Origin: Phycisphaerales bacterium
GTDB lineage: Bacteria; Planctomycetota; Phycisphaerae; Phycisphaerales; UBA1924
DNA: 64,000 nucleotides
NCBI GenBank assembly: GCA_030149165.1
Contig: JASBRY010000007.1
Span: 31,433-95,432, forward strand
Direction: 5' to 3'
In this document: piece after piece, positions 1 through 64,000 of the stretch
Layout of the letters: the number at the start of each line of letters is the position of its first letter
Position numbering within the stretch: the stretch's first letter is position 1
Position numbers and translations under genes: made by a program
The notes under the pieces: model-generated
Databases searched by the model: none
What the model saw: the letters and a program-made list of their open reading frames with translations, nothing else
Told to the model about the DNA's origin: nothing

Positions 1-2078
1 TTGGTCAGGACTTCGGCTTCATCTAACTCGCCGATCTGAATAAGCGCCGCGCCGAGATTCCCCATCGAAAGCAGCGTCGAGAAGTGATCCTCGCCGAGCA
101 CACGGATTCTGCGATCACACACATCGCGGAAGATCTCGATCGCTCCCTGATCGCGCCCCTGTTTCTGAATGACGCTCGCGAGCACGTCGCGTGCAACAAG
201 CGTTTGCGGATGATCCGGACCGAACGTCGCGAGTCGGCGTTCGACAACCTCGTCCATCACCTTTTCGCTCTCAGCGAGTCTTCCGATGTCCTTGAGCGCG
301 ACGCCTCGATTGTGCATGACGATGAGCGTTTCTTTGTGATTCGCGCCCAAATGCTCTGTAAGAATCTTCTCGCACGCGGCCCATTCATCGAGTGATTTAT
401 CATGCTGTCCGCGCATGTGGTGGATCCGCGCCAATGAACTCCGCAGCTTCGCAGACTCGACGGGCATCCCGAGTGTCTGGATCACCTCGTCCGCTTCATT
501 CAGCAATCTTTCCGCTTCGTCGTATTGGCCAAGCTCTGTGAGGACGAGTGACAGTGTGCTCTTTGCATCCGCTGTGAGTGAGTTGTCATCTCCCATCGAC
601 TCCCGCGTGACCCGAACCATCTCTCGAGCGTGCTGCTCCGCAGCAGTCAGGTCTCCCAATCCGAGATAGGTGTTACTCAGCGCCATGCGAATCGTCGCGT
701 GGACTCCGGGGTGATCAGCAAGATCCGATCCAACCGTGAGGGCCGCAGTATCAAGCACCTCGCGGACAGTGAGTTCTTCGCCGAGAGTAGATCCGGGATC
801 CGCGGATCCGAGCATGTCAACCATGAACCGGTTGACCGCGATCGCTCGCGAGCGTTCTTCTTCAGCAAGCCTGCGCGCCAAATCCGCTTGCTCGCGCTGC
901 GATTCGGCGGTTGCCCACCCCTTGGTTGCTCTCGCTGCTTGATAACTCGCGGCGACCACACCAACAATCAGCACCATCAACACCAAGCAGGTCAGACCAA
1001 CGAGTGCTTTATTCCGAGTGACAAACTTGCGTCCGCGATACCAACGTCCGCCGTTCATCGCTTCGACCGGTTCATAATGCAGGTAGTTCCGTAGATCTGC
1101 GGCAAGCTCCGAAGCCGCGGCGTAGCGATCCGCACGCACCGGCGCCATCGCTTTGGTCACAATCGCGCGGAGTTCAGGGTCTAACCCGCATGTGTCAAGC
1201 TTCGGAGGTTGACAGACAACTTCTAGAGCATCCTCAATGGTCTTCCCGTTGAGACGATTGGGGAGTTGTCCTGTCAGCACCTCATGGATCATGACCCCCA
1301 ACGCGAAGACATCGGTCCGCAGATCAATATCCGTGTCTCTTCGGAGTTGTTCTGGACTCATGTATGGGATGGTCCCGACGAGTTCTTTGACTCCAGAATC
1401 CTGTTCAAGCGACTTCGCGACACCAAAGTCCAGCACGCGCGCCCGCCCGTCCTCATCAACGACGATGTTCGCTGGTTTGAGATCACGATGCACGATCCCT
1501 CGCAGGTGCGCGTGCTCGATCGCTTCACAGATTGTTCTGAGCAGTTCCACGCGTGCTTGGAGACCAAGACTCCCTGCGTAGCGATCCAGTTCCTTCCCTT
1601 GCACATACTCCATCGCGAAGTAGGGGTGGTATCGACCATTCCGCTCGGTCTGTCCGGACTCGTAGATCGTCGCGATACCCGGATGCTTAAGCTTTGCGAG
1701 CGATTCCGTTTCAAGATCGAATCTGCGGAGCCGAGTCTCGGTCATCTTCTCCGCGTTCATGATCTTGAGCGCGACGGGGCGTTTAGGATTCTGCTGCTCC
1801 GCGAGGTAAACAGTCCCCATCGCACCACGTCCAAGCATGCCTTGGATTTTAAAGTTCCCGAACCAATCTCCCGGCTCAAGGATCAGATCACCACCCATGT
1901 CAGATGGCTCTTCGTCGTGTGAGAACTCCATCGTCTGCGATTCCTGGAGCTCGATGAGCGTGAGCACCTTTCGTCGCAGTTCCGAATCCGCATCACACAC
2001 ACTGTCGAGATAGGTATCGCGCTCGTTGCCTTGCAATCGTCCCGCGTGCAGCGCGATGTCCCTGGGATCCATCTCCAT
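1..2078 (-). CDS. Ser/Thr protein kinase with one TM helix and C-terminal TPR repeats (3' end runs off the left edge of the window)
   Basis: My own minus-strand translation from the ATG at 2078..2076 gives MEMDPRDIAL... It has Hanks kinase motifs GRGAMGTVYLA, VALK, HRDLKPANIVV, DFG and TIPYMSPE. These are followed by a hydrophobic segment, LVGLTCLVLMVLIVGVVAA, and TPR-like repeats. It is absent from the ORF track because there is no stop inside the window. The + strand ORFs at 84..1922 are its shadows. Confidence 0.85.
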   Translation of the reverse strand, partial: MEMDPRDIALHAGRLQGNERDTYLDSVCDADSELRRKVLTLIELQESQTMEFSHDEEPSDMGGDLILEPGDWFGNFKIQGMLGRGAMGTVYLAEQQNPKRPVALKIMNAEKMTETRLRRFDLETESLAKLKHPGIATIYESGQTERNGRYHPYFAMEYVQGKELDRYAGSLGLQARVELLRTICEAIEHAHLRGIVHRDLKPANIVVDEDGRARVLDFGVAKSLEQDSGVKELVGTIPYMSPEQLRRDTDIDLRTDVFALGVMIHEVLTGQLPNRLNGKTIEDALEVVCQPPKLDTCGLDPELRAIVTKAMAPVRADRYAAASELAADLRNYLHYEPVEAMNGGRWYRGRKFVTRNKALVGLTCLVLMVLIVGVVAASYQAARATKGWATAESQREQADLARRLAEEERSRAIAVNRFMVDMLGSADPGSTLGEELTVREVLDTAALTVGSDLADHPGVHATIRMALSNTYLGLGDLTAAEQHAREMVRVTRESMGDDNSLTADAKSTLSLVLTELGQYDEAERLLNEADEVIQTLGMPVESAKLRSSLARIHHMRGQHDKSLDEWAACEKILTEHLGANHKETLIVMHNRGVALKDIGRLAESEKVMDEVVERRLATFGPDHPQTLVARDVLASVIQKQGRDQGAIEIFRDVCDRRIRVLGEDHFSTLLSMGNLGAALIQIGELDEAEVLT

Positions 2079-2174
2079 CGTGTCCCTATCTATACCACAG
2101 GATCAGCGTCCAGTTCATCGGATTCACGGTTCCTGCCGCGAGGATGTGTCAGAATCAGCACCGATATGAACTTA

Positions 2175-2726
2175 TCAGACGCGGACCGGCTGCTCGACTC
2201 GCACACCCTTTGGGAGATAGGGGAGCAGTTCCTCAGGGATCTTTTTGAGTCCTCGTCGCAGTGCCTTCGCGACCGCATACTCCAGCGACTCATGCATCCG
2301 TTGATGAACACGATCCGTCACATTCAGTCCCAGTTCTTCCATCTTGTCGATCGAGAACTTCCACGCGTAATACTCTTCCAAACAGCGCGGCTTGTAGGTC
2401 CCGAACCCGATCGCGTGATGACCGATCTCATGAAGAAACACGGCCGCGGACATTGGTCCCTTGGGTTTGGGAGATTCGATCAGCTTGGATACGCTCCCGT
2501 CCTTGTAGAGCACCTGCCATGCGACCCCGGACATGGATGAGCGCCATTTGCGGACGCGCACGCCGTGTTCAGCGAGCATCTGCTTGGTGATCTGCTCGTA
2601 TCGGAGCTGCATCGGAGTCTCGCGTTTGAGCGATGCAGTGTTCTTTGCAGGCGCGGGGACAGGAGTCGTGATCTTCCTCCGTTTCGGAGTCAGCAGGTCC
2701 CAGAGTGTCATCATGTGGAGCGTCAT
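2175..2726 (-). CDS. Small hypothetical protein with HEIGH (HExxH) zinc-metallopeptidase-like motif
   Basis: 183-aa ORF. The ATG at 2726 overlaps the fmt stop (ATGA). The motif is AAVFLHEIGHHAIGFG. I cannot name a family. Confidence 0.6.
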   Translation of the reverse strand: MTLHMMTLWDLLTPKRRKITTPVPAPAKNTASLKRETPMQLRYEQITKQMLAEHGVRVRKWRSSMSGVAWQVLYKDGSVSKLIESPKPKGPMSAAVFLHEIGHHAIGFGTYKPRCLEEYYAWKFSIDKMEELGLNVTDRVHQRMHESLEYAVAKALRRGLKKIPEELLPYLPKGVRVEQPVRV

Positions 2727-3655
2727 GAGCTACGACCAATCAGTATCTCGCCATCTTTGACCTGCCGGCCGTTCGCATACGAAGCCCAATCCATCGGTTT
2801 TTTGCCAGCTGGCTGTACCTCAAGCAAACGGAGTGTCCCAGAGCCGCAAGATACCGATCCCACATCAGCATCGATGATCTTGCCGATATCTGATTGGGAA
2901 TCGGAGATAAACGATTCTGCGCGGAGGACTTTCAATGGCTGCTCTCGATGCTCAATCGTCACGCAAGGCCAAGGACTCAACCCATTGATTCGGCATCGGC
3001 ACGCATCCGCAGTCTGCGAGAAATCGATCCATCCATCACTCTTGAGCATCTTGCTCGCGATCGTCACCAGCTTCGGATCCTGCTCAGTGTACTGGACACG
3101 ATCGTGCTCGTGATCTTCGAGCACCTTCATCACCAACTCTGGACCATCGGTTGAGAGCAGGTTGTGCAGCTCGCTCGCGGTTTGAGTGGTTTCGATTGCT
3201 CGCTCAGACTGTGCGAGCACGAATCCCGCGTCCATTTCCTTCGCGATCGTGATGACAGAGTTCCCAGTGATCGAATCCCCCGCAACGATCGCGGCGTTGA
3301 TCGGCGCCGCACCGCGCCATCTTGGAAGCCGCGACGCGTGCAAGTTGATCGCGAACCGATCCTCGATGAGCTTGGATCCCAGATACTGTCCATACGCGAT
3401 GACGACCCACGCGTCGGCATCCCATCCTCGCACAATCTCGCGTGCTTCATCCGTGTTGATCTTCTCAGGTTTGATGATTGGGACATCAGGCAGATGCTCC
3501 GCAGCCCAAGCACCGACAGGGGTCGGGGTTGGGACCTTGCCTCGTCCCGCTTTGCGATCGGGTTGAGTGACAATGCCGGTAATCGTGTGTTCTTGAGCAA
3601 GCCGCTGCAGTGTGGGCACGCCGAACGCGCCGGATCCGAGGAAGACGATGTTCAT
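2723..3655 (-). CDS. fmt: Methionyl-tRNA formyltransferase
   Basis: The N-terminus MNIVFLGSGAFGVPTL and the motif HASRLPRWRGAAPI are typical of Fmt. It lies directly downstream of def. Confidence 0.95.
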   Translation of the reverse strand: MNIVFLGSGAFGVPTLQRLAQEHTITGIVTQPDRKAGRGKVPTPTPVGAWAAEHLPDVPIIKPEKINTDEAREIVRGWDADAWVVIAYGQYLGSKLIEDRFAINLHASRLPRWRGAAPINAAIVAGDSITGNSVITIAKEMDAGFVLAQSERAIETTQTASELHNLLSTDGPELVMKVLEDHEHDRVQYTEQDPKLVTIASKMLKSDGWIDFSQTADACRCRINGLSPWPCVTIEHREQPLKVLRAESFISDSQSDIGKIIDADVGSVSCGSGTLRLLEVQPAGKKPMDWASYANGRQVKDGEILIGRSS

Positions 3656-3682
3656 GAGTTCGTTCTCCTCACAGCGTTCACC

Positions 3683-4240
3683 TCAGCGTTTCTTCGCCTT
3701 CTCCATCGCCTTGATGCGTGAGCGGTTTTTGAGGCGTGAGGTTTGGCTCATTTTGTCGAGAATCAGCACCCCATCGAGGTGGTCGATCTCGTGCTGCCAG
3801 CAGCGTGCAAGCAAGCCGCTCGCTTTGAGTTCGATCTCATTGCCTTCAAGGTCCAGCGCTTTCATCGTCACATGACTCGGTCTGCGGACCTCGCCGGTAA
3901 TCCCAGGCAGCGACAAACACCCCTCGTCGTACGGCTCGAGTCCACCGCCGGACTCCACAATGACGGGATTGATGAAAGCCTGCGGCTTGGAAGTGTTGCA
4001 GGGGTACTCTGAATCAGCCGGATCTCCCTCATGCTCAGGGACATGCGCGACGAAGAGTCTCCAACTCAATCCGACCTGAGGTGCCGCGAGTCCGATCCCC
4101 TCAGCGCCCTCCATCAGGTTGACCATCCGCTCAGCAACCGCGCGGACCTCGTCGCTCGCTGAGATCTCCGGCGCTTTGGTTCGGAGGATCTCCGTGGGGT
4201 ATATCTCGATACGCAGTTTGGCTGGATCTACAGTCATCAT
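3683..4240 (-). CDS. def: Peptide deformylase
   Basis: Motifs GIGLAAPQVG, EGCLSLPG and QHEIDHLDG are present. I chose the start at MMTVDPAKLRIEIYP (4240), which gives a typical N-terminus. The longest ORF start is 4321. Confidence 0.9.
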   Translation of the reverse strand: MMTVDPAKLRIEIYPTEILRTKAPEISASDEVRAVAERMVNLMEGAEGIGLAAPQVGLSWRLFVAHVPEHEGDPADSEYPCNTSKPQAFINPVIVESGGGLEPYDEGCLSLPGITGEVRRPSHVTMKALDLEGNEIELKASGLLARCWQHEIDHLDGVLILDKMSQTSRLKNRSRIKAMEKAKKR

Positions 4241-4361
4241 CCCATCGTATGGCCGGAAGATGATCGGTGTCGGGGAGCGATACCAATCTGCTTTCAAATC
4301 GCATACACTCATGGACCCCATCCACCGATGGACTCAATCAGGAGCGTGTACACCCGTGGCG

Positions 4362-5840
4362 ATGTTTGGTAAAAAGAAGAAGAACGACGAAGAGTCCGCC
4401 ATCGCGGAGTCTGCACCTGAGATCGCATTCAGCCCCGAGAAGGCCAAGGCGTTCTTTGATCGCGCCAAATCGGTCCATGATTCCGAGAGCTACGAGTACG
4501 CGATGCAGCTCTGGCTCAACGGGCTCCGTCAGGATCCCTCCAACATGCTCGGATTCAACGGCTTCCTCCGCTCCGCGGAGGTCTACGCCGTCGAAAACCC
4601 AAAGAAGGGCGTGAGCAAAGAGACCAAATCCGCGATCTCCGCAAAGGGAAACCTCGGCAAGTACATCAACGCGCTCCTGGACTTCGGACTCAAGCGCATG
4701 GATGTCAATACCGCGATCAAAGCGACCTCAGCCGCCGGAAAGCTCCAGCTCAAAGAGCCAACCAAAGCGTTGGGTGAACACGCACTGACTTTGGCAACCA
4801 ACGATCCCAAAGCAAAGAAAGACATGTTCGTCAAGCTGCTCGACGCGTTCGATGAAGCGGGGGTGTACAACCTCGCGGCGATAGCAGGCGAGAACGCGTG
4901 CCGGATGGATCCAGGAGATGGCGAACTTCAAGTTCGTGTCCGTAACATGCTCGCAGCGCAAACCATGTCATCTGGTGGATACGACGATACAGAGCAAGGC
5001 GGATTCCGCAAGAACATCCGTGACGCGGACAAGCAGCTCCAACTCGAGCAGCAAGACTCCGTCGCGAAGACCAGCTCAACGAAAGACGACATTGTCGCGA
5101 AGACCGAAGCGGACTACGAGTCGCGTCCCGATGACCTCTCAGCGCTGGGGTCATACGCGAAGGCGCTGCTCGATCGCGGGAAGAACTCCGACGAAGTCAA
5201 AGCCATGTCGCTCTACGGCAAAGCATACAAAGCATCGGGTCAGTTCCGTTTCCGCCAACTCGCGGGTGAAGTCCAGATGCGCCGCGCGACGCGGATGATC
5301 AACAAACTCCAGAAGCAGATCCAAGCGGATCCAAACAACGCAGAACTCCAAGCGAAGCTCGCGGATGCTCAGCCAAAGTTTGTTAAGCTCCAAATGGACG
5401 AGCTCGGTCTGCAGGTCGAGAACTATCCGACAGACCTCAGCCTGAAGTACCGCCTCGGAAAGCTGTACTTCCAGACAGGCAAGTACAACGAGGCAATCGA
5501 GCAGTTCCAGTTGGCGCAGAATGAACCCAAGCTCCGCAGAGAGGTCCTCAACCTCATGGGACAGTCCTTCATGCAGCTTGGTGGATGGGAAGACGCCGCG
5601 ATCCAGACCTTCCGCCAAGCGATCGACGGCAAGATGGACGACGATTCCGAGCTCGGCATGGACCTCCGCTACTCGCTGATGAACGCACTCACCGACAAAG
5701 CGGAGAAGGATTCGGATCTTGAGTCCGCGACCGAAGCGGACAAGATTGCTGCGGCGATCGCGATCCAGCAGTTCAACTACCGCGATGTGCGTGAACGCCG
5801 AGAGAAGATCAAGTCGCTGATCTCAAGCTTGAAGAGCTGA
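4362..5840 (+). CDS. TPR-like helical repeat protein, function unknown
   Basis: The ORF runs 4119..5840. I chose the ATG at 4362 (MFGKKKKNDEE...) because the upstream part overlaps def on the other strand. Composition is helical and repeat-like (YNEAIEQFQLA, GGWEDAAIQTFRQAI). Confidence 0.7.
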   Translation: MFGKKKKNDEESAIAESAPEIAFSPEKAKAFFDRAKSVHDSESYEYAMQLWLNGLRQDPSNMLGFNGFLRSAEVYAVENPKKGVSKETKSAISAKGNLGKYINALLDFGLKRMDVNTAIKATSAAGKLQLKEPTKALGEHALTLATNDPKAKKDMFVKLLDAFDEAGVYNLAAIAGENACRMDPGDGELQVRVRNMLAAQTMSSGGYDDTEQGGFRKNIRDADKQLQLEQQDSVAKTSSTKDDIVAKTEADYESRPDDLSALGSYAKALLDRGKNSDEVKAMSLYGKAYKASGQFRFRQLAGEVQMRRATRMINKLQKQIQADPNNAELQAKLADAQPKFVKLQMDELGLQVENYPTDLSLKYRLGKLYFQTGKYNEAIEQFQLAQNEPKLRREVLNLMGQSFMQLGGWEDAAIQTFRQAIDGKMDDDSELGMDLRYSLMNALTDKAEKDSDLESATEADKIAAAIAIQQFNYRDVRERREKIKSLISSLKS

Positions 5841-5843
5841 TCC

Positions 5844-6659
5844 ATGTCCGGGAAGAAATCCCCCAAAGCCGTCGCGATCATCCCGGCTCGTATGGGATCG
5901 ACGAGATTTCCACGCAAAGCACTCGCGGACGACACCGGGAAACCGATGGTCGTCCATGTCTGCGAGCAAGCATCCAAAGCGGAGTCTGTTGATCGGGTGG
6001 TCGTTGCGACTGATGCCGAGGAAATCAAAGCCGCAGTCGAGGCGCACGGGTTCGAAGCGGTGATGACCTCTGTTGAGCATACCAATGGCACAAGCAGACT
6101 CGGTGAAGCAACCACCTTGCTTCAACTCCACAAGCATCAGGTCATCCTGAATGTACAAGGGGATGAACCTGAGATTGAGCCATCAACGATTGATGCTGCA
6201 TTCGACGCCTTGTGTCCCATCAAAGGTCCAAGTACAGATGCCGTCGGAACTGTTGTGTGTCCGATCGATGCGGACGGGGATTTTCAGAATCCCAACATCG
6301 TCAAAGCGGTCATGAATGACTTCGAGTTCTCTCGGCCCGAATCAGGTGAGGGAGATGGACTCGTTCGGATCGGTCAAGCGATCTACTTCTCGCGATCACC
6401 AGTGCCTTACCAGAGGGTTGAGACGGATCGTGCAGCGTTTCGACATGTAGGGATCTATGCCTACATGGTCCAGTCGATCCATCAATATCTCAGTTGGGAG
6501 CCATCGACTCTTGAGGTCACCGAGTCGCTTGAACAGCTCCGCTGGTTCGACCACAAACACTCAATCTTCGCTGCGATTGTGAACACTCCGCACGCCGGGA
6601 TAGACACCCCTGAACAATACCGGTCGTTCGTCGAGCGCTTCAACAGCGCTCAATCCTGA
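5844..6659 (+). CDS. kdsB: 3-deoxy-manno-octulosonate cytidylyltransferase (CMP-KDO synthetase)
   Basis: Motifs AIIPARMGSTRFPRKAL, NGTSRL and NVQGDEPEIEP are typical of KdsB. Confidence 0.9.
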   Translation: MSGKKSPKAVAIIPARMGSTRFPRKALADDTGKPMVVHVCEQASKAESVDRVVVATDAEEIKAAVEAHGFEAVMTSVEHTNGTSRLGEATTLLQLHKHQVILNVQGDEPEIEPSTIDAAFDALCPIKGPSTDAVGTVVCPIDADGDFQNPNIVKAVMNDFEFSRPESGEGDGLVRIGQAIYFSRSPVPYQRVETDRAAFRHVGIYAYMVQSIHQYLSWEPSTLEVTESLEQLRWFDHKHSIFAAIVNTPHAGIDTPEQYRSFVERFNSAQS

Positions 6660-6733
6660 GAAATTCCAGCGATCTTGTCCACAAACCCCTCGCCGGGCTT
6701 GCAACCGATACCCCTGCGTTGGTACGATCGGAC

Positions 6734-8641
6734 ATGCCCCACTCGAGTGACGACACATCCCCCGGCGATCACCAGTCCAGTGACCTCCTCGCCCAAGCGG
6801 GGAATATTTCAGGCGCTGAGCGTGAGTTCTTCTCGCCGATGCCGGATGGATATGTGCCAGGCAAACACAAGTATGTCGCGATCCTCGGCACAGTCATGTC
6901 GGGACTCGGGAAGGGGATCTTCTCATCGTCCATGGCCAAGGTCCTCAAGGACAAAGGTTTATGCGTCGCACCGATCAAGCTTGAGGGATACCTGAACATC
7001 GATTCAGGGACGCTGAATCCATATCGCCACGGCGAGGTCTTCGTGCTCGAAGACGGCACCGAGTGTGACATGGACCTCGGAACCTACGAGCGTATGCTCG
7101 ATCAAGACCTCACCAAACGCAACTTCGTCACAGCTGGACAGATCTACTCCGAGATCCTCGATCGAGAGCGTCAGGGTGTGTATCTCGGTCGCGATGTTCA
7201 GATGATCCCCCATGTCACTGGAGAAGTGAAACGCAAGCTCCGCGAGCTCGCGATCCGTGGTGATGGATCAGGTCCCGCCGACATCGTCTTCGTCGAAGTG
7301 GGTGGAACAGTCGGCGACTACGAGAATGGTTTTTACATCGAAGCGCTCCGCGAACTCGCGTTCGAGGAAGGGCCGGGATCGGTCTGCTTTGTCGCGCTGA
7401 CTTATGTCATCGAGCCGCAGGCATTGGGTGAACAGAAATCCAAAGCCGCACAGCTCGGGATCAAGCGACTGATGGAATCGGGGATCCAACCCAACCTCAT
7501 CGCGTGCCGAGCGGAGAACCCAGTCGAGCACAAGGTGCGTGAGAAGATCGCGATGTTCTCCAATGTCCCGATGGAGCGTGTGTTCTCGATGCATGATCGA
7601 GACAGCATCTACAAGATCCCTGACGAACTCCGCGCTCAGGGACTCGACCGAGAGATTCTTTCGACACTGAGTCTCCACGATCGCGTCGATGCGACAGCAG
7701 AGGATCGAGCACGCGTCCGATGGTCCACATTTGTTGATGGACTGACCGCAGAGCGCATGCAGACGGTCAAGATTGGTATCCTCGGCAAATACGCCGAGCT
7801 CCGCGACGCGTACGCATCGATCGACAAAGCGCTCGAGCACTGCGAAGCACACTTCCGGACCAATGTCGAGCAGGTCTGGATGGACACCACCGAAATCAAC
7901 GACGCCAACGCCGCCGATCGTCTTCGTGACCTCGACGGCGTTATTGTTCCAGGAGGGTTCGGTTCCCGAGGAGTTGAAGGGAAGATCTCTTGCGTCAAGC
8001 ACTGCCGAGAGAACGCGATCCCATATCTCGGGATCTGTCTCGGATTCCAGGTCGCTGTGGTCGAGTTCGCTCGCAATGTGCTCGGGATCAAGGACGCGTA
8101 TTCCACAGAGTTCGATCCGATGACTTCTTCGGCGCTAATCTCTGAACTGCCGGACCAAAAGAAAATCGAAGGGCTCGGCGGGACCATGCGCCTCGGCGCC
8201 CAAGATGTCCAGATCACTCCCGGCTCGCTCGCGTCATTCCTCGCCGACGGCAAGACCTCGATCCATGAGCGTTTCCGTCACCGCTACGAGGTCGATCCGA
8301 CTTATATTGAGCGTCTGGAAGCGGGAGGATTGATCTTCTCAGGCCGTCACCCTGAGCAGCCGATCATGCAGATCCTCGAGCTCCCCTCGCATGTCGATGC
8401 GGATGATTCGGTGGCGCCATCGGAACCCATCACCCACCCATACTTCATCGGCGCTCAGTTCCATCCGGAACTAACCTCGCGTCCGCTCACGCCTCAGCCG
8501 ATGTTCATGGGACTGGTCGCGGCGTCGCTCAAGCATCGCTTCGAGCACAACGAGCAGCAATGGGAACAGATCCTCCGAGCTTGTCCGATCCTGAAGCGTT
8601 GGCTCCGCACACCCAACGGGCAGGCGCAAACCACAAGTTGA
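6734..8641 (+). CDS. pyrG: CTP synthase
   Basis: KYVAILGTVMSGLGKGI, NIDSGTLNPYRHGEVFVLEDG and the GATase domain motifs LGICLGFQ and GAQFHPE are present. The start is uncertain: ATG 6734 or ATG 6839. The track start 6719 is TTG. Confidence 0.93.
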   Translation: MPHSSDDTSPGDHQSSDLLAQAGNISGAEREFFSPMPDGYVPGKHKYVAILGTVMSGLGKGIFSSSMAKVLKDKGLCVAPIKLEGYLNIDSGTLNPYRHGEVFVLEDGTECDMDLGTYERMLDQDLTKRNFVTAGQIYSEILDRERQGVYLGRDVQMIPHVTGEVKRKLRELAIRGDGSGPADIVFVEVGGTVGDYENGFYIEALRELAFEEGPGSVCFVALTYVIEPQALGEQKSKAAQLGIKRLMESGIQPNLIACRAENPVEHKVREKIAMFSNVPMERVFSMHDRDSIYKIPDELRAQGLDREILSTLSLHDRVDATAEDRARVRWSTFVDGLTAERMQTVKIGILGKYAELRDAYASIDKALEHCEAHFRTNVEQVWMDTTEINDANAADRLRDLDGVIVPGGFGSRGVEGKISCVKHCRENAIPYLGICLGFQVAVVEFARNVLGIKDAYSTEFDPMTSSALISELPDQKKIEGLGGTMRLGAQDVQITPGSLASFLADGKTSIHERFRHRYEVDPTYIERLEAGGLIFSGRHPEQPIMQILELPSHVDADDSVAPSEPITHPYFIGAQFHPELTSRPLTPQPMFMGLVAASLKHRFEHNEQQWEQILRACPILKRWLRTPNGQAQTTS

Positions 8642-9295
8642 TCACAGCTGAGCTTTCAAAGCTTGGGCACTGTCATAAAGAATAATCGCGCTCAGTATGT
8701 CGGGCTTTCCGAAGGTCACGCAGCAGTTGTTAACCAGCGTCTGCGCATGCAGCATCGCGTCGAGTTGCGTTGATTGTTCTGCCGACTCGATCGAACGCAC
8801 AATGAACGCGTGAACTCCCCAAGGGCGATTGATCCCGTTGTCAGGCTGTAGCTCTCGTGTATGCCAATCGATGAGCTGATCGATGCGAGGCCGAAACTCT
8901 CCACCCGATTGAGAATCCAGATGCCAGAGAGCATGCAGAGCGCAGAGCTCAATCAGTGTTCGGTGCTCGATCGCATACGCATCGGATTCAACCAGTCCCC
9001 CTTCAGATTGAATTCGTCCGCTCCAATCCTGATTGCCTTCGGCAAGACTGTTCCAGAGTCGAGTGTCCAGATCGTGCGATCGATCCGAAGTCGACACACG
9101 CACTCCCAGCACTCGGCCCAGCAACGGAGCGTCCGTCGCGCGCCGGCATCCAAACTCGTCTTGGAACTCTTCGATGAAAGAACGCTTCGTGTTCTCGTCC
9201 CCATCCAGCGGGACTTGATCCATCAGTTCTCGGATCAGTGATTCCAGATGCGAGATCCACTGCTCGATCGTTGGGATATTGGGGGGATTCTCCAC
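8642..9295 (-). CDS. Hypothetical protein
   Basis: 217-aa ORF filling the pyrG-gcvT gap. Its stop abuts the pyrG stop (TGATCA). I recognise no motif. Confidence 0.5.
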   Translation of the reverse strand: MENPPNIPTIEQWISHLESLIRELMDQVPLDGDENTKRSFIEEFQDEFGCRRATDAPLLGRVLGVRVSTSDRSHDLDTRLWNSLAEGNQDWSGRIQSEGGLVESDAYAIEHRTLIELCALHALWHLDSQSGGEFRPRIDQLIDWHTRELQPDNGINRPWGVHAFIVRSIESAEQSTQLDAMLHAQTLVNNCCVTFGKPDILSAIILYDSAQALKAQL

Positions 9296-9340
9296 GGCAG
9301 ATCATAGAACCATCAGAATCAATCATGTCTACGATTGAGC

Positions 9341-10501
9341 ATGACCCAGACCACACTCAAGACGACCCCGCTCCACAAATACCACCTCGAATACCACGCT
9401 CAAATGGTGGATTATGCTGGATGGGAAATGCCCATCAAGTACGAGACCTCGATCCACGATGAGCACACGCACTGTCGTACGAATGGATCACTCTTTGATG
9501 TCTCCCACATGGGACGATTGTCCGTAAAGGGCAAAGGCGCGGCTCGGCTTTTCGAGCGAGTTTGTTCGCGACGCATCGGGGACATGCAGCACGGGCAGTG
9601 CCGGTACTCATTCATGTGCAACGAATCGGGTGGGGTGCTCGATGATGTGATCGTTAATCGGATGGACGACAACGAGTTCCTCGTTGTGGTCAACGGCGCC
9701 AATCGCGAAAAGATCATCGCTCATATGCAGCAGGTCATCAACGATCGTGGGTTCGATGTCAAGTTCGAGGATCGCACAGAAAAGACAGCGATGGTTGCGA
9801 TTCAAGGCCCAAAGGTCATGGACCTGCTCAGCAAGGTCTCATCGGAACTCGCAGAACTTAAGCGGTTCAGATTCATCGTCAAGAACCTGATGATCATGAA
9901 GGTCATCGTTGCACGCACGGGCTACACAGGAGAGAACGGCGTCGAGGTTATCCTGCCCGCATCCGCGGTCTCTATGGCGATCAATCTGCTCCAGAAAGAA
10001 GCCGTGAGCATCGATTCCGATCTGGATCTCAAACCCTGTGGCCTTGCGGCACGCGACACGCTGCGTCTGGAAGCCGGGCTCCCACTCTATGGACACGAGT
10101 TGGACGAAGAGACCTCCGCGCTCGCAGTGGGAATGCCGTTTGCGATGAACCTCGATAAGTCGGTCGAGGCCGACGGCGAAACATTCATCGGACAGGAAGC
10201 ACTTCTTGAGCAGCAAGCCAGCGGCGGTCCCGGTCTGTCTCTCGTCGGGATCGAGATCGATTCGAAGCGTACCGCACGCCAAGGCATGAATGTACTCTCT
10301 GGTGACGAATCAGTTGGACGAGTCACATCGGGGTGCATGTCCCCTACGCTCGAGAAGTCCATCGCGATGGCGTATGTAGATTCCGCTCATGCCGCAGCAG
10401 GGACCAAAATCACAATCGACGCGGGCCGTACCCAACTCGAAGGGACAATCGTGCCGTTGCCGTTCTACAAGGCACCGAAACCCGCTCCGAAGTCGAGCTG
10501 A
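9341..10501 (+). CDS. gcvT: Glycine cleavage system aminomethyltransferase T
   Basis: TPLHKYHLEYHAQMVDYAGWEMPIKY and FDVSHMGRL are typical of GcvT. The ATG is at 9341; the track start 9335 is TTG. Confidence 0.92.
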   Translation: MTQTTLKTTPLHKYHLEYHAQMVDYAGWEMPIKYETSIHDEHTHCRTNGSLFDVSHMGRLSVKGKGAARLFERVCSRRIGDMQHGQCRYSFMCNESGGVLDDVIVNRMDDNEFLVVVNGANREKIIAHMQQVINDRGFDVKFEDRTEKTAMVAIQGPKVMDLLSKVSSELAELKRFRFIVKNLMIMKVIVARTGYTGENGVEVILPASAVSMAINLLQKEAVSIDSDLDLKPCGLAARDTLRLEAGLPLYGHELDEETSALAVGMPFAMNLDKSVEADGETFIGQEALLEQQASGGPGLSLVGIEIDSKRTARQGMNVLSGDESVGRVTSGCMSPTLEKSIAMAYVDSAHAAAGTKITIDAGRTQLEGTIVPLPFYKAPKPAPKSS

Positions 10502-11215
10502 TCAGTCGATTTGATTCTCTTTGCCACACTCTACCCAACCGGCATCCGTGTGCCGAACGATCGCGCCAGTGACCTGATAGATCACCTGTTCCGCGATGTT
10601 GGTGCAGTGATCCGCCATCACCACGGCTTGGTGGATAATCGAGTGCAGATCAAACGCGTCATCGACCCCCAGCCGTCCATCAGCGATGCGTTGCTCACTC
10701 TTCTTGACGATCACATCGTAAAACTCAAGGACTGTACCCTCTGAGTTGAGCACGACTTTCGCTCTCGCCGAATCACTCTCGGCAAAGCACTTGACCGCAT
10801 CACGCAGGATTCCCACGACGGAGTTGGTCATCACCATCGTGGTCTTGGGGAATGTCGAGGTCCGATCTCCGAGCGAGACCACGCGATTGGCGACATCCGC
10901 CGCCGCGTCGGCGATCCGTTCGAGTTCGTTATTCACCTTGACAGCGGAGAGCAGAGCTCTGATCTGCTGTGGAGTCAGGGCACAGCCGTCTTCGGATGCT
11001 CGCTGGAGCAGATCGACCGCGTCTCGTTCGATTTCCAGGTCCGCTTGATCGACCTCGTCGTCCCTCGTCATGATTCGGAGTGCGGTCTCTGAATCCATGC
11101 TGAAGATCGTCTGGAACGCTTGCTCCGCGATCTCGCAGACCAACGCACCTTGCTGTGCGAGTCGGCTCCGGATTGTCTCAAGCCGACGGTCAAACCGCTC
11201 TGATGTGATGCCCAT
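10502..11215 (-). CDS. phoU: PhoU-family phosphate signalling regulator
   Basis: 237 aa with two PhoU-like helical repeats (RDDEVDQADLEIERD and NRVVSLGDR...DHCTNIAEQVIY). Confidence 0.85.
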   Translation of the reverse strand: MGITSERFDRRLETIRSRLAQQGALVCEIAEQAFQTIFSMDSETALRIMTRDDEVDQADLEIERDAVDLLQRASEDGCALTPQQIRALLSAVKVNNELERIADAAADVANRVVSLGDRTSTFPKTTMVMTNSVVGILRDAVKCFAESDSARAKVVLNSEGTVLEFYDVIVKKSEQRIADGRLGVDDAFDLHSIIHQAVVMADHCTNIAEQVIYQVTGAIVRHTDAGWVECGKENQID

Positions 11216-11283
11216 GCATAGGGTCCTCTACCAAATCACTAAGAGTCACAGGATTCATGAGCACGATAGCAGATTTCGGATGA

Positions 11284-12657
<1,374 letters not shown>

Positions 12658-12699
12658 TGATCAGGAACCGATGGCCCGTCCATCGGTACCATATCTCGT

Positions 12700-13749
12700 A
12701 TGGGGCAATCAGAATGGAAATCAGCGTACGACGATGATGGTGACCGCTTCGCGGGCATCAAGAAAGTCCTTGCGCGGATTTTCGGCGACGGCGAGAACCC
12801 ACTCGCGTGGGGATTCCCGCTGTTCAGCATCTCCGGGACCAAGTACAAAATCCACATCTTATTGGTGGTCTTCCTGCTCGCTCAACTGATCTTTACCCTG
12901 CCGGGACACAAGGTCGGCGCGGTGTTCATGGTCCCGATGCTTGTCGCGATGGTGGTCCTGGTCTTCGCGCATGAACTCGCGCATGTGTTTGTTGCTCGGC
13001 GCGGAGGCGGTGAGTCCGAACTCCGCATGCTCTGGCCGTTGGGGGGGCTTGAGCATGCACAGTTCGAGGATGATAATCCAAAAGCCGAGATGCGGACGGC
13101 GCTCGCAGGGATCGCGCTCCATATCGCACTGATCCCGCTGTTCTTGATCCCGCTTGTGCTGCTTACTGGCGGATGGGACGCGATCGCTTTCCATCCCCTC
13201 GTCCCATCGTCATCTGTTCATGCGTTGATGCTGAGTTCAGATCAGACCACGCCTTGGTGGTTGATCCTGATCTGGTCATTCCATTTCGTCAATCTGATCT
13301 TGCTCATTGTGAACCTGATCCCGATGCACCCACTTGATGGCGCCACTGTGCTCCGATTGCTCGTGAGCAAATCCAAAGGCGATCTCGCGGCTCGTCACCA
13401 AACCGCATTCATTGGACTCTGGGTTGCGACTACAGTTGGATTGATCGGGATCCTCTTTCAAGACGCAACGATGCTCCTTGCGATCGCAATCGCGTGCGGC
13501 ATCGTCTGTACCCTCGAGCGCCGGAGAGTGCAGTTCCTCAGTTACGCGGACATGATTCCCGGTTACACAAGCTCCATCACAAGCGACGAAGATCCGCCGA
13601 GCTCGCAACCAAGTACCCCAGATCAAGCGGAACTGGATCGGATCCTTGAAAAGATCTCCTCGTCTGGGATTGAGTCGCTCAGTCGCAGCGAACGCCGAAC
13701 ACTAAAGAAAGCGACCGAATCGAGCCGAAATTCGGAAGGAAACGGCTGA
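12700..13749 (+). CDS. M50 (site-2 protease family) intramembrane metalloprotease with C-terminal cytoplasmic tail
   Basis: HELAHVF (HExxH) sits in a TM segment, with NLIPMHPLDGATV (the NxxPxxxLDG motif) and multiple hydrophobic helices. Confidence 0.8.
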   Translation: MGQSEWKSAYDDDGDRFAGIKKVLARIFGDGENPLAWGFPLFSISGTKYKIHILLVVFLLAQLIFTLPGHKVGAVFMVPMLVAMVVLVFAHELAHVFVARRGGGESELRMLWPLGGLEHAQFEDDNPKAEMRTALAGIALHIALIPLFLIPLVLLTGGWDAIAFHPLVPSSSVHALMLSSDQTTPWWLILIWSFHFVNLILLIVNLIPMHPLDGATVLRLLVSKSKGDLAARHQTAFIGLWVATTVGLIGILFQDATMLLAIAIACGIVCTLERRRVQFLSYADMIPGYTSSITSDEDPPSSQPSTPDQAELDRILEKISSSGIESLSRSERRTLKKATESSRNSEGNG

Positions 13750-13800
13750 TTCTCCCAATCACCCCAAGAAACGCGTACCCTCAAGAAGAGGCATACTCAC

Positions 13801-14709
13801 ATGGGCATCCACGATCGAGATTACAACCGCTCAGGAACCGGCATCGGGGGAGCGCCGAGAAGCGGCCAAGGTATGCTCGTTCGCTCTCCTGGTTGGTCAG
13901 TCAATACATGGCTCATCGTGATCAACATCACGATCCACATTCTCGCCGTGACCGTGCTCTTTCCTGGAATCTACCGAGCCGGTTCATTAACGATTGTTGA
14001 CGCATTTCAGCGGCTTGAGGTCTGGAGACTCATCACCTTCCAGTTCCTGCATGATCCCTCCAGCATCTGGCATGTCGGCATGAACATGTTCGGACTCTGG
14101 ATCTTCGGTCCGATGGTTGAGCAGTATCTCGGTGGAAAGAAATACCTCGCGTTTTATCTCGTCTGTGGTCTCGCAGGTGGTCTGTTGTTTTCAATCCTTA
14201 CCGTGCTCGGAAACATCACCGGCGCGAGTGTGCCGGGACTGTTGAGCAACAGCTTTGATACGCCTTTGATCGGCGCGTCCGCTGGTGTGTTCGCCGTGAT
14301 CGTTGCGTGTGCTCACATCAGTCCGAACACGACGGTCCAACTCCTGTTCCCTCCAATCCCGATGAAGCTCAAGGTCTTCGCGTACGGCTATGTCGGACTC
14401 GCGCTCTTCCAACTCCTCGTCGGATCGCACAACGCCGGAGGCGAAGCCGCACATGTGGGTGGCGCCATCGCCGGATACTACTTCATCCGAAACTCACATC
14501 ATCTGATGGACTTCTTCGATGTCTTCAACGATTCGCGGCAGAAATCAGGAAGAAACAAGAGTCGATCAAAGCCGACCAAAGGTGCTCCGAGCACAAGCGA
14601 GGTCGATCGCATTCTCGATAAAGTTGCACGCTCAGGAATTGGATCGCTCAGTGAGAAAGAAAAGAAGACCCTGAGCGATGCGAGCAAGAATCAGCGGAAC
14701 GCCGGATAA
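13801..14709 (+). CDS. Rhomboid family intramembrane serine protease with the same C-terminal tail as the preceding M50 protease
   Basis: WHVGMNMFGLWIFG, GASAGVFAV (catalytic Ser) and AHVGGAIAGYY (catalytic His) are present. Confidence 0.85.
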   Translation: MGIHDRDYNRSGTGIGGAPRSGQGMLVRSPGWSVNTWLIVINITIHILAVTVLFPGIYRAGSLTIVDAFQRLEVWRLITFQFLHDPSSIWHVGMNMFGLWIFGPMVEQYLGGKKYLAFYLVCGLAGGLLFSILTVLGNITGASVPGLLSNSFDTPLIGASAGVFAVIVACAHISPNTTVQLLFPPIPMKLKVFAYGYVGLALFQLLVGSHNAGGEAAHVGGAIAGYYFIRNSHHLMDFFDVFNDSRQKSGRNKSRSKPTKGAPSTSEVDRILDKVARSGIGSLSEKEKKTLSDASKNQRNAG

Positions 14710-14729
14710 GCGCGACCTACGCTTGCTCG

Positions 14730-15977
14730 ATGTCTTCACCCCTCAAGTTCACAGTCCATGCATCGCTCGGCAATGCTCGCTCGGGAACCGTCGAAACCCT
14801 CCACGGTTCGTATGAAACCCCTGCATTCATGCCCGTGGGAACTCGCGCGACGATCAAGGGGATCCTCCCTCAGCAGGTGAAAGAAACGGGATCGCAGATC
14901 CTGCTCAACAACACCTACCACCTCATGCTTCGTCCCGGATCCGAGCTCATCCGCGACATGGGAGGGGTTCATAAATTCATGAACTGGGACGGACCGATCC
15001 TGACGGACTCAGGTGGATATCAGGCGTATTCGATGGCGGACATCAACGCGATCGACGAAGACGGCGTCTCGTTCAAATCCATTCTCGATGGCTCGATGGT
15101 CCGCATGAATCCAGAGATCGCGATGCGCGTGCAGAACGAGCTCGGTCCTGACATCATGATGGCATTCGACGACTGCCCGCCTTCCGTTGATCCCGATACA
15201 AACTCCGTGAATCAAACAAGACTGCGCCATGCGGCTCGTCGTGATGCATCGAAGAAGAAGTACAACCACGCTGAGCGTCTGACCATCGCGAACGAACGCA
15301 CCGTGCGTTGGCTCGAGCGTTGCAAAGCATCACACGCTCGTCCAGACGAACAATCACTCTTCGGGATCATCCAAGGCGGGACCGATCTGGAACAACGCGA
15401 CTGGTCACTCCAACGCATCTGCAATATCGATCTCCCCGGCTATGCGATTGGAGGCGTCGCGGTGGGGGAGTCCACTGAAGACATCGCGAAGATCGTGCGC
15501 CACACGGCGCCACAGATGCCGAGCGACAAACCCAGATACCTGATGGGGGTGGGGTACGAGCGAGATATTGTCGCCGCGGTAATGTCAGGCGTGGATATGT
15601 TCGATTGCGTGCTTCCAACACGCAACGGCCGAAACGCAAACGCATTCACCTGCGAGCCGGGACGCAATGGACAACTCCGCGTGAGGAACGCGACATTCGC
15701 TCGCGATCCGCTCCCGATCGAGCCGGGATGCGATTGTCACGCATGCGATCCGGCGGGGCATGGATGGTCCACCCCTGACGGCCAACCCTTTACAAGGGCG
15801 TACATTCGGCATCTGTTCATGACTGGAGAGATGCTGGGACCAATCCTCGTGACGCTCCATAATCTCCGGTTTTTCCAGCGCCTCACGCATGATCTCCGAC
15901 AAGCGATCAATGCCGGGAGTTGGGACGAGTTGCTCAGCGTCAGACCACACCTGAGAGAACTGGTCGAGTCTGCCTAA
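14730..15977 (+). CDS. tgt: tRNA-guanine transglycosylase (queuine tRNA-ribosyltransferase)
   Basis: TPAFMPVGT, LTDSGGYQ and the zinc site CDCHAC are present. The tgt-yajC-secDF synteny is conserved. Confidence 0.95.
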   Translation: MSSPLKFTVHASLGNARSGTVETLHGSYETPAFMPVGTRATIKGILPQQVKETGSQILLNNTYHLMLRPGSELIRDMGGVHKFMNWDGPILTDSGGYQAYSMADINAIDEDGVSFKSILDGSMVRMNPEIAMRVQNELGPDIMMAFDDCPPSVDPDTNSVNQTRLRHAARRDASKKKYNHAERLTIANERTVRWLERCKASHARPDEQSLFGIIQGGTDLEQRDWSLQRICNIDLPGYAIGGVAVGESTEDIAKIVRHTAPQMPSDKPRYLMGVGYERDIVAAVMSGVDMFDCVLPTRNGRNANAFTCEPGRNGQLRVRNATFARDPLPIEPGCDCHACDPAGHGWSTPDGQPFTRAYIRHLFMTGEMLGPILVTLHNLRFFQRLTHDLRQAINAGSWDELLSVRPHLRELVESA

Positions 15978-16078
15978 ACCCGAATCCTGACCGGATTTGC
16001 CCCATCCTGCCCGATCAGGGGTCCTACCATCCCTGCCCAGCGGGATGCACCCGTCAGGGACATGAAAGGTATCGCTGC

Positions 16079-16564
16079 ATGGACATCAGCACACCCACGC
16101 TCGTGTGGAGCACCCACATCATGCTTGCTCAGGATTCCGGCTCATCCGGAGGCGTTCTCGGCGCTCCATCCGGATCACCATCTGGAGAAACCGCGCTGGG
16201 AACGCCCGGCGATGGGACGGCTGGAGGCGGAGCGCCTGCTGGCGGAGGCATGGGAGCGTTGCTCCCGATTATGCTTGTGATGATGGCGGGGATTCTGATC
16301 ATGACCTCGCTCTCTGGTCGCAAAGAACGCAAGAAGCATGAAAGCTTGCTCGCGAGTCTCGGAAAGAAAGACAAGGTCCGAGCCGCGGGCGGGATCATTG
16401 GGACGATCATCGAACTGAAAAACGATGAGGTGCTCCTTGAAACTGATCGCGCCTCAAACACAAGAATCCGTGTCGCGCGTTCTTCGATCACCACAGTGAT
16501 CAAATCCAAGTCCACGCCCAACAGCGAAGAAGAGACGGCTGAACTCGCCGATTCCAAGGCTTAA
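16079..16564 (+). CDS. yajC: Preprotein translocase subunit YajC with Gly/Ser/Pro-rich N-terminal extension
   Basis: LLPIMLVMMAGILIMTSLSGRKERKKHESLLASLGKKDKV...GGIIGTIIEL is YajC-like. The start is either ATG 16079 or ATG 16121. Confidence 0.8.
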   Translation: MDISTPTLVWSTHIMLAQDSGSSGGVLGAPSGSPSGETALGTPGDGTAGGGAPAGGGMGALLPIMLVMMAGILIMTSLSGRKERKKHESLLASLGKKDKVRAAGGIIGTIIELKNDEVLLETDRASNTRIRVARSSITTVIKSKSTPNSEEETAELADSKA

Positions 16565-16614
16565 CACACCAAGTCAGACATCCACCGGATCAGCCGGATA
16601 TCAAGAGGCATTGC

Positions 16615-19600
16615 ATGCGTCACTTTACTCGAAACTCAATCATCGCCATCCTCATGCTGGTCATGGCATTCTGGGCCGCAAACCCACCATCCAAGACCAT
16701 CGGACTGGGTAAAGACCTCCGAGGCGGCGCATCGCTGGTCTACTCCGTGCAGATCGATCGCACCGAGACCGCTTCGCAAGTGATCCCCAAGGTCATCGAA
16801 GTCCTCAAAAAGCGTATCGACCCCAACGGACTATACGAGATCCAGATCGTCTCCCAGGGACAGGACCGTATCGAGATCACGATGCCGCTCCCGAGCGAGT
16901 ATGTCAAAGAACTCCGCAAGGGATTCGAAGACGAACTCGCGAAACTCGGTGTGACCTCGATTGATGCCGACGAGTTTGAACGCGTGATGGCGCTCGATCC
17001 TGAAGACCGCACGGCTCAGATCGAGCGGATGGGTGCCAACAGCCCCAAGATCATGGAGCTGCTTGTTGAAGCCGCTCAAGCATACGACGACGCAGAGCGT
17101 TTCCGTCAGCAGTTTGAGACCCTCTCGATCAATGCGGATACCCCAGACGAGATTCTGGACAATGTGATCGACAGCGCCGCAGAAGCCGAGCTCGCGTATG
17201 AAGCCGCGAGAGATACAGTGCTCGACAGCGCCATCTCACCTGAAGATGTACGCCGAGCACTGGAGCAGTCGACTGAGCGCAAGACCATCCGCGATGAAGC
17301 CGCGGATACTGTGGTCACGCTTCCTTCTGAGCGTGAGCGTGCACTCAATCGCATCCGTGAACGCTACCCAGACCTCAACGCACAACTCGACGAAGTCATC
17401 AAAGCGTACGACTTCTACTCTGAGAATCGCAACTCGCTCGACGACACCGCAGACCTCAAGCGTCTCGTGCAAGCAGCGGGTGTGCTGAGTTTCCGCATTA
17501 CCGTGGATCCAGCAGGCGCTGGGACATCGAACTACACGCATCCAGAAGAAGCATCGCTCCGTGAAAAACTCCGCACAGGCGGCCCAACCCAAGCGGGCGC
17601 TCGTGACGCACGCTGGTTCAAGCTCAACAAACTCGAAAGCTGGTTCGATTCCGTCGATGGCTACGACGCGATGATCGAGAACCCATCGGGGTACTTCGCA
17701 TCGCGATACCGCTATGTCGTCGAGGAATACGAAGGCGATTACTACATGCTCTGCTGGGACACCCGCGGCTTGCGGATGACCCAAGACGATGGACGCTGGA
17801 AAGTCGACAACTCACGCCGATCCGTCGACCAACTTGGTCGTCCAGCGATCGGATTCTCGATGGATCCCGCAGGCGCGAACCGGCTCGGCGAACTCACCGG
17901 ACCAAACACCGGCGCCAACATGGCGGTGCTCCTCGACGACGAGGTCTACACCGCTCCACGGCTCAACTCGCGCATTACCAGTTCAGGTATCATCGAAGGC
18001 GACTTCTCTCCAGAGGAAATCGATTATGTCGTCCGAGTGCTCACCGCTGGATCGCTCCAAGCGAAGATCTCCGCTGAGCCGATCTCGGAAAATACCATCG
18101 CGCCTGATCTCGGACAAGATAACCTCGACGCCGGTGTCCAAGCGGGCATCATCGCGCTGATCGTTGTTTCCGTGTTCATGTTCCTCTACTACCTCGGATA
18201 CGGCTTCGTCGCCGTGATCTGTCTCGCAGCGAACGGCATCCTGATTCTGGGCGCTCTCGCACTCTCGCGAGCATCGCTCACCCTACCAGGTATCGCAGGA
18301 ATTATCCTCACCTTCGGTATGGCGGTGGACGCGAATGTGCTCATCTACGAGCGTGTGCGTGAAGAGATCTACAAGGGACTCGAACTGCGCCAAGCCGTGC
18401 GTCTGGGTTACCAGAAAGCGCTCTCATCGATCGTGGACGGCAATGTGACCAACCTCATCGTCTGTTTCGTGCTTGCCAATGTGGGTACGCAGGAAATCAA
18501 AGGCTTCGCAATCACGCTCGGTATCGGTGTGATCTGCACGATGATCAGCGCCCTGTTCATCAACCACATCATCATGAGCCTCTTGGTGGACAAACTCCGC
18601 ATCAAGAAAATGGCGATGCTCCCGATGATCTTCAAGCCAATCGAAAAAATCCTCTATCCGAAGATCAACTGGATCGGTCTGCGTTGGTTGTTCATCATCA
18701 TCTCCACATGCTATGTGAGTCTCGGGATCGGCATGATCATCTTCCAAGGCGAGAAGATGCTCGACACCGAGTTCCGTGGTGGTACGCAGGTCACCATGAG
18801 TCTCAAGCACTCGGACTCGACCGATTCATCCTCACCACGCTTGACCTCGACGCGTGCAGAGGTTGAAGAGCGCGTCCATCAGCTTGGTGAGGAAGTCGCC
18901 GAGGAGTCCGCGATCCGCGCGCTCAGAGCCGCGGAAATCATCCCGGTCAACCCCCAATCCGATGGCATTACTTCCAACAAGTTCATCATCAAGACCTTCG
19001 CGACCGATCGCGAAGCGGTGGGCAACGCGATCAGCGCCGAGTTCCAGGATGTGCTCGATGCCCCGCCGGCGCTCAGCTTCCGATACGCACAGAGCGACAA
19101 TGTCGCAGGAGCATCGGTCTACCCGATCCTCTCCGCTCGATTGGGTGAAAACATCGCGCGTCCGGAATATCGCAACAGCATCTCCAGCTACATCGGTGGT
19201 GTCGCGATTCTCGTCGAAGACATCGATCCGCTCCCGACACTTGAGAGCATCGAGTCGCGATTGGATATCACACGCCGGAAGACTGATTTCTCCGATTGCT
19301 TGGGTCGTCAGCACGAAGTCATCATCCTCGAAGGTGATGAGTCCGCAGTGAGCTCATTCGTGCTCCTGAGCATCGATGAAGGTCTGACCTACTTTGACAA
19401 TGCGGACGCATGGTCTTCCGAGATCGCATCGCGAGAATGGGACTTGATCCGTGCCGCGTTGACAACTTCCTCGGATCAGTTGAGCGTGCAGAACTTCTCG
19501 CCCGCGATCGCGGAAGACTTCCGAGCAACCGCATTCGCGGCGGTCTTGCTCTCGCTCCTGCTGATTCTGATCTATATCTGGGTTCGCTTCGGTTCGGTCC

Positions 19601-20103
19601 GCTACTCAGCAGCAGCGATCGCCGCGCTGACGCACGATGTCCTGACGGCGATTGGTCTGATCGCACTGGCCGAGATCATCTACGACCACCATATGTTCAC
19701 CGAGCTTGCGAAGACGCTGCTCATCGAGCCGTTCAAGATCGACCTCAACCTCGTCGCGGCGATGCTGACCATCATCGGATACTCGCTCAACGACTCGATC
19801 GTGATTATGGACCGCATCCGCGAGAATCGTGGAAAGCTGTCCTATGCGTCGAGAGAAGTGATCAACCAGTCCATCACCGAGACCATCTCGCGTACGGTCA
19901 TCACCTCGGGCACCACCTTGCTCGCGGTCCTGATCCTCTATGTCTACGGCGGTCAAGGCGTGCGAGCATTCTCCTTCGCACTGCTCGCGGGTGTGCTCGT
20001 TGGGACCTACTCCTCGATCGCAGTTGCGGCTCCGCTGGTCTGGTCACGCAAGAAGGATGTATCCAAATCAACAGCGACAGAGCTTGAAGTTCCTGAGGGA
20101 TAA
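16615..20103 (+). CDS. secDF: Fused protein translocase subunits SecD and SecF
   Basis: A 1162-aa ORF with two RND-like 6-TM blocks (GIIALIVVSVFMFLYY... and AAVLLSLLLILIYIWVRF...) separated by large periplasmic domains. An AAGAGG RBS precedes the ATG at 16615. Confidence 0.92.
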   Translation: MRHFTRNSIIAILMLVMAFWAANPPSKTIGLGKDLRGGASLVYSVQIDRTETASQVIPKVIEVLKKRIDPNGLYEIQIVSQGQDRIEITMPLPSEYVKELRKGFEDELAKLGVTSIDADEFERVMALDPEDRTAQIERMGANSPKIMELLVEAAQAYDDAERFRQQFETLSINADTPDEILDNVIDSAAEAELAYEAARDTVLDSAISPEDVRRALEQSTERKTIRDEAADTVVTLPSERERALNRIRERYPDLNAQLDEVIKAYDFYSENRNSLDDTADLKRLVQAAGVLSFRITVDPAGAGTSNYTHPEEASLREKLRTGGPTQAGARDARWFKLNKLESWFDSVDGYDAMIENPSGYFASRYRYVVEEYEGDYYMLCWDTRGLRMTQDDGRWKVDNSRRSVDQLGRPAIGFSMDPAGANRLGELTGPNTGANMAVLLDDEVYTAPRLNSRITSSGIIEGDFSPEEIDYVVRVLTAGSLQAKISAEPISENTIAPDLGQDNLDAGVQAGIIALIVVSVFMFLYYLGYGFVAVICLAANGILILGALALSRASLTLPGIAGIILTFGMAVDANVLIYERVREEIYKGLELRQAVRLGYQKALSSIVDGNVTNLIVCFVLANVGTQEIKGFAITLGIGVICTMISALFINHIIMSLLVDKLRIKKMAMLPMIFKPIEKILYPKINWIGLRWLFIIISTCYVSLGIGMIIFQGEKMLDTEFRGGTQVTMSLKHSDSTDSSSPRLTSTRAEVEERVHQLGEEVAEESAIRALRAAEIIPVNPQSDGITSNKFIIKTFATDREAVGNAISAEFQDVLDAPPALSFRYAQSDNVAGASVYPILSARLGENIARPEYRNSISSYIGGVAILVEDIDPLPTLESIESRLDITRRKTDFSDCLGRQHEVIILEGDESAVSSFVLLSIDEGLTYFDNADAWSSEIASREWDLIRAALTTSSDQLSVQNFSPAIAEDFRATAFAAVLLSLLLILIYIWVRFGSVRYSAAAIAALTHDVLTAIGLIALAEIIYDHHMFTELAKTLLIEPFKIDLNLVAAMLTIIGYSLNDSIVIMDRIRENRGKLSYASREVINQSITETISRTVITSGTTLLAVLILYVYGGQGVRAFSFALLAGVLVGTYSSIAVAAPLVWSRKKDVSKSTATELEVPEG

Positions 20104-20135
20104 CCCACTAGGATCAGACTCGTGGTACACTGTTG

Positions 20136-20816
20136 ATGAAGGATACTCTCATGGAAGATCGTTCATCAAAGATCTACACCGGACTGTGCGTGCTCGTGCT
20201 GATCTGGATCGGTGTGTATTGGGCGTGGGAACCAGGCCCATCGACCAAGCCGCGCATCTCGATCTCGTCTCCTGAGACGGATGATGAACCAACTCCAACT
20301 GATCCAGAAGATTCCGAATCTGACACTGAAGAGCAGAGCAGTCAGCAACTGTTGATCCTGACGCCGCCCCCAAGCGAGAATGCGGATCCAGCCCCGAGAC
20401 TCATCCCGCCTGAGTTCCGCACCCACACTGTGGTCCGTGGTGAGATCATGCAGGACATCGCGCAGCGTTACTACGGAAGCACCTCCATGTGGAGCGTGAT
20501 CGCACGAGCCAATCCACGCGTCGATCCACTCAAACTCCGCGAAGGGATGACGCTCAGGATCCCAGTCGACCCCAAGAACATCCAAGGATTCGTCGACAAC
20601 AGCGATGGATCGGGCGATGCGTCAGATACCACGCAAGAACAACCAGTGGTGGATTACATCGTGCAGTCGGGAGACTCGCTCTCACTGATCGCACAGCGTT
20701 TCTACGGCTCCGCCCGCTACGCGGACTTCATCTACGAATCCAATCGAGACACGCTCCGTTCTAAAGATGCGATCCGAGTAGGACAGACACTCAAACTCCC
20801 TCCTCTGGACCCATAA
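20136..20816 (+). CDS. Membrane-anchored protein with two LysM domains
   Basis: It has an N-terminal TM segment (IYTGLCVLVLIWIGVYWAW), an acidic linker and two LysM repeats (HTVVRGEIMQDIAQRYYG... and YIVQSGDSLSLIAQRFYG...). Confidence 0.8.
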   Translation: MKDTLMEDRSSKIYTGLCVLVLIWIGVYWAWEPGPSTKPRISISSPETDDEPTPTDPEDSESDTEEQSSQQLLILTPPPSENADPAPRLIPPEFRTHTVVRGEIMQDIAQRYYGSTSMWSVIARANPRVDPLKLREGMTLRIPVDPKNIQGFVDNSDGSGDASDTTQEQPVVDYIVQSGDSLSLIAQRFYGSARYADFIYESNRDTLRSKDAIRVGQTLKLPPLDP

Positions 20817-20879
20817 CCACTACAGAGTCGAGCTCAATCAGACCGCGATTCTGAGCCGTCAAGCACCTAGAATCTCCGC

Positions 20880-21914
20880 ATGTCCACGACGAATCCAGTC
20901 TACATTATCACCGGCGGAGCGGGATTCATCGGCTCCAATCTCGTCGCTCGTCTCCAACGCGACGAACCCGATGCTCGCCTCTATGTGGTCGATGATTTCT
21001 CGACCGGTTCGTACGCCAACATCGTCGAAGCGTGCGAGCGCCATAACGCCGGACCATTCCGCGGCACGATCATGCCTGACTCGATCACCGATCTGAACTG
21101 GCAACCCGCGATCATGGGACTCGCCCCCAAAGCCGTCTTTCATCTTGCGGCGATCACCGACACGCTCGAGTTTGATGAGAAGAAGATGATCTCCGTCAAC
21201 ACGGAACCTTTCATCGACATCCTCGACGCGTGCATCGAATCTGAGATCCCGCTCGTGTACGCATCCTCCGGCGCAACCTACGGCACACCTCCGCAAGCTC
21301 GTGAAGAAGTCCCGTTCCCGACCGATGCCGCCGGGAATCCATCGAATGTGTATGGATTCTCCAAATGGCTCATGGATGTCGAAACCAACCGAGCAATCGA
21401 GCAATCCATGATCGAATCGGGCGAGAAGCCTCAAGTGGTCGGACTCCGATACTTCAATGTCTTCGGTCCAGGAGAATCACGCAAAGGCAAGATGGCCTCG
21501 ATGATCTACCACCTGACCAACCAGATGCTCGCGGGACAGAACCCAAGAATCTTCGAGCACGGGCAGCACCAACGCGATCAGATCCATGTCGATGATGTGG
21601 TCTCCTGCACACTCGCTGCCGCGAATCAGTCCGCACAACCTGGGATTTACAATCTCGGGACCGGAACAACAACGACCTTCAACGACATCGTCTCAGCGAT
21701 CAACCAAGCGCTCGGACGCTCGATGGATCCGGAGTACATCCCGATGCCTGAAGAGATGGTCTCGTCGTACCAGCATTACACCTGCGCGGACATGAGCGAA
21801 ACGAAGGAGGGGCTCAACTGGTCCCCAACGCTCGATACCGCTCAAGCAATACGCAAATACGCTTCAGAACTCGCAGAAAACCACCAGAATCAACACAGCA
21901 CGGTGACTCAATGA
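20880..21914 (+). CDS. hldD: ADP-L-glycero-D-manno-heptose 6-epimerase-like SDR
   Basis: [49 protein letters not shown] and [10 protein letters not shown] parallel E. coli HldD as I recall it. Confidence 0.8.
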
Positions 21915-22942
21915 CCGATACGACCATTCAGGAAGTCAAGCCACGGAGAACCCGATCCATGCCAATGAAACGCGTGCTCGTCACAGGCGGTGCTGGATTC
22001 TTGGGATCCTACTTGTGCGAAAAACTCATCGCGCAGGGTCATGATGTCATCTGCTTGGACAACTTCTTCACCTCTCAGAAATCCAATGTCCTCCATCTGC
22101 TCGACCACAACAACTTCGAGTTGATCCGTCACGACATCACCCATCCGATCTGGCTCGAGGTTGACGAGATCTACAACCTCGCGTGTCCCGCTGCGCCTGG
22201 TCACTACCAGTACAACCCTATCAAAACCATGAAGACCTCGGTCATGGGCGCGATCATCACCTGCGGCATGGCCAAACGCTGCAACGCGAAAATCCTCCAA
22301 GCATCGACCTCCGAGATCTATGGCGACCCCATCGTCCATCCACAACCTGAGTCCTATCGCGGGAATGTCAATACCCTCGGACCACGCGCGTGCTACGACG
22401 AAGGAAAGCGAGCCGCGGAAACACTGTTCATGGATTACCACCGCCGTCATGGACTCGACATCCGCATCGCGCGCATCTTCAACACCTACGGCCCTCGCAT
22501 GCACCCATTCGATGGACGCGTGATCTCCAACTTCATCCTCCAAGCGCTCATGGATCAAGACATCACTATTTTCGGTGACGGCTCCCAGACTCGTTCATTC
22601 TGCTATCGCGACGATCTCGTCGAGGGATTGATGCGTCTGATGAACACCACAGGCGATGACATCCACATGCCGGTCAACCTCGGCAACGAGGGTGAGTTCA
22701 CAATCAAGCAACTCGCTGAGATGACGATCGAGATGACAGGATCCAAGTCCAACATCGTGTATCGCGACCTCCCTGAGGACGATCCGATGCAGCGCAAGCC
22801 GGACACCACGCGTGCGAAGAAGCTGCTCGACTGGACACCAAAGATTCAGTTCGAAGAGGGGCTCGCTCGCACGATTGAGTATTTCCGTACTGTGGATCTG
22901 GATGAATACCGCGAGCCGACCCCCAATCACGTGATTGCTTGA
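21911..22942 (+). CDS. UDP-glucuronate decarboxylase (UDP-xylose synthase family SDR)
   Basis: [33 protein letters not shown] and [10 protein letters not shown] are present. There is an ATGA overlap with the preceding gene. Confidence 0.88.
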
Positions 22943-23008
22943 GTAACGCAGGTGCAGAAATGCACCGGATTGGTCCCCAACGCGGTCAAAATCCGATAGA
23001 TTTGTAGT

Positions 23009-23704
23009 ATGCAAATCTCACGCTTCCCCAACGAGCCGTGTTTATTGATCACCGACGCCGGACTTGGTTCGCTCGTCCTCTCCGCGATGGCCGCCGAGCA
23101 ACCCAACAAGGACGCGACGCGCCTATACCCGGCGTGGTGGACCTCACAGGATGACATGGACATCCGAATCCCAGCGATCGATCGAGCGATCGAGATGCAA
23201 GCGGATCTGCTGTCGCTCCAACTCATCCGCGATCGAGCGGGATATCCAGAAGAAGCCGGGCCTCGGTCCAATCCCGCGTCACTGGGAACGCATCAGACGA
23301 GGATGCTCCTCGATGCCACGACGCTCGCGATTGAACTGGGACTCAAACGAGTGATTTGGCCCATCCGTGCCGCGGAACCCAGCGATGAATCAGACGAAGT
23401 CGCAAACCTTGACACGATCGCGACAGCGATCGATCGTGCTCTGCTCGCCGCTCGCCTTGCGACACTCGATGCCCAAGAGCACGGCGGGGTTGAGGTCATC
23501 ATCGAAACCCCCATCGTGGATCTGACCAATCATGAGCTCTCCGACCTCGCGGCGGATCTCAATGTCCCGATCAACGCGTGCTGGTGGTCCGACACAACGC
23601 TTCCGGATGCCCAGGCCCACTTCAAATGCTGGAATCAGGAGCCGACGACCGCATCGATGCTCGAACATCGTCCGATGAACGGATCTCAAGCCGTCAATCG
23701 CTGA
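23009..23704 (+). CDS. QueC-like (adenine nucleotide alpha hydrolase fold) protein lacking the SGGxDS PP-loop
   Basis: By eye it aligns to QueC: LLITDAGLGSLVLSAM occupies the PP-loop position, and ETPIVDLTNHELSDLAADLNV resembles ETPLMxxxKAE. I see no C-terminal Cys cluster. Confidence 0.45.
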   Translation: MQISRFPNEPCLLITDAGLGSLVLSAMAAEQPNKDATRLYPAWWTSQDDMDIRIPAIDRAIEMQADLLSLQLIRDRAGYPEEAGPRSNPASLGTHQTRMLLDATTLAIELGLKRVIWPIRAAEPSDESDEVANLDTIATAIDRALLAARLATLDAQEHGGVEVIIETPIVDLTNHELSDLAADLNVPINACWWSDTTLPDAQAHFKCWNQEPTTASMLEHRPMNGSQAVNR

Positions 23705-23771
23705 TCGATTTCGATTCCATTCTCCAATCTCATCAAGTCATGCTTGGTGGTCTTGAATACACTCTTGGACC

Positions 23772-25553
23772 ATGTCCATGAACCGATCCCAAGCCGTCGT
23801 CCATCGCTGGTCTCAGACCCTGATTCCTACCACGCGCGAAGCTCCGTCTGACGCGCAGATGCCTTCGCACATCTTCATGACTCGTGCCGGATACATCCGT
23901 CCAGTCGGCGCTGGGATATACAACTACCTCCCGCTCGCATGGAGATCGCTCCAGAAGATCTCGCAGATCATCCGTGAAGAACTTGATGCTGCCGGTGCTT
24001 CAGAGATGCTGATGCCGGCGCTTATGCCAATCGAGCTCTACGAGGGAACCAAACGCGACCAAGACTACGGCGATCTGCTCTTTCAGCTCACCGATCGCCA
24101 TGGACGCAAGACCGCACTGGGACCGACGCATGAGGAGGTCATCACCGATCTCATGTGTGGTTGCCTGACGAGCTACAAGCAGTTCCCGCTCAATCTTTAT
24201 CAGATCCAGTCCAAGTTCCGCGACGAGTTCCGTCCGCGTGCGGGATTGCTGCGCTGCCGTGAGTTCATCATGAAGGATGCATACTCCTTCCACCTTGAAC
24301 TCGAAGGCGAAGCGGGTCTCAACGAAACCTACGACAAGATGTACCAAGCGTACACCAATATCTTCACGCGCTGTGGCTTGGACTTCTCCGCCGTCGAAGC
24401 CGAAGCCGGACCGATCGGTGGTTCAGCATCCCACGAGTTCATGGTCAACTGCGTCAACGGCGAGGACACGATCTTGGTCTGTCCAGAATCGGGATACGCC
24501 GCGAATGTCGAGAAAGCGGAGATCGGAGATCGTGCATTCTCGTGGGATCACGAAGCGACTGCTGAAGTCACCAAGCACCACACTCCAGGCATGCCCGGCA
24601 TCGAGTTGGTCGCAGAGCACCTCGGAACCAACGCCGCGGGAATGCTCAAGACGATCGTCATGCGGAGCGTCGAGGAGTCCCCACGCTGGGTCCTCGCGGT
24701 GGTGCGCGGAGACCACGAGGTCAACGAAGGCAAGGTGCGTGACGCCTTGGGTGTCGCTGTCGAGATGGCGGACGAGAAAGAAGCGAACGCCGCAGGATTC
24801 GCGATCGGATATGTCTCACCCAAGATGCTTGATTCCATCGATCTGACAATGGTCATCGATCCAGACGCACTCGGTAGTGGGAACTGGGCGACCGGAGCTG
24901 ATGAGAAAGATCACCACATTACCGGATTCAACTGGGCGCGTGATCTTCCGAGCGCGAAGTACAAAGCGATCATCGCGGACATCCGCAATGCACAAGCGGG
25001 CGATCCATCCCCAAGAGCCGCCGGCGCGAATCTTGAAGCGAAGCGTGGTATCGAAGTGGGGCACATCTTCAAGCTCGGCACCAAGTACTCCGCCGCGATG
25101 GGACTCAGTGTCCTCGACAAGAACCAGAAGAACCAGGATGTCATCATGGGATGCTACGGCATCGGAGTCTCGCGCACGCTCGCATCGTGCATCGAGTCGT
25201 CGCATGACGACAATGGGATCATCATGCCGATCTCCATCGCACCGTACCATGTTCACATCATCACGATCAAACCCAACGAAGAAGGTGTGCTCGATCACGC
25301 GTTCACACTCGCTGAAGAACTCCGTGAACTCGGGATTGATGTCCTCGTTGATGATCGCAACGAACGCCCAGGTCCGAAGTTCAAAGATGCAGACTTGGTC
25401 GGCATCCCGCTCCGCATCATCGTCTCTCCGAACTCGATCGAGGAAGGTCAAGTCGAGTTCAAGAAACGCACCGACGAAGGCAAAGCATTCCTCGTCGATC
25501 GTTTCAAGATCGTGGACATCTGTGTAGACGAAGTGAAGGGTTCACCCCAGTAG
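23772..25553 (+). CDS. proS: Prolyl-tRNA synthetase
   Basis: AGYIRPVGAGIYNYLPL, FRDEFRPRAGLLRCREFIMKDAYSF (class II motif 2) and GCYGIGVSR are present. Confidence 0.95.
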   Translation: MSMNRSQAVVHRWSQTLIPTTREAPSDAQMPSHIFMTRAGYIRPVGAGIYNYLPLAWRSLQKISQIIREELDAAGASEMLMPALMPIELYEGTKRDQDYGDLLFQLTDRHGRKTALGPTHEEVITDLMCGCLTSYKQFPLNLYQIQSKFRDEFRPRAGLLRCREFIMKDAYSFHLELEGEAGLNETYDKMYQAYTNIFTRCGLDFSAVEAEAGPIGGSASHEFMVNCVNGEDTILVCPESGYAANVEKAEIGDRAFSWDHEATAEVTKHHTPGMPGIELVAEHLGTNAAGMLKTIVMRSVEESPRWVLAVVRGDHEVNEGKVRDALGVAVEMADEKEANAAGFAIGYVSPKMLDSIDLTMVIDPDALGSGNWATGADEKDHHITGFNWARDLPSAKYKAIIADIRNAQAGDPSPRAAGANLEAKRGIEVGHIFKLGTKYSAAMGLSVLDKNQKNQDVIMGCYGIGVSRTLASCIESSHDDNGIIMPISIAPYHVHIITIKPNEEGVLDHAFTLAEELRELGIDVLVDDRNERPGPKFKDADLVGIPLRIIVSPNSIEEGQVEFKKRTDEGKAFLVDRFKIVDICVDEVKGSPQ

Positions 25554-25696
25554 ACCATCCGTCGAAATGATCCGTTTTTAGATGGATTTGGATCGATCGT
25601 CGCTTGACAGCATCACCAGATTCTGAGAGTATGGGGTTTCAGGCGACTCTCGTGCCGCCAGCTTATCGGTCTTTTTCGATCATACAGGAGATCACC

Positions 25697-28600
25697 ATGC
25701 GTCCATCGTTTCTGACGCCCCGCACGCTTTGCGGCGCGCTCGCCATCGCTACGCTTTCTGGGACGGCGCTCGCCGCCCCTCAATCTGCACCGGCTCAAAA
25801 TACTCATGTGCGATGGTCCAACGGCCTCGCGGACCGAGTTCAGGTGATGTCCAAGACACAATTGATAGATCAGCTTTCGGCGCTTGCTGCTCGCACCAAC
25901 GAATCCCGCGTGCTGGTTTCATTTTCATCTCCAATCACTCCTGATCAGCGTGCATTGCTCAAAGCACAGGGACTCACACTGCTGAGTTCACTCGGATCAA
26001 CCAACTACTTCGCTTCACTCGCCGCTGACGCGAACACGGCAACACTCAGCGATTCCACACTAATCAACATCTCATCCATCAAGCGTCACCACAAACTTCA
26101 TCAAGACCTGATCTCAGGCGTGATTCATCCTTGGGCCGTGTCAAGCCAGGGCGCTGTTGGGAAATCAGCACTCAAAGAACGCGCGAATCGTGAATCGCTC
26201 CTGCTCGAGGAGTACACGCGTGAGGGTGTCGATCCGACCATCGCGGTCATCGTCAAGTTTCACAAAGATGCGGATTACAAGACAGAGTCCGCCCGTCTTG
26301 CCCAACTGCTTGATGCTCGTGTGAACTCACATATCGATTCGGTCAACTCTGTAGTCTTCCATATGCCCGCCTCACAGATTGACGCGCTTGCTCAGGATGA
26401 CTCGGTCATGTGGGCCGAGCCGCCTCTGCCCGGACTGACCGAACTCAACGCGTCCAATCGTGCATTGACCAATGTCGATGAAGTGCAGACCGCACCATAC
26501 AACCTCGACGGCTCAGGCGTGACCGCGATGATCTACGACGGCGGTCGTATGGCCAATCACGCCGACATTGACGGTCGCATGACCGTCGGCGCTTCGGACA
26601 CTGCTGGGACTTCGGACCACGCGACCCATGTCGGCGGCACAGTCGGCGGCGACGGCACCGCTTCGAGCGGGAACAACCGAGGCATGGCCCCAGCGGTCGA
26701 ACTCATCTCGTACGGCTTCCAGCAAGAAGGGGGTCTGATGCAGGGCTTCCTCTACACCGATCCGGGTGACATCGAAGCAGATTACACCGAAGGCATCGGG
26801 ACCTATGGCGCCGACATTGTGAACAACTCCATCGGTACCAACACCGAGCCCAATGGATACCCCTGTGAATGGCAAGGGAACTACGGCATCACCTCCGAAC
26901 TCATCGACTCCATCGCTCGTGGATCGCTGGGCAATCCATTCCGGATTGTCTGGGCAAACGGTAACGAGCGACAAGGTTCACGCTGTGATGTTGAAGGGTT
27001 TGGAGATTTCTACTCAACCGCACCACCAGCTTGTGCCAAAAATCACATCGCTGTGGGGTCCGTCGATTCAGACACGGACAACACCAGTTCGTTTACCTCT
27101 TGGGGTCCAACTGATGACGGTCGAATCAAGCCGGACATCTCAGCTCCTGGTTGCCAAGCTGGTGGTGATGGTGGCGTGACCTCGCTTTCATCATTCGGAT
27201 TCTCAAGCTACGGCGTCAAGTGCGGTACTTCGATGGCGGCTCCAACAGTCACAGGTATCTCCGCGCTGGTCCTCCAGCAGTACCGTGCAACTTTCCCAGA
27301 TCGTGATGATCTGCGGAACTCCACGCTCAAGGCACTTCTTGCCAACACGGCAGTGGATCGCGGGAACACTGGTCCGGACTACCAATACGGCTACGGCTCC
27401 GTTCGCGCCGATGCCGCGATCGACACCGTCATCGCACAGAACATCATCGAAGCGGAAGTCGGACAAGGCGGAGTCTACCGATTCGTCGTTATCCATGATG
27501 GTGGGGACCTCAAAGTCACCATCGCATGGGACGACGCGCCAGGTGCTCCGAATGTTTCTCCAGCACTGGTCAACGATCTTGATCTCAAGATCATCGATAC
27601 CAACTCTAACGCGTTCATGCCTTGGACGCTCGATCCGAGCAATCCCGGCGCTCCTGCGATCCGCAGCGTGCGTGACGGACTCAACAACATCGAGCAGGTC
27701 CAGATCGATAACGCCCCAGCGGGCGCGTACACCGTCGAGGTTTCCGGATTCAACATCGCCGAAGGTCCAACGCAGACCTTTGGCGCTGTAGCAAGCGGCT
27801 TCCTTGTCAACTGCTCCTCCGCAGGCATCGTCTCGCTCGGTTCCTCGCTCGTGCAGTGTTCTGGAATCACCGGCGTCCAGGTCATTGACTGTGATCTGAA
27901 CACCTCGGATCTTGTCGTGGACACAGTGGATGTCATGATCTCATCGGATTCCGATGCCGGATTCATGCTCACATTGACTGAGACCGCACCTGAATCTGCG
28001 GCCTTCCTCGGATCGTTCAGCTTCGCCGATACCGCAGGTTCTGACTTGCTCGTCAGCGAAGGCGACACTGTCACCGCGAGCTACATCGACGCCGATGACG
28101 GAGAGGGCAACACCAATGTCCTCGTCGAATCGACGATGACGGTGGATTGCACCGCTCCGATGGTCCTCTCTGCTTCCGCGACCAATGTCGAAGCACGCAA
28201 CGCGACCCTCAACGCGAATCTGGATGAAGCCTCAAGCGTCACTTTCCGCTACGGCACCAGTATGGGATCGCTCAATGATTCCATCAGCGCCAATAGTTTC
28301 AGCACTTCGCAGAGCGTCAATGTCAGTGGACTCACCGATGAGACGACCTACTTCTTCGTCGTCGACGCGATGGACCCTGCTGGGAACATGAGCACCGATG
28401 ACAACGGCGGAGCCGGATACACATTCACCACTCCTGATGTCCCAGACTTCTTCACCGAAGAGTTTGATGGCGGTTTGGACCTCGAAGGTATGAAGCTCAC
28501 ATTCATCCCAGATGGAGGTCCAGAGGGGTACTCAGCGTACATCGAACCACTCGAAGGCGGCGTGCTGCCACACGAGCCGACTGATGGATCAGTTGTTCCG

Positions 28601-29215
28601 CTCTCCGATGATGATTCTGAGAACATCAGTATCACCGGCGGAAACAGCATCATGCTTTACGGCGAGTCGTACACCTCGATCTGGGTGGGATCCAATGGAT
28701 ACATCACTCTTGGTGGTTCCGATACGGATTACACCGAAGATCTCGACGACCACTTTGATACACCTCGTATCTCAGGTCTGTTCGATGACCTCAACCCATC
28801 CTCATCGGGGACTGTCTACCGTCAACAACTCGCTGACCGTATGGTAGTGAGCTACGACGCCGTGACCGAGTACTCGACTTTCAACAACAACACCTTCCAG
28901 ATCGAGCTCCACTTCGATGGCACCATCGTCATCTCGTGGGAGAACATCGATTCCGGAGATGCGATTGTCGGACTCTCTGCTGGGAATGGGCTGGACCAGG
29001 ACTTCATCATGTCCGACCTGTCCACCTATCCAGAGCCATCCACCCAGTGCCGCGCGGATATGAACGCTGACGGGGATCTCAACTTCCTTGATGTAAGTCT
29101 CTTCCTGCAACTGTTCGGAGAGTCGAACCGCAGCGCTGACTTCAACGACGATGGCGACATGAACTTCCTTGATGTCAGTCTGTTCCTTGCGCAGTTCGCG
29201 GCAGGCTGTCCATAA
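25697..29215 (+). CDS. Secreted S8 (subtilisin-like) serine peptidase with FN3-like domain and C-terminal dockerin-like module ending Gly-Cys-Pro
   Basis: An AGGAG RBS lies 6 nt before the ATG at 25697. The signal peptide is MRPSFLTPRTLCGALAIATLSGTALAAP. The catalytic triad contexts are MIYDGG, HATHVGGTVGG and GTSMAAPTVTG. The C-terminus is CRADMNADGDLNFLDVSLFL...DFNDDGDMNFLDVSLFLAQFAAGCP. Confidence 0.9.
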   Translation: MRPSFLTPRTLCGALAIATLSGTALAAPQSAPAQNTHVRWSNGLADRVQVMSKTQLIDQLSALAARTNESRVLVSFSSPITPDQRALLKAQGLTLLSSLGSTNYFASLAADANTATLSDSTLINISSIKRHHKLHQDLISGVIHPWAVSSQGAVGKSALKERANRESLLLEEYTREGVDPTIAVIVKFHKDADYKTESARLAQLLDARVNSHIDSVNSVVFHMPASQIDALAQDDSVMWAEPPLPGLTELNASNRALTNVDEVQTAPYNLDGSGVTAMIYDGGRMANHADIDGRMTVGASDTAGTSDHATHVGGTVGGDGTASSGNNRGMAPAVELISYGFQQEGGLMQGFLYTDPGDIEADYTEGIGTYGADIVNNSIGTNTEPNGYPCEWQGNYGITSELIDSIARGSLGNPFRIVWANGNERQGSRCDVEGFGDFYSTAPPACAKNHIAVGSVDSDTDNTSSFTSWGPTDDGRIKPDISAPGCQAGGDGGVTSLSSFGFSSYGVKCGTSMAAPTVTGISALVLQQYRATFPDRDDLRNSTLKALLANTAVDRGNTGPDYQYGYGSVRADAAIDTVIAQNIIEAEVGQGGVYRFVVIHDGGDLKVTIAWDDAPGAPNVSPALVNDLDLKIIDTNSNAFMPWTLDPSNPGAPAIRSVRDGLNNIEQVQIDNAPAGAYTVEVSGFNIAEGPTQTFGAVASGFLVNCSSAGIVSLGSSLVQCSGITGVQVIDCDLNTSDLVVDTVDVMISSDSDAGFMLTLTETAPESAAFLGSFSFADTAGSDLLVSEGDTVTASYIDADDGEGNTNVLVESTMTVDCTAPMVLSASATNVEARNATLNANLDEASSVTFRYGTSMGSLNDSISANSFSTSQSVNVSGLTDETTYFFVVDAMDPAGNMSTDDNGGAGYTFTTPDVPDFFTEEFDGGLDLEGMKLTFIPDGGPEGYSAYIEPLEGGVLPHEPTDGSVVPLSDDDSENISITGGNSIMLYGESYTSIWVGSNGYITLGGSDTDYTEDLDDHFDTPRISGLFDDLNPSSSGTVYRQQLADRMVVSYDAVTEYSTFNNNTFQIELHFDGTIVISWENIDSGDAIVGLSAGNGLDQDFIMSDLSTYPEPSTQCRADMNADGDLNFLDVSLFLQLFGESNRSADFNDDGDMNFLDVSLFLAQFAAGCP

Positions 29216-29240
29216 GCATCCTGACCTATCCGTCACACCG

Positions 29241-29270
29241 AGCCGGGAGTCATCAACTCCCGGCTTTTTT
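29241..29270 (+). terminator. Rho-independent terminator after the S8 protease gene
   Basis: An 8-bp stem (agccggga / tcccggct) with a 9-nt loop, followed by a T6 run. Confidence 0.7.
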
Positions 29271-29307
29271 GTGCCCCCACAGAATCAACAACCGCCTAAG
29301 ATCACCC

Positions 29308-30630
29308 ATGAGCAGAGATCCATCAAACAACCCTATCAATATCCTCCTCGTCGGGGCCGGAGGACGCGAGCACGCTCTCGCGCTTGCGATCTCCAAATCG
29401 CCGAAGCTCGGAACGCTCTACGCGACCGGGATGTCCAACCCCGGCATCGCCAAACTCGCACAACCAGTCGATGTCGAATACCAGAACGAAAAGTTCTACC
29501 GTCTCAACCAGTTCTGCGACAGCCAAAAGATTGACCTCGTTGTGATTGGGCCAGAAGACCCACTCGCCGAGGGTTGGTCGGACAAACTCGCTAAGAAATC
29601 CGACGGCTCATCTCGAATGATCTTTGGTCCCTCGCAACGCGGCGCGCAACTCGAAGCGGACAAGGCATACGCGAAACAGATCATGCGAGCCGCGTCGATC
29701 CCAACCGCGGAGGGTAAGGTCTTTAAGGACGCCGACCACGCCGATGAGTACATGAAGACCCGCGATGAGCCGTATGTTGTCAAAGCGACCGGCCTCGCGA
29801 AAGGCAAAGGCGTCATCGTCCCAAGCACGATGGATCAAGCGATCGATGCGATCGATCAGATCCTGCGCAAGAAAGCGTTTGGTGACGCCGGGAAAGAAAT
29901 CCTGATCGAGGAGAAACTCCAAGGCACGGAAGTCTCTGTCCTCGCGTTGCTCGATGGTCAGAACATTCTTGTGCTTCCGCCATGCCAGGATCACAAACGA
30001 TTGAAGAACAACGATGAGGGTCCGAACACCGGAGGCATGGGCGCGTTCTGCCCCTCTGGCACGCTCACTGATGAGCTTTCGCATCAGATCGAGTCTGAAA
30101 TCCTCGTTCCTACCGCTGATGCACTGCGTCGGGACGAGATTGATTTCAAAGGTGTGCTCTATGCAGGGATCATGCTCACCCCGGGCGGCCCGAAAGTGCT
30201 TGAGTTCAATGTGCGATTCGGAGATCCCGAGTGCCAGCCGTTGCTCACACTGCTTGAATCCGATGCGATCGATTTGCTCACAGCGACAGCATCTGGGAAA
30301 CTCGATGAGATCGATGTCCGTTTCTCATCCGATCACGCGGTCTGCATCGTGCTCGCTGCTGAGGGATACCCAGAAAATCCCCGTAAGGGTGATGTGATCA
30401 CGGGCGTTGATGACGCGGAGCAGATCCCAGGAGTGACCGTCTACCACGCTGGAACCAAGATGACCAAGGGCGACCTCTACACCAACGGCGGACGAGTATT
30501 AAGCGTCACCGCGACCGGCAAGACTCGCGAGCAAGCACGCGAAGCCGCATACAAAGCATGCGATCTGATCGAGTTCAAAGGGAAGCAACTCCGCACGGAC
30601 ATCGCTGCGAGCAATCCGGTCCACGCATAA
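29308..30630 (+). CDS. purD: Phosphoribosylamine-glycine ligase
   Basis: ILLVGAGGREHALA, the ATP-grasp region (VVKATGLAKGKGV) and EFNVRFGDPE are present. Confidence 0.95.
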   Translation: MSRDPSNNPINILLVGAGGREHALALAISKSPKLGTLYATGMSNPGIAKLAQPVDVEYQNEKFYRLNQFCDSQKIDLVVIGPEDPLAEGWSDKLAKKSDGSSRMIFGPSQRGAQLEADKAYAKQIMRAASIPTAEGKVFKDADHADEYMKTRDEPYVVKATGLAKGKGVIVPSTMDQAIDAIDQILRKKAFGDAGKEILIEEKLQGTEVSVLALLDGQNILVLPPCQDHKRLKNNDEGPNTGGMGAFCPSGTLTDELSHQIESEILVPTADALRRDEIDFKGVLYAGIMLTPGGPKVLEFNVRFGDPECQPLLTLLESDAIDLLTATASGKLDEIDVRFSSDHAVCIVLAAEGYPENPRKGDVITGVDDAEQIPGVTVYHAGTKMTKGDLYTNGGRVLSVTATGKTREQAREAAYKACDLIEFKGKQLRTDIAASNPVHA

Positions 30631-30631
30631 T

Positions 30632-32035
30632 CTAGTTTGAGCTCCGTGACCCCATCGCGGCAATCCAAGCACCGCTCCCCGCAGCTTCTTTGCTGCTCAT
30701 GACCCAAACCAATGTCCCGGATTGCTGTTGGCCACGCATCAGATGCAGCCGGATTGATCCGCCAAAAGATTCGAGTCCGGCTGTGTAGCGAAGGGCCAAT
30801 CCATCACGCAGCGTGAGCACCACGGAGCCCACTCTGCTCACGCCATCTGCAAAGCCTGGATCTGTCTCGTATATGCGAGCGCTTTCTTGATTGGTCAGCA
30901 CTTGCATGAGCCGTTCGATCGCATCCGTCTCGTTCGGTGTCGCCGGGACAGAGCCTGCTCCATTCTCGCGGACCCACGATTCAGCAGCTGGACTAGACGC
31001 GAACAGCAGTTGGTCATCACTATCGAGGATCTCAAGTTTCGCGATCTGTGCTTTGTCCACACCAGTGACCTGGCGCTGAACATACGCGACTGGTGAAGCG
31101 GTGAGTCGATTCAATCCCGCAGTCGGGACAGAGACGATCGCGCTCGAACCATCTGGAGTGGTGTAGCGTGCGAAGACTTCGGAGCCGCTCGCATCGACTC
31201 CTGATCCGATCTCTATGGAAGCGGGCGAGTCGAGTGACGCACGCGTCGAGATCATGATCTGAGCAAGCGGCGCATCCAAACCCGTCAAGGTATCTGTGTA
31301 CGCGGCATCATCAAAGAACCGCGTCGCTTTGAGTCCGAGTGTGAGCCCGAGCATCCCCTGGACCATCGCGGGATCCGCACCGATCTCCCAAGGCGACACA
31401 CGCCAACCCCGATCGCTGCGTTGCAGAGTCGTCTCGTTGCTTCCCGCACGCACAAACGCGGAGCGGACTTCCGGGATGGTCATCTGGAACAGATCGAGGG
31501 AGCGCCAAGACGCGAGTCCATCGCCGATCAGTGAGTCGCGCATGGAACGCTCGATCCTTCCGAACCAGCGATCCGTGGCGATCCCATCCTCGCCACGCGA
31601 GACGACCTCCACGGCAGCAAATCCACCCGTGCTTTGTGATGAAAACCGGAGTTCAGTGGTGAGCCCATCCCGATCCATGAGCGAGAGTGTGCCGGCGCTG
31701 TCAACAATCTCATCATCCTCGGATGGGGAGATCGAAGCCGTCGCGAGTGCTCGGAGCACCGTCCGTACACGAGCGGCATCCGCGGCCCAAGCTGCGGAAT
31801 CTTCATCGAGGAACAGCATCCAAGAATCCATGCCCCCCGGATCCCTGATCGCTCGCTGATTCCCGCGCCCCTCAATACGGATCTGAACCTCTTTGATCGA
31901 AACGGCATCGATCCCGATTGTCCGGATTCGATTGGATCTTGAATCATCAGTTCCAGAGAATGCTTGTGAAATCAGCACCAAACCAGCAAGCATTCCTGCG
32001 GTAATAATCGATATGAGCACAGTCCTCAGTGACAT
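30632..32035 (-). CDS. Membrane-anchored hypothetical protein (possibly DUF4340-like)
   Basis: It has an N-terminal TM segment (LRTVLISIITAGMLAGLVLI) and a long periplasmic-looking domain. The family assignment is from memory only. The ATG is at 32035; the track start 32041 is GTG. Confidence 0.55.
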   Translation of the reverse strand: MSLRTVLISIITAGMLAGLVLISQAFSGTDDSRSNRIRTIGIDAVSIKEVQIRIEGRGNQRAIRDPGGMDSWMLFLDEDSAAWAADAARVRTVLRALATASISPSEDDEIVDSAGTLSLMDRDGLTTELRFSSQSTGGFAAVEVVSRGEDGIATDRWFGRIERSMRDSLIGDGLASWRSLDLFQMTIPEVRSAFVRAGSNETTLQRSDRGWRVSPWEIGADPAMVQGMLGLTLGLKATRFFDDAAYTDTLTGLDAPLAQIMISTRASLDSPASIEIGSGVDASGSEVFARYTTPDGSSAIVSVPTAGLNRLTASPVAYVQRQVTGVDKAQIAKLEILDSDDQLLFASSPAAESWVRENGAGSVPATPNETDAIERLMQVLTNQESARIYETDPGFADGVSRVGSVVLTLRDGLALRYTAGLESFGGSIRLHLMRGQQQSGTLVWVMSSKEAAGSGAWIAAMGSRSSN

Positions 32036-32097
32036 GCACACACTCTATTCGCTCAATCTTCCATACGCACGCCCTGTAGAGCCGACAAAGAGAGAAC

Positions 32098-32790
32098 ATG
32101 CACTCAAATTCATCGTCAAACAGACCCCTCATCGCAATCACCTCAGATTTGATGATCCGCAAAGACCGCGAGACGGCGTATTTGACGATGACCTACGCCA
32201 ACGCGGTCCATGAAGCGGGAGGGATCCCCGTTGTCCTCCCACCAACCAGCACAGATCCAGAGATCATCAGTCGAATCATTTCCAGCTTCGATGGATTCAT
32301 CCTCTCCGGCGGAGATGACCCAGTCATGGAATCCTTCGGGGAACCCACCCACGCAAAGGTCACCCGCGTGCTCCCGGCACGACAAGCGTTTGAAACAGCA
32401 CTGATTTCTCAACTCGAGGATCATCCCAATATCCCGGTTCTGGGTATTTGTCTCGGCATGCAGATGCTCGCGCTCTGCAGAGGTGGGAAACTGAATCAAT
32501 ACCTCCCGGAGACCCACGACACGCACGAGACCCACTGGAACCACCCCCACGAGATCACTTCAGTCGATGAATCCGTACTGCCATCAGGGATCGTCTATTC
32601 GTCACACAAGCAAGCGGTTTCAGACGCCGCGGATTACCGCGTGCTCGCGAACGCTCCCGACGGCGTCATCGAAGCGTTCGACGACCCATCCCGCGAGTTC
32701 ACCCTCGCGATCCAGTGGCACCCAGAACGCACCGACAACCCAGCACTGGGTGCTGAACTCTTTTGCAAACTCGTCAACGCCTGCAGTTAG
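32098..32790 (+). CDS. Class I glutamine amidotransferase / gamma-glutamyl-GABA hydrolase family (peptidase C26) protein
   Basis: VLGICLGMQML (nucleophile Cys) and AIQWHPE (His) are present. Confidence 0.85.
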   Translation: MHSNSSSNRPLIAITSDLMIRKDRETAYLTMTYANAVHEAGGIPVVLPPTSTDPEIISRIISSFDGFILSGGDDPVMESFGEPTHAKVTRVLPARQAFETALISQLEDHPNIPVLGICLGMQMLALCRGGKLNQYLPETHDTHETHWNHPHEITSVDESVLPSGIVYSSHKQAVSDAADYRVLANAPDGVIEAFDDPSREFTLAIQWHPERTDNPALGAELFCKLVNACS

Positions 32791-33713
32791 AACGGCAGCA
32801 TCTCACCGCTCGCGAGTTGCGCCGAGTCTCGCACGCCGAGCGATCGATAAATCTCGATCGTCGCGCCGGACTTGTTGAGCGTGTAAAAATGGATCCCTCG
32901 GGCACCATGATCCAGCAGATCGCGACACTGTTCCGTTGCCCAGTGAACGCCGACGCGCCGCAGAGCATCGTCCGAGCCGTCAGTCCGACGAACCGCACGC
33001 AGCAGCGATGCGGGGAAACGCATCCCGAGCGCCAGATCCGCCATCCGTTTCATGCCCGAGATTGATTGGACGGGCATGATTCCAGCAACCACAGGCGCTT
33101 TAATCCCTGCGAGAATGCAGCGATCGCAGAAGTCGTAGTAATCACGATTCTCGAAGAACATCTGCGTCACAATGAAGTCCGCACCGGCATCGACCTTCGC
33201 TTTGAGATGATTCATCTCATCGAGCCGATTCGCGGTGCCCGGATGTCCCTCCGGGAAACCCGCGACCCCGATCCCGAATCCTCCAAAGCTTCCGCCGCGA
33301 TGCCGATCGTTGAACGCGCTGATGTGCTCGACGAGCTTGCACGCGTATCCGAAGTCTTCATCTTCCCAGTTGTACGCGCCGCCTCCCGGAGGATCACCAC
33401 GGAGCGCGAGGATGTCCGTGATCCCGCGTTCGGCGTACCCCTCAAGGATCTCGTCAATTTCACTGACACTGTGCTGCACACAGGTCAGGTGAGGCATCGT
33501 CACAAGCCCCGTCCGCCCTTTGACACGATGCACGACATCGCGTGTGAGTTTGCGTGTGGACCCCCCAGCGCCATAGGTGATCGAGACGAATGAAGGGTTC
33601 AGCGATTCAAGTTTCTGGATATGTTCAAACAGACGATCAGCGCCCGCCGCATCCTTCGGCGGGAAGAACTCAAACGAGAATGTCGTTCCGCCCGCGAGCA
33701 GTGAGCTGATCAT
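32787..33713 (-). CDS. metF: 5,10-methylenetetrahydrofolate reductase
   Basis: FSFEFFPPK and SITYGAGGSTR are present. I preferred the ATG at 33713, which has an upstream AAGGGTGG, because the ATG at 33788 would overlap the last 11 codons of ahcY. Confidence 0.9.
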   Translation of the reverse strand: MISSLLAGGTTFSFEFFPPKDAAGADRLFEHIQKLESLNPSFVSITYGAGGSTRKLTRDVVHRVKGRTGLVTMPHLTCVQHSVSEIDEILEGYAERGITDILALRGDPPGGGAYNWEDEDFGYACKLVEHISAFNDRHRGGSFGGFGIGVAGFPEGHPGTANRLDEMNHLKAKVDAGADFIVTQMFFENRDYYDFCDRCILAGIKAPVVAGIMPVQSISGMKRMADLALGMRFPASLLRAVRRTDGSDDALRRVGVHWATEQCRDLLDHGARGIHFYTLNKSGATIEIYRSLGVRDSAQLASGEMLPF

Positions 33714-33753
33714 AAACAGCCGCCCACCCTTTCGAGCAGGCGCCTGGACCTCA

Positions 33754-35256
<1,503 letters not shown>

Positions 35257-35332
35257 ATCCTTTCGTGCACCTTCCGTATTGCGTGGTGCTGTTGTACTTG
35301 TTCAGGGATCCAGTTGCGGATCAATGTGTTCT

Positions 35333-36313
35333 CTATGAAATCCAAGCCACCGCTGCGAAGAGTGGGGGGCCGGAACTGTTGACATCAGGACGAAGCGGAT
35401 TCACAAGCACACGCTCGAAACCAGCTTCTTTGAGCATATCCGTGATCTGCTCATCGTTAAATCCGAGATGGACATGTCCCATCACGCGTCGGTAATCCTC
35501 GTTGGTATGTGCGTACATATCGACGATGAGGACGACACCCCCGCCTCGTTCGTTCGTGACGATCCGACGCATCTCACGCATCGATTCAATCGGATCATTC
35601 AGGTGATGCGCCACGAGCATGCACACGGCGGCATCCACACTCCCATCAACCAGAGGGAGCTTATTCAGTTCGCCTTCGATGAACGAAATGTGATCGGTCG
35701 CGATCCCGGCGTTCTCGATGCGTGCCTGCGCTCCCTGCAGCATCTCAGCAGATTGATCGATCGCAATGACCTGCTCGACCCAACCCGAGAGCAGTTCGGT
35801 GCAGTTCCCAGTCCCGCATCCAAGGTCCGCGACACGCCAGGTCGGATTGAGCAATCCCAGCAGAGCTTGATCCGTGAAGTGCTGACCAAAGAGTTCGCCT
35901 CGGACCTCGTCCCACTGTCCCGCCATGCGTCCGAAGAATGAACTCGAATCAGAAGCCCGCTCACTGAGCACGGCTTTGACTCGTAGATCATCACCAGAAG
36001 CTTCGGGATCGCTTTCGAGCTCATCACGAACCGCGACCCACACGCCACGCATCGCCATCGGGAGTTCATCGAGTACGACTCGGTAGTATGTCGCAGGCCC
36101 TACAGAACGACGCACGACCCAGCCCCCTTCGCTGAGGACCTTGAGATGTCGTGATCCGGAGGACTGGGGGATCTGGATCACACGGATCAACTCACCAACC
36201 GCGAGCTCATGCTGGCACAGCACACGCATCATCCGAAGCCGGATGGGATCACTCAGCTGACTGAGTGACTCAGCAGGCGAGATTTGAGCTGTTTGACGCG
36301 TGGATTCTTGCAT
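35333..36313 (-). CDS. ArsR-type HTH fused to a SAM-dependent methyltransferase-like domain (SahR-like regulator of the methyl cycle)
   Basis: LSDPIRLRMMRVLCQHELAVGELIRVIQIPQSSGSRHLKVL is an ArsR wHTH. VADLGCGTGNCTELL is methyltransferase motif I. The gene sits directly upstream of ahcY-metF on the same strand. Confidence 0.8.
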   Translation of the reverse strand: MQESTRQTAQISPAESLSQLSDPIRLRMMRVLCQHELAVGELIRVIQIPQSSGSRHLKVLSEGGWVVRRSVGPATYYRVVLDELPMAMRGVWVAVRDELESDPEASGDDLRVKAVLSERASDSSSFFGRMAGQWDEVRGELFGQHFTDQALLGLLNPTWRVADLGCGTGNCTELLSGWVEQVIAIDQSAEMLQGAQARIENAGIATDHISFIEGELNKLPLVDGSVDAAVCMLVAHHLNDPIESMREMRRIVTNERGGGVVLIVDMYAHTNEDYRRVMGHVHLGFNDEQITDMLKEAGFERVLVNPLRPDVNSSGPPLFAAVAWIS

Positions 36314-36321
36314 GGTCCGTT

Positions 36322-36339
36322 TATCCGAATATTCGGATA
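36322..36339. promoter_or_regulatory. Perfect 18-bp palindrome TATCCGAATATTCGGATA, candidate operator of the SahR-like regulator
   Basis: The palindrome is read directly from the sequence. It ends 8 nt upstream of the regulator's ATG (36313). I saw no other copy in this window. Confidence 0.5.
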
Positions 36340-36409
36340 TAGGGTAGCAATGGACGCAAGAATCGTCAAGTTTAAGCTACAGAACACGTTCAAAACTTCT
36401 GATTTCAGA

Positions 36410-37093
36410 TCAGTCTACGGTCGGTTCAAGCGCGAGCGATGGTCCCGGAATCACACCCAATCCAAGGAATCGTTGATTGAGTTCATCCGAAGCCGGATCG
36501 AACCACAGCGCCTGGCGCAACGCGTTGATCTCCAGATCCCGATCCCCGATCTGTTTCGCAAGATCCGCCATCGCGATATACGGCTCTGGAGATTCGGTGC
36601 CGGCGTAGATCATCGCGGATTGGATCGCGAGCTTGGAATCATCGAGGAGACCCACACGCCGAGCATATCGAGCGAGGCGCAGATATCCGGCGCCATCTTC
36701 CCCTTCGTTGACCGTTTCACGCATGAGTTGCATCATGTCATCCGGCCGACCGGCTTTGATGTAGGTGTCAGCAAGCTGCTCAATATACTGGATATTGGCT
36801 GGTCGCAGGTCATGAGCAGTGGTGAGGTGACCGATCGCTTCGGTGTACATTCCAAGCTCCGATTCGATCCGGCCGAGCTCGTATTCCGCGAAATGGGCAT
36901 GCGGGCGACGCTCAACATACTCCTGCCAGAGTTCGAGAGCCCTTTCCATGTCTCCGGCTGTCTCCGCACGCTTCGCACGCACAGAGAGATCGTTGAGCGC
37001 GAATGTTCGCTTCACTTTCTGCGTAGGACCACATGATCCGAGCGCCAGAGCTATGGATGAAAGAGCGAGGATGACAATCGATCGGTTCAGCAT
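36410..37093 (-). CDS. TPR-repeat lipoprotein
   Basis: A GGAG lies 6 nt upstream of the ATG at 37093. The lipobox is LALGSC, followed by TPR-like repeats (ALELWQEYVERRP, EAIGHLTTAHDLRP). Confidence 0.75.
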   Translation of the reverse strand: MLNRSIVILALSSIALALGSCGPTQKVKRTFALNDLSVRAKRAETAGDMERALELWQEYVERRPHAHFAEYELGRIESELGMYTEAIGHLTTAHDLRPANIQYIEQLADTYIKAGRPDDMMQLMRETVNEGEDGAGYLRLARYARRVGLLDDSKLAIQSAMIYAGTESPEPYIAMADLAKQIGDRDLEINALRQALWFDPASDELNQRFLGLGVIPGPSLALEPTVD

Positions 37094-37186
37094 GGTCGAC
37101 TCCAATAGGTTTCCAGTATTGAATATAGCGTGACTGCTCCCAATTCACCACATCCCGGCGAGTTCACACCTCAAGATTCCAGTCCG

Positions 37187-37573
37187 ATGGTGGTCCTCCG
37201 CCACACCCTTCCAGACGCGAGTTCCCACTTTGACTGGATGATCGAGCATCCACACAATCGCTCTGAACACCGGCTCATCACCTTTCGTTGCCAATCCCCT
37301 CCGAACCAGTCCGAGCTCGGCGAGGTCGAGAAGCTTCCAGACCATCGAGCAGCCTATCTGGATTATCAAGGCGAGTTATCAAGGAATCGGGGGTCAGTCA
37401 TCCGGATCACTCAAGGCCGAGTCCGATTCATCACGCTTCTCTCAGGACTCGATGAGTTCCCCAGTCAAACGGAAGCTTTGATCCAATGGGATGAGTTGGA
37501 CTACCCCACATTCATGTATCAATTCAAGTATCTGCAGGACAACATCTGGAGTGTTTGCAAGCAACGATTTTGA
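37187..37573 (+). CDS. Stand-alone LigD_N (3'-phosphoesterase-like) domain protein
   Basis: VVLRHTLPDASSHFDWMIE ... DHRAAYLDYQGELSRNRGSVIRITQGRV parallels the LigD phosphoesterase pattern (QKH..HYDFRLE ... DHPLxYxxFEGxI..G.G.V). An alternative GTG start lies at 37130. Confidence 0.5.
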   Translation: MVVLRHTLPDASSHFDWMIEHPHNRSEHRLITFRCQSPPNQSELGEVEKLPDHRAAYLDYQGELSRNRGSVIRITQGRVRFITLLSGLDEFPSQTEALIQWDELDYPTFMYQFKYLQDNIWSVCKQRF

Positions 37574-37625
37574 CTCGCATAATGTTCCCTTTTTTGATAC
37601 ACTGTCCAGAGCAAGGAGAACACCC

Positions 37626-38066
37626 ATGATCCATGGCCCACTCTATGACCCACTCCCTCCGGGATACTCTGGACCTGTAAAGAAGGAGCCGGAGAAGCCT
37701 GAGAAACCCAAGAAGGAGGAAGAGTCGCTCGGTTTAGACGACACCCTCCCAATTGATCTTGCCGCTGAGTCAGTCGCGCCAGCGCAACCTGGTCAATCCA
37801 AGATCACGACCTTCGAGCAGAAACTCAGTGCGCGCCGACATGAGGATGAGTGGGCTCGCTCTCCGAATGTGACGGGCACAGGCGCGATCCATGTCAAGAG
37901 CTTCCACTGCCGATTGACCGGCGACTCGCTTGAGTTCCTCGACCGCCAGATCAATGAATGGCTCGATGCGCATCCGCAGTACGAGGTCAAGATGGTCACC
38001 AGCGCGATGGGCACCTGGTCAGGTAAACTCAAAGAACCCAACCTGATCGTCAATGTGTGGGTCTGA
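37626..38066 (+). CDS. Hypothetical protein with Pro/Lys/Glu-rich linker
   Basis: An AAGGAG RBS precedes the ATG at 37626. The stop overlaps the start of the next gene (TGATG). Confidence 0.6.
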   Translation: MIHGPLYDPLPPGYSGPVKKEPEKPEKPKKEEESLGLDDTLPIDLAAESVAPAQPGQSKITTFEQKLSARRHEDEWARSPNVTGTGAIHVKSFHCRLTGDSLEFLDRQINEWLDAHPQYEVKMVTSAMGTWSGKLKEPNLIVNVWV

Positions 38067-38863
38067 TGCTCTGTCCGCTCAGGTCCATCGCAGTAGTCTT
38101 GTTGTGCCTGTGTATCCAAGCGCAATGGGTTGTCGCTCAGGTTGAGCCCAAGCCGATGCCCGAGATCAGTGTGCCTGACACTGATCAACTGATCCCAGCT
38201 GTGCTCCACAAGGTCATCGATGGAGACTCGGTTGAACTCTTCATCCAAGGCCGAATCATTCATTACGAGCTCGTGGGTGCTGATGCGCCTGATGTGATCG
38301 AGGACGCGGAAACGCCGCTCTTCGGGAGTGAAGAAGCCCGCGACTTTCTCGAGTCGCTGCTCGTAGGCGAGCAACTCGCAGTCCTCCCTGACGCGCACAA
38401 ACCAACCGATACGCTCGGCCGTTCTCGTGGGTACATTTTCCGGATGCCCGACAAACTCTTGGTCAATCTAGAGTTGGTCCGGCTCGGACACGCGAAGCAC
38501 GCACGCGATCCATCAGGGTTCAACACGAAAGCATTCCGTTGGGCTCAAGATCGCGCTCGCGATGCGAAGAAGGGGATCTGGGGACCAAGACCCAAGCCGA
38601 TCAAAAAAACAAAGCCTATACAAGAACCTGAGCAATCCCAGACTCCCAAAGAATCGCAACCAGATCCTGTACAAGAGCCGGTAGAGCAACAACCCCAGCA
38701 GCCCATCTCACCTGCCGATATGGTGTACATCACCGAATCAGGGAGTAAGTACCACACCAAAGATTGCAGGCACACAAGCGATTCATCAATCGCGAAGAAA
38801 CGCTCCGAAGTCCAAAAGACACACAAACCTTGTAAGGTCTGCGATCCGGACAAGACCAGCTGA
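38066..38863 (+). CDS. Secreted thermonuclease (staphylococcal nuclease-like) family protein with C-terminal Cys motif
   Basis: The signal peptide is MLCPLRSIAVVLLCLCIQAQWVVAQ. The SNase-like core includes VIDGDSVEL, VNLELVRLGHAK and AKKGIWG. The tail is YITESGSKYHTKDCRH...HKPCKVCDP. Confidence 0.75.
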   Translation: MLCPLRSIAVVLLCLCIQAQWVVAQVEPKPMPEISVPDTDQLIPAVLHKVIDGDSVELFIQGRIIHYELVGADAPDVIEDAETPLFGSEEARDFLESLLVGEQLAVLPDAHKPTDTLGRSRGYIFRMPDKLLVNLELVRLGHAKHARDPSGFNTKAFRWAQDRARDAKKGIWGPRPKPIKKTKPIQEPEQSQTPKESQPDPVQEPVEQQPQQPISPADMVYITESGSKYHTKDCRHTSDSSIAKKRSEVQKTHKPCKVCDPDKTS

Positions 38864-38904
38864 TTGTTTGACGCGTTTTCTACGAAATCGCCGATAATCA
38901 ACCC

Positions 38905-40701
38905 ATGTGCGGCATTGCGGGAATCATTTCAAACCACCCAATCAACGAACGCGATGTGCTCGCGATGCGGGATCAACTGGCGCACCGAGGGCCGGATGAT
39001 CAAGGACTACTCCGCACCCCAGTCGGGACCTTCGCACACACCAGACTCAGCATCATTGACCCAACTGCCAGCGGTCATCAACCAATGACCACCCCCGACG
39101 GTCGGTTCGCGATCGTTTACAACGGCGAACTCTACAACGATCATGAACTCAGAGCCGAGCTTCGCAAGCTGGGTGTGCAGTTCCAAAGCAACTGCGATAC
39201 CGAGACCGTACTCCACGCCGTCGTGCAGTGGGGGATGGATGCGCGGCATAAAATCCGAGGAATGTACGCATTCGCTGTGATTGATATCCAGAATCGGGTG
39301 TGCTTGCTTGCACGCGATCCACTGGGAGTCAAGCCTCTGTATGTTTCAAAGACAAAGGAGGCTCTGATCTTCGCATCAGAGATCCGAGCAATCCTGAAGC
39401 ATCCAGGCATCACCTCATCTCCAGACAGGGTAACGATGAGTGCATATCTCTCTTCGATCCGCCCCGAGTTTGGTGATCGCACATTGTTCGAAGGGATCAA
39501 GCCTGTCGGTCCTGGAATGTGGTCACTGTACCGAGATCACAAGCTCCTCCAGCAGCAGGACTGCTGGGAGCATGCAATTCAGCAATCCACACGCCGCAGC
39601 ACGCAAGAAATCATCCAAGACTCCGTTGTCAGACACCTCCGTACGGATGTGCCGATGTGTGCGTTGCTTTCTGGAGGCCTCGACAGCTCCATCATCGCGA
39701 AGATCGCGATGGACCAACTCGGAGAGCTGAGAACATTCTGCGCCGGCGCCCGCACAGAGGGATTCAATGACGATTTCGAGATGGCGCGGCTCGTCAGCAA
39801 GCAACTCGGGACCGATCACACCGAAGTCGAAATCACTCCGGAAAGCTTCCTCGCACGCTGGACGAGCATGGTTTCCGATACTGGTTTGCCGCTATCCACG
39901 CCCAATGAAGTCGCGATTTATGAAGTGTGTGCCGCTCTCAGGGAACAGGGATACCCCGTCACGCTTTCTGGGGAAGGCGCCGATGAACTCTTCGGCGGAT
40001 ACGAGTCGCCGCTCGTGCAAGCTCATGCATTTGTTGAGCACATACCAGATTCAGATCTTGTTGCAGGACAGTTCCATCTCCAGTCAAATGCATGGGTCAA
40101 GGATGAGATCAAACCCATGCTCATGCAAGAAGCTTGGTCGTCACGATGTGATGAGGACAACGAACTCCGCGAATGGTATCAACAGAGCTTCAGTGCACTC
40201 CGAGCGTCCACAGAGACATCCATGCAGGCGCATCTTGCATTCCATCGCAAGCTCAACCTTCCCAACCTGCTCCGTCGATTAGATCAAGCAAGCATGCACG
40301 CATCGGTGGAAGGCCGAACGCCTTTCGCAGACTTTGATGTCGCTTTGCACGCTGAGTCGCTCCCGATGAGTGAACGATTTGTCGCAGGTCCACCAAACCG
40401 ATCAAAGATCGCACTGCGTGAAGCGTTCAAAGATCAGCTCCCAGGCGAGATCATCAACAGATCCAAAGCGAGCTTTCCGCTCCCCTTCCAGAACTGGGTT
40501 GGAGAGCTGTCCGAAATACTGAGCCAATCAGAGTTCGCTCGCGAACACTTCACGCCAGACGCGATCTACGCGGTTCGGAATGATCCCGCGCAGCACTGGA
40601 ACCTTGCTTGGCCAATGCTCAACCTCACGCTCTGGGGTGAGCGGTGGTGGGGTGTTAAACACATCGCACAGAAGTGCCAACTCGCTGCTCAATCGTCTTG
40701 A
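38905..40701 (+). CDS. asnB: Asparagine synthase (glutamine-hydrolysing)
   Basis: MCGIAGI (Ntn Cys2), NGELYN and the PP-loop LLSGGLDSS are present. Confidence 0.93.
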   Translation: MCGIAGIISNHPINERDVLAMRDQLAHRGPDDQGLLRTPVGTFAHTRLSIIDPTASGHQPMTTPDGRFAIVYNGELYNDHELRAELRKLGVQFQSNCDTETVLHAVVQWGMDARHKIRGMYAFAVIDIQNRVCLLARDPLGVKPLYVSKTKEALIFASEIRAILKHPGITSSPDRVTMSAYLSSIRPEFGDRTLFEGIKPVGPGMWSLYRDHKLLQQQDCWEHAIQQSTRRSTQEIIQDSVVRHLRTDVPMCALLSGGLDSSIIAKIAMDQLGELRTFCAGARTEGFNDDFEMARLVSKQLGTDHTEVEITPESFLARWTSMVSDTGLPLSTPNEVAIYEVCAALREQGYPVTLSGEGADELFGGYESPLVQAHAFVEHIPDSDLVAGQFHLQSNAWVKDEIKPMLMQEAWSSRCDEDNELREWYQQSFSALRASTETSMQAHLAFHRKLNLPNLLRRLDQASMHASVEGRTPFADFDVALHAESLPMSERFVAGPPNRSKIALREAFKDQLPGEIINRSKASFPLPFQNWVGELSEILSQSEFAREHFTPDAIYAVRNDPAQHWNLAWPMLNLTLWGERWWGVKHIAQKCQLAAQSS

Positions 40702-41708
40702 GATTGGTCCTCTTGAGACTGTGATTCACACCAACGGATCGCCTTGATCATCTCCCGCAGTCCTTGCTTCCCCTGCGGCAGTTCATGCCCCTTGCCGCTA
40801 AGCATCCGAACCTCGACCGGGATTCCTGAGTCCTGGAAATCCCGCTTTGCATTGATGTATGTTTTCTTCCAAGGATCGCGCGCACCAGTCATCAAGTAAT
40901 ACGGCGGGATATCCGCACTCCCGTCCACATCCGCAACCTGTGGCTCGTAGTGACCACAAATAGGAATGACTCCAGCAAACAAATCAGGATGCGTGCGTCC
41001 CATGATCAATGCGATGTTCGCGCCTTGCGAAAAGCCTATGAGATACACACGCTCTGGATCGATCCCGTGCTCATCGACTGCTTTGTTGATCTGATCTTGG
41101 ACCATCCACTCGGATTCATCGCGGTAAGTCCACGAGAAACCTTTACCCGAAGGTCGCAGCGCATCTGGCGCGATCAAAATCATTCCGAGTTCATCCGCTG
41201 TTGCTGTGAGAGACTCAATCATGTCCTCACCGCGCATGCCTGTGCCGTGAAGCGCCAAAATCAGCGCCGGCGATTCGTCAACCGAGCTAGGAACATGAGT
41301 TTCAGGTGTGTGGTTCCTCGCTTCGCGGATGAATCCATCGAGCCGTTGCTGTGCGTTTTTGCGGACTTGCTCAATGATCTCACCAAAGCGATCGTTGTCC
41401 CGAAGCGAGTCAAGATCTTCGGATTGCTCAAATGTATGAATGCCCGTATACCCCAGTTCAGCCGCTTCTCTGAGCGCTGACAGCGCTGCGTCATGCTCTC
41501 CGAGCCGAGCATGCATCGAACCGAGGTTAAGCTGCCAAATCGCGGATTCGGGGTACCGCTCAACAATGGACTCTGCCGCGATCAATGCCCCCTTGTAGTT
41601 CTCCTTGGAGACGAATCGGTCGTATCGGTCAACGAGCTGCTGATCTGTTTGAGCGTGTGTCGTCGAGACGATGAGGGTAAAAGCGAGCAAGGCGAGAAAG
41701 GATCGCAT
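40689..41708 (-). CDS. Secreted TPR plus alpha/beta-hydrolase (carboxylesterase/phospholipase-like) protein
   Basis: An AGGAG RBS is present. The signal peptide is MRSFLALLAFTLIVSTTHAQ. ALHGTGMRGED and GFSQGA (GxSxG) are present. The 3' end overlaps asnB by 13 nt, in convergent orientation. Confidence 0.75.
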   Translation of the reverse strand: MRSFLALLAFTLIVSTTHAQTDQQLVDRYDRFVSKENYKGALIAAESIVERYPESAIWQLNLGSMHARLGEHDAALSALREAAELGYTGIHTFEQSEDLDSLRDNDRFGEIIEQVRKNAQQRLDGFIREARNHTPETHVPSSVDESPALILALHGTGMRGEDMIESLTATADELGMILIAPDALRPSGKGFSWTYRDESEWMVQDQINKAVDEHGIDPERVYLIGFSQGANIALIMGRTHPDLFAGVIPICGHYEPQVADVDGSADIPPYYLMTGARDPWKKTYINAKRDFQDSGIPVEVRMLSGKGHELPQGKQGLREMIKAIRWCESQSQEDQSQDD

Positions 41709-41908
41709 TTGGGTCTCCTATGTGCACTCCTCTATACACGCCGCGGAGTGTTGCGGTTTCGTGAATGCGACCCTTCGGATACGCTCTGAATTGCCAAAAA
41801 CAGCGTTTGCAGAGGTTTACGAGGATAAATCTCGGACTTTGCTGGCGACAGACCAAATTGGGGGCATTTTCCCTGTAGAAGCAACTTCTACTCGCACTGG
41901 AGGGACAC

Positions 41909-42448
41909 ATGCTCACACGCACAGCAATCGGAGCGATCGGACTCACCACGACCATCGCTGGGGCACAACTGGATCTCGGACTCTACGAGGGACAGTGGGA
42001 CAACACTACATTCGGATCATCAGGCGCCGCATCCATGCTGATCGAGAGTCTCGGAGGAGCCGACATCTCGATCACCGTCGATCTCGACGGCTTCGTCTTC
42101 GGCGGTGCCGATCCAGACCCCTTCGTCATCACAGGCACTGTCGGACCAATGGGTTTCACACCCGATCCATTCATGGATCCTGGATTCGGAACGATGTCCG
42201 GCGGCGTCGACGAAAACGGCAATGTCTCCATCGATCTCGCAGATGCCGCGGACGGAGACTTCTCTCTCGTCACACTGCGTGGAATCGCGATGGGTGATGC
42301 CGTAGAACTCGACTATGAGATCTTCCTGGCGAACAACCCAACCGCACCATTCGCGATCGGTGAGTTGAACATGTACCTCGTCCCATCACCAGGTGGTATG
42401 GCGCTCTTCGGCATTGGTGGACTGCTCATCGCTCGCCGCAAACGCTGA
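41909..42448 (+). CDS. PEP-CTERM sorting-domain protein
   Basis: A GGAGGG RBS is present. The signal peptide is MLTRTAIGAIGLTTTIAGAQ. The C-terminus is VPSPGGMALFGIGGLLIARRKR: a PEP-like motif, a TM segment and a basic tail. Confidence 0.8.
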   Translation: MLTRTAIGAIGLTTTIAGAQLDLGLYEGQWDNTTFGSSGAASMLIESLGGADISITVDLDGFVFGGADPDPFVITGTVGPMGFTPDPFMDPGFGTMSGGVDENGNVSIDLADAADGDFSLVTLRGIAMGDAVELDYEIFLANNPTAPFAIGELNMYLVPSPGGMALFGIGGLLIARRKR

Positions 42449-42481
42449 TAGACAAACAACTCTTTTGCTCTCTTGCACCGA

Positions 42482-42508
42482 AAGCCGTCTCTCTCAGACG
42501 GCTTTTTT
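42482..42508 (+). terminator. Rho-independent terminator after the PEP-CTERM gene
   Basis: A 9-bp stem (aagccgtct / agacggctt) with a 5-nt loop; the last two stem T's plus four more form a T6 run. Confidence 0.75.
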
Positions 42509-42955
42509 CGTAGCAAATATGGGATGATTCGAAAACCCAACCACACATTTGGAACCACTCGAAACACAATACGAATAGTGTGGTGTCATTCATAAACGGC
42601 CGTGAAGTTTGGTCGTGGGAGTTTGAGTTCTTCATTCTCCAAGACACGAAAAGAAAAACCAACTCTCGCCACGCCTGTGCTGTCCGTTTGTCTGCTCGGG
42701 AGTTAAGCCAAAGCTATCGGTGCGCTTCCGCCTCATCAAGCGCATCACAAGCAAGGGAGAGCTGTCACGGCGCATCCGTTCAAGCGCTTCACCAATCGGG
42801 GGTATGCGGAGGAGAGAGAGCGGGGGGAGCCGGCGAGGAAGTGTGCTGTTCGTGACTCCCAGCACACAGAGAAAGAGAGCCGGGTGGGAGAGAAAGGGTG
42901 GGGAGAGAGCGGGTTCCGTTTCGAGCGGTAGTTTGAGAGCTCGTGGGGAACCCAG

Positions 42956-42988
42956 AAGACGGGCGGTCTGTGCGGACGCCCGTCTTTT
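42956..42988 (+). terminator. Intrinsic-terminator-like hairpin closing a non-coding GA-rich segment
   Basis: A 10-bp stem (aagacgggcg / cgcccgtctt) with an 11-nt loop; the last two stem T's plus two more form a 4-T run (TTTT) before CG. No credible ORF ends here. Confidence 0.55.
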
Positions 42989-43044
42989 CGTGCGCTGACA
43001 CTCAAAATCCAGTATCATCGAGCTCTACTCGAAGGGAGCACTGA

Positions 43045-43170
43045 ATGGAACCAGCATTTCTCGCCGTCATCATCGGATGCGTTGTTGCCATAGGAGCAGG
43101 AGTATTTGTAGCCATCCAAGGCTCAAAGCAAGCCAAGAACAAACATGATGACAACGCCAACGCTGAGTAG
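43045..43170 (+). CDS. Candidate 41-aa small membrane peptide
   Basis: An AAGGGAG lies 6 nt upstream of the ATG. My translation is MEPAFLAVIIGCVVAIGAGVFVAIQGSKQAKNKHDDNANAE: one TM helix and a charged tail. It is below the ORF-track length cutoff. Confidence 0.4.
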   Translation: MEPAFLAVIIGCVVAIGAGVFVAIQGSKQAKNKHDDNANAE

Positions 43171-43190
43171 TCTTTCGATCAAATAGCAAC

Positions 43191-43826
43191 TCACTCCCGC
43201 CGTCTTCTTCCCACGCTCATCGAAGCGATGCACAAGCAGCCCAGCCCACCCGGAGCCGGGACCGCTACGCCCGCGACATGCTGCGTGTAGAAGGTGAATG
43301 TGCTGCCCTCCTCGAAATACGCCTCAGCGATCCCGTCGGAGTCCTGGAAGTTCTCGTAGAACTCGATACGCATCGAATACTGCTCGTACCCAAAGTCGAT
43401 GGTATTGCCGAGTTCATCGAGCGGGATGATCCCATTGATCGTTTGGTTGTCTACCGGACTGGTGTACTCGGGGGCAAAGTTGAAGTCGACCTCGTCGCCA
43501 AGATTGATCGATGCATCCGCACCCCAGCTCGGCTCGATCGTCGTCAGCACAAGGTTGTACTCAAAGCTGAGCAGCGTGTTCGCGCTGGGATCAGGCGGGT
43601 TGCCCTTGGGGTCTTTGGGAATATGGAAGAGCGTAAGAAAGTCATTGTCCGGATCACCAAGCGCATCGATCATCCGGATCCCCGAAACATCGACCTCAGT
43701 GGACCAAATTCCAGACGCGAGCTGAACACTCGATACTCGCTCGAGCAGCTCGTCCGATTCAAACACTGATCCCGAAGCAAGTGCCGATGAGATCGCGAGT
43801 AAAGAAGCCGACAAAACAGATTTCAT
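43191..43826 (-). CDS. PEP-CTERM sorting-domain protein
   Basis: I placed the start at MKSVLSASLLAISSALASG, a signal peptide. The C-terminus is VPAPGGLGCLCIASMSVGRRRRE. The ORF is open in frame for a further 143 codons upstream, to 44255; see findings. Confidence 0.7.
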   Translation of the reverse strand: MKSVLSASLLAISSALASGSVFESDELLERVSSVQLASGIWSTEVDVSGIRMIDALGDPDNDFLTLFHIPKDPKGNPPDPSANTLLSFEYNLVLTTIEPSWGADASINLGDEVDFNFAPEYTSPVDNQTINGIIPLDELGNTIDFGYEQYSMRIEFYENFQDSDGIAEAYFEEGSTFTFYTQHVAGVAVPAPGGLGCLCIASMSVGRRRRE

Positions 43827-44351
43827 AATGATCGCCCCATGGTTTCCGTATATCGATGTAGAGACTATACAAGATTCATGGCAGGTCGTAAAGACAAAAA
43901 TATCAAGCGAGTGATCTGCACACACCCGCTCGTTCCTGAATGGCGGGAATCTATTTTCGCCTCCCATGCGCTTCGAGGTCCACCCCGACGGCCGCGTGAT
44001 CGTGCAGAATGTGCCGGTATCGGGAACGACCCCGATCATCTCGCTGAACACAGTGTCGTTTATTGTGGAGTGATTAATCGCGCCCGACCATCTGATGGCG
44101 ATTGAATCATCATCGAGTTCTGATATCAGATCATGCATCGAGGCCGCTCGTACAAGCACCAGTGTGTTCAGATTGTGCTTGAGTAAGATTGGGTACATCT
44201 TGGAGATCAACCACAAGGATTCGCTGGGGGGTATCGAAGCAATTAGCGATTCCAAGGCAAGGTGCTGGTCAGCTTAGTCTAATATTGCAAATAACTTTCT
44301 AATATTCAGCGAAGACATCTAGCTTTCGGTATCCGATCTTGTTTTAAGTTT

Positions 44352-45341
44352 CTACCATGGTAATCTGTTGCCATCCAAGTCATGTGAGAAAATATCATCA
44401 ATTTCGGAAGAGAGATGGCTTAGTGTATTTCTTTTATCGTTGAGATAATGCCAAAATACTGCCGCATCTCTCTCTGACATCTCGCCAGTTGTAAAATCAA
44501 GAAGCCTTTGGGTCGCATAGTCAAAGTCACTCAATTCGTGAACAAGTACTGTGCAGTTTTCTATGTTTAAAAATCTGGATGAGGCATGTTCTCGTATTTT
44601 TTCGCTAAGACTCTTCATTAATTCGAGGTGGATTCTCACATATTCAGTATTCTTGTTTCTTGTCCCCTCAGCAATCTTTGTGCAGAAGTACGATGTACAG
44701 TTGAACAGTGATAGCATTTTTGAGTCCTTGAATTTTTCTTTGTATTTGTAGTCGTCAGCCATTAGTTCTATACTCAATTTTTTGAGCAACGCTGTTAGTT
44801 CCTTTGACTGTATGCGTATTAGTTCTGGTACGGAAACATTTTCAAACACAACACCGTCCTTGTTTGTGATCATGATCGTCATCCCGTCGTTTGATATAGT
44901 GGGGCGTGAAATGTGACCTGCTGGTTTCGCATTTCCAGAGTTGTAATCTGATGGGTGCCCAATAGATCTATTTCGTAGATTTCTGATTCTATGTAATTTA
45001 GGGTGATCTGTTTCCCACTTGCCTTGAAAGAGTGGGTGTCCCAATGCGGTAGCTAGAGATTTGCATGCATCTTGCTGGACAAAGAGGGCTTGTAAAATGC
45101 CGTACAAATGTAGCAGTTGCCCCTGCCAAAGAGGCGGTTTGCTTCCGTTGAGGAACGAGTCTGCTACTCCGCATATGTCCTCAATTGCATCTAGTGCCGC
45201 GCAAATATGGAGCCAGCCTTCATGATTCGAGAGAAGTTTAGATTGCAGCGGATTCTCGTTGATTGAATCTCGGATGTGCTGTGCGGCATTGTACAGCGAT
45301 TGGATTTCATTTGAGATCTCAGATGTAGAATCTGCTACCAC
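44352..45341 (-). CDS. Orphan protein encoded on a low-GC island, with HEPN-like R-x5-H motif (function unknown)
   Basis: 329-codon ORF. Hand counts on four 60-nt lines gave 33-52 % GC, against 63 % for a 60-nt line (45361-45420) in the adjacent mutase gene. The GTG start at 45341 overlaps the mutase stop. The motif [14 protein letters not shown] lies at 44955..44975. Confidence 0.65.
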
Positions 45342-47047
45342 TCCGGCCCCCCGGTATACCGCCCATAAATATCCGCCATCGCCTGCACCATCTCGCCGAG
45401 TGTGCAGTTGGCCAGCGCCCCCTCAACCAGAGCCGGCATCACATTCTTGTTCGCTCGCGCATCCTCGCGGATGGTTTCGAGTGCGGCTTCGACCGCCGCG
45501 TCGTCACGCCGTGACTTGAACTCCGCGAGCCGTTCGTTCTGGACGCGTTCGACCTCCTCCGAGATCGTGAGGATATCGATCGGACGCTCCTCGTTGTCGT
45601 CCGTGTACTGGTTGACCCCAACGATGATCCGATCCCCGGCCTCGCACTCCTCGCTAAACCGGTAACTCGCCTCTGCGATCTGACGACGGAAGTACCCCTT
45701 GTGAATGCCGTTGACCGCGCCGCCCTCATCGATGCTCGAGGTCGTCGCGTGCTCAGGTTTCCAAGGGCCGCGCCCCATGTTGTCGATCTCCTCGATATAC
45801 GCGAGCGCCTCCGCTTCGATCTTGTCCGTGAGCTCCTCGATGAAGTACGAACCACCCAGCGGATCGACGGTGCGTGTGACCCCAGTCTCGTGCGCGAGGA
45901 TCTGCTGCGTGCGCAGCGCCACTGTCACGGCTTGCTCCGTCGGAAGCCCAAGAGTCTCGTCCATCGAATCGGTGTGCAGCGACTGGCACCCACCAAGCAC
46001 CCCAGCCATCGCTTGATACGCGACGCGGACAATGTTGTTGAGGGGTTGCTGCTCAGTGAGCGAGCATCCAGCGGTCTGGACATGCGTCTTCATGTACCAC
46101 GAGCGTTCGTTCTTCGCGCCGTAGCGATCCCGCATCATCCGCGCCCAGATCCGACGAGCGGCGCGGAGCTTGCAGATCTCCTCGAAGAACTCGTTGTGAG
46201 CATTAAAGAAGAACGACAGACGCGGTGCGAACTGATCGATATCCATCCCGCGAAGCAGACACGCCTCGACATACTCCATCCCGTCACGCAGTGTGAACGC
46301 GAGCTCCTGAGGAGCCGACGATCCCGCTTCGCGGATGTGGTATCCGGAGATCGAAACACTGTTCCATTTCGGTAGATGCTGCGACTGGAACTCGATCGTG
46401 TCCACGACCAGCTTGGTCGACGCCTCAGGCGGATAGATGAACTCGTTCTGCGCGTGGAACTCTTTGAGGATGTCGTTCTGGAGCGTCCCGCCGAGCGTGT
46501 CCCATCCGATGTTGCGTTGCTTTGCCATCGCGAGGTACATCGCCCAGATCACACACGCCGGGCCGTTGATCGTCTGCGAGACCGTCACCTGATCGATCGG
46601 GATGTCCGCGTACAAGCGATGCATGTCCTCGATCGTGTCAATCGCGACGCCGCACTTGCCGACCTCACCGATCGAGAGCATGTCGTCCGAGTCGCGTCCC
46701 ATCAGAGTGGGGAGGTCGAACGCGGTCGAGAGACCAGTGTTCGCTTTCGTCGAAGTTTTCGCGGCTTCGAGTAGGTACTTGAATCGCTGATTCGTGTCGT
46801 CCGCTGAACCAAATCCAGCAAACTGACGCATCGTCCACAAGCGTGTGCGATATCCCTGCGGGAACAAGCCGCGCGTGTATGGGAACTCGCCGGGATCGTT
46901 GATGTCACGCTCGAAGTTCTGCAGCGATTCCGGGAGATCTGCAGGCGTGTAGCTCGGATTCAGCACGATGCCGGAGATCGTGACCGCATGCGGGTCGATC
47001 GAAGCATTATCAAGTCCAGGGCCGGTAATCGATGTGGTGTGTGTCAT
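45335..47047 (-). CDS. Methylmalonyl-CoA mutase family protein (acyl-CoA mutase large subunit, substrate-binding domain only)
   Basis: [36 protein letters not shown] and [13 protein letters not shown] are present. At 570 aa it has no B12-binding domain attached. Confidence 0.93.
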
Positions 47048-47254
47048 GACGAACTTCCATTCAAAGGGGTGTCGCCAATTATATGCGGCTACACGCTCTC
47101 GGCACTATTTACAATGCCGTGGGTGTATTTGGGGATTATGAGACTACATTTGGGGATCTACTTGTGTTCTTTCCCGTATTGCTGTACATTCAAGATTGGC
47201 AAACATTCGTTTGCAATGGGTTTCACCAAACTCGTGGGTACACAGGAGTTCATC

Positions 47255-48595
47255 ATGCACGCAACCGCTTATTCCGCGTTGCTGCTCGCTGTCCTTTCAG
47301 GATCCGCCGCAGCGAACTCTGACCCCATCAAGCTCGATCCCACCGCCGCGAACATCCACCACGCCGGACACATCTACTTCAACATCGCAACCGGCGAAAA
47401 GATCACCACGATCATTGATACTGGGGATTTCCAATCACCAGCTGGTGCCACTGCTGGACGCGAAATCTGGATCGCCGACACCGGTGCTCAGTGTGCTGAC
47501 CAAGGGTTCTCGACTGAGTATTTCTTTGGTCTTGATGATCCATATCTTTCTTCTCCCAATACCTTGGGATCTGTGTGCTTTGACTGGGGTGATATCGCCC
47601 CAGACACGGTCGTCGATATGGTGCAGGTGCACTGGGTCTCGGATCATGCCGACACAGACACCGACTCCGACAGCATCGCCGACGGCATCGAAGGGTTCGC
47701 AGCTACATGGACATACTGGGATGCCATGAACGGGAGATCACCCCAGTTGGACTGTATTGCATTAACACTTATTCAGTTCCGACTAGAGAATCTGCCCGGT
47801 GAGTATCCAGAAGATACGGCAGCTTTGTCGATGTGGACCGCTGATATTGATCTTGGCGCATCGTTCGGCAGTTCCCTGACCTTTGAGATCGGTGACACAG
47901 ACTCTGACTTACAAGGCGCCAGTGTGCATAACCCTCGACTTGATCTCAATGACTTTGATTCAGATTCAATCAGTGATCTTGATCCAGACAATGATGGGCT
48001 CGCGGATTGGGGGTGGTCGATCCAGTTCATTCAACCAGGAGTTGTGGATCTTGACAACGCTGATGGTGATGATGACATCCATACGGGTCGTGATGGTGAT
48101 CTCGCCGCTCTTGCGACAGCGGGAATAGTCTTCGGATCACCGACTCCAGGACACGCGGAGTTGGACTCCGCCGGTGACTGGGTTTGGGTTGCTGACGGCC
48201 CAACTGCAGGTGTCACCGAAGACGCATTCGCTCTGGCTACCACTGATAACCCAGACGGCTCAGGTCCCATGACCATCGCAGGCACATTCTTCTTCGGAGG
48301 ACTCAACTGCGTTGCTGACCCCACCACAAGTCAATACACACCAGCCGCTCATTTCCAGGCTGTGCTCTATGGCGGGGAGTGCGTTTGCATCGTGGACTTC
48401 GCTGGTAACCCAGACGGAAGTCCCGACGGCCAACTCAACTTTCTCGACGTCTCAGCATTCTTAGCTGCGTTCGCACAACAAGACCCCGCCGCAGACTTCG
48501 CGGGAAATCCCGACGGCTCACCAGATGGTTTGTTCAACTTTGCAGATATCTCGAGTTATCTCGCCGAGTTCTCTGCAGGCTGTCCAGGGTGCTGA
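47255..48595 (+). CDS. Secreted Asp-rich protein, paralog A, with C-terminal dockerin-like module ending GCPGC
   Basis: An AGGAG lies 6 nt before the ATG at 47255. The signal peptide is MHATAYSALLLAVLSGSAAA. Conserved blocks are HHAGHIYFNIATGEK, VHWVSDHADTDTDSDSIADG and DNDGLADWGWSIQFIQPG. The tail is DFAGNPDGSPDGQLNFLDVSAFL...NFADISSYLAEFSAGCPGC. Confidence 0.85.
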   Translation: MHATAYSALLLAVLSGSAAANSDPIKLDPTAANIHHAGHIYFNIATGEKITTIIDTGDFQSPAGATAGREIWIADTGAQCADQGFSTEYFFGLDDPYLSSPNTLGSVCFDWGDIAPDTVVDMVQVHWVSDHADTDTDSDSIADGIEGFAATWTYWDAMNGRSPQLDCIALTLIQFRLENLPGEYPEDTAALSMWTADIDLGASFGSSLTFEIGDTDSDLQGASVHNPRLDLNDFDSDSISDLDPDNDGLADWGWSIQFIQPGVVDLDNADGDDDIHTGRDGDLAALATAGIVFGSPTPGHAELDSAGDWVWVADGPTAGVTEDAFALATTDNPDGSGPMTIAGTFFFGGLNCVADPTTSQYTPAAHFQAVLYGGECVCIVDFAGNPDGSPDGQLNFLDVSAFLAAFAQQDPAADFAGNPDGSPDGLFNFADISSYLAEFSAGCPGC

Positions 48596-48632
48596 ATCAG
48601 ACCCAATCGATTCCATATGAAAGGTCATTGAT

Positions 48633-49985
48633 ATGAATACCAGCAAAGTCATTCCGCTCGCTCTCGTTGCGTTAACCGGCTCCGTCGCCTCTGCAACAGA
48701 ACCCACCCAACTCGACCCCAAAGCTACCACCATCCGCCACGCCGGACACATCTACTACAACATCGCGACGGGTGAGAAGATCACTACGCTGATCGATTCT
48801 GGTGATCTGCAATCACCCGCCGATGCCACGCTTGGGCGCGAGATTTGGATCGCCGACACCGGGAACCCCTGCGCGGATCAAGGCTACTCATCAAGCTACT
48901 TCTACGCTCTAGATGATCCCGATGGGACCACCTCACTTTCTCTAAATGCCATCATGGTTGATTGGGGTGATATCCCGTTCAACACCGTTGTTGATTGTGT
49001 GCAAATCCATTGGGTGACTGATCACCAAGACACCGATACCGATTCAGACTCGCAACCTGACGGCGTATGGGGTCTGGGGGGCACATGGACCTATTGGGAT
49101 AGCTGTAACGGGAGATCTCCACTTGTCGAATGTGTGAGCATGCCGATTATCCAGTTCAAGTTCTCGTCATTGCTTGGCGAGTTCCCTTCTGATCCCAATA
49201 CGCTGACGAAATGGACCGCAGACATTGATCTTGCGATGGACTTTGCTTCATCGTTAACTTTTGAAATTGGAGACAATGACAGCGATCCACAGGGAGCCGC
49301 TGTATATAACCCGCGATCGGATCTCAACGATGCCGATTCAAACTCAGTCCCTGACATCGACATCGATCAAGACAACCTCGCAGACTGGTGTTGGTCAGTT
49401 CAGTTTGTCCAGCCGGGCACAATTGATCTTGATGATGCCGATGGGGATGATGATACATCGACCGGAATCGATGGTGACCCAACGGCGCTTGCAACAATTG
49501 GTATCGCATTTGGATCACCAACCCCAGGACATGCCGAGATCGATAGCATGGGAGATTGGCGTTGGATACCTGATAGTTTCACTGGTCCGACAGAAGATGC
49601 ATTCACTCTTGGGAGCACTCAAAATCCTGATGGATCAGGTGTGTTTATTCCCGCAGGCTCATTCGATTTCGGAGGTCTCAACTGCACCCCCGGACAGCCC
49701 GACGGCTACACACCAGCCGCCCACTTCCAAACAGTCCTTTACGGCCCATCAAGCCCGTGCGGGATCAGTTGCCCCTGGGATCTACCAAGCGAATCAAATC
49801 CAGGTGAATGCAACGGCGGGGATGGTCAACTGAACTTCATCGACATATCCAACTTCTTGTCGTTGTTCGCGGATGGAAACTTACTCGTGGACTTTGCCGG
49901 AAATCCAGACGGTTCGTCGGACGGCCAACTCAACTTCCTCGATGTCTCCGCATTCCTTTCAGGTTTCGCACAGGGATGCCCATAA
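48633..49985 (+). CDS. Secreted Asp-rich protein, paralog B, with C-terminal dockerin-like module ending GCP
   Basis: The signal peptide is MNTSKVIPLALVALTGSVASA. It has the same conserved blocks as paralog A (RHAGHIYYNIATGEK, IHWVTDHQDTDTDSDSQPDG). The tail ends ...NFLDVSAFLSGFAQGCP. Confidence 0.85.
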   Translation: MNTSKVIPLALVALTGSVASATEPTQLDPKATTIRHAGHIYYNIATGEKITTLIDSGDLQSPADATLGREIWIADTGNPCADQGYSSSYFYALDDPDGTTSLSLNAIMVDWGDIPFNTVVDCVQIHWVTDHQDTDTDSDSQPDGVWGLGGTWTYWDSCNGRSPLVECVSMPIIQFKFSSLLGEFPSDPNTLTKWTADIDLAMDFASSLTFEIGDNDSDPQGAAVYNPRSDLNDADSNSVPDIDIDQDNLADWCWSVQFVQPGTIDLDDADGDDDTSTGIDGDPTALATIGIAFGSPTPGHAEIDSMGDWRWIPDSFTGPTEDAFTLGSTQNPDGSGVFIPAGSFDFGGLNCTPGQPDGYTPAAHFQTVLYGPSSPCGISCPWDLPSESNPGECNGGDGQLNFIDISNFLSLFADGNLLVDFAGNPDGSSDGQLNFLDVSAFLSGFAQGCP

Positions 49986-50001
49986 ATAGAAGGTACATAC
50001 C

Positions 50002-51348
50002 ATGCATTACACCCATTCATTCAGTTCCCTACTTCTCGTTGCCTGCGCTGGTTCAATCTCGCACGCGAGCTATCCGATCCAACTCGAACCCACCGCCGCG
50101 AACATCCGCCACGCCGGACATATCTACTTTAACATTGCGACGGGCGAGAAGGTCACTACGCTGATCGACGCAGGTGATCGGCAAGACGCGGTCTCATTGC
50201 AACCCGGCTCGGAGATATGGATCGCCGACACAGGCGCTCAATGTGCTGACCAAGGATTCTCGACTGAGTTTTTCTTTGGTCTTGATGACGCTGATGCAAC
50301 GACTCCTACTTCGTTGTCGCTGAATGCAATGTGCCTCGACTGGGGCGACATTGCCCCAGACACAGTCGTTGATATGGTGCAGGTCCATTGGGTCTCGGAT
50401 CATGCCGACACAGACACCGATTCCGACAGCATCGCCGACGGCATCGAAGGTTTCGCAGCAAACTGGATTTACTGGGATGCCATGAACGGCAGATCGCCAC
50501 AACTGGACTGCACCGCTCTGCCGATCATCCTGTTCCAGTTGGAAAGTCTTCCAGGTGAGTATCCGGAAGACACCGCAACGCTCGCTTTCTGGACCGCAGA
50601 TATAGATCTCGGCGCCTCTTTCGGGACATCACTCACCTTCGAGATCGGTGATACAGATTCTGACAAGCAAGGCGCGAGTGTTCATAATCCAAGACTTGAC
50701 CTTCAAGACAACGATTCGGATTCGATACCTGACATCGACCACGACAATGACGGCTTAGCAGATTGGGGGTGGTCGATCCAGTTCATCCAGCCAGGAACAG
50801 TGGATCTCGACAACGCCGATAGTGACGACGACATCCTGACCGGCATTGATGGTGATCCCGCTGCACTTGCGACAGCCGGGATCGTATTCGGATCACCCAC
50901 ACCAGGTCACGCAGAGATGGACACCGCCGGGAACTGGGAATGGGTATCGGATGGTCCAACCGCTGGTGTAACCGAAGATGCATTCGCCTTAGCGAGTACA
51001 ACAAACCCTGACGGCTCGGGTCTCATGACCATCGCAGGTACCTTCTTCTTCGGAGGTCTCGAGTGTGTTGCTGATCCAACATTTGGTCAGTACACACCTG
51101 CCGCTCACTTCCAAGCCATTCTTTATGGTGTCGGAAGTGTGGCTTGCCCATGGGATATTGCCGGGAATCCGGATGGAACCCCAGACGGCTCGCTGAACTT
51201 CCTCGATGTCTCGGCGTACTTAAGTTTGTTCAGTCAGGGTGAACCATGCACTGATCTCGCTGGCAATCCCGATGGGACTCCAGACGGACAGCTCAACTTC
51301 ATCGATCTCTCTGCATTCTTGGCAGGATTCGCAGCTGGTTGCCCTTGA
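50002..51348 (+). CDS. Secreted Asp-rich protein, paralog C, with C-terminal dockerin-like module ending GCP
   Basis: The signal peptide is MHYTHSFSSLLLVACAGSISHA. It is closest to paralog A, with long near-identical nucleotide stretches. The tail ends ...NFIDLSAFLAGFAAGCP. Confidence 0.85.
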   Translation: MHYTHSFSSLLLVACAGSISHASYPIQLEPTAANIRHAGHIYFNIATGEKVTTLIDAGDRQDAVSLQPGSEIWIADTGAQCADQGFSTEFFFGLDDADATTPTSLSLNAMCLDWGDIAPDTVVDMVQVHWVSDHADTDTDSDSIADGIEGFAANWIYWDAMNGRSPQLDCTALPIILFQLESLPGEYPEDTATLAFWTADIDLGASFGTSLTFEIGDTDSDKQGASVHNPRLDLQDNDSDSIPDIDHDNDGLADWGWSIQFIQPGTVDLDNADSDDDILTGIDGDPAALATAGIVFGSPTPGHAEMDTAGNWEWVSDGPTAGVTEDAFALASTTNPDGSGLMTIAGTFFFGGLECVADPTFGQYTPAAHFQAILYGVGSVACPWDIAGNPDGTPDGSLNFLDVSAYLSLFSQGEPCTDLAGNPDGTPDGQLNFIDLSAFLAGFAAGCP

Positions 51349-51544
51349 TTTTGAGCAGGAAATGGATCTTTCTGGGTCTTTTGTACTATGCCCTAGGTCC
51401 TCTCCGCTAAGCAACCAAAAGAACACTCTGTTTTGATCCCAAACGCTCAATGGGTGCTTGTGCGCGTGTGCATACGGACTTACTTTCTGCGTAGTGAGCA
51501 ATGAATGCTCACATCATTCTGACAACAGTATTTTGAGGGTCATC

Positions 51545-52783
51545 ATGACAACGCAACTGATCATCACACTGATCGCATCATCTGGAATCGCTTTAGCAGC
51601 AAACACACCTACCTCAATCGAGTATGAGAGAGCTCAGCTCCACCACGCCGGACACTTGTACTTCAACATCGCGACCGGCGAGCGCCTCCTCACCCCGATC
51701 GATACCGCGGATGTACAAGCCGCCGCGTCGGGAGACGCAGAACCGATCTGGGTGGTCAGTGGTCCAGCAAACGGATGCGATGCCGCAGGCTCATCAAATA
51801 CTTACTTTGTGCTCGATACCGATTCAGGGTTTTCGTCCGGTTCAGTCAGTCCCGCATTGTTTGATTGGGGAGATATCCCATCGGACACCGTTGTGGATTG
51901 TGTGCAGATTCACTGGATCACTGATCATGCGGACACCGATACGAACTCCGATGGATTCGCAGACGCAAGCATCGGTTTCGGAGCAACCTGGACCTTTTGG
52001 GATGGTTTGAATGGCCGAGCGCCACAACTCTTCTCGACCGCACTCCCGCTCGTCGAACTCACATTCACACTCCCAGGCGAATATCCCAGCGATACCGCGA
52101 CCGTCGCGTATTACACTGCAGACATCGACCTTGCTGGATCCTTCGGATCGCCTGCAAACTTCGAGATTGGTGACACCGATTCAGATCCACAAGGCGCGGC
52201 CCTGTTCAATCCACGCATGGATTTGCAAGACAATGATTTCGATGGCATACCAGATCTGGACATCGACCAAGATGGACTCGCCGATTGGGGATGGTCAATC
52301 GACTTCCATCAACCTGGTACATACGACCTCGATAACGCCGACGGCGATTCGGATCCGATGACTGGAGTTGATGGAGATCTGAATGACTTTGCTCAAGCGG
52401 GTCTTGCGTTTGGGCTCCCCCAGCCCGGACAAGCCGTGTTCGATCCAGACTCCGGGACATGGTCGTGGGTAACAGAGCCAGGAGCAGCGAATGTGGAAGA
52501 TGCATTCGGATTGCTGTTGCCAAACTTTGGAGACCCGTTCTATGACGGCCCATTCTGGATTGGAGGATTCAACTGCGATCCGTACCAACCATTCGCGGCT
52601 TTCCAGATGATCCTCTATCAACAAATGAACGGATGCAGCGCCGATGTCAACGACGACGGAGATCTGAACTTCCTCGATGTCTCATTCTTCATCAGCAAGC
52701 AGATCGACTACAACGAGGACATGTCGTTCAACTTCCTCGATGTTTCGGAGTTTCTCGCAGATTTCGCGATAGGCTGCCCGTAA
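51545..52783 (+). CDS. Secreted Asp-rich protein, paralog D (most divergent), with C-terminal dockerin-like module ending GCP
   Basis: The ATG at 51545 follows GAGGG. The signal peptide is MTTQLIITLIASSGIALA. Conserved blocks are HHAGHLYFNIATGER, IHWITDHADTDTNSDGFAD and DQDGLADWGWSIDFHQPG. The tail is CSADVNDDGDLNFLDVSFF...NFLDVSEFLADFAIGCP. Confidence 0.82.
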   Translation: MTTQLIITLIASSGIALAANTPTSIEYERAQLHHAGHLYFNIATGERLLTPIDTADVQAAASGDAEPIWVVSGPANGCDAAGSSNTYFVLDTDSGFSSGSVSPALFDWGDIPSDTVVDCVQIHWITDHADTDTNSDGFADASIGFGATWTFWDGLNGRAPQLFSTALPLVELTFTLPGEYPSDTATVAYYTADIDLAGSFGSPANFEIGDTDSDPQGAALFNPRMDLQDNDFDGIPDLDIDQDGLADWGWSIDFHQPGTYDLDNADGDSDPMTGVDGDLNDFAQAGLAFGLPQPGQAVFDPDSGTWSWVTEPGAANVEDAFGLLLPNFGDPFYDGPFWIGGFNCDPYQPFAAFQMILYQQMNGCSADVNDDGDLNFLDVSFFISKQIDYNEDMSFNFLDVSEFLADFAIGCP

Positions 52784-52811
52784 AGGAACAGGAACAGTGT
52801 GGTTTGGAAAC

Positions 52812-52834
52812 GAGGCCGTCCATAGGGCGGCCTC
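52812..52834 (+). terminator. Weak terminator-like hairpin after the paralog array
   Basis: A 7-bp stem (gaggccg / cggcctc) with a 9-nt loop. It is followed only by TT, so it is a poor U-tract. Confidence 0.3.
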
Positions 52835-53026
52835 TTCCATGCGCCAAGAAGCGGCACTTCGTCAACAATTTGGTATACAAGCCATCTAGTAAATGTGGTC
52901 CAAACTGCGGGTTGAATTCGTCCTCGACTTGGAATAGAATGATCTGTCTAGTGGTTCGCATAGGGTAGTGTGGTGCGGTTTCGTCAACCATAAACTGCAT
53001 AGCTACGAATGAGAAGGAGTCACGCG

Positions 53027-54457
53027 ATGTTCATGAGAATGGTCTACGACGAGAAACTCGCACAAGCCGCGTATCTGATCGGATGTCAGAAAACAGGTGA
53101 AGCCATTGTCATCGACCCAGAGCGTGATGTGGATCGGTATATCCAGCTCGCGCAGGACAACGGCCTCACAATCGTCGCAACAGCAGAAACACACATCCAT
53201 GCGGACTTCGTTTCCGGATCGAGAGAGCTCGCTGAACAAGTCGGAGCGAAGGTCTTTGTCTCTGATGAAGGCGACGCCGATTGGAAATATCAATGGCTCG
53301 ATAAGAAATCAACCGGCGGCAGCTACGACCATCAACTCCTCCACGACGGCGACACCTTCAGCATCGGGAACATCGACTTCAAAGTTCTTCATACACCCGG
53401 ACACACACCAGAACACATCGCGTTTCTCGTGACCGATCGTGGTGGGGGAGCAACCGAACCCATCGGGATAACAACAGGTGACTTTGTTTTCGTTGGAGAT
53501 CTTGGAAGACCTGATCTGCTCGAAACCGCAGCAGGACATCAAGGTGCGATGGAGCCATCCGCCAAACGACTGTATCAATCGCTCGAAACGCTCAAGCAAC
53601 TCCCCGAGTTCATTCAGGTTTGGCCCGCGCACGGAGCCGGATCCGCCTGCGGCAAAGCACTGGGCGCTGTCCCCACAAGCACGATCGGATACGAGCGTCG
53701 CTTCAACTCCGCAATCCAAGCCGCGACGAGCGAGCAGCATTTCGTAGACTTCATCCTCTCAGGTCAACCCGAGCCCCCGCTCTACTTCGCGAACATGAAA
53801 CGCGTGAATAAAGAAGGGCCAAAGGTGCTGGGAGGTTTACCAATCCCTCCACGTATGAACTCGAGCGAACTCCTGCAAATAGATGCATCCGCGATTGCGA
53901 TTATCGACACGCGTGACTGGGATCAGTTCCGAACAGGACATGTTGAAGGATCGCTCTCAATCCCGCTGATCAACACATTCAACACCTACGCCGGATCATT
54001 CATTCGTGAAGACGAGAAGATCGTACTGATCATCGATGCTGAACATCTCGAAGAAGCCGTCCGTGATCTGATCCGTGTCGGACTCGACCACATCATCGGA
54101 TGGGTTGATCCATCCGATCTGGCGCAGATCGAGGACAAGTTGGTTCAAACCAAGCAGTACACAGTCGAACAAGCATCGAGCGAGATCGAATCGGATGAAG
54201 ACCTTCAGCCCCTCGATGTGCGACGAGCCACAGAGTTCGAAGCGGGACATCTTCCCGGCGCGATCAACTCGGCGCACACCCGCATCGCGGACAATCTGGA
54301 TCAACTCCCTAGGGATAAGAAACTCTTGGTCAGTTGTTTGAGTGGGTGCCGTTCCGCGCGCACAAGTTCATTCCTACAACGCAAGGGTTTCGATGTCATC
54401 AACCTCAAAGGCGGCTGGAACGCTTGGCAGGAATCCCAGCCCGCACACACCAAATGA
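53027..54457 (+). CDS. MBL-fold hydrolase (persulfide dioxygenase-like) fused to two rhodanese domains
   Basis: An AAGGAG RBS is present. ETHIHADFVSG and HTPGHTPEH are present. The C-terminal rhodanese domain has the active-site loop CLSGCRS; the middle rhodanese-like domain has no Cys. Confidence 0.85.
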   Translation: MFMRMVYDEKLAQAAYLIGCQKTGEAIVIDPERDVDRYIQLAQDNGLTIVATAETHIHADFVSGSRELAEQVGAKVFVSDEGDADWKYQWLDKKSTGGSYDHQLLHDGDTFSIGNIDFKVLHTPGHTPEHIAFLVTDRGGGATEPIGITTGDFVFVGDLGRPDLLETAAGHQGAMEPSAKRLYQSLETLKQLPEFIQVWPAHGAGSACGKALGAVPTSTIGYERRFNSAIQAATSEQHFVDFILSGQPEPPLYFANMKRVNKEGPKVLGGLPIPPRMNSSELLQIDASAIAIIDTRDWDQFRTGHVEGSLSIPLINTFNTYAGSFIREDEKIVLIIDAEHLEEAVRDLIRVGLDHIIGWVDPSDLAQIEDKLVQTKQYTVEQASSEIESDEDLQPLDVRRATEFEAGHLPGAINSAHTRIADNLDQLPRDKKLLVSCLSGCRSARTSSFLQRKGFDVINLKGGWNAWQESQPAHTK

Positions 54458-54467
54458 AAGACTGATC

Positions 54468-55058
54468 ATGAGTGCAACGATTACCAATGAAGAAGTCAAA
54501 GTCATCGATGTCTCTCCCGAACTCCTCGAGACTTGGCTCAAAGACGGCACCGCCGTCCTCGTCGATGTCCGTGAAGACTTCGAGCATGCCACAGAACGGA
54601 TCGATGACGCTCACCACCACCCCCTGAGCAATTTTGACGCGGAGTCATTACGCAGTGAACATCCGAACAAGCGAGTCGTCTTTCACTGCCGCACAGGAGG
54701 CCGATCAACTGATGCCGCGACCCGATTCAAGAACACAGACGAGGATGTATTCCACCTTGCGGGAGGGATCACCAACTGGAAACAGTCCGGGAAACCAACC
54801 ATCCGCTCAGCCAATGCGCCAAAGCTCGACATCATCCGTCAAGTGCATATCGTGGCAGGCTTGCTCGTACTCAGCGGAGCAATCCTCGCACTCGCTGTGA
54901 ATATCAACTTCGTATACCTCAGCGCCTTTGTTGGTGCCGGACTCACCTTTGCCGGACTCACCGGATGGTGCGGAATGGCGATGCTCCTCGGAAAGATGCC
55001 TTGGAATAAAGTCAACTGCACTTCATGCAGCACCGCATCCAAGCCACAGAGTGCCTGA
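54468..55058 (+). CDS. Rhodanese domain fused to a DUF2892-like two-TM domain (YgaP-like)
   Basis: The active-site loop is HCRTGGRS. The hydrophobic tail is VHIVAGLLVLSGAILALAV...GAGLTFAGLTGWCGMAMLLG. Confidence 0.8.
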   Translation: MSATITNEEVKVIDVSPELLETWLKDGTAVLVDVREDFEHATERIDDAHHHPLSNFDAESLRSEHPNKRVVFHCRTGGRSTDAATRFKNTDEDVFHLAGGITNWKQSGKPTIRSANAPKLDIIRQVHIVAGLLVLSGAILALAVNINFVYLSAFVGAGLTFAGLTGWCGMAMLLGKMPWNKVNCTSCSTASKPQSA

Positions 55059-55073
55059 TCAGATTCGAAACGA

Positions 55074-55901
55074 TTAAGCCCCGATGTCGATGCGTTCAAG
55101 CGAGTCCGCTGGAACCCATCCGTTCTGTGTATTGCGTAGCTCGATGCGGACCCAGCCTCCCTTCGTCTCACGCACAACGCCCTCCGTCCCAATCCCCAAC
55201 GAGCCGCTGTATACTTCGGAATACACACCGCTGCCAGGTCCAGAGAACATCTCTGTTCCAGGCATAACGACGACTATCCCATCGCGATCCATGCCATTGG
55301 AGTAGTCGAACCAGAGCAGCCCAATCCCTGCGATCCCAAGCAGCACGCAAACCAAAGCACTTCGAATCAGTTTCAATCGTGTGCTGCTGAGGACAGACGC
55401 GGTGATGAACACACTCGCTATGCCGAGCAGCGCGATCGATCCATACCAGATCATCCATCGATCTATAAAGCCTCGCCATATAAGCAACGCCTGCTTCCAA
55501 TCCCATCCCGACTCCTGCTGCGGAACAGTTGGTTCTACGAACGACCGTGCGTGCTCAAGATTCTCCCGCATCGCCACATCCGTAGGATCAATCGCAAGCC
55601 CCCTCCGATAGTGCAGGATCGATCTCCCGAGATCATTCGCGATGAAGTACGCGTTCCCAAGAGCGAACTCACCCGCTGAGGATTCAATTTCTTCTTGCTC
55701 CATGACGAATGCAAGCTCCGCCGCCGCTTCCTGGATCAACTGTGTTCGGCTCTCAGATTCAGTTGATTGGATCGCATGATCAATCGCCGCAATCGCATCC
55801 TCAAGCGATGCACTGCCCTCTTGCGCCCAAACACACTGAGCAAAGACTCCAAGCACAAGAACCACAATCGACAATCGACATGTATTGAAAAAGTGGTTCA
55901 T
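55074..55901 (-). CDS. batE: BatE-like protein (TPR, TM helices, C-terminal SH3-like domain)
   Basis: It is the last gene of the Bat operon. It has a signal peptide, TPR-like AYFIANDLGRSILHYRRGLAIDP, and a C-terminal GWVRIELRNTQNGWVPADSL. Confidence 0.7.
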   Translation of the reverse strand: MNHFFNTCRLSIVVLVLGVFAQCVWAQEGSASLEDAIAAIDHAIQSTESESRTQLIQEAAAELAFVMEQEEIESSAGEFALGNAYFIANDLGRSILHYRRGLAIDPTDVAMRENLEHARSFVEPTVPQQESGWDWKQALLIWRGFIDRWMIWYGSIALLGIASVFITASVLSSTRLKLIRSALVCVLLGIAGIGLLWFDYSNGMDRDGIVVVMPGTEMFSGPGSGVYSEVYSGSLGIGTEGVVRETKGGWVRIELRNTQNGWVPADSLERIDIGA

Positions 55902-57688
55902 GCCAGCACCCTCCGCTTTGTCGAGGTCGTTCGAGTCAGCCCGCGTTTGCGAACATCGTGCCGAATCGCACGAAGGAGTGAGCCGTCCGCTTGTTGCTCG
56001 TCGGATCGTCCGTATTGATTCCCTTCATTTCCTCCAAGCACGACCGTCGATCGTTCGATCAACTCATTGGAGATACCCAGGCGATTCAAATCAGCACCGC
56101 TGATCGAATCAGGTTCAACACCAAGCAACGCGCCCGCATACACACGGATCGCCTGCACATCGTCGCCCTTGGAATGGAGCTTGGATGCTTGTTTCCACGC
56201 TCGATGTACGGCAGCTGCTTTCGGATCAGTATGCCGAATGAAGCCTACATATCCCATCGCCAAACAAGGAAGTGCGACGATCAATCCGAAAGCTCCCTGC
56301 CAGATCGGTTCACGGACGACACTCTGGAATGAGAATGAGCGAGGACCATTGCGGATCGCGTCAGCATCCGGATGCGACCAGAACCGTGATGCCCCAAGTT
56401 CCAGCGTTCCACGATTCGCAGTAGGGGAAGTTTCTGTTTGCACACTCGAAACCACGGCATCATCGAGCGTCACTGATCGAACCGCCCGCACACTGATCGG
56501 GATCGGGTCAGACTCAAACACCTCGAACGAACCCGTCTCAGGATTAAACGCCGGGAGTGTGATCCCTGGGATCTGCTTGACAGAATCATCGAGTGCGCGG
56601 ATCGTCGTTGAAAACAATCGCTCGCCGCTCCGCCGTCGTTCCATTTCTTTCCATCCTTCAGGTGAAACACGGAATCCTTCTGATGCCAGTGACTGCACAT
56701 TTAGAGTCTGTTCCAGTCCAAGCATGGGCTCTGTCCCCGCGACCAGCACACGGATGTCAATCGGATCGCCCACATTCACCTGTGTATTGGATGCATCGGA
56801 GAGCACTTGGTAGGTCCCGATCATGCCGTGGTATCCTGCAGGCATGCCCGCAGTTGGGACATCAATCACACGGACCGTACGAGGCTCAGACTCCGCATAC
56901 ATCCGCATCGATCGCGAAAATCCGTCCTGTCTTGTGAAGACGACCCGGACCGGACCAATATCAAACGAGCCTTCTTGTGTGGCGGTGATCACCAAGTCGA
57001 ATCGCAAGCGTTTCATGCGCGTGCCTTGGTACAGACTGTCATCGAGGTACGAAACAATGTTCTCACCAAGCAACGAGATCGAGTGTTCCTGACCATTCAT
57101 TCCGCTGGGAGTCTTGGGGACCACACGCATCGAATCCGGGAAGACCGAGCTGTTAAAGTTCGTCCCTGAAGTCTGATCACCGATCCACCAGCTGACTCGA
57201 GCAACCACAGACTCACCAACATAAATTGGGCGATCCGGAAGCTCAATCTCAACAATATCTTTATCAGAACTCTGGGGCAGCAATCCCACCATCCGTGCGG
57301 AGTTCGAATGATACCGCTGCCCGTTGACCTGAAGCACAGCCGCCGGAATCGAAATGTCTCCTTCAGAAATCACCATGACCTGATACTGGTGCTTGTAATA
57401 CGAATCTGTGTACGCTCGTTGTCTTCCGTTGACCGACCGCATCGTGGTGAACTTCTGTGATGAAGCGCCCAGATACTCTGCACGCACATTGGATGGGAAG
57501 TCCACTTCAGGAGGTGTCGCGTCATCAGCGCCACGAACCAGGACCTGGTAAGTGACAACATCGCCCACATACGCGCGTTGCCGGGAGAGCTCCGCTTCGA
57601 GCGTGATGCCGCTTCCTGTTTGCGCTCTCGCGATCGTCACCAAACTCAAGATGATCATAAGCGCACTCATGAGTTGTTTAAACATCAC
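55898..57688 (-). CDS. batD: BatD-like oxygen-tolerance protein
   Basis: 596 aa with signal peptide MMFKQLMSALMIILSLVTIARAQ, beta-rich repeats and one C-terminal TM segment. It overlaps both neighbours by 4 nt. Confidence 0.75.
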   Translation of the reverse strand: MMFKQLMSALMIILSLVTIARAQTGSGITLEAELSRQRAYVGDVVTYQVLVRGADDATPPEVDFPSNVRAEYLGASSQKFTTMRSVNGRQRAYTDSYYKHQYQVMVISEGDISIPAAVLQVNGQRYHSNSARMVGLLPQSSDKDIVEIELPDRPIYVGESVVARVSWWIGDQTSGTNFNSSVFPDSMRVVPKTPSGMNGQEHSISLLGENIVSYLDDSLYQGTRMKRLRFDLVITATQEGSFDIGPVRVVFTRQDGFSRSMRMYAESEPRTVRVIDVPTAGMPAGYHGMIGTYQVLSDASNTQVNVGDPIDIRVLVAGTEPMLGLEQTLNVQSLASEGFRVSPEGWKEMERRRSGERLFSTTIRALDDSVKQIPGITLPAFNPETGSFEVFESDPIPISVRAVRSVTLDDAVVSSVQTETSPTANRGTLELGASRFWSHPDADAIRNGPRSFSFQSVVREPIWQGAFGLIVALPCLAMGYVGFIRHTDPKAAAVHRAWKQASKLHSKGDDVQAIRVYAGALLGVEPDSISGADLNRLGISNELIERSTVVLGGNEGNQYGRSDEQQADGSLLRAIRHDVRKRGLTRTTSTKRRVLA

Positions 57689-58779
57689 CAGTCCTCCTTG
57701 ACTTGAACAGGACGCCCTGTCGCGCGATACACCTGTCGGCGTTCCCGCTCGTCGCGTTCCTTATCAAGCAACTGCTGAGCAAGCTCATCGATGGGTTCCC
57801 CATCCTCGCCGACCTGTTCGCTCGGTTGTCCCGGCTGCTCGCCTTGCTGCTGCTCCGACTCCTGCTCTTGCTCAGACTCCCGCATCCGCTGAGCCGCCCG
57901 CTCCAGCGCATCCGCGGCTTCCTGCTGCTTCTCAGCAGCCGTCTCGTTGTCCCCGCGCTCGATCGCTTCCTGCGCCTGTTGCTGCGCTTCTATCGCGTCT
58001 TGCAGATCCTGCTCAGTCTGCTCATCACCCTGCTGTTGTTCTTCGAGCTGTTGGTTTGCTTGTTGTGTCTGATCTGACAACTTTTCTTGCTGCTCGGCGC
58101 GTTCCTGCTGATTCGGCTGCTGGGATTGCGAAGCCGACTCACTCTCCTGACCCTGCTCTCGTTGCTGATCTGCGAGGTCCTGGAGCTGATCGGACATACT
58201 CTGAGATTCGCCGCCCTGTTCCCCGTTTTCACCTTGTTGCTGTTGCTGCTCTTGCTGTTGTTGTTCGATCTGCTCTTTCAAGTCCTCAAGCTGCTGTATC
58301 TGCTTTCTGGTGCGCTCAACATTGCGTTTGGACTCTTGATGTTCTGGATCAGCACGCGAAGCATTTAAGAACGCACGCTCGACAGCTTTCAACTGACTAA
58401 TCATTTTGCCGATCTGTTCCGGATCCATCATGAGTTGGCCGCTCGCATCAACACCACGATTCAGCGCATGCCCAAGGTTAAACATCGCATCCCGGCGTTG
58501 TTCTTGAGTGGTCGCAAATCGTCCAGCTAATCGGAGCGACTCCGCCGCGAACGACAGATCGGGTTCGTTGCCCCGCATCGCGAGCACACCGCGATTGAGC
58601 GCCGCGACATAGCGAGCGGAATCATCATCAGAGAGATCCAGCACCTCGCTGTACAACTCCATCGCGTACACAGTGTCGTCCTCCTGAACATGCAGCGCCG
58701 TCTGCAGGTGCACCATCGGATCGATCTCCTGCGCGTGCAAGACGCTGACAAACATCAGGATCACTACGAGCATCTTCAT
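57685..58779 (-). CDS. batC: BatC-like TPR protein with long Gln/Glu-rich acidic region
   Basis: It has a signal peptide, an N-terminal TPR-like part, then about 190 aa of Q/E-rich low complexity. Confidence 0.7.
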   Translation of the reverse strand: MKMLVVILMFVSVLHAQEIDPMVHLQTALHVQEDDTVYAMELYSEVLDLSDDDSARYVAALNRGVLAMRGNEPDLSFAAESLRLAGRFATTQEQRRDAMFNLGHALNRGVDASGQLMMDPEQIGKMISQLKAVERAFLNASRADPEHQESKRNVERTRKQIQQLEDLKEQIEQQQQEQQQQQGENGEQGGESQSMSDQLQDLADQQREQGQESESASQSQQPNQQERAEQQEKLSDQTQQANQQLEEQQQGDEQTEQDLQDAIEAQQQAQEAIERGDNETAAEKQQEAADALERAAQRMRESEQEQESEQQQGEQPGQPSEQVGEDGEPIDELAQQLLDKERDERERRQVYRATGRPVQVKEDW

Positions 58780-59837
58780 GATACGACCTCCTTGCGCAAC
58801 CCAAATCCCGCGAGCATCATCTCAAGACAGATCAACACCAAACCCGGCGCGAGCGCAATCGCATACCGCTCATCCCATCTCGTCACCGTGGCGCTCCCGA
58901 TGTTCGCTTGATCTCCGCGAGCGATGAGGTCTTGATACACCTGCGCCAGATCAATATCGCCCGTCCCGATCTCCAGATACGCGCCGCCGGGTGTCGCTGT
59001 TGCGATCTTCGAAAGTGTCCCAGAATCGAGCCGGGACTGCACAAACTCACCGCCCTGACGGACAGGACGATTGTCCTCGTCAAGCACACGAGCCCCACCC
59101 TCTGAACCAATCCCCAGCGCCAAGATCCGAATCCCGGCCGCACCCGCCGCGGTCGCCGCTTCAACCGGAAGTGATTCCTGATCCTCGCCATCAGTAATCA
59201 GGATGATGTCGCGATGCGATGCACTGTCCGAATCTTCGAGATCATAAAAAACCATGTCCATACATCGGCGGATCGCATCCCCGATATTCGTGCCGCCCAT
59301 ATCCACCGACTTAGTTGACAACTCATCGAGTGCCAGATCGAAGAACAATCGGTCGGTTGTCAAAGGCGATTGCACCGAAGACGATCCCGCAAAGGCAACC
59401 AGACCAATGCGATCGGTCTCAAGTTCCGCAACCAGATCCGTGATCCAGAGCTTGGCGCGTTCGAGCCGATTCGGCGCCACATCTCTTGCAAGCATCGAAC
59501 GGGACACATCGACAAGGAACACAATGTCGCGTCCCTTTGCTTCCGTGGTCTCCTGATGCGGATTAGCGCGTGGACGCATTGTTGCGCCCACAATCAATGC
59601 CAATCCAAGCACCATCGCGACAGCCCGTACTCCAACGATCAAACTCCTTCGGCGTCCAAACAACATTGGGAGACGATCGCTGTCCGCGAACTTGCGTGCT
59701 ACTTTCACGCGATATCGCGCGGCAAAGATACCGACTACCGCCAACGCAATCACGCCCCAGAGCGCCATCGCCCATCGCCAATCCGCGAACTCAAACTCCT
59801 CACCCAAAAACGAAGGCATCAAGCTTGCAATACCCAT
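58776..59837 (-). CDS. batB: BatB-like von Willebrand factor A domain membrane protein
   Basis: A GGGGAGG RBS is present. The ATG at 59837 shares one nt with the batA stop. The MIDAS motif is LVDVSRSM. There are TM helices at both ends. Confidence 0.85.
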   Translation of the reverse strand: MGIASLMPSFLGEEFEFADWRWAMALWGVIALAVVGIFAARYRVKVARKFADSDRLPMLFGRRRSLIVGVRAVAMVLGLALIVGATMRPRANPHQETTEAKGRDIVFLVDVSRSMLARDVAPNRLERAKLWITDLVAELETDRIGLVAFAGSSSVQSPLTTDRLFFDLALDELSTKSVDMGGTNIGDAIRRCMDMVFYDLEDSDSASHRDIILITDGEDQESLPVEAATAAGAAGIRILALGIGSEGGARVLDEDNRPVRQGGEFVQSRLDSGTLSKIATATPGGAYLEIGTGDIDLAQVYQDLIARGDQANIGSATVTRWDERYAIALAPGLVLICLEMMLAGFGLRKEVVS

Positions 59838-60883
59838 CACGCGACCTCCCCAGCGATCCCGATCCGTGATACATATCCACCAAACACCAGGATCAAACAT
59901 GCAACCGCGAAGGGGTGATACAACTCCTCATACCGCGTCGTCTCGGATATCTGCACTTCTGTGCGTTCGAGTTCATCAATTGTCGCGTACACATCCGCGA
60001 GATCATCAAGCGAACTCACACCCCAGAACCCGCCTCCTGTGTGTTCAGCGACGGCAGTCATCCGCCGTTCATTGACTTCTTGTCCCATTCCCAATGCCAG
60101 CCCACCGAACTGGTTCCGCACACCGCCACGGATCCCGATGATGTAGATCTTGATTCCCCATTCCGCCGCGAGCCGTGCCGCTTGGTCCGGAGAGTAATCC
60201 CCGGCTCGATTCTCGCCGTCAGTCAGCAGGATGATCGCTTTGCTTTTGATCTCAAATTCTGGATCTTCCAGATCTGCTTTCATTGAATCTTCAGATGCTT
60301 TGAGTCGAGCGCACGCGAGCACCAACGCATCACCGATCGCAGTCGACCGCTCGCTTTCCACACGCGGGATCTCGACTCGCCGGATCGCATCAACGAGCAC
60401 ATCATGCGACTGTGTCAACGGCATCATCGTGTCGGCATAAGTCCCGAACACCACAAGACCGAGCAGATCACCCGCACGCCCCTTGAGTTCTTCCCCGTTC
60501 CCCACCACAAACTGTTCAACCACTTTCTTCACCGCGACCAATCGGGTTGTCCGTGATCCCTCGAACTCGGCCGGCTCTTTCATCGAACCCGATCGATCAA
60601 CGACCAGTTCAATCGCGATCGCATCCTGCTGACTCTTGCGATCCGTGATCGCTTCACGCGGCCGCGCGAGTGCAACAAGCCCCGCAACCAACCCAAGCGA
60701 GAGCAGCAGGGGGGCGATCCAGCGCACGCGCGTGCGAATACTCATCCCCGCCGCAGCGATGCGCGTAGGCACAGACGATTCCACGCCCCTCCTCCGTCGA
60801 TCCCCGAGCACACGGACCACCCAGATGATCGGTACGATCAACGCAAACCAAAGCACCCAAGGATATGCGAACTCCGCATTCAT
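59837..60883 (-). CDS. batA: BatA-like von Willebrand factor A domain membrane protein
   Basis: The N-terminus is MNAEFAYPWVLWFALIVPIIWV. The MIDAS motif is VVDRSGSM. There is an ATGA overlap with the upstream gene. Confidence 0.85.
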   Translation of the reverse strand: MNAEFAYPWVLWFALIVPIIWVVRVLGDRRRRGVESSVPTRIAAAGMSIRTRVRWIAPLLLSLGLVAGLVALARPREAITDRKSQQDAIAIELVVDRSGSMKEPAEFEGSRTTRLVAVKKVVEQFVVGNGEELKGRAGDLLGLVVFGTYADTMMPLTQSHDVLVDAIRRVEIPRVESERSTAIGDALVLACARLKASEDSMKADLEDPEFEIKSKAIILLTDGENRAGDYSPDQAARLAAEWGIKIYIIGIRGGVRNQFGGLALGMGQEVNERRMTAVAEHTGGGFWGVSSLDDLADVYATIDELERTEVQISETTRYEELYHPFAVACLILVFGGYVSRIGIAGEVA

Positions 60884-61746
60884 CCAGCCACCCCGCAAAT
60901 CTCCACCGCGCGTCGAGCCGCATCCCGCACGGCTGCTGTGTCAATCTGTTCACCGCAGAACCGCGCCGACTCCACCTCGCGAGCGATCACCCCGAGCCCA
61001 GCATACTGCCCCTTCAACTCGATCAGTGCTCGATGCAATGAGCCAATGTCTTCATCATTCAGCCGCTCTGCGTGTGCCGCGATCATCAATACCGAAGCCG
61101 GATCAATTCCATCCGCTTCATCATCATGTATTCGGCGGATATACCACACCGCCAAACCCCCGATGACAACAAACGCCCCCGCAATAATCGCGATGATGCC
61201 AGCATGATCATCTGTAGTCTGTTCTTGAGGCATCCCCGCAAGCAGCACTTCCCCCTCAAGCTCAGTTCCATCATCTTCGCTGAGCACAGAATCAACGCGA
61301 ACTTCAATAGGCGCGAGCCGCGCGATGCGCTTTCCGATCTCCGCTGTCCCAGCGCGAATTCCAAACCCATCCACCAAGTACTCGCCCCCAAGGAATGGTG
61401 AAGAGACAAAGACATCCTCACGCACAAAGCGTTCGCCATCAAAGGTTACCGCCCCTTTCCGCTCAGATTCAAGCGTCCACCCCAGCTTCTCCCAGTTTGG
61501 TTGCATCAACTCGACACGAACCCCATCATCCCACTGAAGCAAGGCACGGATCGTCAGAGTTTCCGTAAGCTCTATCGAATCCTGATCGAGCATCACCATC
61601 AGCTCCGCTCCAGTGCGAGGTTCGACAATCGTCGACTCCAATGCAGACTCCTGGACACCACCCTCAGGACTCGTCCCTCCGCATCCGCTGAGCAGCAATG
61701 CGAGCAGCATTCCACTCGCGATCAGGATTCGCACCGCACTCATCAT
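60880..61746 (-). CDS. Lipoprotein-like membrane protein of the Bat operon, function unknown
   Basis: The lipobox is LLLSGCGG. There is an internal TM segment (IIAIIAGAFVVIGGLAVWYI). It has ATGA overlaps on both sides. Confidence 0.65.
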   Translation of the reverse strand: MMSAVRILIASGMLLALLLSGCGGTSPEGGVQESALESTIVEPRTGAELMVMLDQDSIELTETLTIRALLQWDDGVRVELMQPNWEKLGWTLESERKGAVTFDGERFVREDVFVSSPFLGGEYLVDGFGIRAGTAEIGKRIARLAPIEVRVDSVLSEDDGTELEGEVLLAGMPQEQTTDDHAGIIAIIAGAFVVIGGLAVWYIRRIHDDEADGIDPASVLMIAAHAERLNDEDIGSLHRALIELKGQYAGLGVIAREVESARFCGEQIDTAAVRDAARRAVEICGVAG

Positions 61747-62654
61747 CTCCGCATACCTCGCTGATGGAAGTAGCGGATCAACTCATCCGCGTAATCATGA
61801 CCAGTCGAGAGCTCGATGTGATCGATCTGCGCGTTCTTCAGCGTCGAAACAATCATTTCATTTTCCGCGATCGCACGCTCCCGATACCGAGTGCGTACTT
61901 TCTTCGATCCAGTATCGACGAGGAACCGCTTGCCGCTCACAGGATCATGCATGCGGATCATGCCCGCGCGTGGGAGCTCGAACTCGCGGGGATCGGTGAA
62001 CTGCATCGCGATGACCTCGTGCTTGCGAGCAAGCATCCGCATCTCGCGCCCCCAGCGTGGTTCGCCTTCGTTGTTCATGCCCGACAAAAAATCCGACATC
62101 ACGATCACGATGCATCGCCGTTTGTGCGTGCGTCCGATCTCCATGAGCACAGTTGACAGATCTTCTTGGTTGTTCCCCGGAGATGCGTCTATCAGCTCAC
62201 GGATGATCCGCATCCCATGGAGCCGCCCCTTTGTCGCTGGGACATGCAATGTCTTCCCATCTTCCAGATGGTCCGAACCAAACAAGCACAAACCCACCTT
62301 GTCGTTGTTCCGGCCCGCCGCGAGCGTGAGCACAGCGCCCACCTCACTCATAAGCTCATGCTTTGAACGCCGTATTGTCCCAAACGCTGTGGACCTCGAG
62401 CAGTCCACCGCGAGCACCACGGTCAGCTGTCTTTCCTCTTCAAACCGCTTGATAAACGGCCGCCCCATTCTCGCCGTCACATTCCAATCAATCGAACGGA
62501 CATCATCCCCTGGCTGATATTCTCGCACTTCAGAGAACTCGATCCCCTGCCCTTTGAACGCCGAGTGATAACTCCCACCGAACAGGTCATCCACCCGTCG
62601 CCGTGCACGGATTTCAAGCCGCTTAACCGCCTGCATGAGCTCTTCAGTAATCAT
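61743..62654 (-). CDS. DUF58 domain protein (MoxR-associated VWA-like)
   Basis: FKGQGIEFSEVREYQPGDDVRSIDWNVTAR is the hallmark DUF58 block. Confidence 0.9.
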   Translation of the reverse strand: MITEELMQAVKRLEIRARRRVDDLFGGSYHSAFKGQGIEFSEVREYQPGDDVRSIDWNVTARMGRPFIKRFEEERQLTVVLAVDCSRSTAFGTIRRSKHELMSEVGAVLTLAAGRNNDKVGLCLFGSDHLEDGKTLHVPATKGRLHGMRIIRELIDASPGNNQEDLSTVLMEIGRTHKRRCIVIVMSDFLSGMNNEGEPRWGREMRMLARKHEVIAMQFTDPREFELPRAGMIRMHDPVSGKRFLVDTGSKKVRTRYRERAIAENEMIVSTLKNAQIDHIELSTGHDYADELIRYFHQRGMRR

Positions 62655-62685
62655 GCGTGCAATGCCCTCACTGAATCGTGACTAC

Positions 62686-63729
62686 TCAAGGAATCGGTAT
62701 CCGATCGAACACTTCCTGCACCAGATCTTCGCTCGTGATCCCCTCTGCTTCCGCTTCATACGAGATCATCACACGATGACGCAGGACTTCCATCCCGATC
62801 ATCTTCACATCGCTCGGCGTGACAAAGCCGCGCCCCTCAAGGAACGCATTAGCGCGAGCAGCGCGAGCAAGCGAGAGCGAAGCGCGAGGTGAAGCACCAA
62901 ACTCGATAAGCTTCTCCATATCCATCTTCCAAGGCACCCCAGCCGCGGAAGGATCACGCGTCGATTGAACAATCGAGACGATGTAGTTCTTGAGTTTCTC
63001 ATCAATGTAAATCGAATCGACCGTCTTCCGAGCAGCGCCCACCTGCTCAAGCGACATCATCGAGGAGACTTCTGGGATCTCCAGTGTGCTCATCATCCGA
63101 TCAACGATCAACCGCTCCTCGTCTTTCGTTGGATACCCAACCTTGATCTTGAGCATGAACCGGTCAACCTGTGCTTCTGGAAGCGGATAGGTCCCTTCCT
63201 GCTCGATCGGATTCTGTGTTGCGAGCACAAGGAACGGCTCGCCCTCACCCGTGAGCGGATAGGTCTCGCCTCCGATCGTTGCATGCCGTTCCTGCATCGC
63301 TTCGAGCAGTGCCGACTGCACCTTCGCCGGAGCGCGGTTGATCTCATCAGCGAGCACGATGTTCGCGAAGATCGGACCCTTGCGAGCCGTGAAGCTCGAC
63401 TCTTTGGGGTTGTAGATCTCGGTACCAATCAAGTCCGCCGGGAGCAGATCAGGCGTGAACTGGATGCGTGCAAACTCCGCTTCCAGCGCCTGCGCGAGCG
63501 TGGTCACTGTCAGCGTCTTTGCGAGACCAGGCACACCCTCAAGCAGGACATGCCCGCCAGTCAGCAACCCGATCACCAATGAGCGGATCATCTGCTCCTG
63601 ACCAACAACCACAGTCCCGACCGCTTGGATCAGCTCATTGATCGGCTGCGCCTGCGACGCGATCAACTCATTACTCGGTGCCTCTGAAATCGATACGCCC
63701 AAAGCGACCTCCTTAATGCCTTTCAGCAT
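62686..63729 (-). CDS. moxR: MoxR-family AAA+ ATPase
   Basis: Walker A is LLEGVPGLAKT and Walker B is VLADEINRA. GASPRASL is also present. The start is uncertain: ATG 63729 or ATG 63783; the track start 63798 is GTG. Confidence 0.92.
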   Translation of the reverse strand: MLKGIKEVALGVSISEAPSNELIASQAQPINELIQAVGTVVVGQEQMIRSLVIGLLTGGHVLLEGVPGLAKTLTVTTLAQALEAEFARIQFTPDLLPADLIGTEIYNPKESSFTARKGPIFANIVLADEINRAPAKVQSALLEAMQERHATIGGETYPLTGEGEPFLVLATQNPIEQEGTYPLPEAQVDRFMLKIKVGYPTKDEERLIVDRMMSTLEIPEVSSMMSLEQVGAARKTVDSIYIDEKLKNYIVSIVQSTRDPSAAGVPWKMDMEKLIEFGASPRASLSLARAARANAFLEGRGFVTPSDVKMIGMEVLRHRVMISYEAEAEGITSEDLVQEVFDRIPIP

Positions 63730-63878
63730 CCATCTGATGCCATCGGTCCACGACTTCAACTCTACAGAAAAAACAGTGTCCATGCATGAACAGGCCACTG
63801 TGGTTTCTACAACACAAAGATGTCAAAGTTCAGCGATCCGGTCACGAAAATGCAAGATTTTTGACCAGAAACGAGGGC

Positions 63879-64000
63879 TCAGTTCGCGCTTGGTGGGGGC
63901 GCATCATTCTGAGCAGCGCTCGGCTGCTGAGGATTGATATCGATCTCGCCGAATCGCTCCTCGTACTGACGAACAGCACCTCCGATGCTCATCGCAAGAC
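63879..64000 (-). CDS. 3' end of an unidentified gene (5' part beyond the right edge)
   Basis: My own minus-strand translation ends ...LAMSIGGAVRQYEERFGEIDINPQQPSAAQNDAPPPSAN, with the stop at 63879..63881. Only 40 codons are visible. Confidence 0.35.
   Translation of the reverse strand, partial: LAMSIGGAVRQYEERFGEIDINPQQPSAAQNDAPPPSAN

What the first reader, a model, noticed from the sequence alone, without database searches (positions are those of the whole stretch)
44256..45341. Low-GC single-gene island welded onto the stop codon of the mutase gene, encoding an orphan HEPN-like protein
**Composition**
- GC drops sharply exactly at the mutase stop. Four 60-nt lines inside the gene counted 33, 40, 33 and 52 % GC; one 60-nt line (45361-45420) in the adjacent mutase gene counted 63 %.

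**Start codon**
- The 329-codon ORF has no in-frame ATG before codon 154.
- The only N-terminal start in the track is a GTG embedded in GAGTGGTAGCA. It therefore overlaps the last Trp codon and the TAG of the housekeeping mutase.
- A horizontally acquired gene thus appears to be co-transcribed with, and possibly translationally coupled to, a core metabolic gene.

**Protein**
- The protein is helical-looking and contains [14 protein letters not shown] (R123-x5-H129, nt 44955..44975).
- This fits the R-x4-6-H signature of HEPN ribonuclease domains found in abortive-infection and toxin systems.
- No antitoxin, MNT or other partner gene is visible.

**Downstream spacer**
- The AT-rich spacer downstream carries TCTAATATT twice, 20 nt apart (44278..44286 and 44298..44306).
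- No integrase or IS element is present.

**Interpretation**
- This is a candidate stand-alone defence or stress RNase of an undescribed type.
Basis: partly seen in the sequence, partly recalled or inferred. Interest (0 to 1): 0.65.

Follow-up and report, generated by a model that had tools for sequence, protein, structure and literature searches.

The report
Unannotated defence-slot gene after mutase
A foreign, low-GC gene sits directly after a core metabolic gene in a marine Phycisphaerales bacterium, in a slot where related strains carry known anti-phage genes, and it belongs to a large unnamed protein family that is probably a new single-gene phage-defence effector.

Summary
A 329-codon ORF (44352-45341, minus strand) has 42% GC against 55.6% for the window (z = -5.6). 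Its only usable start is a GTG that overlaps the last codons and the stop of the methylmalonyl-CoA mutase gene.

- **Not an orphan.** The gene belongs to a family of more than 1,000 50%-identity clusters. No Pfam, NCBIfam, PADLOC or PDB match was found.
- **Motif conserved.** R123, N124 and H129 (RNxxxxH) are invariant or nearly so.
- **HEPN not confirmed.** Foldseek on two high-confidence AlphaFold models, profile searches and HHalign all failed to link it to any HEPN family. Only the motif and its position at the end of a helix fit.

The strongest result concerns context. In the closest relative (mutase 98% identical), the same slot holds AbiTii instead. Across 80 Phycisphaerales genomes the slot holds many other defence genes, including ApeA, a CBASS-type cyclase and PDC-S02. 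They are mostly co-oriented and start within 70 nt of the mutase stop.

Family members elsewhere lie in defence islands, on a plasmid, and once as an integron cassette.

Verdict: this is mobile cargo in a defence hotspot and probably a new Abi-like effector. RNase chemistry is plausible but unproven.

The parts
44352..45341 (-). Cargo gene: 329-aa protein of a large unannotated family, with two helical modules and a three-strand beta insert
   Evidence: ORF listing. Homologs found. AlphaFold model with pLDDT 89.9 and pTM 0.81. GC 0.421, z = -5.6.
45333..45341 (-). First three codons (GTG GTA GCA). The GTG lies in the host-conserved Glu-Trp-stop sequence GAGTGGTAx, and sequence identity with the relative L005 runs to 45333
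   Evidence: The C-terminus GGPEW* is conserved in nearly all of the 40 relatives printed.
45335..47047 (-). Methylmalonyl-CoA mutase large-subunit gene. It is the left flank and the presumed source of transcription. Its stop codon is at 45335-45337
   Evidence: Pfam MM_CoA_mutase E = 1e-202 and TIGR00641.
44955..44975 (-). R123-N124-x4-H129 motif. R123 sits at the C-terminal end of helix 114-127 and H129 just after it
   Evidence: Invariant in A1 and at least 90% conserved in A3. Secondary structure from the models.
44733..45224 (-). Candidate HEPN-like core (residues 40-203). It comprises helix 40-65, helix 72-99 with Q89/Q90/D91, a short insert, helix 114-127 with the motif, a beta meander at 141-170, and helix 171-203
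   Evidence: The topology rule comes from PMC3710099. No Foldseek support.
44355..44726 (-). C-terminal four-helix module (residues 206-329) with conserved Y218, K222, R256 and D315. A sensor or regulatory role is inferred
   Evidence: The role is inference only.
43910..45332 (.). Segment with no nucleotide similarity to the closest relative L005, which has 1,700 bp with AbiTii and a SnoaL-like gene in its place
   Evidence: blastn breakpoints. ORFs, GC and Pfam for L005.
44052..44207 (+). Decayed remnant of the SnoaL-like gene that forms the right-hand neighbour of the slot in relatives. It contains in-frame stops
   Evidence: tblastn 50% identity over 52 aa, E = 4.5e-9, and blastn 81% over 85 nt.
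44278..44306 (+). Two copies of TCTAATATT, 20 nt apart, in the 3' spacer. Function unknown
   Evidence: No structure in the spacer.
43191..43826 (-). Right-flank conserved gene: a 211-aa secreted protein whose true start is MKSVLS. The longer mechanical ORF running to 44255 is not supported
   Evidence: 88% identical orthologue in L005 at 9498-10133.

Best explanation
The gene is horizontally acquired cargo in a strain-variable defence slot that begins at the stop codon of the methylmalonyl-CoA mutase gene in a clade of Phycisphaerales (Planctomycetota).

**Shown**
- The slot holds different low-GC genes in different strains, and many of them are known or candidate anti-phage genes.
- The window's occupant belongs to a large, sporadically distributed, unannotated family.
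- That family has lower GC than its surroundings in every host examined.
- Its members lie in defence islands, on a plasmid, and in one genome as an integron cassette.

**Inferred**
- *Function.* It is a stand-alone abortive-infection-type effector.
- *Domains.* The N-terminal helical module carries the active site, built around the invariant R123-N124-x4-H129 and a conserved acidic/polar patch (D51, D55, Q84, Q89, Q90, D91). The C-terminal helical bundle keeps it inactive until infection is sensed.
- *Chemistry.* The most likely reaction is HEPN-like, metal-independent RNA cleavage that arrests the infected cell.
- *Expression.* The gene has no room for its own promoter. It is transcribed by read-through from the mutase gene. 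It is translated from the overlapping GTG, probably by termination-reinitiation.
For: **The slot**
- Window-L005 identity stops 2 nt past the mutase stop and resumes at 43909.
- L005 carries AbiTii there (Pfam E = 5e-38, PADLOC E = 3e-39).
- About 36 of 80 relatives have a low-GC tract at the same place. About two dozen have a co-oriented ORF starting within 70 nt of the stop.
- Cargo includes PDC-S02, PDC-M34A/B, PDC-M19B, PDC-S15, PDC-S58, a CBASS-type cyclase/SMODS, ApeA, an Aga/DpnII-type REase, DUF4062, RelA_SpoT, FRG and HEPN_RiboL-PSP.
- Contigs from other metagenomes diverge at exactly 45335-45337.

**The family**
- It has 1,055 representatives and carries no annotation.
- Gene GC is below the flanks in 10 of 10 loci.

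**Genomic contexts of family members**

| Locus | Context |
|---|---|
| L087 | MmeI, YhcG, Schlafen-like, helicase, T5orf172, NACHT island |
| L002 | Next to AbiEii |
| L003/L004 | Next to an AAA-HNH gene |
| L086, L088, L091, L093 | Module with an ~880-aa protein and an N6_N4 methyltransferase |
| L092 | Type I R-M nearby |
| L090 | Marinobacter plasmid, near SIR2 |
| L094 | Integron cassette flanked by attC-like repeats |

**The motif**
- It is conserved.
- It sits at the end of a helix, with a conserved acidic residue in the preceding long helix and an insert between them. This matches the HEPN rule stated in PMC3710099.
- HEPN_AbiU2 is the commonest sub-threshold Pfam match (9 of 150 members, best E = 0.007).

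**Integrity and recent spread**
- All family-conserved residues except Y76 are present.
- A second sample carries the same arrangement with one substitution in the ORF (T227I). There are only 4 differences across 43339-45574, while the flanks show more (about 1.5% in the mutase gene, by approximate count).
Against: - No HEPN family or structure was recovered. This holds for Pfam on the protein, 186 members and two consensus sequences, for PDB profiles, and for Foldseek against PDB and BFVD with models of pLDDT about 89.
- HHalign against a Swt1-like HEPN profile and an ApeA-like protein gave 0.1-0.2% probability.
- A 30-residue beta meander between the motif and the next long helix is not typical of HEPN.
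- No PADLOC model matches.
- No phage, IMG/VR or RNA data bear on activity or expression.
- The sigma-70 and terminator scans are uninformative for this phylum.
- The defence role rests on association, not on an assay.
Confidence: 0.55

Rival explanations
1. It is a defence effector with a different fold and different chemistry. The RNx4H resemblance to HEPN would be convergent or coincidental. The conserved Asp/Gln/Arg/His patch could serve another reaction, for example DNA or nucleotide hydrolysis, or binding of a ligand or phage protein.
For: - All fold and profile comparisons to HEPN failed despite confident models.
- Many more polar residues are conserved than HEPN RNases usually keep.
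- The helices are long and there is a beta insert.
- The defence context is the same as for the main explanation.
Against: - The R-[N]-x4-H pattern, with a polar residue after the Arg, lies at the end of a helix and is followed by a loop. That is exactly the HEPN signature.
- Weak AbiU2 hits recur.
- HEPN families are known to be barely alignable outside the motif (PMC3710099).
Confidence: 0.28
2. It is a mobile accessory gene that is not anti-phage. Candidates include a selfish toxin-like gene, a stress RNase, or an auxiliary or regulatory subunit of restriction-modification systems that merely rides in variable regions.
For: - One subclade is always followed by an ~880-aa protein and lies near an N6_N4 methyltransferase. 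This suggests an accessory role there.
- Some members sit among housekeeping genes: L001 in the nadA-nadB operon and L095.
- Not every occupant of the slot is a defence gene. Erythromycin esterase, hydrolases and Sel1 proteins also appear.
Against: - No neighbour is conserved across the whole family.
- Most contexts, and most annotatable occupants of the slot, are defence genes.
Confidence: 0.12
3. It is a silent or decaying insertion. The native start codon was lost on insertion, and the GTG overlap is an accident that gives little or no protein.
For: - Codons 1-3 lie in sequence shared with L005, so the start is supplied by the host and not by the cargo.
- The adjacent SnoaL-like gene has decayed.
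- No expression data exist.
Against: - A 329-codon ORF is intact at 42% GC, where stop codons are frequent.
- Every family-conserved residue except Y76 is kept.
- The N-terminal length matches that of homologs, and the helix starts at residue 3.
- The same ORF, with one substitution, occurs in a second sample.
Confidence: 0.05

Closest known systems
Single-gene HEPN abortive-infection proteins (lactococcal AbiD, AbiF, AbiJ, AbiU2; ApeA)
   Same: - Stand-alone gene of about 300 aa, mostly helical.
- Conserved R-[polar]-x4-6-H at the end of a helix.
- No antitoxin partner.
- Embedded in R-M and defence loci.
- AbiU2 is the only Pfam family that recurs among weak hits.
   Different: - No significant match to any of their Pfam or PADLOC models.
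- No fold match.
- Beta meander after the motif.
- Extra conserved Asp/Gln patch.
- Second helical bundle at the C-terminus.
HEPN-MNT type II/VII toxin-antitoxin pairs
   Same: A possible HEPN-type toxin with the Rx4-6H motif.
   Different: No MNT or any other conserved partner. The protein is also about twice the size of minimal HEPN toxins.
Defence hotspots between conserved genes (for example the P2/P4 hotspots of PMC9122126, and core-genome defence islands)
   Same: Fixed flanks with interchangeable, low-GC, diverse defence cargo. The same slot holds AbiTii, ApeA, CBASS and PDC systems in relatives.
   Different: - The slot lies on the chromosome of Phycisphaerales, directly at the stop codon of a core metabolic gene.
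- It usually holds one co-oriented gene with 3-70 nt of spacer, so apparently no promoter of its own.
- No integrase, tRNA or attC is present.
Integron gene cassettes
   Same: A promoterless single-gene unit expressed from upstream. One family member (L094) is a genuine cassette between attC-like repeats.
   Different: The window copy has no attC-like element, and its spacer is unstructured. The array in L094 is unrelated to the mutase slot.

Membership tests
HEPN superfamily | Conserved Rx4-6H motif with a polar residue (N, D or H) after the Arg | tested here: met
   R123-N124-x4-H129. R and H are invariant in 36 sequences and at least 90% conserved in 150. N124 is at least 90% conserved in A1. 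The rule is stated in PMC3710099.
HEPN superfamily | [quoted passage not shown] | tested here: inconclusive
   The order of secondary-structure elements fits. However, Foldseek found no HEPN structure in PDB or BFVD (best E = 0.03-0.1, generic helical bundles). Model coordinates could not be inspected.
HEPN superfamily | Profile-level similarity to an established HEPN family | tested here: not met
   - Pfam: nothing for the protein or for two consensus sequences.
- Pfam on members: only sub-threshold HEPN_AbiU2 in 9 of 150.
- HHalign against a Swt1-like HEPN profile and ApeA: probability 0.1-0.2%.
- PDB profiles: none.
HEPN superfamily | Metal-independent RNase activity that depends on the Arg and His | not testable with these tools
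   This needs biochemistry.
HEPN-MNT toxin-antitoxin | Adjacent minimal nucleotidyltransferase antitoxin | tested here: not met
   No MNT in the window or in 13 homolog loci. No neighbour is conserved across the family.
Catalogued defence systems (PADLOC-DB v2) | Match to a system model | tested here: not met
   0 families at E<=10. Other occupants of the slot do match.
Defence-hotspot cargo | Conserved flanks with strain-variable, compositionally foreign content that is rich in defence genes | tested here: met
Integron cassette | attC recombination site downstream of a promoterless ORF | tested here: not met
   Met for the homolog in L094. Not met in the window.

The most novel reading that the evidence does not exclude
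The family is a previously unrecognised class of single-gene anti-phage effectors. Its catalytic module is either a very divergent new HEPN clade or an independent fold that has converged on an R-N-x4-H site. In addition, the 3' end of the mutase gene in Phycisphaerales is a promoterless 'plug-in' defence slot, whose cargo is expressed by read-through and translational coupling to a core metabolic gene.
Probability: 0.3. Interest if true: 0.75.

Novelty: new variant of a known kind. Interest (0 to 1): 0.6.

Why it matters
- **A testable new family.** More than 1,000 sequence clusters spanning many phyla (Planctomycetota, Poribacteria, candidate-phyla-radiation (CPR) lineages, Flavobacteria, Marinobacter) have no domain model, no structure relative and no entry in defence catalogues. 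The family nevertheless has a confident predicted structure and two obvious catalytic residues to mutate.
- **A natural discovery list.** The slot after the mutase gene in a poorly studied phylum holds several occupants with no annotation at all: L008 (384 aa), L009 (176 aa), L057 (339 aa) and L018 (468 aa).
- **A mode of expression.** Defence cargo can apparently be expressed without its own promoter, tied to a housekeeping transcript.

Tried and rejected
**Searches that found nothing useful**
- Pfam, NCBIfam, PADLOC and PHROGs on the protein gave nothing significant.
- PDB sequence and profile searches gave only coiled-coil noise.
- Foldseek on the whole model and on the 1-205 model, against PDB and BFVD, returned only generic helical bundles such as GPCR-BRIL fusions and adenylosuccinate lyase.
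- Family consensus sequences against Pfam gave no HEPN hit.
- HHalign against a Swt1-like HEPN profile built for this purpose, and against an ApeA-like protein, showed no similarity.
- No RNA-seq run holds the locus.
- Phage genomes and IMG/VR contain no relatives.
- Rfam and tRNA scans of the window found nothing.
- Promoter and terminator scans were uninformative.
- The ~880-aa neighbour found in one subclade has no PDB relative.

**Ideas rejected**
- *The 354-aa ORF 43191-44255 as a real gene.* Only its last 211 codons are conserved.
- *The TCTAATATT pair as a recombination site or attC.* There is no inverted symmetry between the copies and no structure.
- *A conserved partner gene.* None was found.

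Full report
**1. What is there**

The minus strand of 44352-45341 carries a 329-codon ORF.
- **Start codon.** The first codon is the GTG in GAGTGGTAG. The mutase gene (45335-47047; Pfam MM_CoA_mutase E = 1e-202, TIGR00641) ends with Glu-Trp-stop on the same nucleotides, so the two genes overlap by 7 nt.
- **No alternative start.** No other canonical start exists before TTG79, and the first ATG is codon 154. Only 27 start-less codons are open upstream.
- **Composition.** ORF GC is 0.421 against 0.556 for the window (z = -5.6). It is the only such stretch in 64 kb. GC3 is 0.42 against 0.77 in the mutase gene.

**2. Not an orphan**

- A word-indexed search found 36 homologs at about 30% identity and about 315 aa.
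- The exhaustive search of 1.84 billion cluster representatives found 1,055 at E<=1e-3 and 573 at E<=1e-10.
- None carries a Pfam domain or a name other than 'hypothetical protein'. Hosts include Dadabacteria, Sungbacteria, Paceibacterota, Poribacteria, Flavobacterium and a Marinobacter plasmid.
- The window protein has no hit in Pfam, NCBIfam, PADLOC, PHROGs or PDB sequences.

**3. Conserved residues and structure**

- In 36 sequences I53, Y80, G81, Q84, R123, H129, Q178 and Y218 are invariant.
- In 150 diverse members, at least 90% keep R24, D51, D55, Y76, Y80, G81, Q84, Q89, Q90, D91, A92, R120, R123, G128, H129, P130, Q178, Y218, K222, R256 and D315.
- The window protein has all of these except Y76.
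- AlphaFold2 with the family alignment gives a confident model (pLDDT 89.9, pTM 0.81). Its elements are helices 3-27, 40-65, 72-99 and 114-126, a three-strand meander at 141-170, a long helix 171-203, and then a second bundle (216-228, 232-256, 264-284, 290-320). A separate model of residues 1-205 agrees.

**4. Is it HEPN?**

*For.*
- The motif is R-N-x4-H, with a nearly invariant Asn after the Arg.
- R123 sits in the last turn of a helix and H129 just after it.
- A conserved acidic residue (D91) lies in the preceding long helix.
- A short insert separates the two helices.
- HEPN_AbiU2 is the commonest sub-threshold Pfam hit among members (1 of 36 and 9 of 150; best E = 0.007).

*Against.*
- Foldseek against PDB with both models, and against BFVD with the 1-205 model, found no HEPN structure and nothing below E = 0.03.
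- Family profiles hit nothing in PDB.
- Family consensus sequences hit no HEPN model.
- HHalign against a Swt1-like HEPN profile that I built from a neighbouring hotspot gene, and against an ApeA-like protein, gave 0.1-0.2% probability.

HEPN families are known to share little beyond the motif, so this does not exclude HEPN. Membership is nevertheless not demonstrated. I put HEPN-like RNase chemistry at roughly even odds, given that the gene is a defence effector.

**5. The decisive evidence is context**

*Closest relative.*
- The mutase identifies the organism as a Phycisphaerales bacterium. The closest genome (L005, OZ252285.1) has a 98% identical mutase.
- None of the 80 related mutase loci contains a homolog of the 329-aa protein.
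- Nucleotide identity between the window and L005 runs through the mutase gene to 45333, which is 2 nt past the stop. It then vanishes and resumes at 43909 upstream of a shared secreted-protein gene.
- In between, L005 has a different low-GC gene (GC 0.43) that starts 20 nt after the stop. It is an AbiTii protein (Pfam E = 5e-38, PADLOC E = 3e-39). A SnoaL-like gene follows it.
- The window retains only a decayed piece of that SnoaL-like gene at 44052-44207.

*The 80 relatives.*
- About 36 have a GC drop right after the mutase stop.
- About two dozen have a co-oriented ORF beginning 3-70 nt after it.

*Occupants identified.*

| Occupant | Locus, where assigned |
|---|---|
| DUF4062 protein | L010 |
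| PDC-M34A/B (DUF5343 plus HEPN_Swt1) | L013 |
| PDC-S02 | L069 |
| PDC-M19B, PDC-S15, PDC-S58 | not assigned |
| CBASS-type cyclase (SMODS) | not assigned |
| ApeA | not assigned |
| Aga/DpnII-type restriction enzyme | not assigned |
| RelA_SpoT, FRG, HEPN_RiboL-PSP, PNP_UDP_1, ORC-CDC6-like proteins | not assigned |

*Other metagenomes.* Contigs from related populations in other metagenomes match the mutase gene and then diverge at 45335-45337.

This is a defence hotspot whose left edge is the mutase stop codon.

**6. The family elsewhere**

In 10 of 10 loci the homolog has lower GC than its surroundings.

| Locus | Context |
|---|---|
| L087 (Flavobacterium) | Island with MmeI R-M, YhcG, a Schlafen-like ATPase, a helicase, T5orf172 and NACHT |
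| L002 | AbiEii and a transposase |
| L003/L004 | AAA-HNH gene |
| L086, L088, L091, L093 (314-aa subclade) | Always followed by an ~880-aa protein and near an N6_N4 methyltransferase |
| L092 | Type I R-M 3.6 kb away |
| L090 (Marinobacter plasmid) | Near SIR2 and IS elements |
| L094 | Cassette in an array of 16 regularly spaced ~200-nt attC-like repeats, with HigB- and BrnT-type toxin cassettes |
| L001 | Solitary, between nadA and nadB |
| L095 (CPR genome) | Among housekeeping genes |

No neighbour is conserved across the family. The gene is therefore an autonomous, mobile, promoterless-capable unit.

**7. Expression**

- The GTG belongs to host sequence. The C-terminus GGPEW-stop, and hence GAGTGGTAx, is conserved in nearly all relatives printed.
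- Codons 1-3 lie inside the block shared with L005.
- The N-terminal length nevertheless matches that of homologs, and the first helix starts at residue 3.
- An independent pipeline called the same 329-aa product.
- The overlap leaves no spacer, and the slot's other occupants have similarly tiny spacers. Read-through transcription and coupled translation are therefore the simplest reading. This is inference only, because no RNA data exist and consensus scans say little for this phylum.

**8. Population evidence**

- A second, independent sample has the same arrangement.
- Its ORF differs by one nonsynonymous change (T227I).
- Only 4 differences occur across 43339-45574, whereas the mutase gene further upstream and the right-flank gene carry many more.
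- This pattern fits recent spread of the cassette between strains by recombination in the flanks. It argues against a decaying pseudogene.

**9. Verdict**

- The island, the welded start and the conserved Arg/His are real.
- 'Orphan' is wrong.
- 'HEPN' remains a reasonable but unproven mechanistic guess.
- 'Candidate stand-alone defence gene of an undescribed type' is well supported by hotspot and island context.
- The broader finding is the promoterless defence slot at the 3' end of the mutase gene in Phycisphaerales.

Noticed in passing
L005 7716-9415; also L010, L013, L069, L026 and other loci, just after the mutase stop: The 3' flank of the mutase gene is a defence hotspot across a Phycisphaerales clade. 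Occupants include AbiTii, DUF4062, PDC-M34, PDC-S02, ApeA, a CBASS cyclase and restriction enzymes. Several occupants have no annotation at all: L008 (384 aa), L009 (176 aa), L057 (339 aa, membrane-like) and L018 (468 aa, membrane-like).
   Followed up: partly
L094 2000-16936: An integron-like array of at least 16 cassettes, separated by ~200-nt attC-like repeats (TATAACCCGCGGCTCAAGG ... GCCTTAGCCGCAAAGCCGTTAKR). One cassette (8001-8936) is a homolog of the window gene. Others carry HigB/Gp49-HTH and BrnT toxin genes. An IS110 transposase lies at one end.
   Followed up: partly
L086 8001-15592; L088, L091 and L093 equivalents: In a 314-aa subclade, the homolog is always followed about 60 nt later by an ~880-aa protein. 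That protein has no Pfam or PDB relative beyond a faint ResIII hit. An N6_N4 methyltransferase lies a few kb downstream. This may be a multi-gene system that uses the family as one component.
   Followed up: partly
L001 935-5877: A homolog (GC 0.44 against 0.60) is inserted 58 nt after nadA, inside a nadA-nadB-nadC cluster. This is a second case of the family sitting directly behind a housekeeping gene in the same orientation.
   Followed up: no
window 44052-44207 (+): A pseudogene remnant of a SnoaL-like gene, with in-frame stops. The gene is intact in L005, L008, L010 and L019, where it forms the right-hand neighbour of the slot.
   Followed up: yes
window 43339-45574 compared with its flanks, in run X2: A second metagenome holds the same arrangement. 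It shows only 4 differences across this 2.2-kb segment but clusters of differences on either side (8 within 43236-43338, and several in the mutase gene). This suggests recent recombinational transfer of the cassette.
   Followed up: partly
P0019 (574 aa; alignment): One family member carries a 260-aa C-terminal extension of unknown nature. It could be a fusion or a read-through gene call.
   Followed up: no
window 46988-48595 (+) and 48633-49985 (+): Two tandem paralogous secreted proteins lie just upstream of the mutase gene, transcribed divergently from it. Each has repeated 'FAGNPDGSPDGQLNFLDVSAF' dockerin/EF-hand-like motifs at the C-terminus.
   Followed up: no
window 44278-44306: TCTAATATT occurs twice, 20 nt apart, and nowhere else in the 64 kb. 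Each copy contains the palindrome AATATT. No structure and no homolog explains the pair.
   Followed up: partly

Follow-up and report, generated by a model that had tools for sequence, protein, structure and literature searches.

The 64,000-nucleotide stretch of DNA from a marine Phycisphaerales bacterium analyzed here (the window) contains four intact genes on the + strand, here referred to as paralogs A to D (ORF list). The similarity among their products is far beyond chance expectation, and sequence comparison supports A-D as true paralogs encoding secreted, Asp-rich proteins:

47255-48595, + strand: paralog A, 446 aa; made up of a signal peptide, an acidic core of all-beta type and a GC-type dockerin tail with GCPGC at its end
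48633-49985, + strand: paralog B, 450 aa; within the A-C group, the member that diverges most (ORF list, alignment)
50002-51348, + strand: paralog C, 448 aa; reference for modelling
51545-52783, + strand: paralog D, 412 aa; tail shortened, assigned to an old 'last-in-array' type with orthologs in relatives

The intergenic gaps A/B, B/C and C/D are 37, 16 and 196 nt, exactly matching the initial annotation, which had described four same-strand genes of 412-450 codons with these spacings. Paralog A is preceded by a Shine-Dalgarno-like AGGAG located 7 nt 5' of the ATG, and similar sites (GAAAGG, GAAGG and GAGGG) precede B, C and D, respectively. A search for promoters and terminators at the array returned no signal exceeding shuffled background. 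The signal peptide previously assigned to each paralog was also recognized by sequence inspection, from a hydrophobic N-terminal stretch with small-x-small sites after it. The proteins are 52-77% identical (relative to A: B 60%, C 77%, D 52%), with 140+ invariant columns in the four-way alignment. Both the alignment and a neighbor-joining (NJ) tree agree with the earlier view that A and C are nearest and D most divergent; in the tree, D clusters with the final array gene of relatives. The exact sequences of B (on a 107-kb contig) and C also occur in the NCBI collection.

The C-terminal tail of these proteins is already catalogued as the "GC-type dockerin domain" (NCBIfam NF041540; model length 67 positions, curated cut-off 29 bits). 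It was located on the paralogs and on a protease elsewhere in the window as follows:

48386-48583, + strand: tail of A, residues 378-443; NF041540, 57.7 bits
49770-49979, + strand: tail of B, residues 380-449; NF041540, 45.7 bits
51145-51342, + strand: tail of C, residues 382-447; NF041540, 59.4 bits
52634-52780, + strand: divergent and shortened tail of D, residues 364-412 (alignment)
25604-29215, + strand: Peptidase_S8 protein, 1203 aa, 18 kb upstream of the array (PF00082, E = 1.9e-39)
~29036-29212, + strand: GC-type tail of the S8 protease, residues 1149-1202; NF041540, 34.9 bits (tail HMM match)

The matches of A, B and C span model positions 1-67 and lie above the cut-off, which the S8 protease tail also exceeds. 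A whole-protein scan of D gave no match to NF041540, and its tail scanned alone scored 16.6 bits (E = 0.0075), below the cut-off of 29. Judged by sequence, the D tail is clearly homologous to those of A-C, and it is treated here as a divergent, shortened variant. The GC-terminated, dockerin-like tail of the initial annotation is thus present on all four paralogs, which end in GCP at the extreme C-terminus (GCPGC in A), with D falling short of formal assignment to NF041540. In C, the tail consists of two Asp-rich loop and helix repeats bracketed by Cys382 and Cys447, both invariant in 45 relatives, and an AlphaFold2 model places the helices at residues 400-411 and 433-445. The paired repeats are shared with type I dockerins (Pfam PF00404). 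However, no match to PF00404 was found in A-D at E<=1, the loops of A-C are longer than in classical dockerins (GNPDGSPDG insert), and classical dockerins lack the Cys bracket and terminal GCP. PF00404 was matched by one of the 45 relatives (E = 0.044), and a profile of distant relatives weakly matched solved dockerins (2y3n_B, E = 0.006; 5lxv_B, E = 0.04).

By their scores, their C-terminal position ending in G-C-P and the naming of relatives in NCBI records, A-C belong to the NF041540 class, and the tail portion of an array proposed as undescribed is therefore already known. That class is defined by the tail alone, and the ~340-residue core of A-D stands outside its definition. Besides the S8 protease, the present and related genomes carry the GC-type tail on a trypsin-like protease, on an endonuclease I and on an FG-GAP protein, and the tail also occurs on proteins numbering in the thousands (66-985 aa). 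A module for display or anchoring would be expected to spread over varied cargo in this way. The earlier observation of the same tail on the S8 protease was confirmed by the match listed above, and this protease is presumed to be a separate cargo of one display route shared with the array. A literature search found no paper mentioning the GC-type dockerin and no experimental work on the tail. For freshwater Phycisphaerae, a cohesin/dockerin surface complex of non-cellulosomal type, the 'planctosome', has been put forward (PMC6461901). The idea it has in common with the array is the display of exoenzymes and binding proteins on the planctomycete surface, but no cohesin partner was found for the array.

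Two further conserved regions lie upstream of the tail, an N-terminal family signature and an Asp-rich segment (both located by regular expression):

50107-50151, + strand: N-terminal signature of C, RHAGHIYFNIATGEK
47357-47401, + strand: equivalent signature in A
48735-48779, + strand: equivalent signature in B
51641-51685, + strand: equivalent signature in D
50386-50856, + strand: Asp-rich segment of C, with four conserved acidic loops, HWVSDHADTDTDSD, FEIGDTDSDKQGA, DLQDNDSDSIPDIDHDNDGLADWGWS and DLDNADSDDDILTGIDGD
47630-48100, + strand: equivalent Asp-rich segment in A
49008-49478, + strand: equivalent Asp-rich segment in B
51911-52378, + strand: equivalent Asp-rich segment in D

A regular-expression search recovered all shared motifs listed in the initial annotation, each at corresponding positions of A-D, or of A-C where so specified originally. 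The HAGH block, taken there as the mature N-terminus, is present but begins ~13 residues past the likely cleavage site. The Y-x-N-x-x-T-G-E part of the N-terminal signature is retained even in distant relatives of 340-390 aa. Invariant columns among the 45 relatives are nearly all Asp, Gly, Trp, Pro or Cys, the majority being Asp, Gly and Trp of the Asp-rich segment, and distant relatives have no catalytic-type set of His, Glu, Arg, Lys or Tyr in common. The four proteins carry a net charge of about -60, with 12.5-13.3% Asp (4-9% in other window genes) and 0.2-1.1% Lys, and each core contains 7-8 D-x-[DN]-x-[DN] motifs in addition to the two tail loops. A-D are probably calcium-binding. The comparison with thrombospondin type 3 repeats made earlier holds at the level of motif, as D-x-D-x-D-G-x-x-D runs such as DIDHDNDGLADW. 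It does not extend to the family, since TSP_3 (Pfam PF02412) had no match at E<=1 in A-D or relatives, and in the model of C the loops sit between beta-sandwich strands instead of forming a repeat wire.

The ~340-residue core had no Pfam or NCBIfam match and no PDB sequence match, and the Pfam scan of A-D returned no match of any kind at E<=1. The AlphaFold2 model of C (pLDDT 79.9, pTM 0.75) has ~17 strands; in the signal-peptide region it shows, at low confidence, a helix (residues 8-20). A compact relative was modelled with a pTM of 0.72. Foldseek searches with these two models returned nothing at E<=1e-3. The best-probability partial matches were to meprin MAM (4gwn, 0.92), the Cwp84 lectin-like domain (4ci7, 0.89) and the EphA2 ligand-binding domain (0.60), with CBM27 and CBM4 also among the high-probability neighbours, all of which were binding jelly-rolls. 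All structural matches are weak (E>=2.7e-3, TM<=0.37, identity ~10%), and 'jelly-roll binding module' is therefore a hint of fold class and not a demonstrated relationship. Like MAM, Eph ligand-binding, Cwp84 lectin-like and CBM4/22/27 modules, the core is extracellular in setting and a predicted all-beta sandwich, but it is about twice as large, has long acidic insertions and shows no sequence-profile relationship with them. Dependence on Ca2+ is frequent in jelly-roll binding modules. The initial annotation could place the core in no known family, and the Pfam, NCBIfam, PDB sequence and Foldseek searches bear this out: A-D represent a real uncharacterised protein family with an all-beta core belonging to no described family.

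Related loci (n = 63) were all found in metagenome-assembled genomes (MAGs) of Phycisphaerales or other Planctomycetota. Array copy number, which the initial annotation had proposed to compare among relatives, varies from 1 to 5 per locus. Housekeeping genes flank the two conserved sites at which the arrays lie, often with two loci per genome; array positions are conserved across 24-29 loci, and D-type orthologs are conserved as well. No partner gene was found, no PUL-like, transporter or metal-transport neighbours were present at array loci, nor does the window encode a cohesin, a receptor or a processing enzyme. With housekeeping neighbours at both sites and no partner found, the array is not a 'system', and its earlier designation as a candidate undescribed system is not upheld. 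Among the paralogs dS is saturated, and dN/dS is 0.06-0.21 in paralog and ortholog pairs, indicating old duplicates under purifying selection and all copies functional. The case for ongoing diversification, as originally proposed, is correspondingly weak, and recent duplication or conversion was seen only once, in a relative.

We consider it about an even chance (probability roughly 0.5) that A-D are surface-displayed, Ca2+-stabilised, non-catalytic binding proteins of a Phycisphaerales-specific family. The proteins would be exported via the Sec pathway and the core would fold as a jelly-roll-like beta-sandwich, stabilised by Ca2+ in the four conserved Asp-rich loops and probably by a Cys81-Cys355 disulfide. 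The Ca2+-dependent dockerin tail would retain the protein at the cell surface through a putative receptor encoded elsewhere. The core itself may serve for binding and not for catalysis, in the manner of a lectin, CBM or MAM domain, with the conserved, anciently diverged paralogs forming a small fixed repertoire of specificities; algal or particle-associated polymers are plausible ligands. A bolder and distinctly tentative extension is that the core could be a new Ca2+-dependent beta-sandwich fold that, among non-enzymatic cargo, predominates in a non-cellulosomal ('planctosome'-like) dockerin display found throughout Phycisphaerales. In it, 2-6 conserved paralog types per genome, as a fixed adhesin/lectin repertoire, would set the attachment of these abundant marine planctomycetes to algal polymers or particles.

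Alternatively, A-D could be components of a surface coat, self-assembling into a Ca2+-bridged, S-layer-like lattice that the tail would fix to the envelope. Many S-layer proteins are acidic, Ca-loop-rich and Lys-poor, and the extremely acidic, Ca-loop-rich and almost Lys-free A-D fit this description. Relatives also recur across numerous Phycisphaerales MAGs, frequently with two loci in one genome, at conserved core-genome positions. Furthermore, the lowest Foldseek E-values belonged to surface-tiling capsid jelly-rolls, albeit at low probability. However, dominant envelope proteins usually have strong codon bias, whereas A-D show the weakest bias and lowest GC3 (0.54-0.575) among native window genes (Nc 50-59 vs 40-47 for housekeeping genes). 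This suggests modest expression, and codon usage gives no support to the S-layer possibility raised in the initial annotation. Several distinct paralog types are kept separately instead of one dominant gene, and Pfam detected no SLH or other S-layer domain in A-D or relatives, making a surface coat unlikely. We regard as quite unlikely a new Ca2+-dependent exoenzyme, such as a polysaccharide lyase or hydrolase of jelly-roll fold, displayed beside tail-bearing proteases and nucleases. Several marine polysaccharide lyase and glycoside hydrolase families do adopt jelly-roll folds, CAZymes often occur as tandem paralogs, and the other tail carriers are exoenzymes (S8 protease, trypsin-like protease, endonuclease I). 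Against this, no Pfam or NCBIfam enzyme family was matched even at E<=1 among 45 members, lyase and hydrolase jelly-rolls were absent from the high-probability Foldseek matches (GH12 entries, 0.01-0.02), the residues kept even in distant relatives belong to the Ca-ligand or structural kind, and the loci lack PUL-like or transporter neighbours.

The strong negative charge, high Asp content and numerous acidic loops of core and tail could also be explained if A-D acted mainly as polyanionic cell-surface sinks that sequester or buffer Ca2+, Mg2+ or trace metals and bind no specific macromolecular ligand. A well-ordered, highly conserved fold, rich in invariant Trp, Gly and Pro and kept as distinct old paralog types, exceeds what charge storage needs, and with no metal-transport context at the loci this explanation appears improbable. 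The weak codon bias, together with promoter and terminator signals at background level, might even suggest a decaying, non-functional duplication remnant or an annotation artefact, but four intact frames with Shine-Dalgarno-like sites speak against decay, and the dN/dS values and the spread of orthologs over dozens of genomes effectively refute it.

Marine Phycisphaerales are widespread and associated with particles and algae, and to our knowledge almost none have been cultured or studied biochemically. The family of A-D is lineage-specific, secreted, recurrent at conserved genome sites and under purifying selection. Finding what the core binds, and which receptor takes up the GC-type dockerin, would inform on the surface organisation and substrate attachment of these bacteria, and would also name a domain now annotated through its tail alone. 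The advance would be incremental, a new domain family in a recognised class of anchored proteins and not a new type of system.

The array had additionally been placed next to a low-GC island, represented by a gene at 44352-45341 (GC 0.42). A methylmalonyl-CoA mutase gene lies between this gene and the array and adjoins the array in 24 loci, so that the array, although near the island, is not part of it.

The initial annotation described four paralogous genes in tandem, and this observation was confirmed. With starts chosen to fit the paralog alignment, the ORF list gives paralogs A to D as follows:

47255-48595, + strand: paralog A gene, 446 aa
48633-49985, + strand: paralog B gene, 450 aa
50002-51348, + strand: paralog C gene, 448 aa
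51545-52783, + strand: paralog D gene, 412 aa

The intergenic gaps (A-B, B-C and C-D) of 37, 16 and 196 nt match the lengths first reported. AGGAG lies at positions -11 to -7 ahead of the ATG of A, and GAAAGG, GAAGG and GAGGG were found upstream of the starts of B, C and D, respectively. In the public annotation, A probably begins 13 codons upstream of this ATG, as inferred from a 459-aa protein (P0008) encoded on the same 107-kb contig. All four proteins could be aligned end to end with a mean column identity of 72% (60%, 77% and 52% identity to A for B, C and D in the paralog alignment), and every motif initially noted was recovered at homologous positions.

A word-indexed search retrieved 158 relatives, nearly all 410-480 aa in length, with the shorter ones being fragment-like and derived from short contigs. 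None carries a Pfam annotation, and their names are either 'hypothetical' or 'GC-type dockerin domain-anchored protein [Phycisphaerales bacterium]'. When one genome was scanned for each species, 63 loci were found, all from Phycisphaerales, Phycisphaeraceae, Planctomycetota or unclassified uncultured-bacterium MAGs; the closest were WUAJ01 (87%), OZ252285.1 (84%) and OZ246976.1 (80%). The comparison of copy number among related genomes that had been suggested showed variation from 1 to 5 tandem copies per re-annotated locus, a typical genome having one array and one singleton. Methylmalonyl-CoA mutase adjoins the array in 24 loci, and in 23-29 loci the singleton has carA, priA and a MATE transporter as neighbours. 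The syntenic array of OZ246976.1 contains five genes (450, 449, 461, 448 and 411 aa) between the mutase and an MBL-rhodanese gene, compared with four in the window, from which the 461-aa 'position 3' type of close relatives is missing.

The array is native backbone. Its conserved synteny with the mutase gene ruled out membership in the neighbouring low-GC island; the low-GC gene (44352-45341) is on the far side of that syntenic gene, in a segment unlike that of OZ246976.1. This segment (43191-45341, - strand) holds two ORFs of 354 and 329 aa with no Pfam match, and the 329-aa ORF has a GC content of 0.42 and a GC3 of 0.42, against ~0.56 and 0.65 for the window. OZ246976.1 has different genes at the counterpart position, so the segment is a variable insert upstream of the mutase gene, and was probably horizontally acquired.

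At the C-terminus of A, B and C, ~66-70 residues match NCBIfam NF041540 ('GC-type dockerin domain-anchored protein') over the full model length, with 57.7, 45.7 and 59.4 bits, respectively (cut-off 29 bits). The tail of D is shorter and scores 16.6 bits, below the cut-off, yet is clearly alignable with those of A-C. As had been proposed, the same tail ends the Peptidase_S8 protein at 25604-29215 (+ strand; NF041540, 34.9 bits). Its carriers in related genomes include a trypsin-like protease, an endonuclease I, an FG-GAP protein and a conserved ~745-aa protein, and an exhaustive profile search matched 4152 representative proteins (E<=1e-3; 66-985 aa), most of them via the tail alone. Given this variety of carriers and number of matches, the tail is a module that extracellular proteins of this lineage widely carry.

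In the AlphaFold2 model of C, helices are predicted at residues 400-411 and 433-445, each with an Asp-rich loop ahead of it and both between the invariant Cys382 and Cys447. The classical Pfam Dockerin_1 model did not match A-D (E<=1), and a profile of distant relatives matched two solved dockerins in the PDB weakly (E=0.006 and 0.04). Designed repeat proteins returned by a PDB search with a single tail sequence were dismissed as spurious low-complexity matches. The phrase 'GC-type dockerin' was not found in any paper in our literature search; the nearest published idea is a hypothetical cohesin/dockerin 'planctosome' in freshwater Phycisphaerae (PMC6461901).

The suggestion that the core, the ~340 residues between signal peptide and tail, fits no known family held up in both profile and structure searches. 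Pfam gave no match to A-D at E<=1, and NCBIfam at the same threshold matched the tail alone. With Pfam, 45 aligned relatives gave weak EF-hand and dockerin matches confined to the tail, and ten distant relatives gave no informative match; PDB sequence-profile searches with two alignments, one of distant relatives, left the core without a match. The model of C, built from the 45-sequence alignment, is fairly confident (pLDDT 79.9, pTM 0.75) and has ~17 beta strands across residues 35-376 plus two long acidic loop regions. The compact distant relative P0162 (359 aa) has a similar all-beta core (pTM 0.72). Foldseek returned no structure at E<=1e-3 for the C model (PDB, BFVD) or the compact relative (PDB). 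The partial matches of highest probability were to binding modules of jelly-roll type, namely the meprin-beta MAM domain (0.92; 160 columns, rmsd 5.3), the Cwp84 lectin-like domain (0.89), the EphA2 ligand-binding domain (0.60), CBM27 and CBM4; viral jelly-roll capsid proteins were matched at low probability. TM-scores of the partial matches were <=0.37, and these matches hint at a decorated jelly-roll sandwich, a clue to fold class and no evidence of family membership.

Among the 45 relatives, invariant or near-invariant columns are mostly Asp, Gly, Trp, Pro and Cys, clustered in Y-x-N-x-x-T-G-E, D-W-G-D-I...V-V-D, H-W...D-T-D-T-D-S-D, F-E-I-G-D-x-D-S-D, D-x-D-x-D-G-L-A-D-W-G-W-S, D-L-D-N-A-D and F-G-G-x-x-C. 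In distant relatives of 340-390 aa the long acidic inserts are shorter, and TGE, WGD, LGD, DxDGDGxxDF, FGGxxC and GCP are kept.

In a neighbour-joining tree, D clustered with the genes that end the arrays of relatives, which makes it a member of an old orthologous type; B was isolated, and A and C fell with the singleton and with relatives' position 1 and 4 genes. By the Nei-Gojobori method, dS between the window paralogs was saturated or >1.9, with dN/dS of 0.06-0.13 for paralog pairs and 0.08-0.15 for ortholog pairs. The one young pair is positions 1 and 4 of the OZ246976.1 array (9854-11350 and 14147-15523 of that locus), which are 91% identical (dS 0.30, dN/dS 0.21) and indicate recent duplication or gene conversion inside that array; other paralog pairs are far older. 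These values show that duplication was repeated yet mostly ancient and that all copies are under purifying selection. The 'ongoing diversification' initially proposed is thus not evident at the whole-gene level, and dN/dS at this level rules out rapidly diversifying adhesins.

The array encodes a real, conserved, secreted family that joins an undescribed all-beta core to a known anchoring-type tail common to exoenzymes. We propose that its members would be exported via the Sec pathway, that the jelly-roll-like core would be stabilised by Ca2+, and that the tail would dock in a Ca2+-dependent manner to a putative surface receptor. The proteins may then serve in binding rather than catalysis, the paralogs together supplying a fixed set of specificities. 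We infer this whole chain with a probability of about 0.5.

Among the alternatives, an S-layer-like coat has a small but real chance of being correct. Codon usage in the array is the least biased among native window genes (Nc 50-59, GC3 0.54-0.575, against Nc 40-47 and GC3 ~0.67-0.77 in housekeeping genes of the window), which argues against very high array expression. A new enzyme is unlikely, slightly more so than a coat: no catalytic-type His/Glu/Arg/Lys/Tyr set is conserved among the relatives, the distant 340-390 aa members included, and the 'HAGH' His residues are missing from some distant members. The mature proteins are strongly acidic (net charge ~-60, Asp 12.5-13.3% and Lys 0.2-1.1%, with Asp at 4-9% in other window genes); a role as a cation sink nevertheless seems improbable to us. 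That these conserved genes are a non-functional remnant is hardly credible.

The family belongs to the dockerin-anchored extracellular proteins and is not an undescribed multi-gene system, for which the initial annotation had named it the best candidate in the window. Neither the tail nor the naming class is new, and public databases already contain the proteins; the novelty lies in a core domain without assigned family, fold or function, together with the defined taxonomic range and genomic organisation of the family. The neighbours are not functionally suggestive. When all ORFs of 64 loci were clustered in search of a co-occurring receptor or processing gene, the neighbours were methylmalonyl-CoA mutase, carA, priA, the MATE transporter, murD, HtrA and panB, with no conserved partner beyond such housekeeping genes. 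In the window, Pfam detected no cohesin among the larger ORFs (~40), no processing enzyme for the array was found, and promoter and terminator scans gave no signal above shuffled background.

In six loci of close relatives (L001, at 17086-19326 on the - strand, L002, L008, L013, L015 and L022), the ~745-aa protein is encoded convergently, directly after the array. The protein combines a signal peptide and Cys-rich repeats with a GC-type dockerin that scores 41.4 bits, has no Pfam match and is unrelated to the core. The gene is absent from the window, where D and the MBL-rhodanese gene are separated by only 226 nt (52784-53008) and tblastn finds tail matches alone. Roughly 7-8 kb downstream of family loci in several genomes, the tail HMM also matched ~375-aa proteins with many EF-hand motifs (L019 17950-19062, L037 17924-19057 and L044 19381-20505; L019 and L037 have two-copy arrays there), which could be true multi-dockerin/EF-hand proteins or could have been matched through cross-recognition by the tail HMM.

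Elsewhere in the window, the 1203-aa subtilase at 25604-29215 (Peptidase_S8 at residues 303-598) has ~550 residues without assignment ahead of its GC-type dockerin, one stretch of which weakly resembles an MXYO-CTERM-anchored family (NF045522, E=0.002). At 55074-63798 (- strand), downstream of the rhodanese genes, lies a BatA-D/MoxR 'aerotolerance' operon-like cluster encoding TPR, BatD, DUF4175-like and two VWA proteins, a 288-aa ORF with no Pfam match and a MoxR AAA_3 ATPase. Adjacent Peptidase_M50 and rhomboid protease genes at 12700-14709 (+ strand) both encode a C-terminal DUF6576, an unusual pairing of one domain with two unrelated intramembrane proteases.
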